A stretch of DNA of 63,809 nt, counting the filler, from Basidiobolus ranarum (lineage: Eukaryota), in the NCBI GenBank assembly GCA_040143965.1. It is 37 parts of 37 records of this genome, joined end to end, with 100 filler letters (N's around TTAATTAATTAA, not from the genome) between each part and the next. Parts side by side here need not be neighbours in the genome. Positions count along the whole stretch, not along the records: positions 12,142 to 13,773 come from JASJQH010004667.1; 36 more parts are not named here. One strand, written 5' to 3'. Shown piece after piece: positions 1-63,809 of the stretch; position 1 is the stretch's first letter, and the number at the start of each line of letters is the position of its first letter. A program made the translations under genes and the position numbers. The notes under the pieces were generated by a model that saw only the letters and a program-made list of their open reading frames with translations, was not told the DNA's origin and made no database searches.

Positions 1-764
1 GCCAGGAGTTTTATTTGCTAGTGTTTTGGCGTTTTGAGAGGTGCCAGGCGTTGGAAAAACTTCCAAATTTAGCACCCTTCCAACCGGTATACTGGTTCCA
101 TGGTGCTCTGCTAGATTGTCATGGTGATGTTCATATGTATGGTGTTGGATTGATTGAAATCCCATTAGAGAATGGACAGAGAGAACAGCATGTTCCTGTA
201 GCTCAAGTAGAGCATTCTCAATGTCTTGTATTGTTGTTGAGTGAGTCTCTAACTGCTGACTAGTTGCTTCCATATACTGCATTAATTGCAATAATGCAGT
301 GTTATTACTTGTTATGGCCTGTATAGGAACTGTGTAGTTTTTACTTAGGATTGCATACAAGTCATTATGGTGTGCTGCCTGTGATTTCCTTGTTGTAATA
401 ATTCTATCCAAATTTTCTGCAGAGGGTTATTCAATAGTAGGCAAAGTAGCCATTTTGGAAGTTAATGGTCTTGATGGTGCTCCAATTGAACTTTGTTGAA
501 CTATTAATTTACTACATAATTGGGGGATTACAATCTGTTTACTTGCACTATTGCTGGAAAGGAACACATCTGATAAATTGATTAATGCTTCATGATTACT
601 AGAGTTAGTTTCTGGCATGTTGATGCCTTCCAAGTGGATAGTGGATTACTAGACTGCTCATCAATTAAGTCCTCTGTTCTTGCTGGTTTATTTCCTTTCA
701 TGCCAGCAGGCTTTGGCTTGGAAGCCAATTTTGATTTTGATTTTGAATGCCTTTTGAATGGCAT
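1..764 (-). pseudogene. CACTA-family accessory ORF2, copy with ~520-bp internal deletion
   Basis: Starts MPFKRHSKSK. Co-linear with copies at 5207-6444 and 20796-21976. The junction near base 104 skips the segment equal to about 5303-5823. Confidence 0.7.
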
Positions 765-975
765 TGAAATTTTCAAATGGCAAACTTGATATTATGAAAT
801 TGATTAGAAACAACTTATTATAAACCTAATTTGCAATCCATTACTGGAAATATCTTGTAAATCCCTTGATGACTCACCTAGGAAACTGTCTCAGAATCAG
901 CCAATGATATTGAAGAGCTAGCCCTAAAATACCACTTTTGCATTGGAAATGTTCTTTATTCCACAATATCCTCTC

Positions 976-1636
976 ATGCTGCAACACAAACATTTAAAGA
1001 AGCCCAGCTATTATTGTCACAAATTCTGGTGTTATGAAAGCCAGAGGCTTCATAGAAAAAATAATCAAAGCTCAGTCACTGTAAAAAGCCATCAGCTGCA
1101 CAAAGCCAGATGAATATCAACCATAATAAGTTCACAAAATTGACGTTGGCTTTGCCAACTGAGTCCACTGACTGTACTTTGCCTCAAAGTTTTGGTAACA
1201 CTGCTGAAAGTCAATATACCATGTGGTTACCACAGTTATATGACCAGAATGATGTAGATAGAAATGCAACTTTGGTTGAACCAGTAAGTCCAGACAACTT
1301 TGAGGACATACTGCTAGATTTTGGCCTTGGTTGTTCCAGTACTGATGATAGTATATGAGAAGTTGAAGAACATGGTTTTCTTATGGACTCTTTCTTATTG
1401 ACAAGTATTAGTGCACTCATAACACATACAGTAAAGGGAGCAGCTTTAATTATTGAGGAGTTGAGAGTTCAATCCAATCTTAGCAACCAGATGTTTATTG
1501 GTTTTCTTACCCTTTTACCCCAGTAGATTGGCCACTGTTGCTCCCCACAGACCTGGAACATGTGGATAACACTTGTCAATCATATGACTTATAATCCTTC
1601 AGTAAATTAACTGCCTTCATGGCCAAAATTTCGTTT
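976..1636 (+). pseudogene. CACTA/EnSpm transposase, 5' part, divergent from ORF2
   Basis: ATG at 976 followed by a YYCHKFWC...TVKSH zinc-finger-like start. The 3' part overlaps the start of the transposase contig at 8676. Confidence 0.7.
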
Positions 1637-1736
1637 NNNNNNNNNNNNNNNNNNNNNNNNNNNNNNNNNNNNNNNNNNNNTTAATTAATTAANNNNNNNN
1701 NNNNNNNNNNNNNNNNNNNNNNNNNNNNNNNNNNNN

Positions 1737-2677
1737 GAATCTGAAAAGTCAAGGTTCCTTTGAGAACACGTATGATCATGCATTTGCATTGGCTCTGGAT
1801 GGTTTCTCACTAAACAAATATACCATTGGAAAGGCTTGCTGGCCAATGATTTTAATCAACTTAAATCTTCCTCCTTCTGAATGATATAAGAGTCATAATA
1901 TTCTGATACTATCCTTCATATATGGACCTAAATCTGCAGTGCTTATAGATAGCTGCTTGGAGCCTTTGATTGTGGAATTTGAACAATTATCTAATTGGGT
2001 TCAGATGAGTGAATATTTTTTTGAAGCTAATATCATTGTATTTAATGGCAACACTCCTGCCATCAGTAAACTTGGAGTTTTTCGCAGGCACAATGCACTA
2101 TCTTGCTGTTGATTTTGTTAAATCAATGGAGTCTACTCTATCAGACATATGCATTACTACTATCCCAATACAACACTAAACTCCTTGATTTTACCATCAA
2201 GAGCCTGGTGAAATATCAATATGATCACTGATATCAATTCACAAAAGAGTCAGTCTAACATCAAACTTGGTATTAGCCATAAGCCTAAGATTATATTTCT
2301 AAAGGGGATCTGTTGGAGCCAGAGCTTCCCATTGAACACTATGCACTTACTATTCAACAACAGTCCAATACTACTTACTCAGCTTTATAGTGGAAAATTC
2401 AATATGAATAAGCCATTCAAGATAGCATCAAAGTTTGAATCAATTGCAAAAATGCTTGAAAGCAACAAGATACCATCATATTTTACCAGGACCCCCATCA
2501 ATATCCACTCATCTGGCCATTTGTTCAAATGCTCAGACTGGAAGTATTGGATTTGTATCTATTCAAGTGGAATCTTTAAAATAATTCTGCCTGATAAGTA
2601 TTGGCAACATTGGGAGTTGTTTGTGGATATTGTTAATATAATCTTATAGCATCAACTCATGTTGGCAGATTGCAGGC
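1737..2677 (+). pseudogene. CACTA (Transposase_21/Tnp2-like) transposase fragment
   Basis: LALDGF, CWPMILINLNLPP, xMHLLFNN, KCSDWKYW and HWELFV motifs with in-frame stops. Paralog of 9082-10056. Confidence 0.85.
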
Positions 2678-3045
2678 CCTTAACAAAAATAAAATTGATT
2701 TAATCCAGATTGGATCCACTCTCTGAAACAGCAAAACCACTAAAGAACCATAACAATATTGGTGGCTTGCATTCTGCCCAGGATTTTGATGGTGTGATGA
2801 ACATTTCTTGATGGTATTTTGATGGTATTCATACATGTTAAAATATTGATCCTCAAATTTGGCATGCATTATTCAACATCCAGCAATTTTTGTAAAAATC
2901 GAATTTTTGAATGGCAAATTACTGGGTTTACTGCTGTAGGAATTCAAATTAATATGCACGCCCTTATTTAGATATTTTAGGCTTTGTAGTCCAGCCATAA
3001 TGAGAATCAAAAAATACAAGAATTCTGTTGTGTTTAGTCTCTACA
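2678..3045 (-). mobile_element. CACTA right end (TIR CCTTAACAAAAAT) nested in inverted orientation inside another copy's transposase
   Basis: Matches the end starting at 62812. The host transposase is interrupted exactly at this point. Confidence 0.75.
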
Positions 3046-3137
3046 TGTCACAATAAGGAACTGGACAAGGACTGGAAACAATGACACAAGGCTAGAAGGC
3101 AGGATAGTACTTGGGTGTAGACCACAAGACAAGAAAA
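3046..3137 (-). repeat. LTR-F (chromoviral gypsy LTR) fragment
   Basis: TGTCACAATAAGGAACTGG is the reverse complement of the 3' end of LTR 40579-41108. Confidence 0.8.
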
Positions 3138-3371
3138 CCCTAACAGAAATTTGAGGATTGTTATTGTAGGAAAACTATCACAATTTTAATCCATTTGGGA
3201 TTGACCGTTTACTTACCATCATAAAGTCATCAAGTTAGATTTGATTTTTATCAATTTTTTCAGTTTCAGGAGTGAAATATCAAGATCTTGCATATTAGTT
3301 GCACATGATTGGCTACAATCTCAGAGAACTATGGAACAACACATGTGCAAAAAAAGTAACTCAAATTTTAC
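3138..3371 (+). mobile_element. CACTA left end (TIR CCCTAACAGAAAT)
   Basis: Same terminus occurs at 30874, 42924 and, as CACTAGCAAAAAT, at 54580. Inserted into LTR-F here. Confidence 0.75.
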
Positions 3372-3471
3372 NNNNNNNNNNNNNNNNNNNNNNNNNNNNN
3401 NNNNNNNNNNNNNNNTTAATTAATTAANNNNNNNNNNNNNNNNNNNNNNNNNNNNNNNNNNNNNNNNNNNN

Positions 3472-3844
3472 TCTGATCAAGGAATACATGGGGCTTATAT
3501 AGATATTGCAAGGTGAAACATAATATACTGAATAGGGAATATACTGTGGCAAGTTTGAGAGTTGGGGTGTTAGGGACTACAAAGTCCAATACAAAGAGGG
3601 ATGATGTAAAGATGATCAGGTGACCTTCCATGGAAGGTCTTGGCAGAAATACACTCTGTGTGGGATGACATGATTGGTTAGATTCCATGGAATGTTCCAA
3701 AGAACATGACTTCAGTACAAGGTAATCTGGATGAACTAATCCCAGATTGCTAAGAAGGGATGGCACAGCAAATATGATGTCATAATCTAATAATAGAGAG
3801 TTCCATTTGCAGTGGATCAGTATGCCAAGATCAGAATCATGACA
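3472..3844 (-). repeat. LTR-F fragment
   Basis: Reverse complement of the 5' part of 40579-41108. Ends ...GAATCATGACA. Confidence 0.85.
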
Positions 3845-4686
3845 GTAGGTCTTGCAGCTATCTTTGAAATACCGTCAGATTATTGTATAAATAAATTGGT
3901 ACATATTATAGAGATACTTACTCTGAGTTCATGGATTAGGTTTTGTTGCTGTTATTGTGCACAAACTATGCTAAAATCCATGAGCACATTGAACAGAGCA
4001 CTTTGTTGAATAATTAATATACTCTGGAGTCACAATGACCCATTGCATTATGACTATCACTCAGTTTGCTGATACAGTGTTAGTCAGATTAGCGTGGGGT
4101 AATACTAATAATTTCAGATGAAGCATCATTTCACTGCAGGTGTGCTCCATTGGGAACTCCCAGAATGTTTAGGAAGGGCATATAAACTCTAAGCAGTGTG
4201 AAAGATTCAGCTGGGAATTTATTGAATACCAGCTTTAAAGTATGATGCTATCTTGACATTTTCAAGCATATTACCAATCAATTCAAACTATGATCCTATC
4301 TTAATCAGCTTGCTCATATTAAATTATATCCATCCAGTATATAGGTAAAACCATCTGCTCTACAGTGAGCACTTTGGCAATCACACAATGATCTATATTT
4401 GGGTGATTTCATCAAATCTTTAAGATGTGGAATCAGTGGCATTCTCAGGACACTGGTGAAAGCCAAACAACCATTTGGTCATGCATGTTGTATAATTACT
4501 GAAGGATTGGAAGTCATATAATAGCAAGTGCTTTCCATTTGTACCAGGTCTGTGGCAAGCAACAGTTGCCAATCAACTGTAGTAAAAGTGTAAGAGAACC
4601 ACCAAACACCTGGTTACTAAGATTTGCTTGAATTCTTACTCAATAATCATAGATGCTTCCTTTGCAATGAGTGTTAGGAGTGAACT
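3845..4686 (-). pseudogene. Decayed CACTA transposase, C-terminal fragments
   Basis: EFPMEHTC motif (equivalent of FPxERxxG). Similar to 46899-47361 and 62812-63809. Confidence 0.6.
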
Positions 4687-4689
4687 AAT

Positions 4690-5106
4690 AGACTTGTTCT
4701 ATTTTATTGAGCCAGATCAGGCCAGCTAAAAAGTATGCCAGCACAAATTGGCATGATTGGGCACTATCCAGCACGATGTTATTTACCATTTTTGAAACAG
4801 TTTATTTTACTTATGTGATATATTTAAGAAAAGTACTTTTAGACATTATTGCACATTCAAAAGATGATGAAAGCTTTATTCATAGTACCTTAACTCTAAA
4901 GCTCACAATGGATATCTTTGAGTATGGATGTAATAAGAATTAATCAAGATTTTGACTACTTTGCCTAACTTTGATTGAGGCCCACAAAATGATTTTCCAC
5001 CATACTTTCCTGCTACAATGCTTTATCTCTTTAGGAAACCAAAGCTATGTTATACCCTTGCTCTAAAATGGGAAAAAATGTAATTATAAAGCTTTTGCCT
5101 CTCTGT
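4690..5106 (-). mobile_element. PHIS-superfamily (Harbinger/ISL2EU-like) DNA transposon end carrying the transposase C-terminus
   Basis: Terminus AGACTTGTTCYATT after AAT. The minus strand from 5106 reads TERQKLYNYIFSHFRARV*HSFGFLKR, matching the DDE_Tnp_4 motif NxxxSxxRxxVExxFGxLK. Confidence 0.7.
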
Positions 5107-5206
5107 NNNNNNNNNNNNNNNNNNNNNNNNNNNNNNNNNNNNNNNNNNNNTTAATTAATTAANNNNNNNNNNNNNNNNNNNNNNNNNNNNNNNNNNNNNN
5201 NNNNNN

Positions 5207-6444
5207 TTTATTTGCTGGTGTTTTGGCTTGTTGAGAGGTGCTGGGTGTTGGATAAACTTCCTGATTTAGCATTCTTCCAACTGTGTACCCAGTTCCATGG
5301 TGAAATTAAGCTTTTTTGCCAGTATATCAGACTCTGGAATTGCAGATCTTTGTAATGGTGTGACAATTTTGGTAAGTGGGACAGTAGAGCCAAAACTCGC
5401 TGGCTCCTTTGCTTTTCCCTTGGGTTTACTAACTTCCTGCTCCTTCAGTACTTCTTCAGCTGCTTTTCTTTTTTTTCCAAGTCAATAATTGTGTACATTT
5501 TTGAGATGTTTCATCAATAGGCCTATACTAGACCAATTACCATTTGCTTGCAAAAACCCTGTATAAGCCACATTAAATAAGTCAAGAACCTTCAGAGTAA
5601 TGCCTGGTTTTTGGTTTTTCCATAATTGACTTAAATCCAGGGGATTTTGGGCAAAATTCCACACAGTTTCCAAAATGTTCAACCACTCATCATCAGAGCA
5701 AGTGATGGCAGCTCTGACATTCAGAGTCTTTTGGTTTGCCGGTTTTCCTATGAGATTTCTACTTTCATGTGGCCAAGCAATTTTGGGTTGTTGTGTAGGC
5801 TTAATGGTCCAACACATATTTTGCTCTGCTAGATTGTCATGGTGACATTCATACGTATGGTGTGGGATTGATTGAAATCTCATTTGAGAATGGATGGAGA
5901 GGGCAGCATGTTGCTGTAGCTCAAGTACAGCAATCTGAAGGTCTTGTATCATTGTTGAGTGACTCTCTAAATGTTGACTAGTTGGTTCCAAACATGGCAT
6001 TAATTGCAATATTTTGGTGTTATTGCTTGTCATGGCCTGTATAGCGACTTCATAGTTTTTACTTATGAATGCTTACAAATCATTACAATGTTCTGCCGGC
6101 AATTCCCTTGTTGTAATAATTTTATCCATATTTTCTACAGAGGGTTGTTCAATAGTGGGCAAGTAGACATTTTTCAAGTTGATGGTCTTGATGATGTTTT
6201 GGGTAAACTATGCTCAACTATTGAATTACTACCTAATTGGGGGATTATTATCACTTCACTTGCACTATTGCTGGAAAGGAAAACATCTGGTAAATGGATT
6301 AATGCTCTATCATTACTTAAGTTAGTTTCCAGAATGTTAATGCCTTTCAGTCTGCTGTTCATGCTGGTTTTTCTCCTCTTGTGCCAGCGGCTTTGGTTTG
6401 GAAGCTCCTTTTGACTTAGGTTTTGAGTGCTTTTTGAATGGCAT
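5207..6444 (-). pseudogene. CACTA accessory ORF2, best-preserved copy
   Basis: Includes the 183-aa ORF 5482-6033: a coiled-coil followed by DDEWLNILETV...WKNQKP...NGNWSSIGLLMKHLKN. Confidence 0.75.
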
Positions 6445-6654
6445 TGAAATTTTCAGATGGTAAACTTGGTGCAATAAAATTGCTTAGAAACAGCTTTTAA
6501 TAAACCAATATTGCCATCCATTACCAGATATTGTGTAAATCCCCTGATGACTCATCTGTGACACTGTCTCAGAATCAGCTGATGATATTTATGAGCTATA
6601 CCTAAAATACCACCCTGATATGGGAGGTGTTCTTTTTTCCACAACATACTTCTA

Positions 6655-6841
6655 ATGCCGCAACACAAACATTTAAAGAAGCCCTGCTGTTATTGTCACA
6701 AATTCTTGTGCTATGAAAGCCACAGGATTCATAAAAAAATAATCACAAGCATGGTCATTGTACAAAGCCACCAGCTGCACAAAGCCTGGTGTAAAACAAC
6801 AGTAATAAGTATACTAAATTGACTTTAGTTTTGCCCATTGA
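6655..6841 (+). pseudogene. CACTA transposase 5' end
   Basis: Homologous to the sequence starting at 976, about 210 bp from the ORF2 start. Confidence 0.65.
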
Positions 6842-6941
6842 NNNNNNNNNNNNNNNNNNNNNNNNNNNNNNNNNNNNNNNNNNNNTTAATTAATTAANNN
6901 NNNNNNNNNNNNNNNNNNNNNNNNNNNNNNNNNNNNNNNNN

Positions 6942-8071
6942 CATTACCTAAAGACCACATGTCAATTGGTAATCCAAAAGGAATTCCGATTGACACCTAA
7001 ATCGAAATTAACCAGGTTAAGTACCGTTACTAGTGAAAGTAAAATACTGAAATATTACCTCTGGTGCTCTATAATTCATAGCTTGCACATTAAATGTTTC
7101 GTAATAGTGAGGTAATTCGCTAACACCTATCGAATTTCCAAAGTCTAACACTTTGATATCCAAAGAGTTGGCTAAATTTCCAAGTTGGGATATAAAAATT
7201 TTGTTTAGAATGATACTGATGTACACAATGGTGTTGCTTATTGCATTGCGTAATTCTTTCTAACCTTGCGAATGAAGTATATTGTCGGGTTTGAGGTCGG
7301 CGTGTAATATTCCCAGTTTTGATAGCAAAAGAAGCGAAGTGACAAGCTGACAGGATATACGACGAGTAATAGAAAGACGGCGAAGCTCTGCTTCACGAGG
7401 AAGATGCAAAGAATGTTCTGGATTTAGTTCTGCGGTATGTGAGATGGTTAACGGACCACCTGATAACCATTCTAGTACAATACATACGTAAGAGCCGAAA
7501 TTAAACGTATCAAATATTTGTACTAGCTGAAAATTCTTTTCGTCATTAAATATATTTAGCTGTCGAAGTCTTATAATTTCCTATATCCGTTGAAATCAAA
7601 ATTAGCTTGACGTTTAGAAAAAAACTATTACAATTAACCTTCGGCGATATTTAATAGAATGGTATGAAATGTGAGTGTTTGTATTTACCGTGATCGCTTG
7701 TCGACTATATTTGTTGTGAAGCACTTTCAAAGCAACTAAACGTTTTTTCGGGTGAATTAAATCTCGGGCCAACAACACCTGAGAAAAAGAGCCTGTTCCG
7801 ATCTTTTGGAGAACTTCGTAACGTTTTCCTAAAATGAATTGAGTTTCGCTGAAATCTCCACTTGAATTGATGGTCTCAAAAGTCGCATTGTCCACTTTAA
7901 AAGAGAAAGTTAAAAATCGTGTAAAATGATTGAAAAATCGAGATCAAAATTTTGGGAAGGAGACGTCAAAGACAGATCACTGTAAAGGGGAAGTGGCCTG
8001 AAAAGAGTTCGTGTAAGATCAGAAGGATAATTATTTTGAAAAATACCTATTGCCGAAGAATTCAATAGCAT
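6942..8071 (-). CDS. CMGC Ser/Thr kinase, DYRK/HIPK-like; spliced, 3' truncated by contig end, 5' end uncertain
   Basis: Exons give IGTGSFSQV, VALKV, HADLKPDN, KVLDFGNS, VQAMNYRAPE and PIDMWSLG, separated by GT-AG introns (e.g. about 7688-7581 and 7264-7172). CpG retained. Confidence 0.9.
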
Positions 8072-8675
8072 TGCCTATAGGCTGACGATGACTTGATAGT
8101 GTGGATGTCAAAGTTGGTTTTTAGTTGAGTCAAGAACAAAGATGTTTTGCACAAAAACCTATCACACACAGACAATATCGAGCGAGGTGAAGGTATTTAT
8201 TTGGTAATTGAGGAAGGCAAGAGGTGGAGATGAGCGATGGAATTGAATTCGGCAGAAACAGTGTCTGGAAGGAAAAAGGGTTAGGAATCAGGATCATAAT
8301 ATATATATAGATGAGTAATTTAAGAAAGAATATCACAGTTATTTCAAAGAATCGACATTACTCGGTGTCATCAATATGAGATTGCAATGTATTTATACAC
8401 TTGTTATATCAGTTGGTTAATTTCCGACATTACCATTAGTTACCAAGTGGGCGGGTATTAATCGAATTTGGTAGTCAGTATTTTTGTGAAGAACCATCAA
8501 TCACGGCTCTGTACTGCGCCATTTCTCTGAGAAGAGTACTGCGACGCTACAAGAGGTGAGAGAGATCTCTGGGCTNNNNNNNNNNNNNNNNNNNNNNNNN
8601 NNNNNNNNNNNNNNNNNNNTTAATTAATTAANNNNNNNNNNNNNNNNNNNNNNNNNNNNNNNNNNNNNNNNNNNN

Positions 8676-10309
8676 ACCTTGGTTATTCCAGTACCAATGG
8701 TAGTATATCAGAAGTTGAGGAAGAAAACAACGGTTTTGTTATGGACTCTTTGTTATCAGCAAACATTATCCACTCATAACACTTACAGTAAAGGAAGCAG
8801 CTTTGATTATTGAGGAGTGGAGAGTTCAATCTAATCTTAGCAACTGGGTGTTCATTGGTTTTCTTACACTTTTACCATAGTTGATGGGTAACTGTTACTT
8901 GCCACAGACCTGGCACAAGTAGGAAACACTTATCAATTGTATGACATATACTCCTTGAGTAGGTACATTACCTTCATGTCCAAATGGTTGTTTGGCTTTC
9001 ACCAGTGATCTGAAAAACCTGAAGTCATGTTCTGTTTGCACTCAATTGGCAATCACTGAATCAGGTTAATATAGTTCATATTTGGCCTACATTCCATTGA
9101 TTTCCCATCTTAAAGTTTTGATGAAATTACCCAAATATAGATTATTGATCCAATACCAAAGTACTCACCATAAAGCTGATGGTATTACCAATATAAATAA
9201 TGGATATCACTGCCAGAATCTGAAAAGTCAAGGTTTCTTTGAGAACACATATGATCATTCATTTGCCTTTGGTCTGGATGGTTTCTTGCTAAACAAATAT
9301 ACCATTGGAAAGGCTTGCTGGCCAATAATTTTAATTAACTTAAATCTTCCTCCTTCTAAATGGTATAGGAGTCATAATGGTTTGATACTATCCAACATAT
9401 CTGGACCTGTATTACCAGTGCTGATAGATAGCTTCTTGGAGCCTTTGATAGTGGAATTTAAATGGTTTTCTAATGGGGTTCAGATGGGTGAATATTTTAT
9501 TCAAGCTAATATCATTGTATTTATTGGTGACACTCCTGCCATCAGCAAACTTGGAGGTTTTTGCAGGCACAATGCACTATCTTGCTGTAGATTTTGTCAA
9601 ATCAATGAAGTCTACTCCATCAGGAATATGCAGTACTACTATCCAAATACAAAACTAAACTGCTTGACTTTACTGTTAAGAGCCTGGTCAGATTTCAACA
9701 TGATCACTGATATCAATTCACCAAATATTCAGTCTTACATCAAACTTGCTATTAGCCGTAACCCTAAGATTATATCACTAACAAGGATCAACTGGAGCCA
9801 GAACTTCCTATTAAGCACTATGCACTTACAATTCAACAACATATCAATACTACTTACTCAGCTATATAGTGGAAAATTCAATATGAATGGGCCATTTGAG
9901 AGAGGATCAAAGTTTGAATTGATTTGGGGAATGCTTGAAAACATCAGGATACTATCATATTTTACCAGGACTTCCATCAACATCCACTCATCTAGGCATT
10001 TATTCAAATGCAAAGGCTGCAGTTTTGGATTTGTTTATATTCAGGCGGATTCTTGAACAGATTTCAGTCTGAAAAGCATTGGCAACATTGGGAGTTGTTT
10101 GTGGATATTTTTAAAATATTATTGTGGTATCAACTCACATTGGTGGATCTCAGGCAGATACAGTGATTGTTCAACAATTTTGTAATTGTATCTCAGAGAC
10201 TTTATTCCAGCCTTAAAGAAGATCGACTGAACCTCAGCCAGTATTAAACACATTCCCTGCTGCATTTTTCACAATGCTTACAGATTATAGCTCATTGCTA
10301 TACATTCGG
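8676..10309 (+). pseudogene. CACTA transposase (Transposase_21-like), includes 324-aa ORF 9082-10056
   Basis: CPNGC...CSVC, YIPL, FGLDGF, WPIILINLNLPP, DSFLEPLIVE, GDTPAISKL, CRFC and xMHL motifs. Confidence 0.9.
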
Positions 10310-10409
10310 NNNNNNNNNNNNNNNNNNNNNNNNNNNNNNNNNNNNNNNNNNNNTTAATTAATTAANNNNNNNNNNNNNNNNNNNNNNNNNNNNNNNNNNN
10401 NNNNNNNNN

Positions 10410-10711
10410 AAGGACTACTTTGACAAAACTCATCCCCTCCAACCTAAGCCACTACAAGTTGATGACCTTTTCCTGGAATATGATTCCACTCTTGACAAAC
10501 AATGGAGAAGGAAGTTTGACAACCAATGGAGAGGCCCATTAAATATGTTAAATTTGTAGGTAATGGAAGCTATTACACAGCAGAACTAGATGGAACAGAA
10601 CTCAGACTACCAGTTGCCAGGAACCAACCAACAATATTCAAGACTTGGGGAAACAACTCAACCTGCTGAGTTTGGTTTTTCACTTGAGTTCAAAATTCAG
10701 AGAGGGGTGGA
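10410..10711 (+). pseudogene. Ty3/gypsy (Ylt1-like) integrase C-terminus plus PPT
   Basis: LDKQWRRKFDNQWRGP...AELDGT. Purine tract AGAGGGGTGGA precedes the TG. Confidence 0.75.
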
Positions 10712-12041
10712 TGTAGTTGGGCAGCATTGCTACCCACTGGCAGGTTGACTTATTTCCACTCCAAGCTAATATCATTACTATTGCACAATTTCTATTTTAT
10801 TATCCCTATTTAACCTACCCAAGTTTTTTATTGCAAAATATGGGCTGTTTGGAGGAACTTTAGAAAAGTGGAGTTGTGAATAGCTTTGTGAGATTATTAT
10901 TTATTGTACAGAAATAAAGCATTGCTACATTTTGGTGGAAATAGAGAAAACTATCACTGGGTTGTGTTCAGAACATCTTTGGGAGTAAAATGAGCTATCT
11001 TTGGGGCAATTTAAACAAGTTTGAAATTAATTACATATATATAATATATGTTCCATTTTTCAGCCAAGTGATATTTGACTAAGTAATGTTAACTAACTTA
11101 TAGGTGATTTATCAAATAGTTAGGTGTATAAAGATAGAGATAACAAATATGATAAAGACAACAAACTTCAACATTTTCTAGCTAATCATATTGCGCCATT
11201 AGTATGATCCCGTATTATTTAAGATTTATCATTAGCCCTATTATTTTCTGGAAAATTCTACAATCTTCCAAAACATTCCATAAGATTCTTGGAATATTTG
11301 ATGATTGATTGAGCTTTGACCAATCAAAACTTGATTTTGCCGGAACATTCTATGACTTCCTGGATTATTCTACAACCTTCTGGAACATTGCATGGATTAC
11401 AAATCTTATGATTTATGGTGATATCATAACCCCAGATCCCCACCAATAGAATACTCTGGAACTTTCCGGAAATTATCATTAGTAATCATTTCTACCATCA
11501 CATAAATTTAAACAGGAGCCATGTATTTTCAATAAAATATCATCCTGGTTTTCAACTAACAATTACTACTTGTGATCACCCCTTATTTTCATCATCACTT
11601 ACAAGACCTTTGAAGAGGAAGCTCAAGAGAGACTACTAGAGGCAGTTACAGGCTACTATGTGACTAGAAAGGACTTGACTGGCTCAAAGGAAGTACTGAC
11701 AGGTAGGTGTTTTATTTCTGAAACTTTATATTTTTTTCCCTAGCTGTATCTGCATAGGCAAGGAGCTTTTCATATCCTTGGATAAATCACTACTAGTGTA
11801 TCCTTGTTCAAGACCCCGCTGGCTGAGTTTACAGTTGTTTTTGATTGGATATACCCTTTTGATCTGATCATTCTCAAAGGACGTTGAAGCCAGTATATTC
11901 TTTTGTCAGGTGCCAGCATATTATTCAACAGAAAGATGGACATTGCATTATGGTTTATCAGTTCTCAGACATTTCTAAAGGCTTGATTCTCTATCACAAA
12001 GACCCACAAGGCAAGAGACAGACCCATATTACAGTGCATCC
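10712..12041 (+). repeat. LTR-G (long gypsy LTR) interrupted by an LTR-B copy at about 10832-11173
   Basis: Starts TGTAGT after the PPT. Co-linear with 59206-60370. Confidence 0.75.
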
Positions 12042-12141
12042 NNNNNNNNNNNNNNNNNNNNNNNNNNNNNNNNNNNNNNNNNNNNTTAATTAATTAANNN
12101 NNNNNNNNNNNNNNNNNNNNNNNNNNNNNNNNNNNNNNNNN

Positions 12142-12324
12142 ATTTGACGTGATTTGGAGAAGTTTTGAGAAAATAGTGGAAATTGGTAAAAGTGATCTAA
12201 TTGATATTTCTATCAATTAGAGCAATAAACAAATGTTTTTGAATAACAGAATTGAGTGTTAAATAATCAGAATATGAATAAACTAACTACTAAATAATGA
12301 GTTGCTATTTACCTAATTTCAACA
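12142..12324 (-). repeat. LTR-I (copia LTR) fragment
   Basis: Reverse complement matches the LTR that starts at 30423 after a copia PPT. Confidence 0.65.
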
Positions 12325-12415
12325 ATCACACCATTAAAATCCCTGGCAGAATGCAAGCCAGCAATATTGTGATGGTTCTCTGATGGTTTTGCTATTTTGG
12401 AGGGTGGATCCAATC

Positions 12416-12686
12416 AGTATCATATAAATTTTACTTTTCTTAGGGAAAGAGGATAGTATGGAGTATGGTGACTGCATCTGAACACAAAGTCTAAGGCCAA
12501 TCAGTTGCTAGTATAGCTGAAATGCCAAAGTACCATACATTGACAGACTAGGTTAAGGTTCCCTAGCAATATAGGCATAGCATACAAGGACTGGTAGCTC
12601 AGTGGTTAGAGCACCTTGCTAGAGTGAAGGAGGTCCCAGGTTCAAATCCTGGCCAGACCAATATTTCTCCCTAAATAATTTCAACA
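12416..12686 (+). mobile_element. ~270-bp LTR-like insertion containing a tRNA-like sequence
   Basis: Ends ...AAATAATTTCAACA exactly where a copia gag is cut. The left edge interrupts a CACTA end fragment (12325-12415). Only one copy is seen. Confidence 0.5.
12588..12660 (+). tRNA. tRNA-like cloverleaf, 73 nt, loop anticodon AGA, short variable loop; probably a pseudo-tRNA carried by an element
   Basis: GGACTGG-TA-GCTC-AGTGGTTA-GAGC-A-CCTTG-CTAGAGT-GAAGG-AGGTC-CCAGG-TTCAAAT-CCTGG-CCAGACC-A. Perfect D and T stems and A/B boxes. One mismatch each in the acceptor and anticodon stems. Confidence 0.8.
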
Positions 12687-13454
12687 GAAACCTGATGAGC
12701 TAGTTCTGACTTTTCATTTTTGTTGTAATTTCTTGATTTGCAATCTTGTAACTGGTGTCCTGGTTTGTTACAACCATAGCATAAACTTGGTTTTCTTCTT
12801 TTGTAACCTTTGTACTTGCAAAAGCTATGTTTTCCAGCTACAAAAAGAGCCACTTCCTCAGATTCTTTATCAAATTCTTACTTCTGAGATGTTGATCCAT
12901 TAGCCTTGCCACCACAAACTCTAAAGACAACTTGTCAGATCTTGCTTCCAAAGCTGTGACCAAGTTCAAATACTGTTTTGGTACACTACTTAGAATAGTC
13001 ATAATAATATCTTCTTCCTGTAAAGTAGCACCAATATTTTCTAGTTGTTTTGCCAAAGATCTCACATTTGCAATATGAGTAACCATGCTGTCAGACTCTT
13101 CCAGCTTTATATTGAAAATTTTTTGTCTTAGAAAGAGTCTATTAGCAAGACTCTTTGCTTCATAACACTCTTGCAATATAGTCCAAGCTGGATGGGAAGT
13201 CTTTGCATATTCAATATTCCCAAGTTGTGAATCCTTTAAACTGTGACAAATGACATTATAGGCCTTCTTGTCTCTTTTCTTGTAAGCTTCCAAAAACAAT
13301 GGGTTAGAAGGTTCCTTTTCATCTCCAGAGACTTCATCCCAAAGCTCCCTGTCTTCCAGCATGATTTGCATTTTGAACTTCCAGAAATTGTATTTTCTCA
13401 ATCAATCTTTTCAACACTTGGGTTAATAAAAGGGGTAGTAGTGGCTTCTGTCAT
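12687..13454 (-). pseudogene. Ty1/copia gag with zinc knuckle
   Basis: YNFWKFKMQIMLEDRELWD (UBN2-type gag) and CYGCNKPGHQLQDC. Confidence 0.9.
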
Positions 13455-13468
13455 GCTGAGCAGGTTAG

Positions 13469-13730
13469 TGTCACAATAAGGAACTGGACAAGGACTGGGG
13501 ACAATGACAAGAGGCTAGAAGGCAGGAGAGTACTTGTGTGTAGACCACAAGACAAGACAAGACAGGACAGGGAAGATACTTTGGCAAGAATCTTTATTGC
13601 TGACTGGCATTGATCAGACTAAGGTCTGATCAAGGAATACATGGGGCTTATATAGATATTGCAAGATGAAACATAATATACTTAATAGGGAATATACTGT
13701 GGCAAGTTCAAGAGTTGGGGAGTTGGTGAC
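13469..13730 (-). repeat. LTR-F fragment
   Basis: Begins TGTCACAATAAGGAACTGG. Confidence 0.8.
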
Positions 13731-13873
13731 TGCAAGCTGTACTGTGGTCTTTTTGAGTTGAGGATTCAGTTGANNNNNNNNNNNNNNNNNNNNNNNNNNN
13801 NNNNNNNNNNNNNNNNNTTAATTAATTAANNNNNNNNNNNNNNNNNNNNNNNNNNNNNNNNNNNNNNNNNNNN

Positions 13874-14882
13874 GTGTACCAGTAAGAAATGGAGGAGGTG
13901 CCCATAACTATGGGAAGCTCACCAGGGGAACCATGATATGTACCAAAAACTCTAATGGAAATTTGTTCATATCTACCGACGTGAAACATATTTTCGGGAT
14001 CTAGATTGAGATACCCGATATCCACAATTTCAGATCTTGATACCGTGGAAGAATTTGTTTTCAATAATTGTCTGTATTTAGATGGTGTGCATAGTTGCTA
14101 GCTATATTCGGGATAATACTGGTACCGAAATCCAGTTTTAAAGTAATATTTGATCAATGTAACAACCGTGGAATAAGAATATGAAACCAGTGCATCATTA
14201 CACACTGATACTTTAGGTATACTTCTCCAGAAACCTCTTTTTTAGTATATTTCTGGATCAACTACTGCAATAAGCCATCAAGAATTGAATGAATAGTTCA
14301 ATTTTTATGAAAACTACATATCCACAATCAATTTATTGAGAGAGCAAGTTAAATGTGTGCGAGACATTGACTTGGTCATGCACTATCCTTAGCTATTCCA
14401 TCAAGTTCGTATTTTTCTCATCTTCATGTACCGTGGGCCATCGATCTGGAGGTTGAGCCTTTGATCAGAATTTCTATTTCTTCCAAACTCTTCAGAATTG
14501 CTTCTCGGAAAAACTCGTTGAATGTTTCACTTAAGATCTGGTGTGCTGGTTGGTTTTGTCCAAGGCTACTGTAAATATTGTATTTGATGGTTGCCACTTC
14601 CTTAATCATATCGATGAAATACGTAGCAAATGCAGTACTTTGGGCCCTACACTGAACTTCTTTGGATCACGAGAAACCATTGCTCATAACTCACCAATAT
14701 CTTTTGACACTATTAAGAGTCTTCAAAGTGATGAAAATCAAGAAAACTGGTGTCATATCCAATATTCCTGCCAGATTCAGGCACACATACCGCGAGGTGA
14801 AATAATGGCTGACTCGAAGGGAGAGGTGAAATAATGGCTGACACGAAGGGAGAGGTGACATGGGGAAGCTATTTAAACTCAT
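13874..14882 (-). pseudogene. Probable decayed host gene of unknown family
   Basis: CpG retained, fragmentary ORFs, a GTATGT donor near 14790 and a short tandem duplication at about 14794-14860. Confidence 0.3.
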
Positions 14883-15385
14883 ATGATTATCGCACTATTA
14901 CTGAAACTCTCAGTAAATTAAGCAGCGCCGCCAAAATAGGAGAGTATACACTTAAAGAGTGGTTAGAGATTTCTTGGAATGATGACTAAAAAAAAGGCAG
15001 TAAATGTGACGAAAGAAGCTGCAATTACTAATTATACCATGTATATCTCCCTAGGAAAATACAAATCAGCTTTCGAAACACTACAACAAACACTTCGAGA
15101 GTTCACTCGGGAGGCAACCCTTCGACAGCCGCAAATTGTTATTGTTCGAATTAATGGCACAACAAAAAAAATTCAGTTCAGATGGATTGCTGGTCTTGCT
15201 TGGCTTATCGTTATGGCAATATCAGCAGGAATATTTGAAATATCATCCAAAAGGTTGCGCTTGGACGCCCTATTACAACAAGTCCTTGATTCATGGCTAG
15301 TGGTTCATAGCGTGGCTGTAATCCTGGAAGAAACAAATTTAGGAAAATTTAGCAATGAGCAAACTTCTTATGACTGGCCCTTGAG

Positions 15386-15504
15386 TGTTAGGGGGATGAA
15401 AAGCACCAGATGGTGTGGACTTTATTTAGCTTAAATACTAATCTAAACAAAGTGACAATCAAGACATCAATCTTTTAAGATATTGTGACAATACTGGATC
15501 ATAT
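15386..15504. repeat. LTR-C terminus
   Basis: TGTTAGGGGGATGAAAAGCACC. Same family as 22525-22879 and 43712-44871. Confidence 0.8.
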
Positions 15505-15604
15505 NNNNNNNNNNNNNNNNNNNNNNNNNNNNNNNNNNNNNNNNNNNNTTAATTAATTAANNNNNNNNNNNNNNNNNNNNNNNNNNNNNNNNNNNNNNNN
15601 NNNN

Positions 15605-15877
15605 TGGTGGAAATACAGAAAACTAACACTGGGGTTGTGTTCAGAACATCTGTGGGAGTAAAATGAGCTATCTTTGGGGCAATTTGGACAAGTTTGAAAT
15701 TTCCAATATGGAATTTCTAATTCTCACATTATTCACATATATAAGTAATATAGGTTCCGATTTTCATCTAAGTGATATTTGACTAAGTAATGTTAACTAA
15801 CTTATATGTGATATATGAAATAGTTAGGTATATAAAGATAGAGATAACAAATATGATAAAGACAATAAACTTCAACA
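15605..15877 (-). repeat. LTR-B (copia LTR) fragment
   Basis: Ends AATAAACTTCAACA. Orientation set by the PPT at 60580-60590. Confidence 0.85.
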
Positions 15878-16276
15878 AATATTTCAGATGCTTAGCAATT
15901 CTTCTAGTTTTAGGTTGCTGGTAAAGCATATTGATGTTGTTGAGTTATGTCTGATCTGTCAACTATATGCATATGTAGAGACTAAACACAAGATTCTTGT
16001 ATTTTTTGATTCTCATTAAGGCCGGAACACAAAGGCTAAAAATACCTAGATAAACATATGTGTATGAATTTGAATTCCTACAGCAGTAAACCCAGTATCT
16101 TCCCATTTGAAAATTAGATTTTTGCAAAAATTGCTGGAAATTAAATAATGCATATCATATATGAGGATCAAAGATTTAACATGTATGAATACCATCCAGA
16201 TACTGTCAAGAAGCCACCATTGCACCATCATAATCCCTGGCAGAATGCAAGCCAACAATATTGTGACAGTTCTCTA
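15878..16276 (+). mobile_element. CACTA 3'-region fragment
   Basis: Reads LLVKHIDVVEL, homologous to ORF 63007-63537. Confidence 0.7.
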
Positions 16277-17235
16277 TGTGGAAATTAGCATTGCCTAAAC
16301 ACCTATATAGTCATATATAGCTTAGTCCTCATTTATCTTATAATTCACTAAGATATTATCAATTATTCTCAATTGGAATTTACTTAGAATATTTTTGCAA
16401 ACCTAGAAGTTCTCACATATATAGATTTTTCAAACTTGTGCTAGAAGCCCCAAACTTTGCACACATGTTCCTGGGACCTTCCTCAACATACTCTACATGT
16501 CAGTTTGTTTACATCTTGACAAAACTATAAATGTCAACTTTCTACTCAATAAATCAATGAGTGAAAACCACCAGTTCCTATAATTCTCCAAATCACTTCC
16601 AACAGGCTCCCAAGTACTTTAACAGGTTATGAGCCCCAAGCTTGCACTTGCTGTAGTGTCTACTTCTCAAATTTATGGAACTTTTCTGTCTTCTGAAAAA
16701 TTGGATGGAACCAATTATCAAGTTTGGAAAATAAAAATGGAAATGCTGCTGCAAGAAAAAGGACTTTGGGACGCTGTTGTAGGAGAAGAAAACAATGTAA
16801 AACTATCTGAAACCAAAGTTTTACTCCAGGTTCAAAAAGAATAAAGTGCCCTTAACACAATTTGTCTTAATGTTAAGGACAAATTGCTAATTCAATGTTC
16901 AAGAGCTAAAACTGCCAAGAGGGTATGGAAAGCCTTGGAAGACACCTACCAAACAAGTTCTGCTGCCAACAAGATGTTTCTAAGAAGACGATTCTTTAAC
17001 TTAAAAATGAAGCCAGAAGAAGATATTAAATCACTAATTAATAGAGTTACTATTTTAGTGGATGAAATGGAATGCATTGGAATACCTACCACTGATCAAG
17101 ATATCATAGTTACAGTCCTGAACAGCCTGCCACACAAGTTTCAGAGCCTAGTAATGGCTCTAGAATCAAGAACTGAAAATTTGACCTTAAATTATGTATT
17201 TGGCAGACTTCTGGATGAAGATTTACACAAATCAG
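16277..17235 (+). mobile_element. Ty1/copia 5' end: LTR-A (16277-16624), PBS (16625-16636), gag
   Basis: TG...TACTTTAACA, then GGTTATGAGCCC, then EKLDGTNYQVWKIKMEMLL gag with an internal stop. Confidence 0.9.
16625..16636 (+). promoter_or_regulatory. Primer-binding site complementary to the anticodon arm of initiator tRNA-Met
   Basis: GGTTATGAGCCC is the reverse complement of GGGCTCATAACC. Also at 37772-37783 and, reversed, 23023-23034. Confidence 0.85.
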
Positions 17236-17335
17236 NNNNNNNNNNNNNNNNNNNNNNNNNNNNNNNNNNNNNNNNNNNNTTAATTAATTAANNNNNNNNN
17301 NNNNNNNNNNNNNNNNNNNNNNNNNNNNNNNNNNN

Positions 17336-18965
17336 GTAAGAATTTGGAAAAAGAATCTGAGGAAGTGGCTCTTTTTGGAGCTGGAAAACATAGCTTTGGC
17401 AAGTACAAAGGTTACAAAAGAAGGAAGCCAGGTTTATGCTATGGTTTTAACAAGCCAGGACAACAGTTAAAAGATTGCAAACCAAGAAATTACAACTAAA
17501 ATGAGATGTTGGAACAAGCAAATCAGGTTTCAGACAAAGAGGAAGTTTTATTCATTTTGGCCCTATCAGTGACCTCTGAACAAGACTGTAAGCCATGATA
17601 TACTGATTTCTGGACCCCGTTAACATTTCTCTAAACAAGAAAACTAGTTTAAAAAACTCAAAACTGATGAAAATAAGAACGAATATGAGATCAGACTGGC
17701 CACTAGAAGCTCTGGGAGGGGGAGAAGTTGAAATAGATCTTGGGGGCATCTCTGGTTACATGTGTTTGACACTGAAAAATTTGCTATATGTGCCCAGGAT
17801 AGCAAAAAATTTATTTTTGGTGAGTAAGGCTTCATCTGAGAGATATAGCTTTAATTTTGATCAAAATGGCTATACAATCAGGGATAAAAAAGAGAATTAT
17901 GTAACTTCTAGAGCTAAGCAAAATAATGTGGATAAACTCTATTATATTAGGTCAATATATGAACAAGTTAAAACTGGCACAGCTGAAGAGATAGACTGGA
18001 AAATATGGCATATGAGATTGGGTCATCTAGGAGCAGAAAATATGAGAAACTTAATCAAAAACAAGATGGTCTTGGGACTAAATTTTGTAATTCCACCAGA
18101 TCTGGAGCTATGTGAAGGTTACCCATATGGTAGGCAAAACAGAGAGCCATATGTTGGCTCTGGAATGAGCAAAATTGATCACAGATTGGGCCTGATCCAC
18201 ACAGATCTGTGTGGCCCAATGCAGACAAAATCCTTAGGTAAAAAACGGCATTTTATGACCTTTGTTGATGATAAGACAAAGTATACTTGGGTGTACTTTC
18301 TAGCCAGTAATGATGAAGCCTTTGATACCTTCAAGAAATTCAAAGCAATGGTGGAGACTGAACCTGGTCTCAAGATTAAGATTATCCATACTGATAATGT
18401 AGTGGAATGTATCTCAAACCTCTTCTCTAACTTCTGCTCAACACATGGAATAATACAGCAGACTACAGTGCCATGTTCTCCACAATAGAATGGAGTAGCA
18501 GAATGTGCAAACAGATCAATATTGGAAAAGGCAAGATCAATACTTCAAGATCAAGATTTACCAAAACAGTTCTGGGCTGAATTGGATGCAAATGCAGTAT
18601 ATATTAGCAATAGATGTCCTTCAAGGCCTCTATTGATTATGACACCTTTTCAAGCTTGGTTTGGAAGTAAACCTGATGTGGCTAATCTCAGAGTTTTTGG
18701 CAGTACTGCATATGCAATGATTCAAGACCAGAAGAGATCAAAATTAAACTGCAAAAGCCAGAAATGTCTTTTTTTGGGATATTGTGATGGAACAAAAGGG
18801 TACAGACTATATGACACAGAAAATAAGAGGCTAATCAAGTCAAAGGATGTGGAATTTTCTGAAGAAAATATTTCAATCAAAACAATCCAGGAGCAAGAAA
18901 ATCAACCACAAATTGATGATAATTCTTCTTTTTCTCACCAGAGCCTGATCAGTGAGAAAAAGATT
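17336..18965 (+). pseudogene. Ty1/copia gag knuckle, protease, GAG-pre-integrase and integrase
   Basis: LYVP, WHMRLGH, LIHTDLCGP, FVDD, TDN, PQ*NGVAE and FLGY...GYRLYD motifs. Confidence 0.92.
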
Positions 18966-19450
18966 NNNNNNNNNNNNNNNNNNNNNNNNNNNNNNNNNNN
19001 NNNNNNNNNTTAATTAATTAANNNNNNNNNNNNNNNNNNNNNNNNNNNNNNNNNNNNNNNNNNNNCCCAGTAATTTGCCATTCAAAAATTATATTTAGAA
19101 GCAATAACTGTTGAGCACAAACCTCAAGTGAGACATTCCAGGTTGATGCATAGAGCTGCATGCCAGCAGCAATGGCTGGTTGACACATTAAGTGAAGGCT
19201 CCACATCTGACGAAGAGACTGTAGATGCAAACAAACCACAAACTAGACCAGATGAGCCAATGCATACCACAGCGCAGTGACCCCAAGCCACAACACATGC
19301 AGGCCAAGGTAGAGGAACTTCAGCAGGATTAAACTGACCACTCAGTGCAGAGGTTCAAGCAAAGCTCTTTCCATGGAAATATCAAGGAGACAACAAAAGT
19401 AACAGAAGCAGATCAGCATGTACTGCTTCAAACCTAGGCAACTGCTGAAT

Positions 19451-20300
19451 ACTCTTGATAATACTTACATTATCCTATCTTTACTGTTTAGCACATCATG
19501 CAAAATCAATATGGATTGCAGTTAAATATAGCATAAATAGCTTTAGTTACATCATGATTGCTTATGTGTTTATGAAACACTGATAGTGAGAAATTGTCAT
19601 AAATAAAAAAAATCAATGCTAGCCTATTTATACAAGTGATTTCACTACAATCAAATGAAAAATGTCTGTCAATAAAAAGCATGTGCAGCCATATTGGCTT
19701 GATATGGCTCAATCTGTTCACCTTTTCACCCAATTAGAAGCTTACATGATTGAATGAATAATTTGCTGATCTAAAAATGATGAATCAAGCAATCTTGATT
19801 ACTACTATCATACTGCAGATCAATCCATCATCAAGTGCTGTGATTTGTCACCAGTGTGCCAAAGCTACTTGTGTTTTGTAATGCTGGAGCTGTTGTGCCC
19901 AATTGAAAATCAGGATACTGTGTTGGTGAGGGACAAACAATTGGCCTAAAAACATGTGAATGTCTTGGTTATACATTTGATTGGGTAAGTTACATTAAAA
20001 ATTGTTTATTGTTAAACATTCAGCAATTTGTAAGTTACAAACTAGGGGATGAACTTACCTTGTCAGTTACTCAATATTGTAATTTGGCAATACTAAATTG
20101 GGTAACTTGGTACAGGCTGGCACAATATCTCCAATAAAATCATTGTGTCCAATTGTGGTGGGATAGTGCCATATTGTCCCTTATAATGTCTGATCAAGTG
20201 TTCTAGGACCCAGCCATGGTAATTGACAGATTGTGCCAGATGGTGTACTAGCAGGCTGGATTGAGTGGCACAATCTGACCTGGTCCAATGGAACAAGTCT
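19451..20300. mobile_element. PHIS-family transposon, second end
   Basis: Ends ...AATGGAACAAGTCT followed by ATT. Reverse complement of 49192-50041. Confidence 0.7.
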
Positions 20301-20436
20301 ATTATGTCTTATTATGCAAGCTCCTGAATATCTCTAATGATATATTTACTTTTCTACTATATAAAGCACCATATACTTCTAAGAATAAAGTAGCTAAAAC
20401 ACACTATCATAAGTTGCTATAATACACAAAGTCTAT

Positions 20437-20695
20437 TGTGAAAATATGGGCTGTTTGGAGGAACTTTAGAAAAGTGCAGTTGTGAAAAGCTTGGGGAGAT
20501 ATTTATTTATTGTCCAGAAATAAAGCATTTATACATTTTGATGGAAATATGGAAAACTAATACTGGAGTTGTGTTCAGAACATCTGTGGGAGTAAAATGA
20601 GCTACATTTGGGGCAATTTAGACAAGTTTGAAACTTCCATTATGGAATTGCTAATTCTCACATTATTCACATATATATATAATATATGTTCCAAT
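20437..20695 (-). repeat. LTR-B fragment, preceded by an LTR-H fragment at about 20305-20410
   Basis: Matches the other LTR-B and LTR-H copies. Confidence 0.75.
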
Positions 20696-20795
20696 NNNNN
20701 NNNNNNNNNNNNNNNNNNNNNNNNNNNNNNNNNNNNNNNTTAATTAATTAANNNNNNNNNNNNNNNNNNNNNNNNNNNNNNNNNNNNNNNNNNNN

Positions 20796-21976
20796 CATGG
20801 TGAAATTAAACCGTTTTGCCTGTATATCTCACTCTGGAAATACAGATCTTTGTAATGGTGTGAAGAATTTGGTAAGTGGGATAGTAGAGCCTAAACTCAC
20901 TGGCTCCTTTGCTTTTCCCTGGGATAACTAACTTCATGCCCCTTTACTACATCTTTAATGGCTTTTATTTCTTTTGCAAGTGAATAATTATGTATCTTTT
21001 TGGGACGTTTCATCAATAGGCATATACTAGACCAACTGCCATTTGCTTACAGAAACCCAGGTTAAGCTACTTGAAACAAGTCATGAACCTTCAGAGTAAT
21101 GCCTGGTTTTTGGTTTTTCCACCATTGGCTTGAATTGAAGTGATTTTGGGCAAGATTCTGCACAGTTTCCAAAGTTTTAAATAACTCATCATCAGAGCAA
21201 GTGACAGCAGCTCTGACATTCAGAGTCATTTGGCTTGCCAGGTTTTCTATGAGATTTCTATTTTCATGTGCCCAAGCAATTTTGGGTTGTTGTGTATGAC
21301 TGTTGATCCAACACATATTCCACTATGCTAGATTGTTACATTGATGTTCATATGTATGGTGTGTGATTGCTTGAAATCCCATATGAGAATGGACAGATGG
21401 AATGGTATGTTGCTGTAGATCAAGTCCAGCATTCTGAAAGTCCTGTAACATTTTTTAGTGACTCTCTAACTACTGAATAGTAACTACAGAACACTGCATT
21501 AATGCAATAATGTGGCATTATTGCTTGTCATGGCCTGTATAGCAACTTTTTAGTTTTAACTAATGATTGCATACTAATCATTATGATGCTCTGCATGCAA
21601 TTCCCTTGTTGTAACAACTCTATCCATGTTTTACGGATGGTTGTTCAATACTTGGCAAAGTGGCCATTTTGGAAGTTGATGGTCTTGAAAGTGTTTCTGT
21701 TGAACTTAGCTCAACTTTTGAATTATTATACAATTGTGGGAATATAATCTCTTGACTGGTACTATTGCTTGAAAGGCACATCTATTAAATTGATTAATGC
21801 ATCATAAATACTTGAATGAGTTCCAGTCATGTTAATGCCTTCCAAAATTAACAGTAGAATGCTAGAATGATCATCAACTAAGTCCTCTGTTCTGGCTGGT
21901 TTTTTCCTTCTGTGTTAGCAGAATTTTGCTTGGAAGCCAATCTTAATTTAGATTGTGAACACTTTTTGAATGGTAT
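20796..21976 (-). pseudogene. CACTA accessory ORF2, third copy; a CACTA 3' fragment follows at about 22180-22424
   Basis: Co-linear with 5207-6444. Confidence 0.75.
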
Positions 21977-22524
21977 TGAAATTTTCAGATTGTAAACTTG
22001 GAGTAATGAAATTGCTTAGAAGCAACATAAAATAAACCAACATTGCTATCCATTAAAAGAAATATCTTATAAATCCCCTGATGACTCATCTGTGGCACCG
22101 TCTCAGAATCAGCTGATGATATTGATGGATATATTTAAAATACCACCCTTATCTATGAGCTGTTCTTTTTTTAAAATTTATAAATTACTGGGTTTACTGC
22201 TGTCATAATTTGCATTTATATGTGTACCTTTGCTTGGATGTTTTAGGCTTTGTAATCCAGCCATAATGAGAATCAAAAAATACAAGAATCTTGTGGTGTT
22301 TAGTCTCTACATATGCACATACTTGCCTGATCAGACAGAACTCAACAACATTGGTATGCTTTACCAGCAAACCAATGGTGGAAAAGCTGCTAAACATCTA
22401 ATATTTTATAAAAACTGACACTTGNNNNNNNNNNNNNNNNNNNNNNNNNNNNNNNNNNNNNNNNNNNNTTAATTAATTAANNNNNNNNNNNNNNNNNNNN
22501 NNNNNNNNNNNNNNNNNNNNNNNN

Positions 22525-22879
22525 TTTCTGCTTTGCAACATTCATACAAATACTCCTGATCTCCATACATTAGTTAAGAAACTACAAAAGTAGTTATGGC
22601 TTCTTTGTTTTGTTTGAAATAAAGATTTCACCTTTGGGTGACTGTCTCCCCCCCTAACCCTTACCCTCCCTTACCCTTACCAGAACATCTATACCCTAAC
22701 CCTTAACACTGTATTTACATCCTCAGAACTGGATCATATTGGTCATCAAGTCAAGTATGGATATCATCCAGTTTTGTCACAATATTTTAAAAGATTGCTG
22801 TCAAGATTGTCACTTTGTGTAGATTAATATACAAACTAAATAAAGTCCACACCACTGGGTGCTTCTCATCCCCCTAACA
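22525..22879. repeat. LTR-C variant inserted into copia gag, with an internal CCCTAA/CCCTTA-rich patch at about 22648-22708
   Basis: Ends ...CATCCCCCTAACA at 22879. Confidence 0.75.
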
Positions 22880-23407
22880 CTTCATCCCCCTTAAGTCCTT
22901 TTTCTTGCAGCAGCATTTGAATTTGAATTTTCCACACTAGATATTTGGTTCCATCAAATTTTTCAGAAGATGGAAAAGTTCCAGGAATTTGAGAAGTGGA
23001 CATTACAGAGTGTGCAGGCTTGGGGCTCACAACCTGCTTAAGTAGTTGGGAGCCTGATAGGAATTGCTTGGAGAATTAGAGAAATAGGTGGTTTTCTCTT
23101 ATTGATTAATTGAGTTGAGAGTTGACATTTATAGTTTTGTGAAGATGTAAACAAACTAATGTGTAGAGTATGTTAGCTAACTATTATGCAGAATATGCTA
23201 AGAAAGGTCTCAGGAACATGTGTGCAAAGCTTGGGGCTTCTAGTACAAGTTAGAAAAATCCATATATCTGAGAACTTCTAAGTTGGTAATACTATTCTAA
23301 GTAAATTCCAATTGAGAATAATGGGTAGTATCTTAGTGTAATATAAGATAACTAAATACTAAGCTATATATGACTATATAGATGTTTAGGCAATGCTAAT
23401 TTCAACA
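22880..23407 (-). mobile_element. Ty1/copia 5' end: LTR-A (23035-23407), PBS and gag start
   Basis: Reverse complement of the region starting at 16277. Confidence 0.85.
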
Positions 23408-23574
23408 ATATGTAGGGAATTGCACTGCCAGTTATTCAGCCAATAACCATTACTTACATGGGTTAGTGTTATGAGAGGTGCTTAAATACATATTATTGTT
23501 ACATGGTTTTAGACCAAGTGTTGTACCTCAAGCCTGTATTAACATGTATGTATAACAGTATAAGCAAGGCTATC

Positions 23575-23745
23575 AGTTTCTAGGGAATGCGTGGTAACAA
23601 TTGCAGTATTAGCTAGGAAACTTACAGTAATGGCCAAAGTGTTATCTAAGGAATACATCGTAATAGCTACAGCACTATCTAGGGAACGCATGGTATTAGT
23701 TGCAGTGCTATGGAAGGAAGACTCCGTAACAGTTGCAGTATTCAG
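23575..23745 (-). repeat. Degenerate 33-bp tandem repeat (about 5 units; 11-aa Ser/Thr-rich motif in ORF 23539-23841)
   Basis: SFHSTATNTMR / SLDSAVAITMY / SLDNTLAITVS / FLANTAIVTTH. Confidence 0.6.
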
Positions 23746-24253
23746 CCATGCCCAAAACATGCAGCTGAAACCAAGCCAGAGCGCTGAAATCTTACGGTGT
23801 TGGTCATTGCTCTTACTAGCAAGAGGGTTGAATATGTTCAAGTGATAAAGAGTGGCTAGAGATTGAAGTATTTTGTAGACACATCTATATGTTTACCATT
23901 TCCAAAATATGAAGAAAGAGCATATCTACGTTCGATTATCTAGACTCTAGTTACTGGCCCATAGAAGAGAGTAGATCTTTGTTAATAAGTCACATCTACA
24001 CTAGATTGATGTATTTGTTGTCATAGGTTTAGGTTTAATACGCAATAATATGATGGCAAGATAGAGCGACAACTGTGTAACCCTGTATCCCTTTAATATT
24101 GAAGGGGTACCTCTTCCTTCCTCAACTCCTTTACTCCTTCCCTATATCCTGCANNNNNNNNNNNNNNNNNNNNNNNNNNNNNNNNNNNNNNNNNNNNTTA
24201 ATTAATTAANNNNNNNNNNNNNNNNNNNNNNNNNNNNNNNNNNNNNNNNNNNN

Positions 24254-25179
24254 GGTACCCCTTGCCATTAATCAACTCACTCTTGGATCAGCTTGCTTCA
24301 GCCAAGGTGTTTACAAAGATTGATCTAAAAGGTGCTTACAATCTTGTAAGAATCAAACCAGGAGACCAATGGAAAACTGCTTTTCAAACTTGCTATGGAC
24401 ACTTTGAATACAGTGTCATGCCATTTGAACTTACTAATGCCCCTGCAGTATTTCAACAGATGATGAGTGACATCTTCAGAGAGTATCTTGATCAATTTGT
24501 GATAATCAACCTTGACCATATTTTGGTCTTCTCAAGCTTTCAAGAAGAATATAATAGTCATGTTTCCAAAGTCCTAGAAAAGTTGAAAACCATGGGCCCT
24601 ATGCTAAACTAGAGAAATGTGAAATTGATCAAGCTCAAGTTGAATTCTTTGGATAGAATACCAGCATATTGGGCTTCTCCATGGACCCTAAGAAGGTTGA
24701 ATCTGTTCTGTCTTGGGATATTCCCAAGAATGTGAAGGATGTCCAATCTTTCCTTGAATTTGCAAACTTTTACCGATGGTTTGTCAAGAACTACTCCAAA
24801 ATATCTGCTCCATTAACAAATCTCACAAAGAAAGAACTCCCATTTGACTGGAACCAATCTTGCCAACAAGCATTTGTAACTTTAAAGAGTGCTTTTACCT
24901 CAGCACCAATCCTGGCGCATCCCAAGCTAGATAAACCATTTATTGTTGAAACTGATGCATTTGACATTGCTCTAGAAGCAATACTTTCACAGTTTGATGA
25001 TTACAACTTACTGCACCCTGTTGCTTTTTACTTAAGAAAGTTCTCTACTGCAGAAATCAACTATGACATCAATGACAAGGAACTATTAGCAATTATTGCT
25101 GCGTTTGAACAATGGTGACAATACTCGAATGGAGCAAATCACAAAATCACAGTTTATTGTGATCACAAGAATCTTCTAC
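24254..25179 (+). pseudogene. Ty3/gypsy chromovirus-type RT and RNase H
   Basis: [39 protein letters not shown] and CDHKNL motifs. Confidence 0.92.
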
Positions 25180-25555
25180 TGGGAAAATAGGAGCTGTTTG
25201 GAGAAACTTTAGAAAAGTGGAGTTGTGAAATAGCTTTCTGAGATAATTGTTTATTGTCCAGAAATAAAGCATTTATACTTTTTGGTGGAAATACAGAAAA
25301 CTAACACTTGGGTTGTGTTCAGAACATCTGTGGGAGTAAAATGAGCTATCTTTGGGGCAATTTGGACGAGTTTGAAATATCCAATATGGAATTGCTAATT
25401 CTCACATTATTCACATATATATAAAATATATGTTCCGATTTTCAGCTAAATGATATTTGACTAAGTAAAGTTAACTAACTTATATGTGATATATGAAATA
25501 GTTAGGTGTATAAAGATTGGGATAACATATATGATAAAGACAATAAACTTCAACA
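25180..25555 (-). repeat. Complete LTR-B with unrelated flanks and no TSD
   Basis: TG...CA, 376 bp. Flanks are TCTAC and GGAAT. Confidence 0.85.
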
Positions 25556-25882
25556 GGAATCACTTGATTTCCAAAAGAGTACGGCGGATTTTGGGATCTA
25601 CTTTAAGACAGATAAGGACAGTAAGGTGATACTTGCCTTATATGGAGATGTTCTGATTATAGCTTCCAATAATGATGAAGCCCTCAGGAACACCAAAAGA
25701 GATCTATCAGTCCAATTTAAGATGACCAATTCAGGTGAACTTACGTGTTTTTTAGGTCTGCAGATCCATACAGATATATTGAGTAAATCTATACTCTGAA
25801 TCAATCTAAATACATCTCAGAAATTCTCAGACATTACAGGATGGAGAATTGTAAGCCTGTAGCAACTCCCATGGATCCAGGT
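25556..25882 (+). pseudogene. Ty1/copia RT fragment, same family as 60591-61978
   Basis: ILALYGDVLII (decayed YVDD) and FLGLQI. Confidence 0.85.
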
Positions 25883-25982
25883 NNNNNNNNNNNNNNNNNN
25901 NNNNNNNNNNNNNNNNNNNNNNNNNNTTAATTAATTAANNNNNNNNNNNNNNNNNNNNNNNNNNNNNNNNNNNNNNNNNNNN

Positions 25983-27610
25983 GATTCACTCTGACCTATG
26001 TGGGCCCATGAAAAAAGTCTCACTAGGTGGGAAAAGGTACTTTATGACCTTTATTGATGACAAAACAAGATATACCTGGGTATTCTTTCACCTATAAAAA
26101 CTAAAACCGTAGCTATGTTCAAGTAATAGAAAGCTATGGTAGAGAAAGAATCAGCACAAAAAGTCAGAGTACTAAGGAGTGATAATGGTGGATAATACTG
26201 CTCCAAAGACTTTACTGGTTCATGTACTAAACATGGAATTAAACAACAAACTACTGTACCTTATACTCTACAGCACAATGCAGTTGCAGAACATGCTAAT
26301 AGAACCATAGTCAAGATGGCAAGATCAATGTTATATGATGAAAAGGTAGATTACTAACATTGGGCTGAATCTGTCTCCACTGCAGTCTATGTCAAAAACA
26401 GATGCCCAACAAGATTGCTACAAAATTTTGTTCCATTTGGAGCCCTATATGGATCAAAACCAAGTATGGCTCATCTCTGGATCTTTGGTTACACAGCATA
26501 TTGCCTAACTCAACCTCAAAAACTCTCAAAATTTGAATCCAAAAGCGCAAAATACATACTTCTTGGTTACTGTCATGGATCCAAGGCCTACAAACTGTTT
26601 GATAACAAAAACCAGAAGTTAATCAAGTTCAGATATGTAATTTTTGATGCAAAGGCAAATTTTTGACCTCACATCACATTTCTTGATCCAGACAATACAA
26701 TCAGCACTATTCAGGAGGTGTCTGACAAAATTCCAGCTGTGTTTAAGCTCTATTCAACCAAAATTCCAGTCCCAATTAAATTGGAGGATGATTCAGGACC
26801 CAGAAGATCATACAGCAGGAGAAATAAGCAAGGAAACTGGTGGAACACTTCCAATGATGATGTATATGCTTATGCAGCATTCTATGTTGAGCCCCAGACT
26901 CTGGAGCAAGCTCTGGAGTGTCCAGAATCAAAATTATGGGAAAAAGCAATGTCAGAGGAGTTTTCTTCACTTCAGGACAATAAAACATGGGTTTCAAGTC
27001 TGCTTACATTGGGAAGAAATCCAATAGGTTGCAAATGGGTTTACAAAGTCAAAAACCAAGCAGATGGAACCACAGAAAGGTACAAAGCAAGATAAGTTGC
27101 AAAAGGCCATTGTCAGACTCCTGGAGTTGATTTCAATGAAATGTTTGCTTCTGTAGCTAAGTTTAGCTCCATTAGATCAATCCTGGCATTCTCAGCCATC
27201 CATAACCTTGATCTACATCAAATGGATGTAAAAACAGTTTTTCTGAACGGAAATCTAGAAGAAGAGATCTACATGGAGCAACCCAATGGATTTGTTGCCC
27301 GAAGACATCCTGATAAGGTCTGAAATCTGAAAAATTGCTATATGGAATCAAGCAAGCACCTAAGTAATAGTACCACAAGACAGACGCCTCGTTGGAATCA
27401 CTGGAATTCTAAAAATGCATAGCAGATCACAGTATTTATATCAAAGGATCCTTATGTTGTCACTATATGTGGATGACATAATGATAGCCACAAATGATCT
27501 TGAAGCACTTAATCAGACAAAAAGTAGCTTAACAAACCAATTTTGGATGACTGATATAGGTGAATGAAGTTATTTTCTTGGAATCCAAATCAAGAAAGAT
27601 AAATGCAATC
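25983..27610 (+). pseudogene. Ty1/copia integrase and RT
   Basis: [38 protein letters not shown] and YVDD motifs. Confidence 0.92.
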
Positions 27611-27710
27611 NNNNNNNNNNNNNNNNNNNNNNNNNNNNNNNNNNNNNNNNNNNNTTAATTAATTAANNNNNNNNNNNNNNNNNNNNNNNNNNNNNNNNNN
27701 NNNNNNNNNN

Positions 27711-29140
27711 ACGTTGGGTTTGGGAGGATACTAAAAGGAGAATGAGTTTATGAAGTGGTAAAGAATCGCTACAGACTTCTGACAAATGACAAAGGGTACG
27801 GTGATGACCAACCACGGGTGTAGGAAAAACTTAAAGGAGAGTGTACAAAGTGCTTAAGACTACTGACAAGTGATAATGAGCATGGAGCCAGGAAAAACGA
27901 GTATGGGAACACTTAAAGAAGAGTCTACGTGATGCTGGAGGCTACTGGAAAATATCACGAGCAGTATGGGAAACACTTACAAGAGAGTTTGCGAAGTGCG
28001 AAAGACTACTGAGACATGACGAAAGGTATGGTCATAACAAACAAGCGGTATGGGAAACATTAGAAACAACGGGTGTGAGAAATACTTCAATCAGTCTACA
28101 AAGTGCGTAAGAAAACTGATAAATGTCTAAGGGTATGGTATCAAGAAACAACGGGTAGAGGAAACAATAGTACCGCAAAATTGTTACTCTGCCAAGGAAC
28201 GAGCGGTATGGGACACACTAAAAAGAGAATGCACGCAGTGGTAAAGACTACTGACAAATGACGATGGGTATGAGAAACACTTAAGGTAGAGTTTACGAAG
28301 TGCTAAAGACTACTGAAAAAAGACGAAAGGAATGGTGATAACAAACCAGCGGTATGGGAAACATTTACAGCAAAGTCAAGGCAGTGCTAAATACTATGAC
28401 AATCGATGGATGGTATGGTACCAAGAAATGACCGGTATGGAGAACATTTAAAGCACATTTTATTAAGTGCTAAATATAACTGACATGTGGCAAAGGGTAC
28501 GGTGTCAAGAAACAGCAGGTATAGGAAACAATTAAAGTAGAGTTAGTTTATTAAGTGTAAATGACGAAGAATATAGTGATGGGAAACACTCAAGGGATAG
28601 TCTACAAAGCGCTATGGATTCTTGTTCATTTTTATTCAAAACATAGTTATTGGCGCTTCATCTTAATTTTTATTAAAATCAATAGTTGAACTCTTTATGA
28701 ATGTCTCATCCAAACAAACAAAGAGTAAATAACCTTGTTAATTCCCACATGATTGGCTACAAACTTGATTACATTAAAACCGCTCATCAAATAGTATTTT
28801 TAGTTAGGTTAGAGTTCAAAGCAAGTCACTTGGTCCTTGACTGTACATAAACAAGTTGACAAGGAACTCAGGTTTGAATGCATTAATGTCAGTATCATCA
28901 CAAAACATATAAAGCAGAGGCTACAAAGCGCTTAATACTACTGATAAGGGACAAAGGTATGGTGGCAGAAAATGATGGGTATGGGAAACACTTGAAAAAT
29001 AGTCTTTGAGATACTAAAGACTACTGGCAAATGACAAGGGGTATGATGGCAAGAAACAACGGGTATGGGAAATACTTCAAGTATAGTCGACAAAGTACGT
29101 AAGACTGCTGATAAAAGACAACGGATATAGGAAACGATGT
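27711..29140 (+). repeat. Degenerate 84-bp (28-codon) purine-rich tandem repeat, roughly a dozen units, interrupted at about 28615-28905
   Basis: Consensus by eye: GTATGGGAAACACTTAAAGGAGAGTTTACGAAGTGCTAAAGACTACTGACAAATGACGAAAGGTATGGTGATAACAAACAAGCG. Confidence 0.85.
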
Positions 29141-29438
29141 AACTGTCCATTATTTATTATTAATTGTTATCATTTCAATCGATTGTTAATGCCTACACTC
29201 GTTACTACGGGCACTTGCCTTAATCCGAAATAATTTTTGCTTATTTACGCTTAGCTCTGTGTGATTTTTTCAAATATTTTGCACACATATGGTCAAAGGG
29301 ATTCAATGTGGAGGCAATGTCAGGGCAATAATAGATATNNNNNNNNNNNNNNNNNNNNNNNNNNNNNNNNNNNNNNNNNNNNTTAATTAATTAANNNNNN
29401 NNNNNNNNNNNNNNNNNNNNNNNNNNNNNNNNNNNNNN

Positions 29439-30505
29439 AAAAGCTGCTTATCAAACCAATTTCAGATGACTGATATGGGTGAATTAAGTTATTTTCTTGG
29501 AATCCAAATCAAGAGAGATAAACCCAATCAGAAAATCATGCTGAATCAGACCAGATACATCCTAAACATCATAAAACGCTTCAACATGGAGAATGGCAAG
29601 CCTGTATCAACACCAATGAATTCCAATGTGAAATTAATCAAAATTTCATCTGATTTGTCTCAAAAGGACTCATAGCAAAGCAAGGAGTTCCCTTATTAAT
29701 CCATGGTGGGTTGTTTAATATATACAATGGTTGGAACACATCCAGCCATTGCTGTGGCAGAGGGAACTGTCAGCCAATATCTCAAAAATTCAGGATCTGA
29801 GCATAAAACTGCAGTAAAAAAATAGTCAGATATTTAAGAGGAACTGTAGATCTGTTCTGGCATATTCTGCCACTCCTGATGCACAACATTTTCAAGGCTA
29901 GATTGAAGCAGACTGGGGAAGAAACCTTGATGACAGATGATTGACAACTAGATACACTTTCCTCTATGGAAACAGAGCCATCACTTTTTATAGTAAGAAG
30001 CAATCAACCATAGCACTCTCCACTACAGAAGCGTAGTATATGGTGGCCTCTGCTACTACACAAGATGATATGTGGTTTGGGAAGTTATTTACAGATTTAG
30101 CATACATGCAAATGTATGCAATTATTGTATTCAAAGATAATCAGTGTTGTATTTCCCTAGCTAAAAGCCCTATACATCATGCTAGAACACAACATATAGA
30201 TATTAGGCATCATTTTTTTAGAGAAGCAAAAGAGAATAATATAACTGAACTTGTCTACTGCCTTACAGAAGAAATGATTGCTGACATCTTAACCAAACCC
30301 TTTGCACAAGCACAATTTGAAGAGATGATTGCTGATATCTTAACCAGGCCTTTAACTCAAGCACAATCTGAACTATACAAGTTAGGTTCAAGAGAAATAC
30401 AAAATAATTAGTTGAGTGGGAATGTTAAAATCAGGTATATAGCAACTCATGATTTAGTATTTAGTTTATTTACATTCTGATTATTCAGCACTCAATTCTG
30501 CATTG
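29439..30505 (+). mobile_element. Ty1/copia RT-RNase H 3' end, PPT and start of LTR-I at 30423
   Basis: MTDMGEL, DNQ, HIDIRHHF and MIADILTKP (locally duplicated). TTGAGTGGGAA precedes TGTT. Confidence 0.88.
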
Positions 30506-30743
30506 TTAGTTATCCAATATCTTTACTTGGCAATTTAAAATTGGGGAACTTTGTATGAGCTGGCACAATCTTTTCAAAAAAATCATTGAGCCCAATAATG
30601 GTGGGATGGTGCCATATTGCTTGTTATAGTTCCTGATTTTATGTTCTAGGACCTGGCATGGGTCACTAACAAATCATGCCAGATAGTGTTTTAGCATGCT
30701 GGATTGAGCAATCCAATCAAACTTGGCCCAATTGAGCAAGTCT
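30505..30743. mobile_element. Diverged PHIS-family end
   Basis: Ends ...GAGCAAGTCT followed by AAT. Similar to about 20075-20300. Confidence 0.6.
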
Positions 30744-30873
30744 AATAATAACCTTAGGGGACAGAAGTGGAACAGCTGTCTGGGGTAGTGAAAATACGCA
30801 TATCAGAAACTCCTCAGATGTAACACTATAATCAGAGAATAACAGAAAACAGTGCTTATATACAATACTCTCA

Positions 30874-31065
30874 CCCTAACAGAAATTTGAGGATTGTTAT
30901 TGTAGGAAAACCGTCACAATTTTAATCCATTTGGGGTTGACCATTGACTTACCGTCATAAAATCGTCAAGTTAGATTTGATTTTAATCAATTTTTTCAGT
31001 TTCAGGAGTGAAATTTCAAGATCTCGCAAAATAGTTGCAAATGATTGGCTAAAATCTCAGAGAAC
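30874..31065 (+). mobile_element. CACTA left end, young copy with CpGs retained
   Basis: Begins CCCTAACAGAAATTTGAGG. Confidence 0.8.
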
Positions 31066-31165
31066 NNNNNNNNNNNNNNNNNNNNNNNNNNNNNNNNNNN
31101 NNNNNNNNNTTAATTAATTAANNNNNNNNNNNNNNNNNNNNNNNNNNNNNNNNNNNNNNNNNNNN

Positions 31166-31453
31166 AGCAAGCACGACCTTGTCAATCTTTGGATCAAAGT
31201 CGATTTTTTTCAAAAGGTCATCAAAGTACTCTAGGCTTCCGTGCAAGTCGCCTACGATAATCAACCTGTCCATGGTTCCATCAGCCTCGAGCTCTTGGAT
31301 CTTCACGGTGGAGGCATCTTTCGAAGGTGGGATCAAGATATCCTTTAATGGGTAATAAGCAGGACTCTTAATGTCAAAATAAATAGGCCCAGATGTAACA
31401 CTGTTTATCAAGAAATTCGTAATAAATAGGGTAAAGAAAGTGTATGTGCCCAT
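31166..31453 (-). CDS. Metallophosphoesterase (Ppn2/ApaH-like), 5' part with hydrophobic N-terminal signal
   Basis: MGTYTFFTLFITNFLINSVTS followed by RLIIVGDLHGSLEYFDDLLKKIDFDPKIDKVVLA. Confidence 0.85.
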
Positions 31454-32419
31454 GTTGTTCTTCGAAAGGAAGATAAAAGAATATGTTGATTTTCTCAACA
31501 GTTTTTGGATCAGTATTGTATTTATATGCTTGGTTTGAGACCTCATAGCATGCAAATATAACATAGATGCGCCATCTTCACCGCATAAATATAGCAGTAA
31601 TGCATCATCAGTTCAATTGATTATAACAATTGAGGAAATATCATCAAGTTCAAGCAAGAAAACGCTTTGTAGGCTATCATGACAATTGGTACATTATACA
31701 TAATAGAATGGCGGCTTGAAGATTTGGTAATAGATGAGTGTGAAGGTCTTAATTAATTTCTAAAACGTGGTTAATTTCACGAAAACTGGCCTGCAAAATT
31801 TACCAATCTTCCTTGGTAACATGTATTCGAGTCGAATTTATACACTTGCTTACTGGTTCTCAAATAAAGTACCTGCAAGTTACTTGACAGGGAATTGAAC
31901 ACAAAGTGCCGCAGCCAATGTGGGAGAAAGGTTTCATATTCATCAATTAGCTTATTACAGCAAGAGCAGAGCTAATAGCACCACCTGACTAGAGGCTATA
32001 TTTGTACTTCATATGAGGAAGTCTTCATTTCTAATCGTATCTTGATAAAACAGGTATGTAATATTTATAGAAACTGTATATATCATTATTTAGTAACAAC
32101 GTGAACTACAAGGAATCACTGGTCTGCAGACTATAAAAATGATTGATACTATGAATTAATATTCCAACTTGCTCAGCTCCTGATAAGCAAGATGACAGTA
32201 ACTCCTAATCCGTATACTTCTTTTAAGTGTCGTCTGATAACTAATAAGCACTTTGTTACATTTCTACATCGAGTTTTTACTGAGATATAGGAGTACGAGG
32301 ATTTTGTGTAAATGGTTGATCAGCAGTGAGAATTGTGAGAGAGAGATATTAGCGGAAATCTACGGGGTAGTATTAGACAAAGGAAAACGAGTCTAGTTTC
32401 AGGTGGAAACTGAGTGTAT

Positions 32420-32792
32420 TTAGACTGATGTCGATAACTTCGGGCTGTACGACTCATGTGTCCTATTACAGCTGACACTAACAATATGTTCCCCTGGATA
32501 GATCATGGCCGTTAGTTGTCCACCATAAACACACCCGGTATCCAGACCTTTGGAGTATTCTTTAATGTTCAGACCAAGCGATGCTTGATGGCCATACACA
32601 ATAGTAGCTGGATTCGGGGACTGCTTTTGCTTGGCATTCCATGCCACCGACCAGCTTTCTCCGATATACTTTCCCCTAGTGGGAGTTCCATCAATCAATA
32701 TGTTCTTGATATTCATCACTACATTTGGGTCCTGGGACTCAATCGGCTTTGCAGGGTCTACTCCAGCATGCATGATATAGACCGAGTATTCC
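32420..32792 (-). CDS. Metallophosphoesterase (Ppn2/ApaH-like), 3' part of an upstream tandem paralog
   Basis: HAG, IVYGH and GLDTGCVYGGQLTA motifs, ending in TAA. Confidence 0.88.
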
Positions 32793-32892
32793 NNNNNNNN
32801 NNNNNNNNNNNNNNNNNNNNNNNNNNNNNNNNNNNNTTAATTAATTAANNNNNNNNNNNNNNNNNNNNNNNNNNNNNNNNNNNNNNNNNNNN

Positions 32893-34518
32893 CGGCTAGT
32901 AATAAAATAATAAGTGCCACAATACCTAACGAGCAGGATAAGATATAGCGTTAATCAATTATGGGCGGGGGAAATAGAAATGGGAAAATTACTTACTGAT
33001 CAAATAGTAAAGTAAGAACTTCAGAGTATTTTGGTAAATTCGACGGCCTTCTCCAATCGCACGAAGAATGGTGGCGAAGTTATCGTCAGTCAAAATAATA
33101 TCTGAAGCTTGTTTGGCAACGTCGGATCCATTCATTCCCATAGCAATACCAACGTCGGCTATTTTGAGCGATGGAGAGTCTATTCAATTGTTTGAGTTAA
33201 AACAGGATGAATGTAGAGTAACATAGAAAAGAAATACAAACCATTGACTCCATCGCCAGTCATAGCAACAACCAAATTTCTTCGATGTAAAGCCTTGATC
33301 ATTTTGACTTTAGTATCTGGCGAGCATCTTGCGATAACGAGTGGTAGCTGTTCTAAACTGTCCAACTCTTTTTCCGACATGGCATCAAAACGAGGACCAG
33401 TGATTACGGCATTTTGTAACTTCGACTCTGTTGCATTTGTACTGAGAATGCCCACTTCCTTTGCAATAGCCGTTGCCGTCTCTTCATGATCTCCAGTAAG
33501 CATGTGTACCTTGATTCCAGCACCGTAAGCCTCCTCAACTGCACGGCGACTCTCAGGTCTTGGGGGGTCTGGTCCAAGTCAACAATAAAAATTGATTAGT
33601 TTTCCGTATATTAAGCTGTACATATATACGTATAACCAAATACCGTAAATGCCGACCAGTCCAAGGAAGGTGAGGTCTTTCTCTAGTGCCTCTCGACTTG
33701 TATTCTGAATTTCCTCTTTGGTGATATCAAGATATTTGTATGCCAATGTCAATACACGCTAACGTACAATTGTATTAGAACAAATGCCAAAATCAAGATC
33801 GAATAATTGTGTTCTTACCAAACCCTTTGAAGCTAAGGTATCCATGCGGGTCAAGATTTCTTTTTCTTCCTCAACATTATGACAGAGAGATAGGATTCTC
33901 TCTGTTGCTCCTTTCGTAAACATGATCAATTTGTTAGAATCCTTTAGTTGATAGATGACCGACATTCTTTTAATTGAGGAGTCAAATTGAAACTCAAATA
34001 AGAGTTCGTAATTTTTCTCCTCCAAATCAGGTTTTCCCATTCCAAACTTGTGAGCAAACACTTGAAGAGCGACTTCAGTTGGATTACCATTAGCAGTCCA
34101 TTCATCTGATTGATTCAAACGAATACTTGACATATTGCAAAGAGCGGAGCAACTGACGAATTTCTCCAGATCTTTTGATAAATTGGACTTGTTAATAGGC
34201 TCCCCACTATTGTCGTCTGGCTCAGATGCCAATCCTAGACGATAGACCTCGCCCTCCGGTTCAATCCCTTTAGAAGTTACAGAGTAATAACCATCCTTAA
34301 AAACCCAGAATCGAACCAGCACCATTTGCGCTTGTGTCAGAGTACCAGTCTTGATGAAATAGAAATCATTACAAAGAATAAGCCAAGATATTACTAGTAC
34401 TCATAAGCAAGAAATAACGAGAACAAACCTTATCTGAACAAATATTTGTCACACTGCCTAGTGTTTCCAAAGAGTTTAATTTTCGTACAATGGCCTTTTG
34501 CTTAATCATCTCCTTGCC
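32893..34518 (-). CDS. ENA1: P-type IID (ENA-like) Na+/K+-efflux ATPase, internal spliced fragment
   Basis: ICSDK|TGTLT split by an intron, [55 protein letters not shown] and DDNF. Confidence 0.88.
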
Positions 34519-34618
34519 NNNNNNNNNNNNNNNNNNNNNNNNNNNNNNNNNNNNNNNNNNNNTTAATTAATTAANNNNNNNNNNNNNNNNNNNNNNNNNN
34601 NNNNNNNNNNNNNNNNNN

Positions 34619-35700
34619 TAATGGAAAGCTCCTTCAATAATCTCTCTAGACTTGATCTCCTTCAGCTATAGATGCAGTCATATGAAACGTTTCAAGAGTA
34701 GTAACATATGCTTTTACTATGCTTGTCACAGATATATGCTTTTACTATGCTTGTCACAGATAATGTAGTGATGTTTCGAAGACTGAAACCTTCCTTTCCA
34801 GTTTATAATACTTACTCCCTTCACCACTACCATTTGAAGCTTAATATAAGCTCTAATCTACATCCTGGAGCAATATGATTAGTAGAGGTTCTTCTTGCCA
34901 CCGCGGTAATGCATGGGGCTGGGATATTATGAACCACAAGGAGACATGTGATGCTGACTTGCAAAGCTCGTTTAATTCAAAATCGAAATGAACATCACAC
35001 GGATTATATATCAATAACTGAAGCATGTGAGAACTGACTTGGTAAATATTCCTCTTTACTAAAATATTCTCGATATACACTAGGAAGATATCTATGTTGC
35101 TATTGTTTTTCATATCTGTGTTGAATACTTATTTTCAATACAATAAAACAAGTGCAAACAATATATTAATACTATATACTCTTATTTCCAATTCTTTAAT
35201 TGAATATGGGCAACTAAACCTTTTTTAACACGTCTCAAGCTAGCAGTCAACATACAAACATAACAAACTCAACATGGTATGGTCAGATACAATAGAGTTC
35301 AGGCTTACCACTGAGGCTTTAATGGTCCAGAAAGGAAAAGAAATCCATTTGGCATTAGCTAGAATTATCTGTTGAAAGTGCTGTTAACTTCATCAATTAG
35401 CTAGAATTAATTATCTGTTGAAAGTGCTGTTAACTTCATCACTTTCCAATTTCCAATCTAGCAAAAAGACATCGAAATCTTTGAAGGGCCTAAATATGGT
35501 CAATATTTTCACTAATCTTCTTTGTTGCAGACAAAATTCATCTCTCCAAAAGTTGAGCATTATTTCTTTGATTATAGATGATATCCGCGGGAAATCGAGT
35601 ACCAAGATACTAGCTCCTTAGGTTAATATTAAGAAAAATACTTACTTGTAGTAGGATTAGCACTAAGACGGATATGGTAGTTTTCCTATGTTATTTCTTC
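34619..35700 (-). pseudogene. Probable decayed spliced host gene of unknown family
   Basis: GTAAG donors near 35645 and 35308, short ORFs, and local tandem duplications at about 34706-34762 and 35354-35441. Confidence 0.3.
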
Positions 35701-36854
35701 CAAAATACAAGTCTTGGTCTTAATCAATCCAAATAGACCAATCTTAATATCTATCTTATTATACCAGCAGTCCAGACTATTACAACCAATCAAAATTCGA
35801 AATAACGTAGATGTCCTAGAAATTAGCATTGATTGGTGACTATTTCAGATAAGGTTTTAAGCTTATATGTGATTGGTTAGAATCGCTTGTTCAGGATAGA
35901 GCAAAACAATGACTCTTCGACGGAAGATATTTACCGAGAAAGTGATCACACCAATAGTTGAAGTATACTCATTCCATGCTAAATATCTCCTCAATCATTG
36001 GCTTTGAGATTTATGGATACACAGATCAGATATGTTTTTAAATACGACTTCTAGAAAAAGCATTGCGTTGAGAAATTACCAAAGGAAGTAAAGATTATGC
36101 TTTTATTTCTACTAAACTTGACATTTAGGGGATGTGACTAATATTTCTTGGTTAAAAGAAGTATGTATGTGTAAAATAACTAAAAGAGGCGATATATATC
36201 ACGGTATCACCATTGTAAGGGGAAGGAGTAAAGAGGATAAATCTNNNNNNNNNNNNNNNNNNNNNNNNNNNNNNNNNNNNNNNNNNNNTTAATTAATTAA
36301 NNNNNNNNNNNNNNNNNNNNNNNNNNNNNNNNNNNNNNNNNNNNTCGGTACTATAAAAGAGAAGGGTTTGCTTCAATGAAAAATTACGACTGTACTTTAC
36401 AGGATTATGTATATAGTACATTCCCAGTCTTTGTTTCCCAACAAAGACACTAATAACAAGCCGGTAGACGAGTAGTAGTGCGCTGTCAGTAAAGGGAAGT
36501 GTGGAAAGCACTCTTTTGGTTCTTCGGAACCTCTGAGTATTTCCAGTTGATGATCTTGCTGGTTGATTATTCCACAATCAGGCGAGGACGGTTTGCACAT
36601 TCCGACAGCTTGTGATTTTCTTATATTAGTAGTCAATATATCTACACTTGTATATTGTCTATGAATGCTGCAGTAGATATATGCAATATATATATATCAG
36701 TGGATACATGCACTGGAGCATTCTTTTTTATGAAAACCCGGTTTATAGTAACGCTTAGGACGAAAATAACGCTTTTGAGCTCAGATGCTTCTTGAGCGTA
36801 TATAGCTTTAAATCTTTGCCGATTCTGTTTGAAAGTCTGGAACATATCTATCAC

Positions 36855-37040
36855 GTTTTGACTCCATACACCTCGGCATTTTTCATTAGATTTTATTTCT
36901 TCGTTGATTCATTTCATAGTGCTGTCCATACCCATCTTTTCTTTGCACCATATCTTTCGGGGGTTTTCAGTGGGTTATGAATTTTCATAAATCTTATTTA
37001 AAATTGTTGCCCATACCTATCAAATCTATTAGCACCATGC
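36855..37040 (-). repeat. About 2.5 units of the same 28-codon repeat family as 27711-29140
   Basis: Reads VWATILNK-FMKIHNPLKTPERYGAKKRWVWTAL*NESTKK*NLMKNAEVYGVK with one frameshift. Confidence 0.65.
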
Positions 37041-37423
37041 ATCTGAATACTGAGTTGTTGCACTAACCCCAACAGTAGTATTATTAGTGAAAATGGTAGC
37101 TTGATTGTAATAATATTCATCTACTATTCTGGCCAGACCAGAGTTTTATAATGAGGTTGGCAAAAATGTTTTATTAAGTTCCTGTTGACATGGCAGAATT
37201 ATACATTACCCAACAAGTTGAGCACTTGGGATAGATTGGGTGTCACTGGATTTCTGTCAAACCAAAACTTTGACCACTCTAGGTAGCTGGATCAGTACTC
37301 TTCTTCTTCATGTACACTGAAGTTAGGGGAATCTTTAATTCTTCAAATTTAGCTAAGCATTTCATGAACAAAGGATTATGCAACAAATTGAGAGCGTGAT
37401 AATTTCATAAGAATTAAAGAAAT

Positions 37424-37970
37424 TGTTGAAATTAGTATTCCCTAAACACTTGTATAGTCATATATAGCTTAGGACTTGGTAATCTTATATTTTGCTACGA
37501 TATTACCCATTATTCTCAATTGGAATTTACTTAGGATATTGCCACCAACTCAGAACTTCTCGGATTTATAGATATTGATAACTTGTGCTAGAAGCCCCAA
37601 ACTTTGCACATATGTTCCTGGAACCTTCTATAAAACATTCTATACTTTAGTTTGCTTAAATCTTTGCAAAACTATTGATGTCTACTTTCTACTCAATAAA
37701 CCAATAAGTGAAAACCACCAATTTCTCCAATTCTCCAAACCACTTCCAACAGGCTCCCAAATACTCTAACAGGTTATGAGCCTCAAGCTTGCACTCTCTG
37801 TAATGTCTACTTCTCAAATTTATGGAACTTCCCCCTCTTCTGAAAAATTGGATGGAACCAATTATCAAGTTTGGAAAATTAAAATGAAAATGCTACTACA
37901 AGAAAAGGACTTTGGAACACTGTTGTAGGAGAAGAAAACAATACAAAACAATCTAAAGCCAAAGTTTTAC
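37424..37970 (+). mobile_element. Ty1/copia 5' end: LTR-A (37424-37771), PBS, gag with ATG at 37803
   Basis: Same structure as the copy starting at 16277. Confidence 0.9.
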
Positions 37971-38070
37971 NNNNNNNNNNNNNNNNNNNNNNNNNNNNNN
38001 NNNNNNNNNNNNNNTTAATTAATTAANNNNNNNNNNNNNNNNNNNNNNNNNNNNNNNNNNNNNNNNNNNN

Positions 38071-39696
38071 AATCTATTCGGTTTAATTGGGTCTTTGTGC
38101 CAAACGATATTTGAATCTTAAACACTATATGCACTGACAATTGAATTTCGGTAATAGCCACAAGATGGATGTCCTGTAAGGAAGAAACCCTAACCCTATA
38201 TGCTATTGAAGGATGTAAATATATGAACCCTAACCCCAAGGCATTTCTAAAAACCACCGCTTCCTAAGGCAATACAATTTATTTTGAATGTTAGCTATAA
38301 CTTTGAGAACCTGGTAGAGGTTAACATATGCGAAGGCTTCTTTCGAAGAGCAGGTGGGTGGGTACAGGTATGAAAATATTGCACTCTTTGGATCAGATAT
38401 AGCATTTAAGTGGTCCAATGTTGAGGATTCGTTTAGCTATTTTCTCTCAGAGCACCGAGTAATCCAGACAATCACTCGAAGCACTGTATAGTCCAAACAA
38501 TCATATACACTTAATCTGCTGCAAGTTTTAGCTATGTTCCATCTTGAGTTATAGGCACTAGGCGATATACTGCGAGGAGGCTTTAATTGATCTATTAGAT
38601 AAAGCTAGTGAGGTGATTAACCGGTCCGAGAAACGCTCGACAAGATGCTAGCACCACCGCGCTCTCATAAACCAGCTGAATTGTCTTGATAACGAAGTAA
38701 GCACTCAGAATGACGGCTATATACACAATTCACTGCTTCTTTACTCATAACATCTAGCTTCGTGCACAAATTCGTTTAGTTTATTATGTTAATAAGCTAT
38801 GATCCACAAAAAATACAATTTCACTAACAGAGCCACCTCATCCATGGTGACCCAGCTAATCCAGTTGGATGACCCCCCTACTAGCTTGATCAGCACAGAT
38901 TGGTTAGCAAGGGTGAAAAATACTTAACAATAATGCCATTGGAGAGAATGTCAATATACATTTCTGAATTCTTCAATAGGGACCTATAATGCTCAATCGT
39001 CTTGCTCAAAATTGTCACTTCACATATAAGAGCCATACAATCCAAACAGTTCACTACTGTATCTTTCATATACATTGATTCACATCCATCTTGAGACACT
39101 GAGTGTGAATTATCACATGGAATGGTGAATAGTACTGATGAGAGTGGCGAAGGTAATAAGACTTGATGTCTCGACTTTCCCTTAGAATTGAGGATTCGGC
39201 CCTCACTTTAGAGTATGGACCTGATATGCGTTGAATCAGAAGTAGATCTGGTTGATCTTGCTCAAAATATGTTTGCTCTATTTAGGTGTAAACCAAACAT
39301 TGATCAGGATTAGAGTTAATGTGGCTGTTGCTTTATTATGTTGTGCTCCATTGGTTACCCATATATCATGGAAAAGTGCATGTGAATTTATGTGGAAATT
39401 TAAACGTTTGACATATAGAATTGAGTACTACTAAAGCGACAATAAAACTGAGATCCGAATAGAGATTGACATATGCCAAGGTTTCTCTCAAGGTGCAAGT
39501 AGGTGAGGTCAGGTATGAAAGTAACTCACAATTAGGATCATATATAACCATTAAATGGTCCAATGTTGATGATTTGTGTTGCTACTTCCTCTCGGAGTAC
39601 TGCCTAATCCAAGTAATCATGAGTTGTAAGTTTTAGGCTAACTAGTTCGGCAACTCCAATTTGGTTACTGTTGGCACATTAGAAATTGAATAATCT
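38071..39696 (-). pseudogene. Two diverged paralogous segments of an unidentified decayed gene
   Basis: About 38290-38480 and 39435-39625 are similar: DHLNAISDP...SYLYPPTC...AYVNLY versus DHLMVIYDP...SYLTSPTC...AYVNLY. Confidence 0.4.
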
Positions 39697-39939
39697 NNNN
39701 NNNNNNNNNNNNNNNNNNNNNNNNNNNNNNNNNNNNNNNNTTAATTAATTAANNNNNNNNNNNNNNNNNNNNNNNNNNNNNNNNNNNNNNNNNNNNCTTA
39801 ATCGCTCGATTACTATACAAGGCTAGTAAAACTTATAACCGAGATTTCTACCTTATTTCACGCCAATAATGGAATTCTATGATTCAACAAAAGATAATCT
39901 GGAAATTTGGAAATCCAGAAATCTGGGAATTTGGGAATG

Positions 39940-41108
39940 CAAAAAATCAATGTACATTGATTAAAGAATCATCAGAAATCAACAGATGCTGCCTCAGACC
40001 ATGCCACTTTCCTTAAGGACATCCTTAAACAATTAGTAACCAAGTTGGAGCATGCTCAATCCTAATACAAGAACTCTGCTGATAAGAAAAGAAAGCCAAG
40101 CCCAGATCTCAAGCCAGGAGATTATGTTTGGCTACTCTAGAAAAATATCAAAACCACTAGACCTTGTGATAAACTTGATCATACAAGACTAGGACCTTTT
40201 AAGATTATTAAGCAAATCAATTCAGTAGCCTTCTGCCTTGAACTCCCAGCCCATTTCAAAGTCCACAATATATTCCATGTGTCTCTCTTAGAGCCACATG
40301 CCAGAAACACCTTCCAGGGCCAATTCATTGACCCACCCCCAGTAATCAAATGGGAAAAACATCCTAAATATGAAGTTAGCAAAAACCTAGATTCCAGAAT
40401 TTATCAACATAAGTTGCAATATTTAGTGGACTGGAAGGGATACTCAACAAATGATTAATCATGGGAGCCAGCAACAAATCTTTCCAATTCCAAGGAACTT
40501 TGCCAGAAGTTTCATGAAGCCTACCCCAAAAAACCTAGCCCTATGATGTCGAGAAGCCATCACTAAAGAAGGGGATACTGTCATGATTCTGATCTCAGCA
40601 TACCAATTTGCTGCAAATACAACTCCTCTATTATTAGATTGTGACATCATATCTGCTGTGCCATCCCTTCTTGGTAATCTTGTGTTAGTTCATCCAGATT
40701 ACCTTATATGGAAGTCATGTTCTTTGGAGCATTCTATGGCACCTAACCAATCATGTCATACCACACATAGTGTATTTCCACCAAGACCTTCCATGGAAGG
40801 TCACCTGATCATCTTTATATCATCCCTTTTTGTATTGGTCCTTGTAGTCCCCAACACCCCAACACTTGAACTTGCCACAGTATATTCCCCATTAAGTACA
40901 CTATGTTTCACCTTACAATATCTATATAAGCCGCATGTATTCCTTGATCAGACCTCAGTCTGTTCAATGCCAGTTATCAATAAAGATTCTTTCCAAAGTA
41001 TCTTCCTTGTCTAGTCTTGTCTTGTCTTGTGGTCTACACCCAAGTACTCTCCTGCCATCTAGCCTCCTGTAATTGTTCCCAGTCCTTGTCCAGATCATTA
41101 TTGTGAAA
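39940..41108 (+). mobile_element. Chromoviral gypsy 3' end: integrase GPF and chromodomain, PPT, LTR-F (40579-41108)
   Basis: LGPFKII...HNIFHVSLLEP and YEV...QYLVDWKGY...SWEP motifs. AAAGAAGGGGATAC precedes TGTCA. Confidence 0.9.
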
Positions 41109-41113
41109 ACTTA

Positions 41114-41388
41114 TGTTAGTGTGCTTTTAGTTATTTTATTCATAAGAGTATATGGTGACTTATATAGTAGAAAAGTAAATCAATTATTTGAGATATTCAG
41201 GAGTTTGTGTAATAAGATATAATAGATCAGTGGGGGTAATAGGACATACTTGTTATATGGATATAGAGATATTCCTATTTAGAACATAGGGGCTATAAGT
41301 ATGTTGCTTTTTGTTTCTGATATATGTATCATAACTAAAGTTAACTATGATGTTGAATAAAGATTAATTATCCAACACCTTCCCTTAA
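41114..41388 (-). repeat. LTR-H with PPT-like TTAAGGGAAGG on the minus strand; also at 58751-58860
   Basis: TGTTAG...ATCCAACA followed by CCTTCCCTTAA. Confidence 0.7.
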
Positions 41389-41521
41389 TTCTTATTCAGC
41401 ATTGTGCTTATATTCACTAATNNNNNNNNNNNNNNNNNNNNNNNNNNNNNNNNNNNNNNNNNNNNTTAATTAATTAANNNNNNNNNNNNNNNNNNNNNNN
41501 NNNNNNNNNNNNNNNNNNNNN

Positions 41522-43146
41522 GAGCCTGTTGGAAGTGGTTTGCAGAATTAGAGGAATTGGTGGTTTTCACTTATTGATTTATTGAGTAGAAAGTTGACAT
41601 TTATAGTTTTGTCAGGATGTAAACAAACTAACATGTAGAATATGTTAAGGAAGGTCCCAGGAGCATGTGTGCAAAGTTTGGGGCTTCTAGCACAAGTTTG
41701 AAAAATCTATATATCTGAGAACTTTGGTGAATTATAAGATAACTAAGTACTAAGCTGTATATGACTATATAGGTGCTTAGGCAATGCTAATTTCAACAAA
41801 ATTAACACTGGGGTTGTGTTGGGATTTTTAGCTAAAGAAATACATCTGAACAGAAATAAAATCAATTTAATCCAGATCAGATCCACCCTTCTAAATTGCA
41901 AAACCATCAGAGAACTGTCATAATATTGGTGGCTTGCATTCTGCAAGGGATTTTGATGGTGTGATGGCAGTTTCTTGATGGTACTGTGATGGTATTCATT
42001 CATGTTAAAATATTGATCCTCATATTTAGCATGTGTTAGTCATTTCCAGCATTTTTGCAATATATATTTTCTGAATGGCAAATTACTGGGCTTACTGCTG
42101 GAGGAATTTGAATTAATATGCATGCCTTTATTTACATATTTCAGGCTTTGTATTCCAGCCATAATGAGAATCAAAAAATACAAGAATCTGGTTGTGTTTA
42201 GTCTCTATATATGCATGTACTTAACTGATCAGACATAACTCAACAACATCAATATGCTTTACCAGCAAACTAACAGTGGAAAAGTTGCTAAACATCTGAA
42301 ATTTTGAATAGCACTGACACTTGGCAAATAGTTGACTCTTGCTACCATTTGCAATGAGCATAAGCTCTTGGATTTTGGCAAACTTCCATAAATAATTCAG
42401 CCAATATATCCCCAACTTGCAGCCAACAAATGTCTTGCCACAAGTAGATGTGTCATTGCTCAAATAGATTACCCCATAGCTTAAACAATAATACTGCATA
42501 TCTTGATCTATCTCACCAACAAGTATGTCTTCAGCTTTCTTAGAAATACCACCAGATTATTACACAAACAAATTAGTCCAAATTATAGAGGTACTCACTC
42601 TGTGTCCATGGATTGGGCTTTGTTGCTAGTATTTTGCTCAAACACTGCAAAACCTGTGAGCACATTGAAAAGAGCCCTTTGTTGGAAGGTTAATATACTC
42701 TGCAGTTGTCACAATAAGGGACTGGACAAGGACTGGAAACAACAGCAAGAGGCTAGAAGGCAGGAGAGTAATTGGGTGTAGACCACAAGATAAGACAAGA
42801 CAAGACTGGACAAGGAAGATACTTTGGCAAGAATCTTTATTTATAACTGGCATTGATCAGACCTCAGTCTGATCAAGAAAAACATGGGGCTTTTATAGAT
42901 ATTGCAGGGTGAAACATAATATACCCCAACAGAAATTTGAGGATTGTTATTGTAGGAAAACCATCACAATTTTAATCCATTTGGGATTGACCGTTTACTT
43001 ACTGTCATAAAATTGTCAAGTTAGATTTGATTTTGATCAATTTTTTCAGTTTCAGGAGTGAAATTTCAAGATCTCGCAAAATAGTTGCAAATGATTGGCT
43101 AAGATCTCAGAGAACTATGGATCAACACATGTGCAAAAAACGTAAC
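41522..43146. mobile_element. Nest of LTR-A (41522-41798), CACTA 3' region (about 41845-42706), LTR-F (42707-42923) and CACTA left end (42924-43146)
   Basis: Each piece matches copies elsewhere in the window. Confidence 0.8.
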
Positions 43147-43711
43147 NNNNNNNNNNNNNNNNNNNNNNNNNNNNNNNNNNNNNNNNNNNNTTAATTAATT
43201 AANNNNNNNNNNNNNNNNNNNNNNNNNNNNNNNNNNNNNNNNNNNNCTTCTGTGGCAGATTTACAATCTTTAAGGGTTAAATACTAAGAATAGTATTCAG
43301 TGTTGATTGGCTATGTATGGCCAACTTGATAAAAAATGGTTATATGCCCAGCAATAGTGAGCAATAATCGATACATTAGAAATATACACCAAGTTGTTTG
43401 AAGTAGTTGGTGAACACATTCTCCTTGTTGAGATTTCAACAACAGTACATGACAGTTTATCACTACTATAACAAAATACTACATGATAGATTTTTACATA
43501 GCTAGCTATTAGCAATATTGTGCCCATCTTTCAAACAGAAATCTTCCCAATCTACAATAAAGCTTTTTTATTATTATTCCTCTATATAACAAATTAAATC
43601 AAGCAATGCCAAATATTTGAAAATACAACAATTTTAGATATATTAGGCACTTACTGCAGACCTTCAGGAATACATAGACTATATACTCCAAAATTTTGTA
43701 CTAGAGGGTAG

Positions 43712-44871
43712 GGTAAGGGGGATGAAAAGCACCAGATGGTGTGGACTTAATTTAGCTTAAATACTAATCTAAACAAAGTAACAATCAAGACATCAATCTT
43801 TTAAGATATTGTGTCAATACTGGATCATATCCATGCTTAACTTGATGACCAATATAATCAAGTTCAGAGGATGTAAATATGGTTTTGAGACACAAAGGTT
43901 GTGAGCAGAAACTTAGGTACTCAGTATAAGCTAGATGGGCAACAGGACAAGAACCTGGAATAATGGGTTGGAGGGATGAAAAGCCCCATAAGGTGTGGAC
44001 TTTATTTAGCTTAAATATTAATCTAAACAAAGAGACCATCAAGACATCAATCTTTTAAGATAGTGTGACAATATTGGATCATATCTGTACTCAACTTGAT
44101 GACCAACATAATCTAGTTCCAAGGATGTAAATATAGTGTTAAGGGGCAGAGGTGGTAGGCAGAAAGGAGGGTACTCAATATAAACTAGATGGCAAATAGG
44201 ACAAGAACCTGGAATAATGGGAATCAAGAAAGGTGTCTTAGAGGCTAGGCATTGCTTCCAAAGGTCTAGCTGGCAGTCCATAGCTATAAGTTTAGGCTGT
44301 TTTGTTTCATGCAGCTGTAAAGCTGAGGGTTGGGGGGGGCAGTCACCAACAGGTGAAATTTTTATTTCAAACAAAACAAAGAAGCCATAATTACTTTTGT
44401 AGTTTCTTAATCAAAGTGTGAAGTTCTGGAATATTGGTGTGAATGTTGCAAAGTAGAAAAGTTAAGTCAGTAGAGTCTAAGACAGTATTGAGTGAAGTGG
44501 GAGGGTTAGGAGGACAAAAAGCACCAGATGGTGTGGAGTTTATTTAGCTTAAATACTAATCTAAACAAAGTGACAATCAAGACATCAATCTTTTAAGATA
44601 TTGTGATAATACTGGATCATATCCATACTTAACCTTATGACCAATATAATCAAGTTCAGAGAATGTAAATATAGTGTTAAGGGGCAATGGTGGTAAGCAG
44701 AAAGGAAGGTACTTAGTACAAACCATATGGCCAATAGGTTAGGGGGATGAAAAGCACCAGATGGTGTGGACTTTATTTAGCTTAAATACTAATCTAAACA
44801 AAGTGACAATCAAGACATCAATCTTTTAAGATATTGTGACAATACTGGATCATATCCATACTTAACCTGAT
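43712..44871. repeat. Head-to-tail array of four LTR-C copies starting near 43712, 43966, 44503 and 44737; only 43966-44484 is full length
   Basis: Repeated GATGAAAAGCACCAGATGGTGTGGAC head. Confidence 0.85.
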
Positions 44872-45145
44872 NNNNNNNNNNNNNNNNNNNNNNNNNNNNN
44901 NNNNNNNNNNNNNNNTTAATTAATTAANNNNNNNNNNNNNNNNNNNNNNNNNNNNNNNNNNNNNNNNNNNNATTGATTGAAATCATGTATGAGACTAGAT
45001 GGAGGGAGCAGCATGTTGCTGCAGCTCAAGTACAGCATTCTGATGGTCTTGTATCATTGTTGAGTGACTCTCCAACTGTTGACTAGTTGCTTCCAACCAC
45101 CGTATTTGTGGCATCATTGCTTGTCATGGCTTTGATTTGAGTCAT

Positions 45146-46595
45146 TTTAGATCAAATTGGATGAAATATTGATTAATTTCACATTGGGTTCCATTGGTGT
45201 TGATAGAGGCTTGCTATTTTCCATGTTGAAGCATTTTAGGGTGCCTAGGTTGTATCTAGACTTCTTCAGCATGATTTTCTGATTGGGTTTAGCACTCTTA
45301 ATTTTAATTCCAAGAAAATAAGCTAATTCACCCATATCAGTCATCTGGAATTGGTTGGATAAGCTGCTTTTTGTCTGATTAAGATTTTCTAATTCATTTG
45401 TGGCTATGATCAAGTCATCCACATATATTCTTAAGATAAGGTTTCTATTTCTGGTTGTTTTGACGTAAATACTGAGATCTGCTGTCATTTTTGGAATTTA
45501 AGTGATTCCAAATAGACATCCATCTTGTTGTACCATGCCCTGGGGGCTTGCATGAGTCCATATAGCATTTTATGCTGTTTACAGACCATATCAGGTTGTT
45601 TTGGGTCAGCAAATCCATTTGGTTGCTCCATAAAGATCTCTTCTTATAGATTTCCATTTAGAAAGGCTGTTTTTACATCCATTTGATGTATATCAAGGTT
45701 ATGGATGGTTGCAAGTACCAGGATTGAGCTAATGGAGCTAAACTCAGCTACTATAGCTAAAGTTTCATTAAAACCAATTCCTGGAGTCTGGGAATTGCCT
45801 TTTGCAACCAATCTTGCTTGGTACCTTTCTATGGTTACATCAGCTTGGTGTTTTGCTTTGCAGACCCATTTGCAACCTATTGGCTTTCTTCCAGATGGTA
45901 AAGAACTTAAAACCCATGTGGTATTGTCCTAAAGTGAAGAAAACACTTCAGACATTGCTTTTTCCCAGAATTTTGATTCTAGACACTCCAGTGCTTGATC
46001 TAGAGTTTGTAGCTTGTCACAGAATGCTGTAAAATCATATTCATCATCATTGGAAGTGTTCCACCAGCTTCCAGGCTTATTTCTTCCTCTGGATGACCTT
46101 CTGGGTCCTGAATCATCCTCTGATGTAATTGGGACTGGAATTTTGGTTGAGGAGGGCTCAGAAACAGCTAGAATTTTGTAAGACACTTCCTGAATAGTGC
46201 TGTGTGTGCTTTTGGGATCAAGAACTGGGATTTGAGGTGAAAAATTTGCTTCTTTATCATAAATCACATCTCTGCTTTTAATCAACTTCCAATTTTTAGT
46301 GTCAAACAGCCTGTAGGCCTTAGATCCAGCACATTGACCAAGTAATATGCATCTTCTGCTTTTGGGTTCTAATTTAGAGCATTTTGAGCTAGAATTAGGC
46401 AATATGCTGTGCAACCAAAGATACTGAGATGATGCACACTTGGCTTCAATTCATATAGTGCTTGAAATGGAGTAGAATCTTGTAGCAATCTTTTTGGGCA
46501 TCTGCTTTTGATAAAGACTGCAGTGGAGACAGATTCAGCCCAATATTTGTAATCAAACTTTTGATAATGTAGCATTGATATTGCCATCGCCACTG
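45146..46595 (-). pseudogene. Ty1/copia integrase and RT; a CACTA ORF2 piece lies at 44972-45130
   Basis: YWAESV, KAYRLFD, IGCKWV and YVDDLII motifs. Confidence 0.9.
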
Positions 46596-46695
46596 NNNNN
46601 NNNNNNNNNNNNNNNNNNNNNNNNNNNNNNNNNNNNNNNTTAATTAATTAANNNNNNNNNNNNNNNNNNNNNNNNNNNNNNNNNNNNNNNNNNNN

Positions 46696-48318
46696 GGAAA
46701 TTTCAAACTCGTCCAAATTGCCCCAAAGATAGCTCATTTTACTCCTACAGATGTTCTGAACACAACCCCAGTGTTAGTTCTCTGTATTTCCACCAAAATG
46801 TATAAACGCTTTGTTTCTGAACAATAAACAATTATCTTACAAAAGCTATTCACAACTCCACTTCTCTAAAGTTCCTCCAAACAGCCCATATTTTCCCAAT
46901 ACAACTCACATTGGCAGATCACAGGCTGATACAGCAATGGTGTAGAGATTTTGTAATTGGATACAAAAATTTTATCATAGATTTAAGGAAGATAGACTGA
47001 ATCTATGCCAGTATTCAATATATTCCCTGTTGCCTCTTTCACAATGCTTAGAGATTATAGGCCCCTACTATACATTCTGGAGTTCCCAATGAAGCACACC
47101 TGTGGTGAAATGATGCTCCATGTGAAATCATCAGTATTAACATATACTAATCTGTTTAAAATGTCTCAGCAAAATCAGTGATGCATGTAATGCAATAGGT
47201 TAAGCTGACTCTAGATAATACCAACATTCCAACAAAGGGCTCCTTTCAATGTGCTCACAGTTTTCACATTGTGTGAGCACAATAACAGCACCAAAAGCCA
47301 ATATATGGACACTGAGTGGGTACCTCTATAATCTGAACTAGTTTGTATGTGTAATAATTCTTGTTATGCACCAACATACAAAGTTGTTTAACTTGCACCA
47401 TATCTATACCACTTGCATGAATATCTGTTTAGTTTATCATCAATGCAAACTAGTCACCTAACCTTATCCAGTGACTCTGTCATGCAACTTATCACATAAT
47501 TAAATATCTATTCTTTTATCTCTTCCAACAGATCATATGACCAATCACATGAACATTATCCAATCACTATTAACCTCTGAGTCATCTTCCTAGACCCAAT
47601 TCAACATGATTTGCAAAATGCTCAACCAATGATCTTTCACTGCCAAGACTTCAGCTGATACATGACTCACATATCTATCCATCTATCTATCTATCCAAAC
47701 ACATTGTCTTTTATCCATATTGGTCATCTATTATCTTGGTGCTGACTAATTTACTTTGAAATCAAAAAGTATAAATAAAGCTAATTGAACCTTATAGTTT
47801 AGTGTGTGTCTCAACAAATTTAGGATCTCAACACTTCCCAGTGTGTCTTCACAAATTCAGTATTCCTCTCACAATTCTATTCAAGCCTAGTATCCACTAG
47901 CCTCTGCAGAACATCAAGCCTAGCTGCCTAGCAAACCTACTCTCCACTGTAACATAACAACCCATTGCTATTCCCAAGACATATATTAGTTAGATCTGTT
48001 CTGCCAATATGTCTTGCTTAAACAGTTCTAAGATTCTGCACTTAACTGTTTCTTTGGTTCAGTAAAGTTCAAGACTTTTTATCCACTTTTCTCTTGGACA
48101 TAACAATATTTCAGTACTTTTAGGAAAGCAGCAAGACAGACTTCTCAATGAGATAGATTGAGATACTCAATATTATTGTTTTAGCCATGGGGTAATCTAT
48201 TCAAGCAATGACACATGTACTTGTGACAGGAAAATTGTTGACTGCAAGTTGGGGATATTATGGCTAAATTCTTTACAGAAATTTGCCGAAATCCAAGAGC
48301 TAATTCTGATTGTGAATG
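46696..48318 (+). mobile_element. LTR-B end (46696-46898) and CACTA transposase C-terminal region interrupted by an LTR-like insert (47362-48105, TGTTATG...CATAACA)
   Basis: EFPMKHTCGEM motif. Inverted TG...CA termini, with CATAACA ending at both 47959 and 48105. Confidence 0.65.
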
Positions 48319-48418
48319 NNNNNNNNNNNNNNNNNNNNNNNNNNNNNNNNNNNNNNNNNNNNTTAATTAATTAANNNNNNNNNNNNNNNNNNNNNNNNNN
48401 NNNNNNNNNNNNNNNNNN

Positions 48419-50041
48419 TGAGAGCTCTAGACTTAAGACACTATGAATAAAGCTTTCATTATCTTTTGAATGTGCAATAATGTCTAAAAGTACTTTTCTT
48501 AAACATACCACATAAGTAAAATATACTGTGTCCAAAATGGTAAATAACATCGTGCCGGATAGTGCCCAATCATGCCAATTTGTGCTGGCACACTTTTTAG
48601 CTGGCCTGATCTGGCTCAATAAAATGGAACAAGTCTATTTGTTTGAAATATATATCAGTATGGAACTTGTAAAACCCAATTTTTGACTTTATCAATGTTG
48701 GGAAGCTCCATGATCACTATACTTATTCCTACAGCCTTGCCAAGAGCTTATTGATTTGGCAAATATAGATAAAATATCCTCTTTGGCTCAAACTTGCTAT
48801 GCATGCTCTGATTTATCATTTTAGGGTAGTATCCTAATTTTTGGTCTTTTAACTGATATCCTGGTTTGTTACAACAGTATCTTAAGACTGGGCTCCCTTT
48901 TTGTAACCTCTCTACTTGCCAAAGCTAACATTTCCAGCTCCAAAAAGAGACACTTCATTAGATTGTCTTTTCCATCTGACTTCAGAGTTCTTGATCCATT
49001 AGTGTTGCCATCATAAACCTCAAAGTCAACTTGTTGGTTCTTTCTTCCAATTCTGTAACTAGGTTGGAATACTGCTCTGGCTGACTACTTACAAGGGTCA
49101 TTTTGATATCTTCTTCCTATTACCAACACTTTTGCATTCAGATCTTTTGATGATAATTATTCTTAATTCAGATGAATGCTGACAAATCAATAGACTTGTT
49201 CCATTGGACCAGGTCAGATTTTGCTGCTTGATCAAGCCTGCTAGTACACCATCTGGCGCAATCTGTCAATTACCATGAATGGGTCCTATAACACTCAATT
49301 GGACACTCTAAGGAACAATATGGCACTATCCCATCACAATCGGACATGATGATTTTATTGGAGTTATTGTGCCAGCCCATACCAAGTTACCCAATTTAGT
49401 ATTGCCAAATTACAATTTTGGGTAACTGACAAAGTAAGTTTATCCCCTAGTTTGTAACTTAGGAATTACTGAATGCGTAACAATAAGCAATTTATACTGT
49501 AACTTACCAAATCAAATGTATAACCAAGACATTCACATGTTTTTAGGCCAATCATTTGTCCCTCACTAACACAGTATCCTGAATTACAACTGGGCACAAC
49601 AGCTCCTGCATTACAAAACACCAGTAGTTTTGGCACATCGGTGACAAATCACAGCACTCAAGGATGGATCAATCTGCAGTATGATAGCAGTGATCAGGAT
49701 TGCTTGAATCATTATTTTTAGATCAGCAAATTATTTATTCAATCATGTAAGCTTCTAATTGGGTGAAAATGTGAATGGATTGAGCCATATTGAGCCAATA
49801 TGGCGGCGCAAGCTTTTTATTGACAGACATTTTTCATTTGATTGTAGTGAAATTGCTTGTATTAATAGGCTATCATTGATTTTTTTGATATATGACAATT
49901 TCACGCTATCAGTGTTTCATAAACACATAGGCAATCATGATCTAACTAAAGCAATTTATGCTATATTTAACTGCAATCCATATCAATTTTGCATGATGCA
50001 CTAAACAGTAAAGATAGGATAATGTAAGTATTAACAAGAGT
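48419..50041. mobile_element. Two PHIS-family ends back to back (48419-48636 and 49192-50041) flanking a copia gag remnant
   Basis: AACAAGTCT followed by ATT, and AAT followed by AGACTTGTT. Confidence 0.72.
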
Positions 50042-50361
50042 NNNNNNNNNNNNNNNNNNNNNNNNNNNNNNNNNNNNNNNNNNNNTTAATTAATTAANNN
50101 NNNNNNNNNNNNNNNNNNNNNNNNNNNNNNNNNNNNNNNNNTTGTATACTATGTTTCATCCTGCAATATCTACATAAGCTTCATGTTTTCCTTGATCAGA
50201 CTAAGGTCTGAGCAATGCCAGTTATCAATAAAGATTCTTGCCAAAGTATCTTCACTGTCCAGTCTTGTCTTGTCATGCCTTGTGATCTACACCCAAGTAC
50301 TCTCCTGCCTTCTAGCCTCTTGTTGTTGTTCTCAGTCCTTGTCCAGTTCCTTATTGTGACA

Positions 50362-51764
50362 ATATCATTTTATTATATATCAAATAGATATTAAAAGTGA
50401 TTTTTTGTATGGTGAGCTTGCTGAGGAAATCTATATGTATCAGCCAAATGGATTTGTGAACTTAGAAAACCCAAAAAAAGTTTGCAAACTCCAGAAAACA
50501 CTCTATGGCTTAAAACAATCTCCAAGAGCTTGGAATAGCAAGATAGACATTTTGTTGGAGGCACTTAAATTCCAAAAAAGTAATGCTGACTATTGTATCT
50601 CCTTCAGGCCATATAAGACAAACCCAGTTTTATAGCCTTATATGTGATGACCTTATTATAGCAACCTAAAACTTGAAGATTTTGGATTAAACCAAAACCG
50701 TCTTATCTGCCAAATTCAAAATGACTGATCTTGGTAAACTGACATAATAGCTTGGAATCCAAATTAAGATATATAGAACTACCAAAACAAAAACTTTAAA
50801 CCACTCCAAGTATATCCTGGCTATACCAAAGAAGTTTTAAATGGAACAATGTAATCTAGTATCTATCCCTATGGAGACAAATCTTAACTTTACTAAAAAT
50901 GGCTTGTAACAGATGTTTTTAGATTCAAATGAAAGCCAGAAATTTCCTTATCAATCTGTAGTTGGTAGTTTGACATATGTCATGTTGAAATTAGCATTGC
51001 CTAAACACCTATATACTCATATATAGCTTGGTACTTATCTGATAATTTATTGAGGTTTTATCCATTATTCTCAATTGGAATTTACTTGGAATATTTTTAC
51101 CAACTTGGAAGTTCTCAGATGTATAGATTTTTCAAACCTGTGCTAGGAGACCCAAACTTTGCACATGTGTTCTTGGGACCTTCCATAGCATATTCTACAT
51201 ATTAGTCTGTTTACATCTTGACAAAACTTTAAATGTCCACCATCTACTCAATAAAAACCACCAATATCTGAAAATCTCCACCCCACTTCAGACAGGCTCC
51301 CAAATACTTTAACATATCATGGTTGGAACATGGCCAATATTGCATATTCTGTGGGAGTAATGTGCCATGGTCTTCAAAATTATGGATCTGATCAAATCAT
51401 AGCAGTTAAATGTATTTCTAGATATTTGAATGGCACTGTGGATCTGTGCTTAAAATAAATATAATCTGGACCAAACCATGGTCTGATGGGATATTCAGAT
51501 GCAAATTGAGAAGAGTTACTGAAGACAGGAGATCCACAACAAGATACTTATCTCTTTGCTGTAATGGAGCTATTTCTTGGAATTCAAAGAAATAACCTAC
51601 TGTAGCCTTTCAACAACAGAAGCAGAATACATGGGTGCCTTTGAAGCAACAAAAGAAGCATTACAGCTAAGAAAACTCTTAATAGATTTAGGGTATTCTC
51701 AAAATTCAACAACTACAACATTTCAAGATAATCAAAGTTGCATCAAATTAGCTAAAGATCCCAT
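50362..51764 (+). pseudogene. Ty1/copia RT-RNase H, preceded by an LTR-F end at 50142-50361
   Basis: LYGLKQSPRAW, LSTTEAEY and QDNQSCI motifs. Confidence 0.9.
50983..51314 (+). repeat. Solo LTR-A with 5-bp TSD (TGTCA/TATCA)
   Basis: TGTTGAAA...TTTAACA. The host RT resumes on the right side. Confidence 0.85.
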
Positions 51765-51865
51765 NNNNNNNNNNNNNNNNNNNNNNNNNNNNNNNNNNNN
51801 NNNNNNNNTTAATTAATTAANNNNNNNNNNNNNNNNNNNNNNNNNNNNNNNNNNNNNNNNNNNNG

Positions 51866-53341
51866 CTCAACAAAAATGACCTTCTTCCAGACCCTATTCT
51901 AGCCAGATGGATCTCTTACATCAGAATGTTTGATTTCACTATTAGACATATTCCTGGAATACATCACAAAGGCCCTGATTCACTTTCAAGGAAGCAACCA
52001 GAAAACCCTGATTCAACTGATGAAGAAGAAATTGATGAATTTCTTGAACAAGAATCATTGGGGTTCTCTTATCTTCATCAAAGTCAGGAAGAATATGAGA
52101 ACATTCTAATATTCTTGAAAACATTTAAAGTTCCAAGTAACCTTTCCAGTAGTCAAGTTAGCAGCTTTAAAAAGAAAGCACTAAAGTATCAAGTCATTGA
52201 TAACATGTTGTTTCGAAGAAGCAAAACTGGAATACCAAGAAGATATATTCCTGACATAGAGGAGCAAAAACAAATTATCAAAGCACTCCATGAAGAGATT
52301 GATGGTGGACATAAAGGAATAATTTCCACCTATGCAAAAACTTCACTTCGATATTACTGGCCAACACAATACAAAGATGTCAAAAACTATGTAATCACCT
52401 GCCTAGCTTGTCAGATGAGAGATACAAAGAGACTACATGAACCTCTAAAACCCATCTTCACTTCATATACTTGGCAAATGGCACATCTGGATATAACTCA
52501 TCTTCCAAAATCAACAGCAGGCTACAAGTACATTGTAGACTGCAGAGATAACTTCTCTGGATGGGTTGAAGCAAGAATGTTAAGAAAAGCCACAGCTAAA
52601 AATGTTGCTTTATTTCTGGAGCAAGATATATTCCTTCGACATGGTAATGTTCACAACATTGTCACTGACAATGGAGAATGTGGATGTCAAGAAGTCATTA
52701 ATATAGCTAGAAAGTATGGTGCTAAACTTATCCATACTTCTCCATATCATCCTCAAGGAAATGCACCAGTTGAAAGAGGACATAGAGCTTTAGTAAATAC
52801 ACTTGCAAAAAGTGCTATATCTGAACCTCATAAATGGCCAAACTATTTCTTTGCTGCAATATGGGCAGACAGAATTACTACCAAGAGGAGTACTGGTTAT
52901 TCTCCATTCTATCTCATATATGGGCATGAAGCAATATTACCAATAGACATTAAGCTAGAAAATTGGCTTACATTTCAATGGAAAAGAAACATGACAACAG
53001 AAGAATTACTTGAAACTAGAATTGAACAAATTCTTCAACAGCAAGAATGCCTCAAAGTTGCAGAACATAACCTAAAGAATAGTAGAAGTAAAGCAAAAGA
53101 ATATGCAGACAAAGAGAGAACACTAAGAAAAGAAAAACTCAGAGTTGGTGATCTAGTTTTATTACATAATACAAAACTAGATACACAATGGTCACAAAAG
53201 CTTGATATGAAATGGACAGGTCCATTCTGTATTCAAAAGATTTACAACAATGGCACTTACTCCATTTCAGAACTTGACAACACACCATTAGCTACTGCTC
53301 AACATGGTAGCCGTCTTAAATTATTCCATCCCAGAATATAA
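51866..53341 (+). CDS. Ty3/gypsy (Ylt1-like, no chromodomain) pol: RNase H end and uninterrupted integrase; PPT and LTR start at 53374
   Basis: Open from the contig start. HHCC (HEEIDGGH...CLAC), HLD, TDNG, VERGH and WTGPF motifs. AGGGGAGACT precedes TGTAGT. Confidence 0.92.
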   Translation, partial: LNKNDLLPDPILARWISYIRMFDFTIRHIPGIHHKGPDSLSRKQPENPDSTDEEEIDEFLEQESLGFSYLHQSQEEYENILIFLKTFKVPSNLSSSQVSSFKKKALKYQVIDNMLFRRSKTGIPRRYIPDIEEQKQIIKALHEEIDGGHKGIISTYAKTSLRYYWPTQYKDVKNYVITCLACQMRDTKRLHEPLKPIFTSYTWQMAHLDITHLPKSTAGYKYIVDCRDNFSGWVEARMLRKATAKNVALFLEQDIFLRHGNVHNIVTDNGECGCQEVINIARKYGAKLIHTSPYHPQGNAPVERGHRALVNTLAKSAISEPHKWPNYFFAAIWADRITTKRSTGYSPFYLIYGHEAILPIDIKLENWLTFQWKRNMTTEELLETRIEQILQQQECLKVAEHNLKNSRSKAKEYADKERTLRKEKLRVGDLVLLHNTKLDTQWSQKLDMKWTGPFCIQKIYNNGTYSISELDNTPLATAQHGSRLKLFHPRI

Positions 53342-53669
53342 TGAGGGCATTATATATCAACTCAGGGGAGACTTGTAGTGTTGGAAATATTCCAATCATA
53401 TCTTGCACATAATAAGCAGGAAGAATATTATCTATTGCTATCTTAAAATATTTTACAGATCAAGAAAAAGAACAAGAATATTCGATNNNNNNNNNNNNNN
53501 NNNNNNNNNNNNNNNNNNNNNNNNNNNNNNTTAATTAATTAANNNNNNNNNNNNNNNNNNNNNNNNNNNNNNNNNNNNNNNNNNNNTCCTACAAAACTGG
53601 TTCTGATGCTAGAAAGATGTTTCTAAGAAGCCAATTCTTTGCCTTAAATATGAAGCCAGGAGAAATTGT

Positions 53670-54579
53670 TAAATTAATCACTCTAACAAAAATGAAGTTG
53701 ATTTCATCAGGATTGAGTGCACCCTTGTGGATTGCAAAACTATCAGAGGTCAGTCACATATATGGTGGCTTGCAAGCTGCCAGGGATTTTAAAGGTTGAG
53801 ATGGCAGCTACTTGATGATTTTCTGATGGTATTCATACATGATAAAATATTGATGCTCATATTTGGCATACATTATTTAATTTCCAACAATTTTTAAATG
53901 GCAAATAACCACACTTACTGCTATAGAAATTCAAATTAATATGCATGCCTTGATTTAAATATCTTAGGCTTTGTATTATGGCAATAAGCAGAGTTGAAAA
54001 ATGCCAAAATCAAGTTGTGCTTAGTTTCTACATATGGACATACTTGATTGATCAGACTTAACTCAAAATCATCCACATGCTTTAGCAGCAAACTAATGGT
54101 GGAAAAAGTGCCAATCATCTGTAATTATGAATAGCACTAACACTTGGCAAAAAGCTGACTTTTGTTACCATTCATGCTGAGAATAAGTGGTTGTATATGG
54201 GCATATTTCCATCAAGAAATATGCCAATCTAACCCCTACTTGCAGTCAACAAATATCCTACCCGAAGTACACATGTCATTGCTTGAATAGATAACCCCAT
54301 AGTTAATACAAGAATACTGTGTATCTCAATCTATCTCACCAAGAAGTCTGTCTTGCAGCTTTCCTAGAAGCACAGTCAAATTACTATAATAACAAATTGT
54401 TATAATTTATAGTAGAACTTACTCTGAGTCCATGGATTGGGTTTTGTTGATGTTATTGTGCTCAAGTAATGCAAAAACCTGTGAGCACATTGGAAAGAGC
54501 CCTTGATTGGAAGGTTAATATGGTCTAAAGTTTCTGTAACCCATCCCATTACATCCATCACTGATTTTGCTGATCCATT
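53670..54579 (-). mobile_element. Diverged CACTA 3' region
   Basis: Co-linear with 62812-63730. Confidence 0.75.
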
Positions 54580-55208
54580 CACTAGCAAAAATTTGATGAT
54601 AATTTATGTCAAAAATTGTAACAACATTAGGATTGGCCATTTACTTAAGGTCATAAAATTTTCAAGTTAGATTTGATTTCAATCAAATTTCAGTTACAGG
54701 AGTGCAATTTCAAGATCTTGAAAAATGGTTGTGCATGATTGTCTACAATCTCAGAGAAGTATGGATCAGCAAATGCATAAAAAACATAACTCAAATTATA
54801 CACATTTACCACTTGAACACAAATTTGTCACCTTCAAAATTGCTAGTTTCTTGGATATATTCTCCTGAATAGTTTTACAATGTTCCTCATACCCAAGGTT
54901 CAGCTCATATCCAACACAAGCTTGAATCAATATCTCCATCAAGGCCCACCAATTTATAACATTGCTGCATCAATATTCTTCCAGCTATCTGGCAGATACT
55001 CTACAATATTGTGCCACTATGTGTTAGGTTCTTCCCAGATATCTGCAGGTTCAACCCCAAACTGAATGTCAAGTTGAATGTTTTTCTTCTGTAGCTACTC
55101 TCTGCACACTTGCACTGTTTTTTGCTTTGTACTTTTGAAAATGCTTATCAAGCAATATATTTGAAAATATTCCTCAAGCACTTTGACTATTTTTGTACAT
55201 CTTTGTAG
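54580..55208 (+). mobile_element. CACTA left end (CACTAGCAAAAAT) with a decayed minus-strand reading frame running toward the TIR
   Basis: Literal CACTA terminus. The subterminal region matches 3138-3371. Confidence 0.7.
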
Positions 55209-55308
55209 NNNNNNNNNNNNNNNNNNNNNNNNNNNNNNNNNNNNNNNNNNNNTTAATTAATTAANNNNNNNNNNNNNNNNNNNNNNNNNNNNNNNNNNNN
55301 NNNNNNNN

Positions 55309-55467
55309 ATGCACTCTCTTGCCTTAATTGCTGATCACTTGTTCATGACATTTTGACAGGCAAATCTTGTTACCATCACATGATTCCCAGCAACGGGTCC
55401 TCTCGCTATCTTCATTGCCAGCTAAGAGGATAGCAGAAAGGAAGATGGTAGAAATCAGGTATTTTAT
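55309..55467 (-). pseudogene. Secreted Cys-rich protein, tandem copy 2 (start codon mutated to ATA, frameshift)
   Basis: (I)KYLISTIFLSAILLAGNEDSERTRCWESCDGNKICLSKC. Confidence 0.65.
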
Positions 55468-56287
55468 GGTGTAACGTTCTGTTGACTAAGGATATTACAA
55501 GCCATCTTATATAACATGAAGATGTGGCTGTAGTTTCTGTATTAAAATATTTCAGCCTATATCTGCTGTAAAGACGTTTCAATCCATGGAATACTTCGCT
55601 TGATACAACAACGTTTCCCATTGGATCTATTAAGAGTAGCTATATATCCCCAAACTCGCCAATCGACATGGTGAAAGTTCTTTTTAAACCTGCATAATGC
55701 TTAAATTGACTTTTTAAGCGAAGAAATGATTCTTAGAAAATAGACTGAATTGATTTGTTAAAACCAACATATTGCTTCATGAATGTGAAGACATGGTTTT
55801 TGAATATTAGATATTATTCGTACCTGGTGCGCATTTCTTGATCAGAAATAGTACGGACTTAGAATTCCTGATACATCGAGTATTGGTTTTTTTTAGTGTT
55901 GTAATATAGATGAAGGTTGTGGGTGCCCTCAGTTCAGATACTATCTCCATTAACTCGTTGTAATATATACCAATATAACAACACTGTAACTGGAGTAATC
56001 GAGAAATTGAATATGATCATGTTTTGATGATACAATCTCGAGAATAAAGTGTGTAAAAATGCCGCTTTTCGACTACATATTGAAAGCACAACTTGTGTTG
56101 GGGCTTATACTATCATTCCAAAGTGTTACCATTTAGATCATGGTTCATGAAATCTTTTATATAACTGGACCTACAGTGTTTCTAATTTATTTGATGTTCC
56201 ACCTAACAACACTACTATAATTATATGATGCTTTACAGATGTTTCAATCTTAAACGATGGTTTTGTAATATTATTAAGCTTAGTTCA

Positions 56288-56821
56288 TTAGTTAGAACAA
56301 TAGAGATACTGAGTGCAACATTTTAGGATACACTTCACACCGGTGGTTGTATTTGCACAGTTACACCTTCCTATGAACCTTCCAAATATTTGATCAAGTT
56401 GGGCGTATGATTGGAACTGTCTCAGAGACAATAACCTTACAGTTCTTCTGAGTTGGTTTCCTGGTTGTGATAGAAGAAGGAGTTGTCTCTATTTTGCTTG
56501 GCAACGCTTGATTAGTAATTTTAGTTGTTCTACGGTTCTTCTGAGCTGGCTTCTTGATCGTAATAGAGGATGGAGTTGGCGATTATCTGTACCAACAGAG
56601 TGGTAATTGAGAGTCTTGTTGAGTACGTAAAGTCTGATGTCAAGTCAAAATTATTAAACACATATTCTTTGATGCAAGACTTGTTCCACTCTCTTTCCTT
56701 AATTGAAGCAGTGAAGTCACACTGTGACTTTGATTGGCAAATTTCGTTGACAACCTTTGACAGCTTCATTACTAGCTAAAAGGATAGCAGAAAGGAAGAC
56801 GATAGGAAGCAAGTATTTCAT
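56288..56821 (-). pseudogene. Secreted Cys-rich protein with S/T/K linker, tandem copy 1 (frameshifted)
   Basis: MKYLLPIVFLSAILLASNEA, then PTPSSITIKKPAQK repeated as TTPSSITTRKPTQK, then CNCANTTTGVKCILKCC. TATA-like TATATAA upstream, shared with copy 2. Confidence 0.65.
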
Positions 56822-56885
56822 AGTGTAGTTATTACATGGGCATAGTGTAGTTATTACATGGGCATAGTGTAGTTATTACATGGGT
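56819..56885. repeat. 22-bp perfect tandem repeat x3 overlapping the start codon
   Basis: CATAGTGTAGTTATTACATGGG repeated three times. Confidence 0.9.
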
Positions 56886-57029
56886 TTTGTTCAGTATAGA
56901 CGTTGTAACTTCTTATATAACATGTAAATNNNNNNNNNNNNNNNNNNNNNNNNNNNNNNNNNNNNNNNNNNNNTTAATTAATTAANNNNNNNNNNNNNNN
57001 NNNNNNNNNNNNNNNNNNNNNNNNNNNNN

Positions 57030-58046
57030 ACCTTATGGAACCAAGGAAACAAATCAGCTAGAATCCTTGAGGCCGCACCTAATGCTAAGATACATATGTG
57101 CGAAGAGCATTGTGCTGAAGGATCAGCCGCTCAGGTGATGCTACACGGAGCCGCATGGCAGCCTGGGGTGAAGTATCGGTTCAAGGTCGACGTCGAGCGT
57201 GACGGAGAGAATGAAATTTACACTGCGCAGATGTACAAAGACAATAAATGGAACTTGATTGCTAAGGCGCTTGGCCCGAACTATGCCAACAAAGGATTAG
57301 GTTACCTCTACCAGTTCCTTGAAACTTATGAAAGAGACTATGAATATCAGCGTGTAGGAGTGTATAGTGAGCAGTTCTATCAGGTAGAAGGGAATACTAC
57401 CTGGATCCCAGTACTTTCCGTTTCTCCATTCAAGAACCCTAACCGTAATCATCTATATTACGCCTACAGTGCTGCGCTTACTGAGGAAAAGAACGGTATC
57501 GTTCTCTCTCTTGATGGTGATGGCCCAGGCAATGCTGATGGTACCACTTACATGAAGTCTCTATATTATAACTCCAAGAACATCCATTTCCCTGAACAAA
57601 CTCCCAAGAAGATGTCATCCAGCACCACTACTAGTAAACCACCAAAGAAAACTCAAGCTAAACAAGATACATTACGTAAATTCCAGATTACTGACGCTAC
57701 CTGCTACTGCAACGACGTTTCAACTCTTTCCTCTCCCGTATACATGGATGATTTCCTTGTAGCCTTGCAAGATCAAGGATATTGGTGGGATAGAGCAGCC
57801 CAACAATCCAACTCCGAACATGAGTTCCTATATAATGGAACCAGCGCCGCGGGTAGAGACTACACCGCAGTGACGAAGATAAATACTCAGAAGCCCTTCG
57901 ATGGTGTTCAATCTATTAGTGCCATGCTATATGAATGTTTTATAGAATCTGAGACTGTACCTGGATACAACAATGAGCTTATTCCATCAGAGTGCTCGGT
58001 GCATACCAATTACAACGAAGTCATTGCTGAAACCCAATTTTTCTAG
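57030..58046 (+). CDS. DUF3472-like domain protein with S/T/K linker and unknown C-terminal domain; 5' truncated, intronless over the visible part
   Basis: Open from 57030 (TLWNQ...). AEGSAAQ, WQPGVKYRF, IYTA, WNLIA...P, YQFLETY and R...YSEQF parallel the DUF3472 motif order as recalled. Confidence 0.72.
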   Translation, partial: TLWNQGNKSARILEAAPNAKIHMCEEHCAEGSAAQVMLHGAAWQPGVKYRFKVDVERDGENEIYTAQMYKDNKWNLIAKALGPNYANKGLGYLYQFLETYERDYEYQRVGVYSEQFYQVEGNTTWIPVLSVSPFKNPNRNHLYYAYSAALTEEKNGIVLSLDGDGPGNADGTTYMKSLYYNSKNIHFPEQTPKKMSSSTTTSKPPKKTQAKQDTLRKFQITDATCYCNDVSTLSSPVYMDDFLVALQDQGYWWDRAAQQSNSEHEFLYNGTSAAGRDYTAVTKINTQKPFDGVQSISAMLYECFIESETVPGYNNELIPSECSVHTNYNEVIAETQFF

Positions 58047-58555
58047 ATACTGTCCTCTCTCCATGATCTTCTTTAATCTCTATCATCACTTTCGATCAAT
58101 GTCACTTCGATCAATGTCACTTTCGATCAATGTCACATGAATAAATCACGCGGATTGACCCTTAATTGTATTAGTTTGATGTGGTGCTTCAACCCGACAC
58201 ACCTTTCCAAAAATGAAGTCTTAGATGATACTTAACAGGATCTGAGCGATCTTCATAGAATCAATAGTCCATATTAAGAATGGCTATCTGGCCAAAGCGG
58301 TTGCATATTTGGTACATCAAATTTCCGAAATTGAAACCTGAGCATTTTGGGTTGTTGGTTTCTTATTATTTCCGATATATAAAGCTGGTCAATTGACTGA
58401 TAGAATTCTAAACTATGCACTGTTGACTCGTATTTTCTTCCCGTCAGTTACTAGAGCCGATTTATAGATCGCAAAATTCACTTCCTACACCCAAGCACTT
58501 CTTGAAGTCCTATGATAGAAATATATGTAAAATGGCTTAATCCTTTGACTAAGTT

Positions 58556-58650
58556 GGGTATAGATGTTCTGGTAAGGGTAAGGGAGGGTAAGGATGAAAA
58601 GAGGGGGTCTGGGGGACGCAGTCCTCCCAGTATAAAAAGAAAGCAGGGGG
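58556..58650 (+). mobile_element. G-rich element end related to LTR-C, with a GCA-loop hairpin
   Basis: GGGTATAGATGTTCTGGTAAGGGTAAGGGAGGGTAAGG is the reverse complement of about 22659-22696. Hairpin CTGGGGGAC-GCA-GTCCTCCCAG. Confidence 0.55.
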
Positions 58651-59205
58651 NNNNNNNNNNNNNNNNNNNNNNNNNNNNNNNNNNNNNNNNNNNNTTAATT
58701 AATTAANNNNNNNNNNNNNNNNNNNNNNNNNNNNNNNNNNNNNNNNNNNNGATATTCCTATTTAGAATATAGGGGCTATAGATACGTTGCTTTCTGTTTC
58801 TGATATATGTATCATAACTAAAGTTAACTATGATGTTGAATAAAGATTAATTATCCAACATTTTCAGATTGAGATTTGCAGATGTCTTCATGGAATGTGC
58901 TTGAACTAGGCAGAGAAAGAGCAGTTGCACTAATTTGAAGTTGGTGAGGCTTCAGTAAGAAAGTATTTTGGTAGCCAAAGGCCTCATGCCCTTGTTTAGG
59001 CTGTTATTCTGCTCTATGTAACAAGGCATCAGGTTTTCCTTGCTGGCTGCCTGGTCTATATGTAATCACAAAATTAGAAGTGACAAGAAATGATGATCAT
59101 CTTGCTTGAGAGTGGTTGAGAACTTTGGTTGTACTAATATACTGAAGTTTCATATGAACACAATAGAGTGTGATTATGTGATTTGCTCTATCCAAGTATT
59201 ATGGC

Positions 59206-60370
59206 TTTAGTGGGATAGCATTGCTACCCACTGGCTGGTTGACTTATTTCCACTCCAAGCTCATATCACTACTGTTGCACAATTTCTATATTGTTCTTCA
59301 TATTTGACTTACCCATATTTTCTAGCTAATCATATCACACAATTAGTATCTTGCCCAATTACTTCAGATTTTGCGCTATCTACCAACATTAGCTCTATTA
59401 TTTTCTGGAAAATTCTACAATCTTCCGGAACATTCCACAAGATTCTTGAATTATTTGATGATTGATTGAATTTTGACCAAACAACACTTGATTTTGCTGA
59501 TAGAGGGGGGTAGTGTTGATCCTCACTGGCAGGTTGATTTATTTCCTCTCCAAGCTCATATTATTACTATTGCATAATTTCTATTTTATTATTAATATTT
59601 GACTTACCCATACTTTTAGCCAAATATATCATACCACCAGTATTATCCCCTATTATTTCAGACTTACTGGTATTAATCCACATTAGCCCTAATTTTTTCT
59701 GTAAAATTCTACAATCTTCCAGCAAATTCCACAAGACTCTTGGCATATTTGATGATCAATTGAATTTTGACCAACCAAAAGTTGACTTTGCTGGAACATT
59801 TGTGACTCTTGGGATTATTCTATAATCTTCCAGAACATTCCATGGATTGTTAATCGCATGATTTTTGATGATATCATAACCCCAGATCCTCTCCAATAGG
59901 ATTCTCTGGAACTTTCCTGAAATTCTCATCAGTAATCATTTCTACCTAGAGAAAAGTATAGATAGGAGCCATATCTTTTCATATAAAAATCATTGTGGTT
60001 TTCAACCAACAATAACTACTTGTGATCACCCCTTATTTTCATCATTGCTTATGAGACCTTTGCAGAGGAAGCTCTGGATAGACTACTAGAGACAGTTACA
60101 GGCTACTCTGTGACTAGAAAGGACTTGACTAACTCAAAGGAAGTACTGACAGGTAGATGTTATATTTCTGATGCTTTATTTTTTTCCCTAGCTTTGTCTG
60201 CATAGGCAAGGAACTTTTAATATCCTTGGATAAATCACTACTAGTGCATCATTGTTCAAGACCCTGCTGGCTGCATTTACAGTGGTTTTTGATTGGATAT
60301 ACCCTTTTTATCTGATCATTCTCAAAGGATGTTGAAGCCAGTGTATTCTTTTGTCAGGTCCCAGCATATT
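59206..60370 (+). repeat. Two LTR-G copies, a truncated one followed by a longer one from about 59509
   Basis: Co-linear with 10712-12041. Confidence 0.8.
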
Positions 60371-60470
60371 NNNNNNNNNNNNNNNNNNNNNNNNNNNNNN
60401 NNNNNNNNNNNNNNTTAATTAATTAANNNNNNNNNNNNNNNNNNNNNNNNNNNNNNNNNNNNNNNNNNNN

Positions 60471-61978
60471 TAAGTGATATTTGACTAAGTAATGTTAACT
60501 AAATTATATGTGATATATGAAATAGTTAGGTGTATAAAGATAGAGATAACAAATGTGATAAAGACAATAAACTTCAACACTCCCACTCAACTAAATATTC
60601 ATATATTTTAATCCTAACTTAAATCTGAATTCTTCAAATTTTTGTTTGTGTTATGGTTTGGTAAGGATGTTGGCAATTATGTCCTCAATTGGACAGTACT
60701 CAAGTTGGATGTGCTTATTCTCAATAGCTTACCTAACAAATTGATGTTGAATGTCAATGTGCTTACTTCTAGCATGAAATTTGGGATTTTTATCTACAGA
60801 AATGCAACTTTGATTATCCTTGAAAATTATGGTGGGTGAACTTTGAAAAATGCCCAAGTCTTTGAACAGTTTCCTCAACCACATAGCCTCCTTTGTTGTA
60901 TGTGATGCTGCCAAGTACTCTGCTTCAGTTGTTGAAAGTGCTATGATGAGTTGTTTCTTGCTATTCCAAGATATGGCTGCTTCACCATAGAGAAAGGTAT
61001 ATCCAGTGATAGATCTTCTGTCCTCAATGTCATGTCCCCAATCTGCATCACTAAACCCAATTAGATCCTTATTCTCACAAGAATATGTGTATCTTAATCC
61101 CAGATCAATTGGCCCCTTCAAATATCTGAAAATCCGCTTAACTGCTGCATAATGCTCAGATCCTGGGTTTTGCACATGTTGGCTGACTACTCCCACTGCA
61201 AAAGAGATATCTGGCCGGGTTCCAGTCATAGCATAGATCAAACTGCCTACCAGAGATTGATACAGGAACTCAGGGCTTTCAAATGACATATTTTGAGCCA
61301 TAATTGGCCAACTTTCATCATTTTTGATGGGATTTTTGACTAGTTTCACACCTGGATCCATGGGAGTTGCTACTGGCTTACAATTCTCCATCCTGTAACA
61401 TCTGAGAATGTCTGAGATGTATTTAGAATGATTCAGAGTAATAGATTTGCTCAATATATCTGTATGGATTTGCAGACCTAAAAAATACATAAGTTCACCT
61501 AAATTGGTCTTCTTGAATTAGATGGATAGATCTCTTTTGGTGTTCCTGAGAGCTTCATCATTATTGGTAGCTATAATCAGATCATCTACATATAAGGCAA
61601 GTATCACCTTACTGTCCTTATCTGTCTTAAAGTAGATCCCAAAATCTGCTGTACTCTTTTGGAAATCAAGTGATTCTAAGTATGTGTCTATCTTAGTGTA
61701 CCAGGCCCTGGGTGATTGTTTAAGTCCATAAAGTGATTTTTGAAGCTTACACACATCCTCAGGGTGCTCAGGATCCACAAAACCATCTGGTTAATTCATG
61801 AGTATATCCTCTACCAAGTCCCCATTCAAAAAAGCAGTTTTAACATCCATTTGATGGCTTTTTAAGCTGTGTTTTGCTGATACTGCCAATACAGTTCTGA
61901 TGGAATTAAACTTTGCTACAGGAGCAAATGTGTCATTGTAGTCCACTCCTTCCTTTTGAGAGTATCCTTTAGCCATAA
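60471..61978 (-). mobile_element. Ty1/copia RT-RNase H, PPT (60580-60590) and 3' LTR-B start (60579-60471)
   Basis: AKGYSQ, QMDVKTAFLNG, YVDD, FSDADW, EAEY and KHIDI motifs. TTGAGTGGGAG precedes TGTTG. Confidence 0.93.
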
Positions 61979-61980
61979 GA

Positions 61981-62090
61981 TAATCAAGTCTGGAATTAAG
62001 ATTTGTTTTAAAAAGATATAATCAAGTCTGGAATTAAGATTTGTTTTAAAAAGATATAATCAAGTCTGGAATTAAGATTTGTTTTAAAAA
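61981..62090. repeat. 38-bp perfect tandem repeat, about 3 copies, running off the contig end
   Basis: TAATCAAGTCTGGAATTAAGATTTGTTTTAAAAAGATA starting at 61981, 62019 and 62057. Confidence 0.92.
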
Positions 62091-62190
62091 NNNNNNNNNN
62101 NNNNNNNNNNNNNNNNNNNNNNNNNNNNNNNNNNTTAATTAATTAANNNNNNNNNNNNNNNNNNNNNNNNNNNNNNNNNNNNNNNNNNNN

Positions 62191-62811
62191 TATGGGGTCA
62201 TACACAAATCTTTGTACTCTGGGGCGTACTTCAGTTGTGTCCTTAATAGGTGATCCTTTTATGTCAATGTCATCAACAAATACAGCTAACTTGTCTGGGA
62301 TGAACTTGTAGAGGATATTGACCATCACCTATTGAAACTGTGCAACAGAGTTGGCTCTGCCTTGGCCAAGTCTTGTCATTCTTAGTAGCCCACAGAGAGT
62401 CTGTAGTCCAAACATATCTTTTGAGGTTTCATCAATAGGTATTTGGTCATATCCTGAGTATAGATCATAGGTTGAATATATGGAAGCTACTGCAAAGCTC
62501 TCTGCCAACTCATCAATCAAAGGAGGTACAGCAGCCTCCCTGATTGTTACTGCATTGGCTGGCTGCATGTCTTGTATGAATCTCAGTTGGCCATTCTTCT
62601 TTGTTGTGACAAACCAGTGGTTGGCATAAGGTCCCAAGCAATGTTCTAGGATTCCAGCTTTAATTTTACTCTTAAGAAGTGTATGCACATCTGGTTGCAG
62701 GCCTCTTGGTAATGGGCAAGGTTTATAAGACCATGGTGTGTGCTCTATGGTGTGACTATTTATTGGTTTCTCAACTGAGGGCAATAGTAGTCCCATTTCT
62801 TGGTCATTGTA
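62191..62811 (-). pseudogene. Ty3/gypsy Ylt1-like RT
   Basis: KKNGQLRFIQD, DLYSGYDQ, LGQGRANS and FVDD motifs. Confidence 0.88.
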
Positions 62812-63809
62812 CCCTAACAAAAATAAAATTGATTTGATCCAGATTGGATCCACCCTCCAAAATAGCAAAACTATCAGAGAACCATCACAATATTGGTGGT
62901 TTGCATTCTACCAGGGATTTTGATGGTGTGACCGCAGTTCCTTAATGTTATTTTATTGCTATTCATACATGTTGAAAGATTGATACTCATATATGGCATG
63001 CGTTATTCAATATCCGGCAATTTTTGCAAAAATATAATTGTCAAATGGCAAATTACTGGGTTTACTGCTGTAGGAATTTGAATTGATATGCATGTCTTTA
63101 TTTAGATATTTTAGGTTTGTATTCCAGCCATAATCAGAATCAAAAAATACAAGAATCTCATTGTGTTTAGTCTCTACATATGCACATACTTGACTGATTA
63201 GACTTAACTCAACAACATTAATATGCTTTACCAGCAAACTAATGGTGGAAAAATTGTTAACCATCTGAAACTTTGAATAGCACTGACACTTGGCAAATAG
63301 CTGACTCTTGTTACAATTCACAATGAGAATAAGCTCTTGGATTTTGGCAAATTTCCATAAAGAATTTAGCCAATATATCCCCAACTTGAAGTCAACAAAT
63401 GTCCTGCCACAAGTAGGTGGGTCATTGTTTGAATAGATTACCCCATGGCTGAAGCAACAATACTGCATATCTCCATCTATCTCACCTAGAAGTCTGTTGT
63501 GCAGCTTTCCTAAAAATACTTTCAGATTATCACACAAACAAATTAGTCAAATTATTGAGGTACTTACTCTGTGTCCATGGATTGGGCTTTGTTGCTGTTA
63601 TTGTATTCAAACAATGCAAAAACCTATGAGCATGTTGAAAATAGCCCTTTGTTGGCAGGATTATATACTCTGGAGTCTCCTTAACCCATTGCATTACATC
63701 CATCACTGATATTGCTTATACTTTGTTATTCAGATTAGCTTTCAGTAATACTGTTGATTTCAGATGGGGGATTATTTCACTAAAGTTGAGATCGATTGGG
63801 ATGTGCCAG
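62812..63809 (-). mobile_element. CACTA transposase C-terminal region and right TIR (CCCTAACAAAAAT) inserted into the gypsy RT
   Basis: TIR sits at the junction. Contains ORF 63007-63537. Confidence 0.8.

Follow-up and report, generated by a model that had tools for sequence, protein, structure and literature searches.

A complete tRNA cloverleaf lies at 12588-12660 of the analysed Basidiobolus ranarum DNA, between a dispersed repeat on its left and a broken copia gag gene on its right. The question raised by this locus is what a tRNA-like sequence does in such a place: is it a tRNA gene of the host, a relic of such a gene, or a promoter carried inside the long terminal repeat (LTR) of a mobile element? 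The first-pass annotation of the window (the whole 63.8-kb stretch of DNA that was analysed) had favoured the last of these, and proposed an Ajax-like, Pol III-driven LTR family in a fungus, represented by an insertion of about 270 bp starting at 12416. The core of this idea proved to be the best supported reading, on account of an LTR terminus at the gag break, a last 20 nt resembling the end of a resident copia LTR (LTR-A), and a layout like that of Helenus elements, whereas the Ajax label and the left boundary had to be abandoned. The host is indeed a fungus, Basidiobolus, and not a rust. With a probability of about 0.6, the segment 12446-12686 (241 bp, hereafter the unit) represents the 3' part of an LTR that carries, in the manner of Helenus, a tRNA-derived Pol III promoter. 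From left to right, the locus comprises the following features.

12142-12324, minus strand: start of a copia LTR (LTR-B, TGTTGAAATTAGG...), which cuts the repeat R1 at 12325; outside the element.
12326-12445, plus strand: last 120 bp of the dispersed repeat R1, the left neighbour, ending in the family terminus ...TTGTTAGGG; outside the element.
12446-12587, plus strand: upstream part of the putative LTR (U3-like), unique in the window, starting where R1 stops, with 0 CpG; its true 5' end is missing or unrecognisable.
12588-12660, plus strand: tRNA-like cloverleaf of 73 nt (ARAGORN, Rfam tRNA), a putative internal Pol III promoter.
12661-12686, plus strand: 26-nt tail and LTR 3' terminus (U5-like), of which the last 11 nt, TAATTTCAACA, occupy 12676-12686.
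12687-13401, minus strand: copia gag (Retrotran_gag_2), the target, outside the element, broken at 12687 just past its decayed zinc-knuckle region.

The cloverleaf is unambiguous as a structure. A tRNA-Ser(aga) at 12588-12660 (+) was the sole ARAGORN call in the whole window, and the same segment scored 58.6 bits with Rfam model RF00005, for which the gathering score is 29 (E-value of 7.3e-12 in a 1.1-kb search and of 4.2e-10 in the whole window); no second tRNA match was obtained with RF00005 over the whole window at E-values up to 1. Box A (TAGCTCAGTGG, 12595-12605, fitting TRGCY..YGG) and box B (GGTTCAAATCC, 12639-12649, fitting GGTTC) are both intact. A 26-mer and a 24-mer taken from the tRNA-like part gave 0 matches in two exact-pattern metagenome scans.

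Seryl-tRNA synthetase requires a long variable arm. In the Rfam alignment, the variable region of the cloverleaf is 5 nt long and there is no Ser-type long arm, so the Ser AGA anticodon sits on a class-I body, i.e. one with a short variable arm. Two stem pairs, 3:70 and 31:39, are mismatched in the same alignment. The T-run directly after the tRNA-like part is TTT only, and a run of four T residues is absent from the 26-nt tail, the first TTTT being found at 12711, already inside the copia. The long arm, full stem pairing and T-run terminator of a functional tRNA-Ser were thus all absent at 12588-12660, with no TTTT within 50 nt, and this segment is not a working tRNA gene. In these respects (the cloverleaf, its intact boxes, the AGA anticodon on a short-arm body, the lacking terminator and the resulting doubt about tRNA function) the first-pass annotation was borne out.

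The CpG content leads to the same view. No CpG is present in the unit, against 10.95 expected, nor in its tRNA-like part, against 5.36 expected; the loss of CpG had been noticed beforehand, and is complete. Calculated in 2-kb blocks, the CpG observed/expected ratio of the window is strongly bimodal: blocks occupied by transposons have values of 0.02-0.15, those with host genes (6-8 kb, 14-16 kb, 28-40 kb and 56-58 kb) values of 0.5-0.8, and TG and CA are in excess in the window (1.36 and 1.35, respectively). As a control, a U3 snoRNA gene at 36386-36610 (+), full length and recognised by RF00012 with 62.5 bits, was found to contain 8 CpG vs. 10.6 expected. The CpG state of the unit is therefore like that of the surrounding transposons and unlike that of host genes, and this speaks against a host tRNA gene that is, or was until recently, functional. 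The CpG, TG and CA pattern is compatible with decay driven by 5mC and directed at the transposons of this Basidiobolus. One ORF of a host block, encoding a P-type ATPase (33759-34400, -), matched two B. ranarum proteins at 97% and 87%, a B. meristosporus protein at 75%, and then proteins of Mucoromycota at about 50%, which places the window in Basidiobolus. Less informative were a DUF3472 ORF, which matched itself alone, and the gag, for which the Atlas returned copia clusters with plant labels that do not help the taxonomy.

The right edge of the unit is defined by the gene that it interrupts. The gag ORF at 12838-13401 (-) was assigned to the Pfam family Retrotran_gag_2 (E 2.9e-42), and the stretch 12687-12881 has 89.8% identity with 17531-17336, read on the other strand. 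When the three copia sequences were aligned, the gag homology was seen to end exactly at 12687, whereas the copias at 17.5 kb and near 48.7 kb continue past this point, as had been claimed for the first of them. At the break, the minus-strand reading switches to TGTTGAAATTA, the inverse of the terminal 11 nt of the unit. This sequence has six exact matches in the window, vs. 0.21 expected from shuffles, and the other five are all LTR starts that were defined independently by repeats: four of LTR-A (23407-, 37424+, 41798- and 50983+) and one of LTR-B (12324-, the match lying at 12314-12324). A further LTR-A copy, at 16277, carries TGTTGAAATTA with one mismatch. The gag break exactly at 12687, together with the LTR-type 11-mer, means that a right edge at 12686 and its LTR-like character stand, in agreement with the initial observation that this end resembles other LTR termini. 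To the left, no pol of the broken copia was found by tblastx of 16277-22200 against 1-13500, in which only LTR-like repeats were matched (99-913, 5296-6638 and 10834-11070).

The left edge proved to be different from the one first proposed. The segment 12326-12445 is the end of repeat R1, and is 90.8% identical to 62931-62812, 83.5% to 2798-2678, 83.9% to 41965-41854 and 73.9% to 53796-53683; all five copies diverge after the same base past ...TTGTTAGGG. Since the R1 copies all stop at the base corresponding to 12445, the unit starts at about 12446. An edge at 12416 would fall within R1, and the length of about 270 bp is reduced to 241 bp. The R1 family has the following members in the window, with a sharp common terminus, CCCTAACAAAAATAAAATTG..., on one strand.

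62811-63809: R1.
41849-42706: R1.
53680-54574: R1.
2678-3046: R1.
15878-16275: R1.
12326-12445: R1, the copy that adjoins the unit.

The fullest copies of R1 exceed 900 bp. Their ORFs matched no Pfam family at an E-value of 0.001, an Atlas look-up gave low recognition and unnamed clusters, and chains of repeat matches tie R1 to a Transposase_21 (CACTA-type) ORF at 9070-10056. Judged from these matches, R1 could represent a DNA transposon end. Next to two R1 ends, at 16276 and 41798, there are copies of LTR-A. An LTR-like repeat of about 220 bp, R3, starting with TGTCACAATAAGG and devoid of a tRNA-like part, is present in five copies in 64 kb, one of which is inserted into R1 at 42706/42707. 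R3 may be a solo LTR or TRIM family, and its copies are located as follows.

13469-13736, plus strand: R3.
42707-42924, plus strand: R3.
50144-50364, minus strand: R3.
40841-41111, minus strand: R3.
3046-3137 and 3472-3582, plus strand: R3.

Other repeats of the window include a tandem or segmental array at 43707-44871, with units of about 120-260 bp that are 82-100% identical, and related segments at 15384-15504 and 22700-22881. Pairs of 44-N runs 12 bases apart recur about every 1730 bp (37 pairs, e.g. 12042-12085 and 12098-12141); by their regularity they look like masking rather than gaps in the assembly, and they hide some repeat boundaries, e.g. at 60371-60470 and 20696-20795.

A second copy of 12446-12686, even a diverged one, was not found in the 63.8-kb window, either by word-7 blastn (best non-self E 0.78) or by nhmmer (only the self match), which confirms that a single copy is visible. 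Both strands of the unit were also aligned locally with 11 repeat pieces (22 comparisons, 100 shuffles each). The sole score above all shuffles was that of 12460-12476 with 13719-13735 (16/17 matches; score 27 vs. a shuffle maximum of 26), and this match was treated as a chance one in view of the 22 comparisons made. Upstream of its terminal 20 nt, the unit has no similarity to any LTR in the window.

The intact outline of an LTR element is likewise not seen. Inspected by eye, the unit has no 5' TG or TGTT-type start, and the right flank, GAAAC (12687-12691), is not duplicated before 12446 or before the candidate starts 12458 (TATGGAG), 12467 (TGGTGAC) and 12504 (AGTTGC), none of which shows a clear inverted repeat. 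The absence of a target-site duplication is expected if the left end of the unit has been lost. No partner LTR, primer-binding site (PBS) or polypurine tract (PPT) for the unit was found in the window. A purine-rich run at 12443-12456 was considered as a PPT and rejected, its first bases belonging to the R1 terminus, and the occurrence of AAAGAGGATA both at 12446 and after the break point in the copia near 48.7 kb, on the opposite strand, was taken as chance. The interpretation of 12142-12686 as a single TRIM was also discarded: it has two TAATTTCAACA ends 362 bp apart, but the two "LTRs" share the terminus alone and the "internal part" is the R1 terminus. The missing TG end, the missing duplication and the unrelated flanks (the R1 terminus on the left, copia gag on the right) had all been entered as caveats at the outset, and they remain so.

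The terminus of the unit was then compared with those of the resident LTRs. The copia LTR-A is 348 bp long (16277-16624), reads TGTTGAAATTA...ACTTTAACA, and has the 3' end ...CTCCCAAGTACTTTAACA. The last 20 nt of the unit, CTCCCTAAATAATTTCAACA, aligned to the last 18 nt of LTR-A. In the comparison with the LTR-A 3' end at 51285-51314, 17 of the 20 columns are identical, and this score was reached by 3/2000 shuffles; with two other LTR-A 3' ends the figures were 29/2000 and 67/2000, and the similarity to the fourth copy was not significant (904/2000). LTR-B, at the left of the locus, is also of copia affiliation: 12247-12331 is 87% identical to 30500-30416, a region located after a copia reverse transcriptase. 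Another LTR family, R5 (about 350-370 bp), starts with TATTGGGAAAATATGG and ends with AACTTCAACA, the latter in four copies, which shows that LTRs of this genome commonly end in ...TTCAACA; the similarity of the unit end to R5 3' ends was reached by 244/2000 and 100/2000 shuffles. The R5 copies are as follows.

10826-11173, plus strand: R5.
15605-15877, plus strand: R5.
25184-25555, plus strand: R5.
60471-60579, plus strand: R5.
46699-46904, minus strand: R5.

With both edges and the terminus in hand, the possibility of a host relic can be weighed. According to this explanation, a host tRNA, once functional or already a pseudogene, has been stranded between transposon insertions, and a deletion has brought an unrelated fragment of an LTR end next to it, now the last 11-26 nt of the unit. 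A relic of this kind would agree with the single copy of the unit in the window, with unrelated flanks that lack a target-site duplication, and with the good score of the cloverleaf (58.6 bits). It would, on the other hand, need deletion ends within about 15 nt after the tRNA and within 26 nt of the LTR end, and it is opposed by the Ser anticodon on a short-arm body without a terminator, by a CpG count of 0 vs. 11 expected where host sequences have ratios of 0.5-0.8, and by the similarity to LTR-A, which reaches 20 nt back from the end. We therefore regard a host relic as unlikely.

A promoter within an LTR has precedents in the literature. Helenus elements are TRIMs ("TRIMp3") with a tRNA-derived sequence in their LTRs, described from Pucciniales (113 families), three Agaricomycetes, six animal phyla and Selaginella (Kojima 2024, Biology 13:119, PMC10886601). 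The whole element consists of two LTRs around a short internal part with a PBS and a PPT, and measures 311-1263 bp; the fungal LTRs are 106-284 bp long (Table S1), insertion duplicates 5 bp of the target, Copia is proposed as the source of mobilisation, and some families are known only from solo LTRs and fragments (PMC10886601). In many Helenus "tRNA" predictions the anticodon disagrees with the body, Ser-AGA calls being listed for three rusts (Table 2), and Helenus accounts for hundreds of spurious predictions in rusts, such as "tRNA-Ser-AGA" and "tRNA-Thr-AGT" (PMC10886601). Ajax, by contrast, is a 5S-carrying group of two nemerteans, and Cassandra is a plant TRIM with 5S rRNA in its LTRs (PMC10886601). 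The attribution of tRNA to Ajax, from oomycetes, and of 5S to Helenus in the first-pass annotation is thus a swap of names, and oomycetes do not occur in PMC10886601; its description of Cassandra as carrying 5S agrees with that source. A tRNA-carrying TRIM in a fungus is already known, given the fungal Helenus families of PMC10886601.

The unit was compared with the published Helenus consensus sequences by word look-up and by eye, with no computed alignment; the LTR layout was compared with the 26 complete consensus LTRs of the first part of the supplement and a few more (PMC10886601). In these LTRs the tRNA-like part is in the sense orientation, in the 3' part, and is followed by a T-rich tail; the tail was about 14-52 nt in the five that were measured by eye, and ends in ...ttcaaca, ...tctaaca or ...ttcaca. 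In the word look-up of the Helenus supplement, three of 12 words from the window were found and nine were not, which indicates that no published Helenus family is a close relative. The word gctcagtggttagagcac occurs there in seven places, in fungal, bivalve and wasp families, and the 21-mer ggtcccaggttcaaatcctgg in Helenus-4 and Helenus-16_CroRib and, by eye across a line break, also in Helenus-2_MLP. The sequence taatttcaaca has one place in the same material, where it closes Helenus-2_PTrit-LTR. Among the entries covered, ...acaagactgg... was seen by eye ahead of the tRNA-like part in Helenus-4_PGr and Helenus-2_MLP, as in the unit, and ...ttttccctaaaat... after it in Helenus-4_PGr; Helenus-9_PSt and Helenus-6_CroRib also combine the CTAGAGT "Ser-AGA" loop with a short variable arm. 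With more than 100 fungal families to choose from, these short resemblances are suggestive only, and the common T arm may reflect merely shared tRNA ancestry.

The resident copia offers a second connection. The sequence GGTTATGAGCC follows LTR-A directly at 16625-16635 and 37772-37782 (+) and, with one mismatch, at 23024-23034 (-), and in the window it was found only after copia LTR-A. This primer type has been assigned to the tRNA-iMet anticodon loop and to Copia (Kojima 2024, PMC10886601), and it opens most of the fungal Helenus internal regions among the DataS1 entries covered (PMC10886601). From its sequence signature, the "half-tRNA" type of priming appears to be present in an early-diverging fungus.

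The Helenus layout bears on a further explanation, in which the unit belongs to an ordinary autonomous copia-like LTR, driven by Pol II, with a passenger tRNA fragment or tRNA-derived SINE inside; in a variant, it is a bare SINE fragment. No short internal region is in evidence in the window, as would be expected in this case. Nevertheless, the tRNA-like sequence is full, has kept both boxes, and lies in sense at the position typical of Helenus, and the 142 bp upstream of it are not common to any copia LTR in the window. As for the bare SINE, the tail, ATATTTCTCCCTAAATAATTTCAACA (12661-12686), contains no A-rich or simple-repeat tract and the unit ends in an LTR terminus. An ordinary LTR with a passenger, or a SINE fragment, thus seems improbable.

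It remains to consider the strand. LTR ends are inverted repeats, so the terminus alone does not fix it; the reverse complement of the unit end was matched to LTR starts at levels reached by 31/2000 (LTR-A at 16277), 7/2000 (LTR-A at 37424), 7/2000 (LTR-B) and 291/2000 (R5) shuffles. Reading on the plus strand is favoured by the match to the LTR-A 3' end, which extends past the inverted repeat, and it also gives the Helenus orientation. The opposite, an LTR start running leftwards from 12686 (TGTTGAAATTA... on the minus strand) with the tRNA-like part antisense in U3, would have the orientation of the broken copia and the first 11 nt of LTR-A and LTR-B (7/2000 shuffles each), but we consider it highly improbable, since the similarity to LTR starts stops after 11 nt while that to the LTR-A 3' end covers 20 nt, and since in all the Helenus LTRs compared, drawn from part of the supplement, the tRNA-like part is sense-oriented and close to the 3' end.

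For the preferred reading, an LTR 3' part with a tRNA-derived promoter, which accounts most simply for the features as a whole, the following history can be proposed. A copia-type integrase would have placed the element within the gag of an older copia. The R1 terminus would subsequently have come to lie at 12445, and the 5' part of the LTR may have been displaced, separated or lost as R1 and LTR-B arrived. Decay by CpG loss and point mutation would have followed. The whole 241 bp may belong to one LTR and, by analogy with the published model, its parent may have been a TRIM, driven by Pol III and moved by a copia of the LTR-A type. In such an element, as in the Cassandra/Helenus model, boxes A and B would recruit RNA polymerase III, and transcription would begin in the 5' LTR, near the first nucleotide of its tRNA-like part, run through the tail, PBS, internal region and PPT, and end in the 3' LTR, the tRNA-like part and tail serving as R-U5. 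Reverse transcriptase and integrase would be supplied by the resident copia, of which the LTR-A family, with its matching terminus and GGTTATGAGCC primer-binding site, is the candidate. As it stands, the copy is dead, being truncated, with no partner LTR, no CpG left and two broken stem pairs.

A wider interpretation can be put forward tentatively, namely that Basidiobolus has a Helenus-type, Pol III-promoted TRIM family, mobilised by a resident copia primed by the tRNA-iMet anticodon loop. Such a family would be the first fungal one outside Dikarya, and either very old in fungi or independently born. The published screen was seeded from Repbase and widened only to relatives of positive genomes (PMC10886601), and by this design early-diverging fungi were outside the survey of Kojima 2024. 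A literature search, which covered titles and abstract openings for part of the records, found no publication tying Helenus or such elements to Basidiobolus. What would be new is the presence in Basidiobolomycota, seen from one truncated copy, a modest range extension. If genome copies confirm it, the fungal range of tRNA-carrying TRIMs, so far rusts and a few mushrooms, would come to include an early-diverging lineage, and this would support a repeated origin wherever copia elements and tRNA-like Pol III promoters meet. In itself, one decayed copy is of no functional importance. Such LTRs do inflate tRNA gene counts, and annotators of Basidiobolus should expect the same artefact.

Among known systems, elements targeted to tRNA genes also place retrotransposon sequence within tens of bases of a tRNA(-like) sequence. 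Ty1 and Ty3 of yeast, and TRE and DGLT-A of Dictyostelium, lie with an intact terminus towards a functional tRNA gene of the host; at the present locus, in contrast, the neighbouring copia is interrupted within gag, and it is the side of the tRNA that bears the LTR terminus. Like the unit, SINE2 elements contain a tRNA-like part that provides an internal Pol III promoter and has decayed beyond function as a tRNA. They begin at the tRNA head, however, end in an A-rich or simple-repeat tail and are mobilised by LINEs, whereas the unit has 142 bp of unique sequence before the head and a copia-type LTR terminus 26 nt after it. Cassandra and Ajax are alike in having a promoter derived from a Pol III gene inside the LTR of a small non-autonomous element, although theirs is derived from 5S and not from tRNA, and their hosts are other ones.

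Helenus comes closest. The unit differs from it in being a truncated, putative single LTR, without a TGTT start, partner LTR, PBS, PPT or 5-bp duplication, in having only TTT after the tRNA-like part, and in its upstream region and longer words, for which the look-up gave no match in a published family. Its host, Basidiobolus (Basidiobolomycota), also stands apart from the published fungal hosts, which are Pucciniales and a few Agaricomycetes. What the two have in common is a sense tRNA-like sequence, with both boxes, towards the 3' end of a short LTR (a putative one in the unit), followed by a short tail (26 nt in the unit) and ...TTCAACA, with the terminal 11-mer as in Helenus-2_PTrit; an anticodon that misfits its body (Ser-AGA on a short arm); a length of at least 241 bp, inside the published 106-284 bp; and a link to Copia, both through the terminus and through the primer type of the resident copia.
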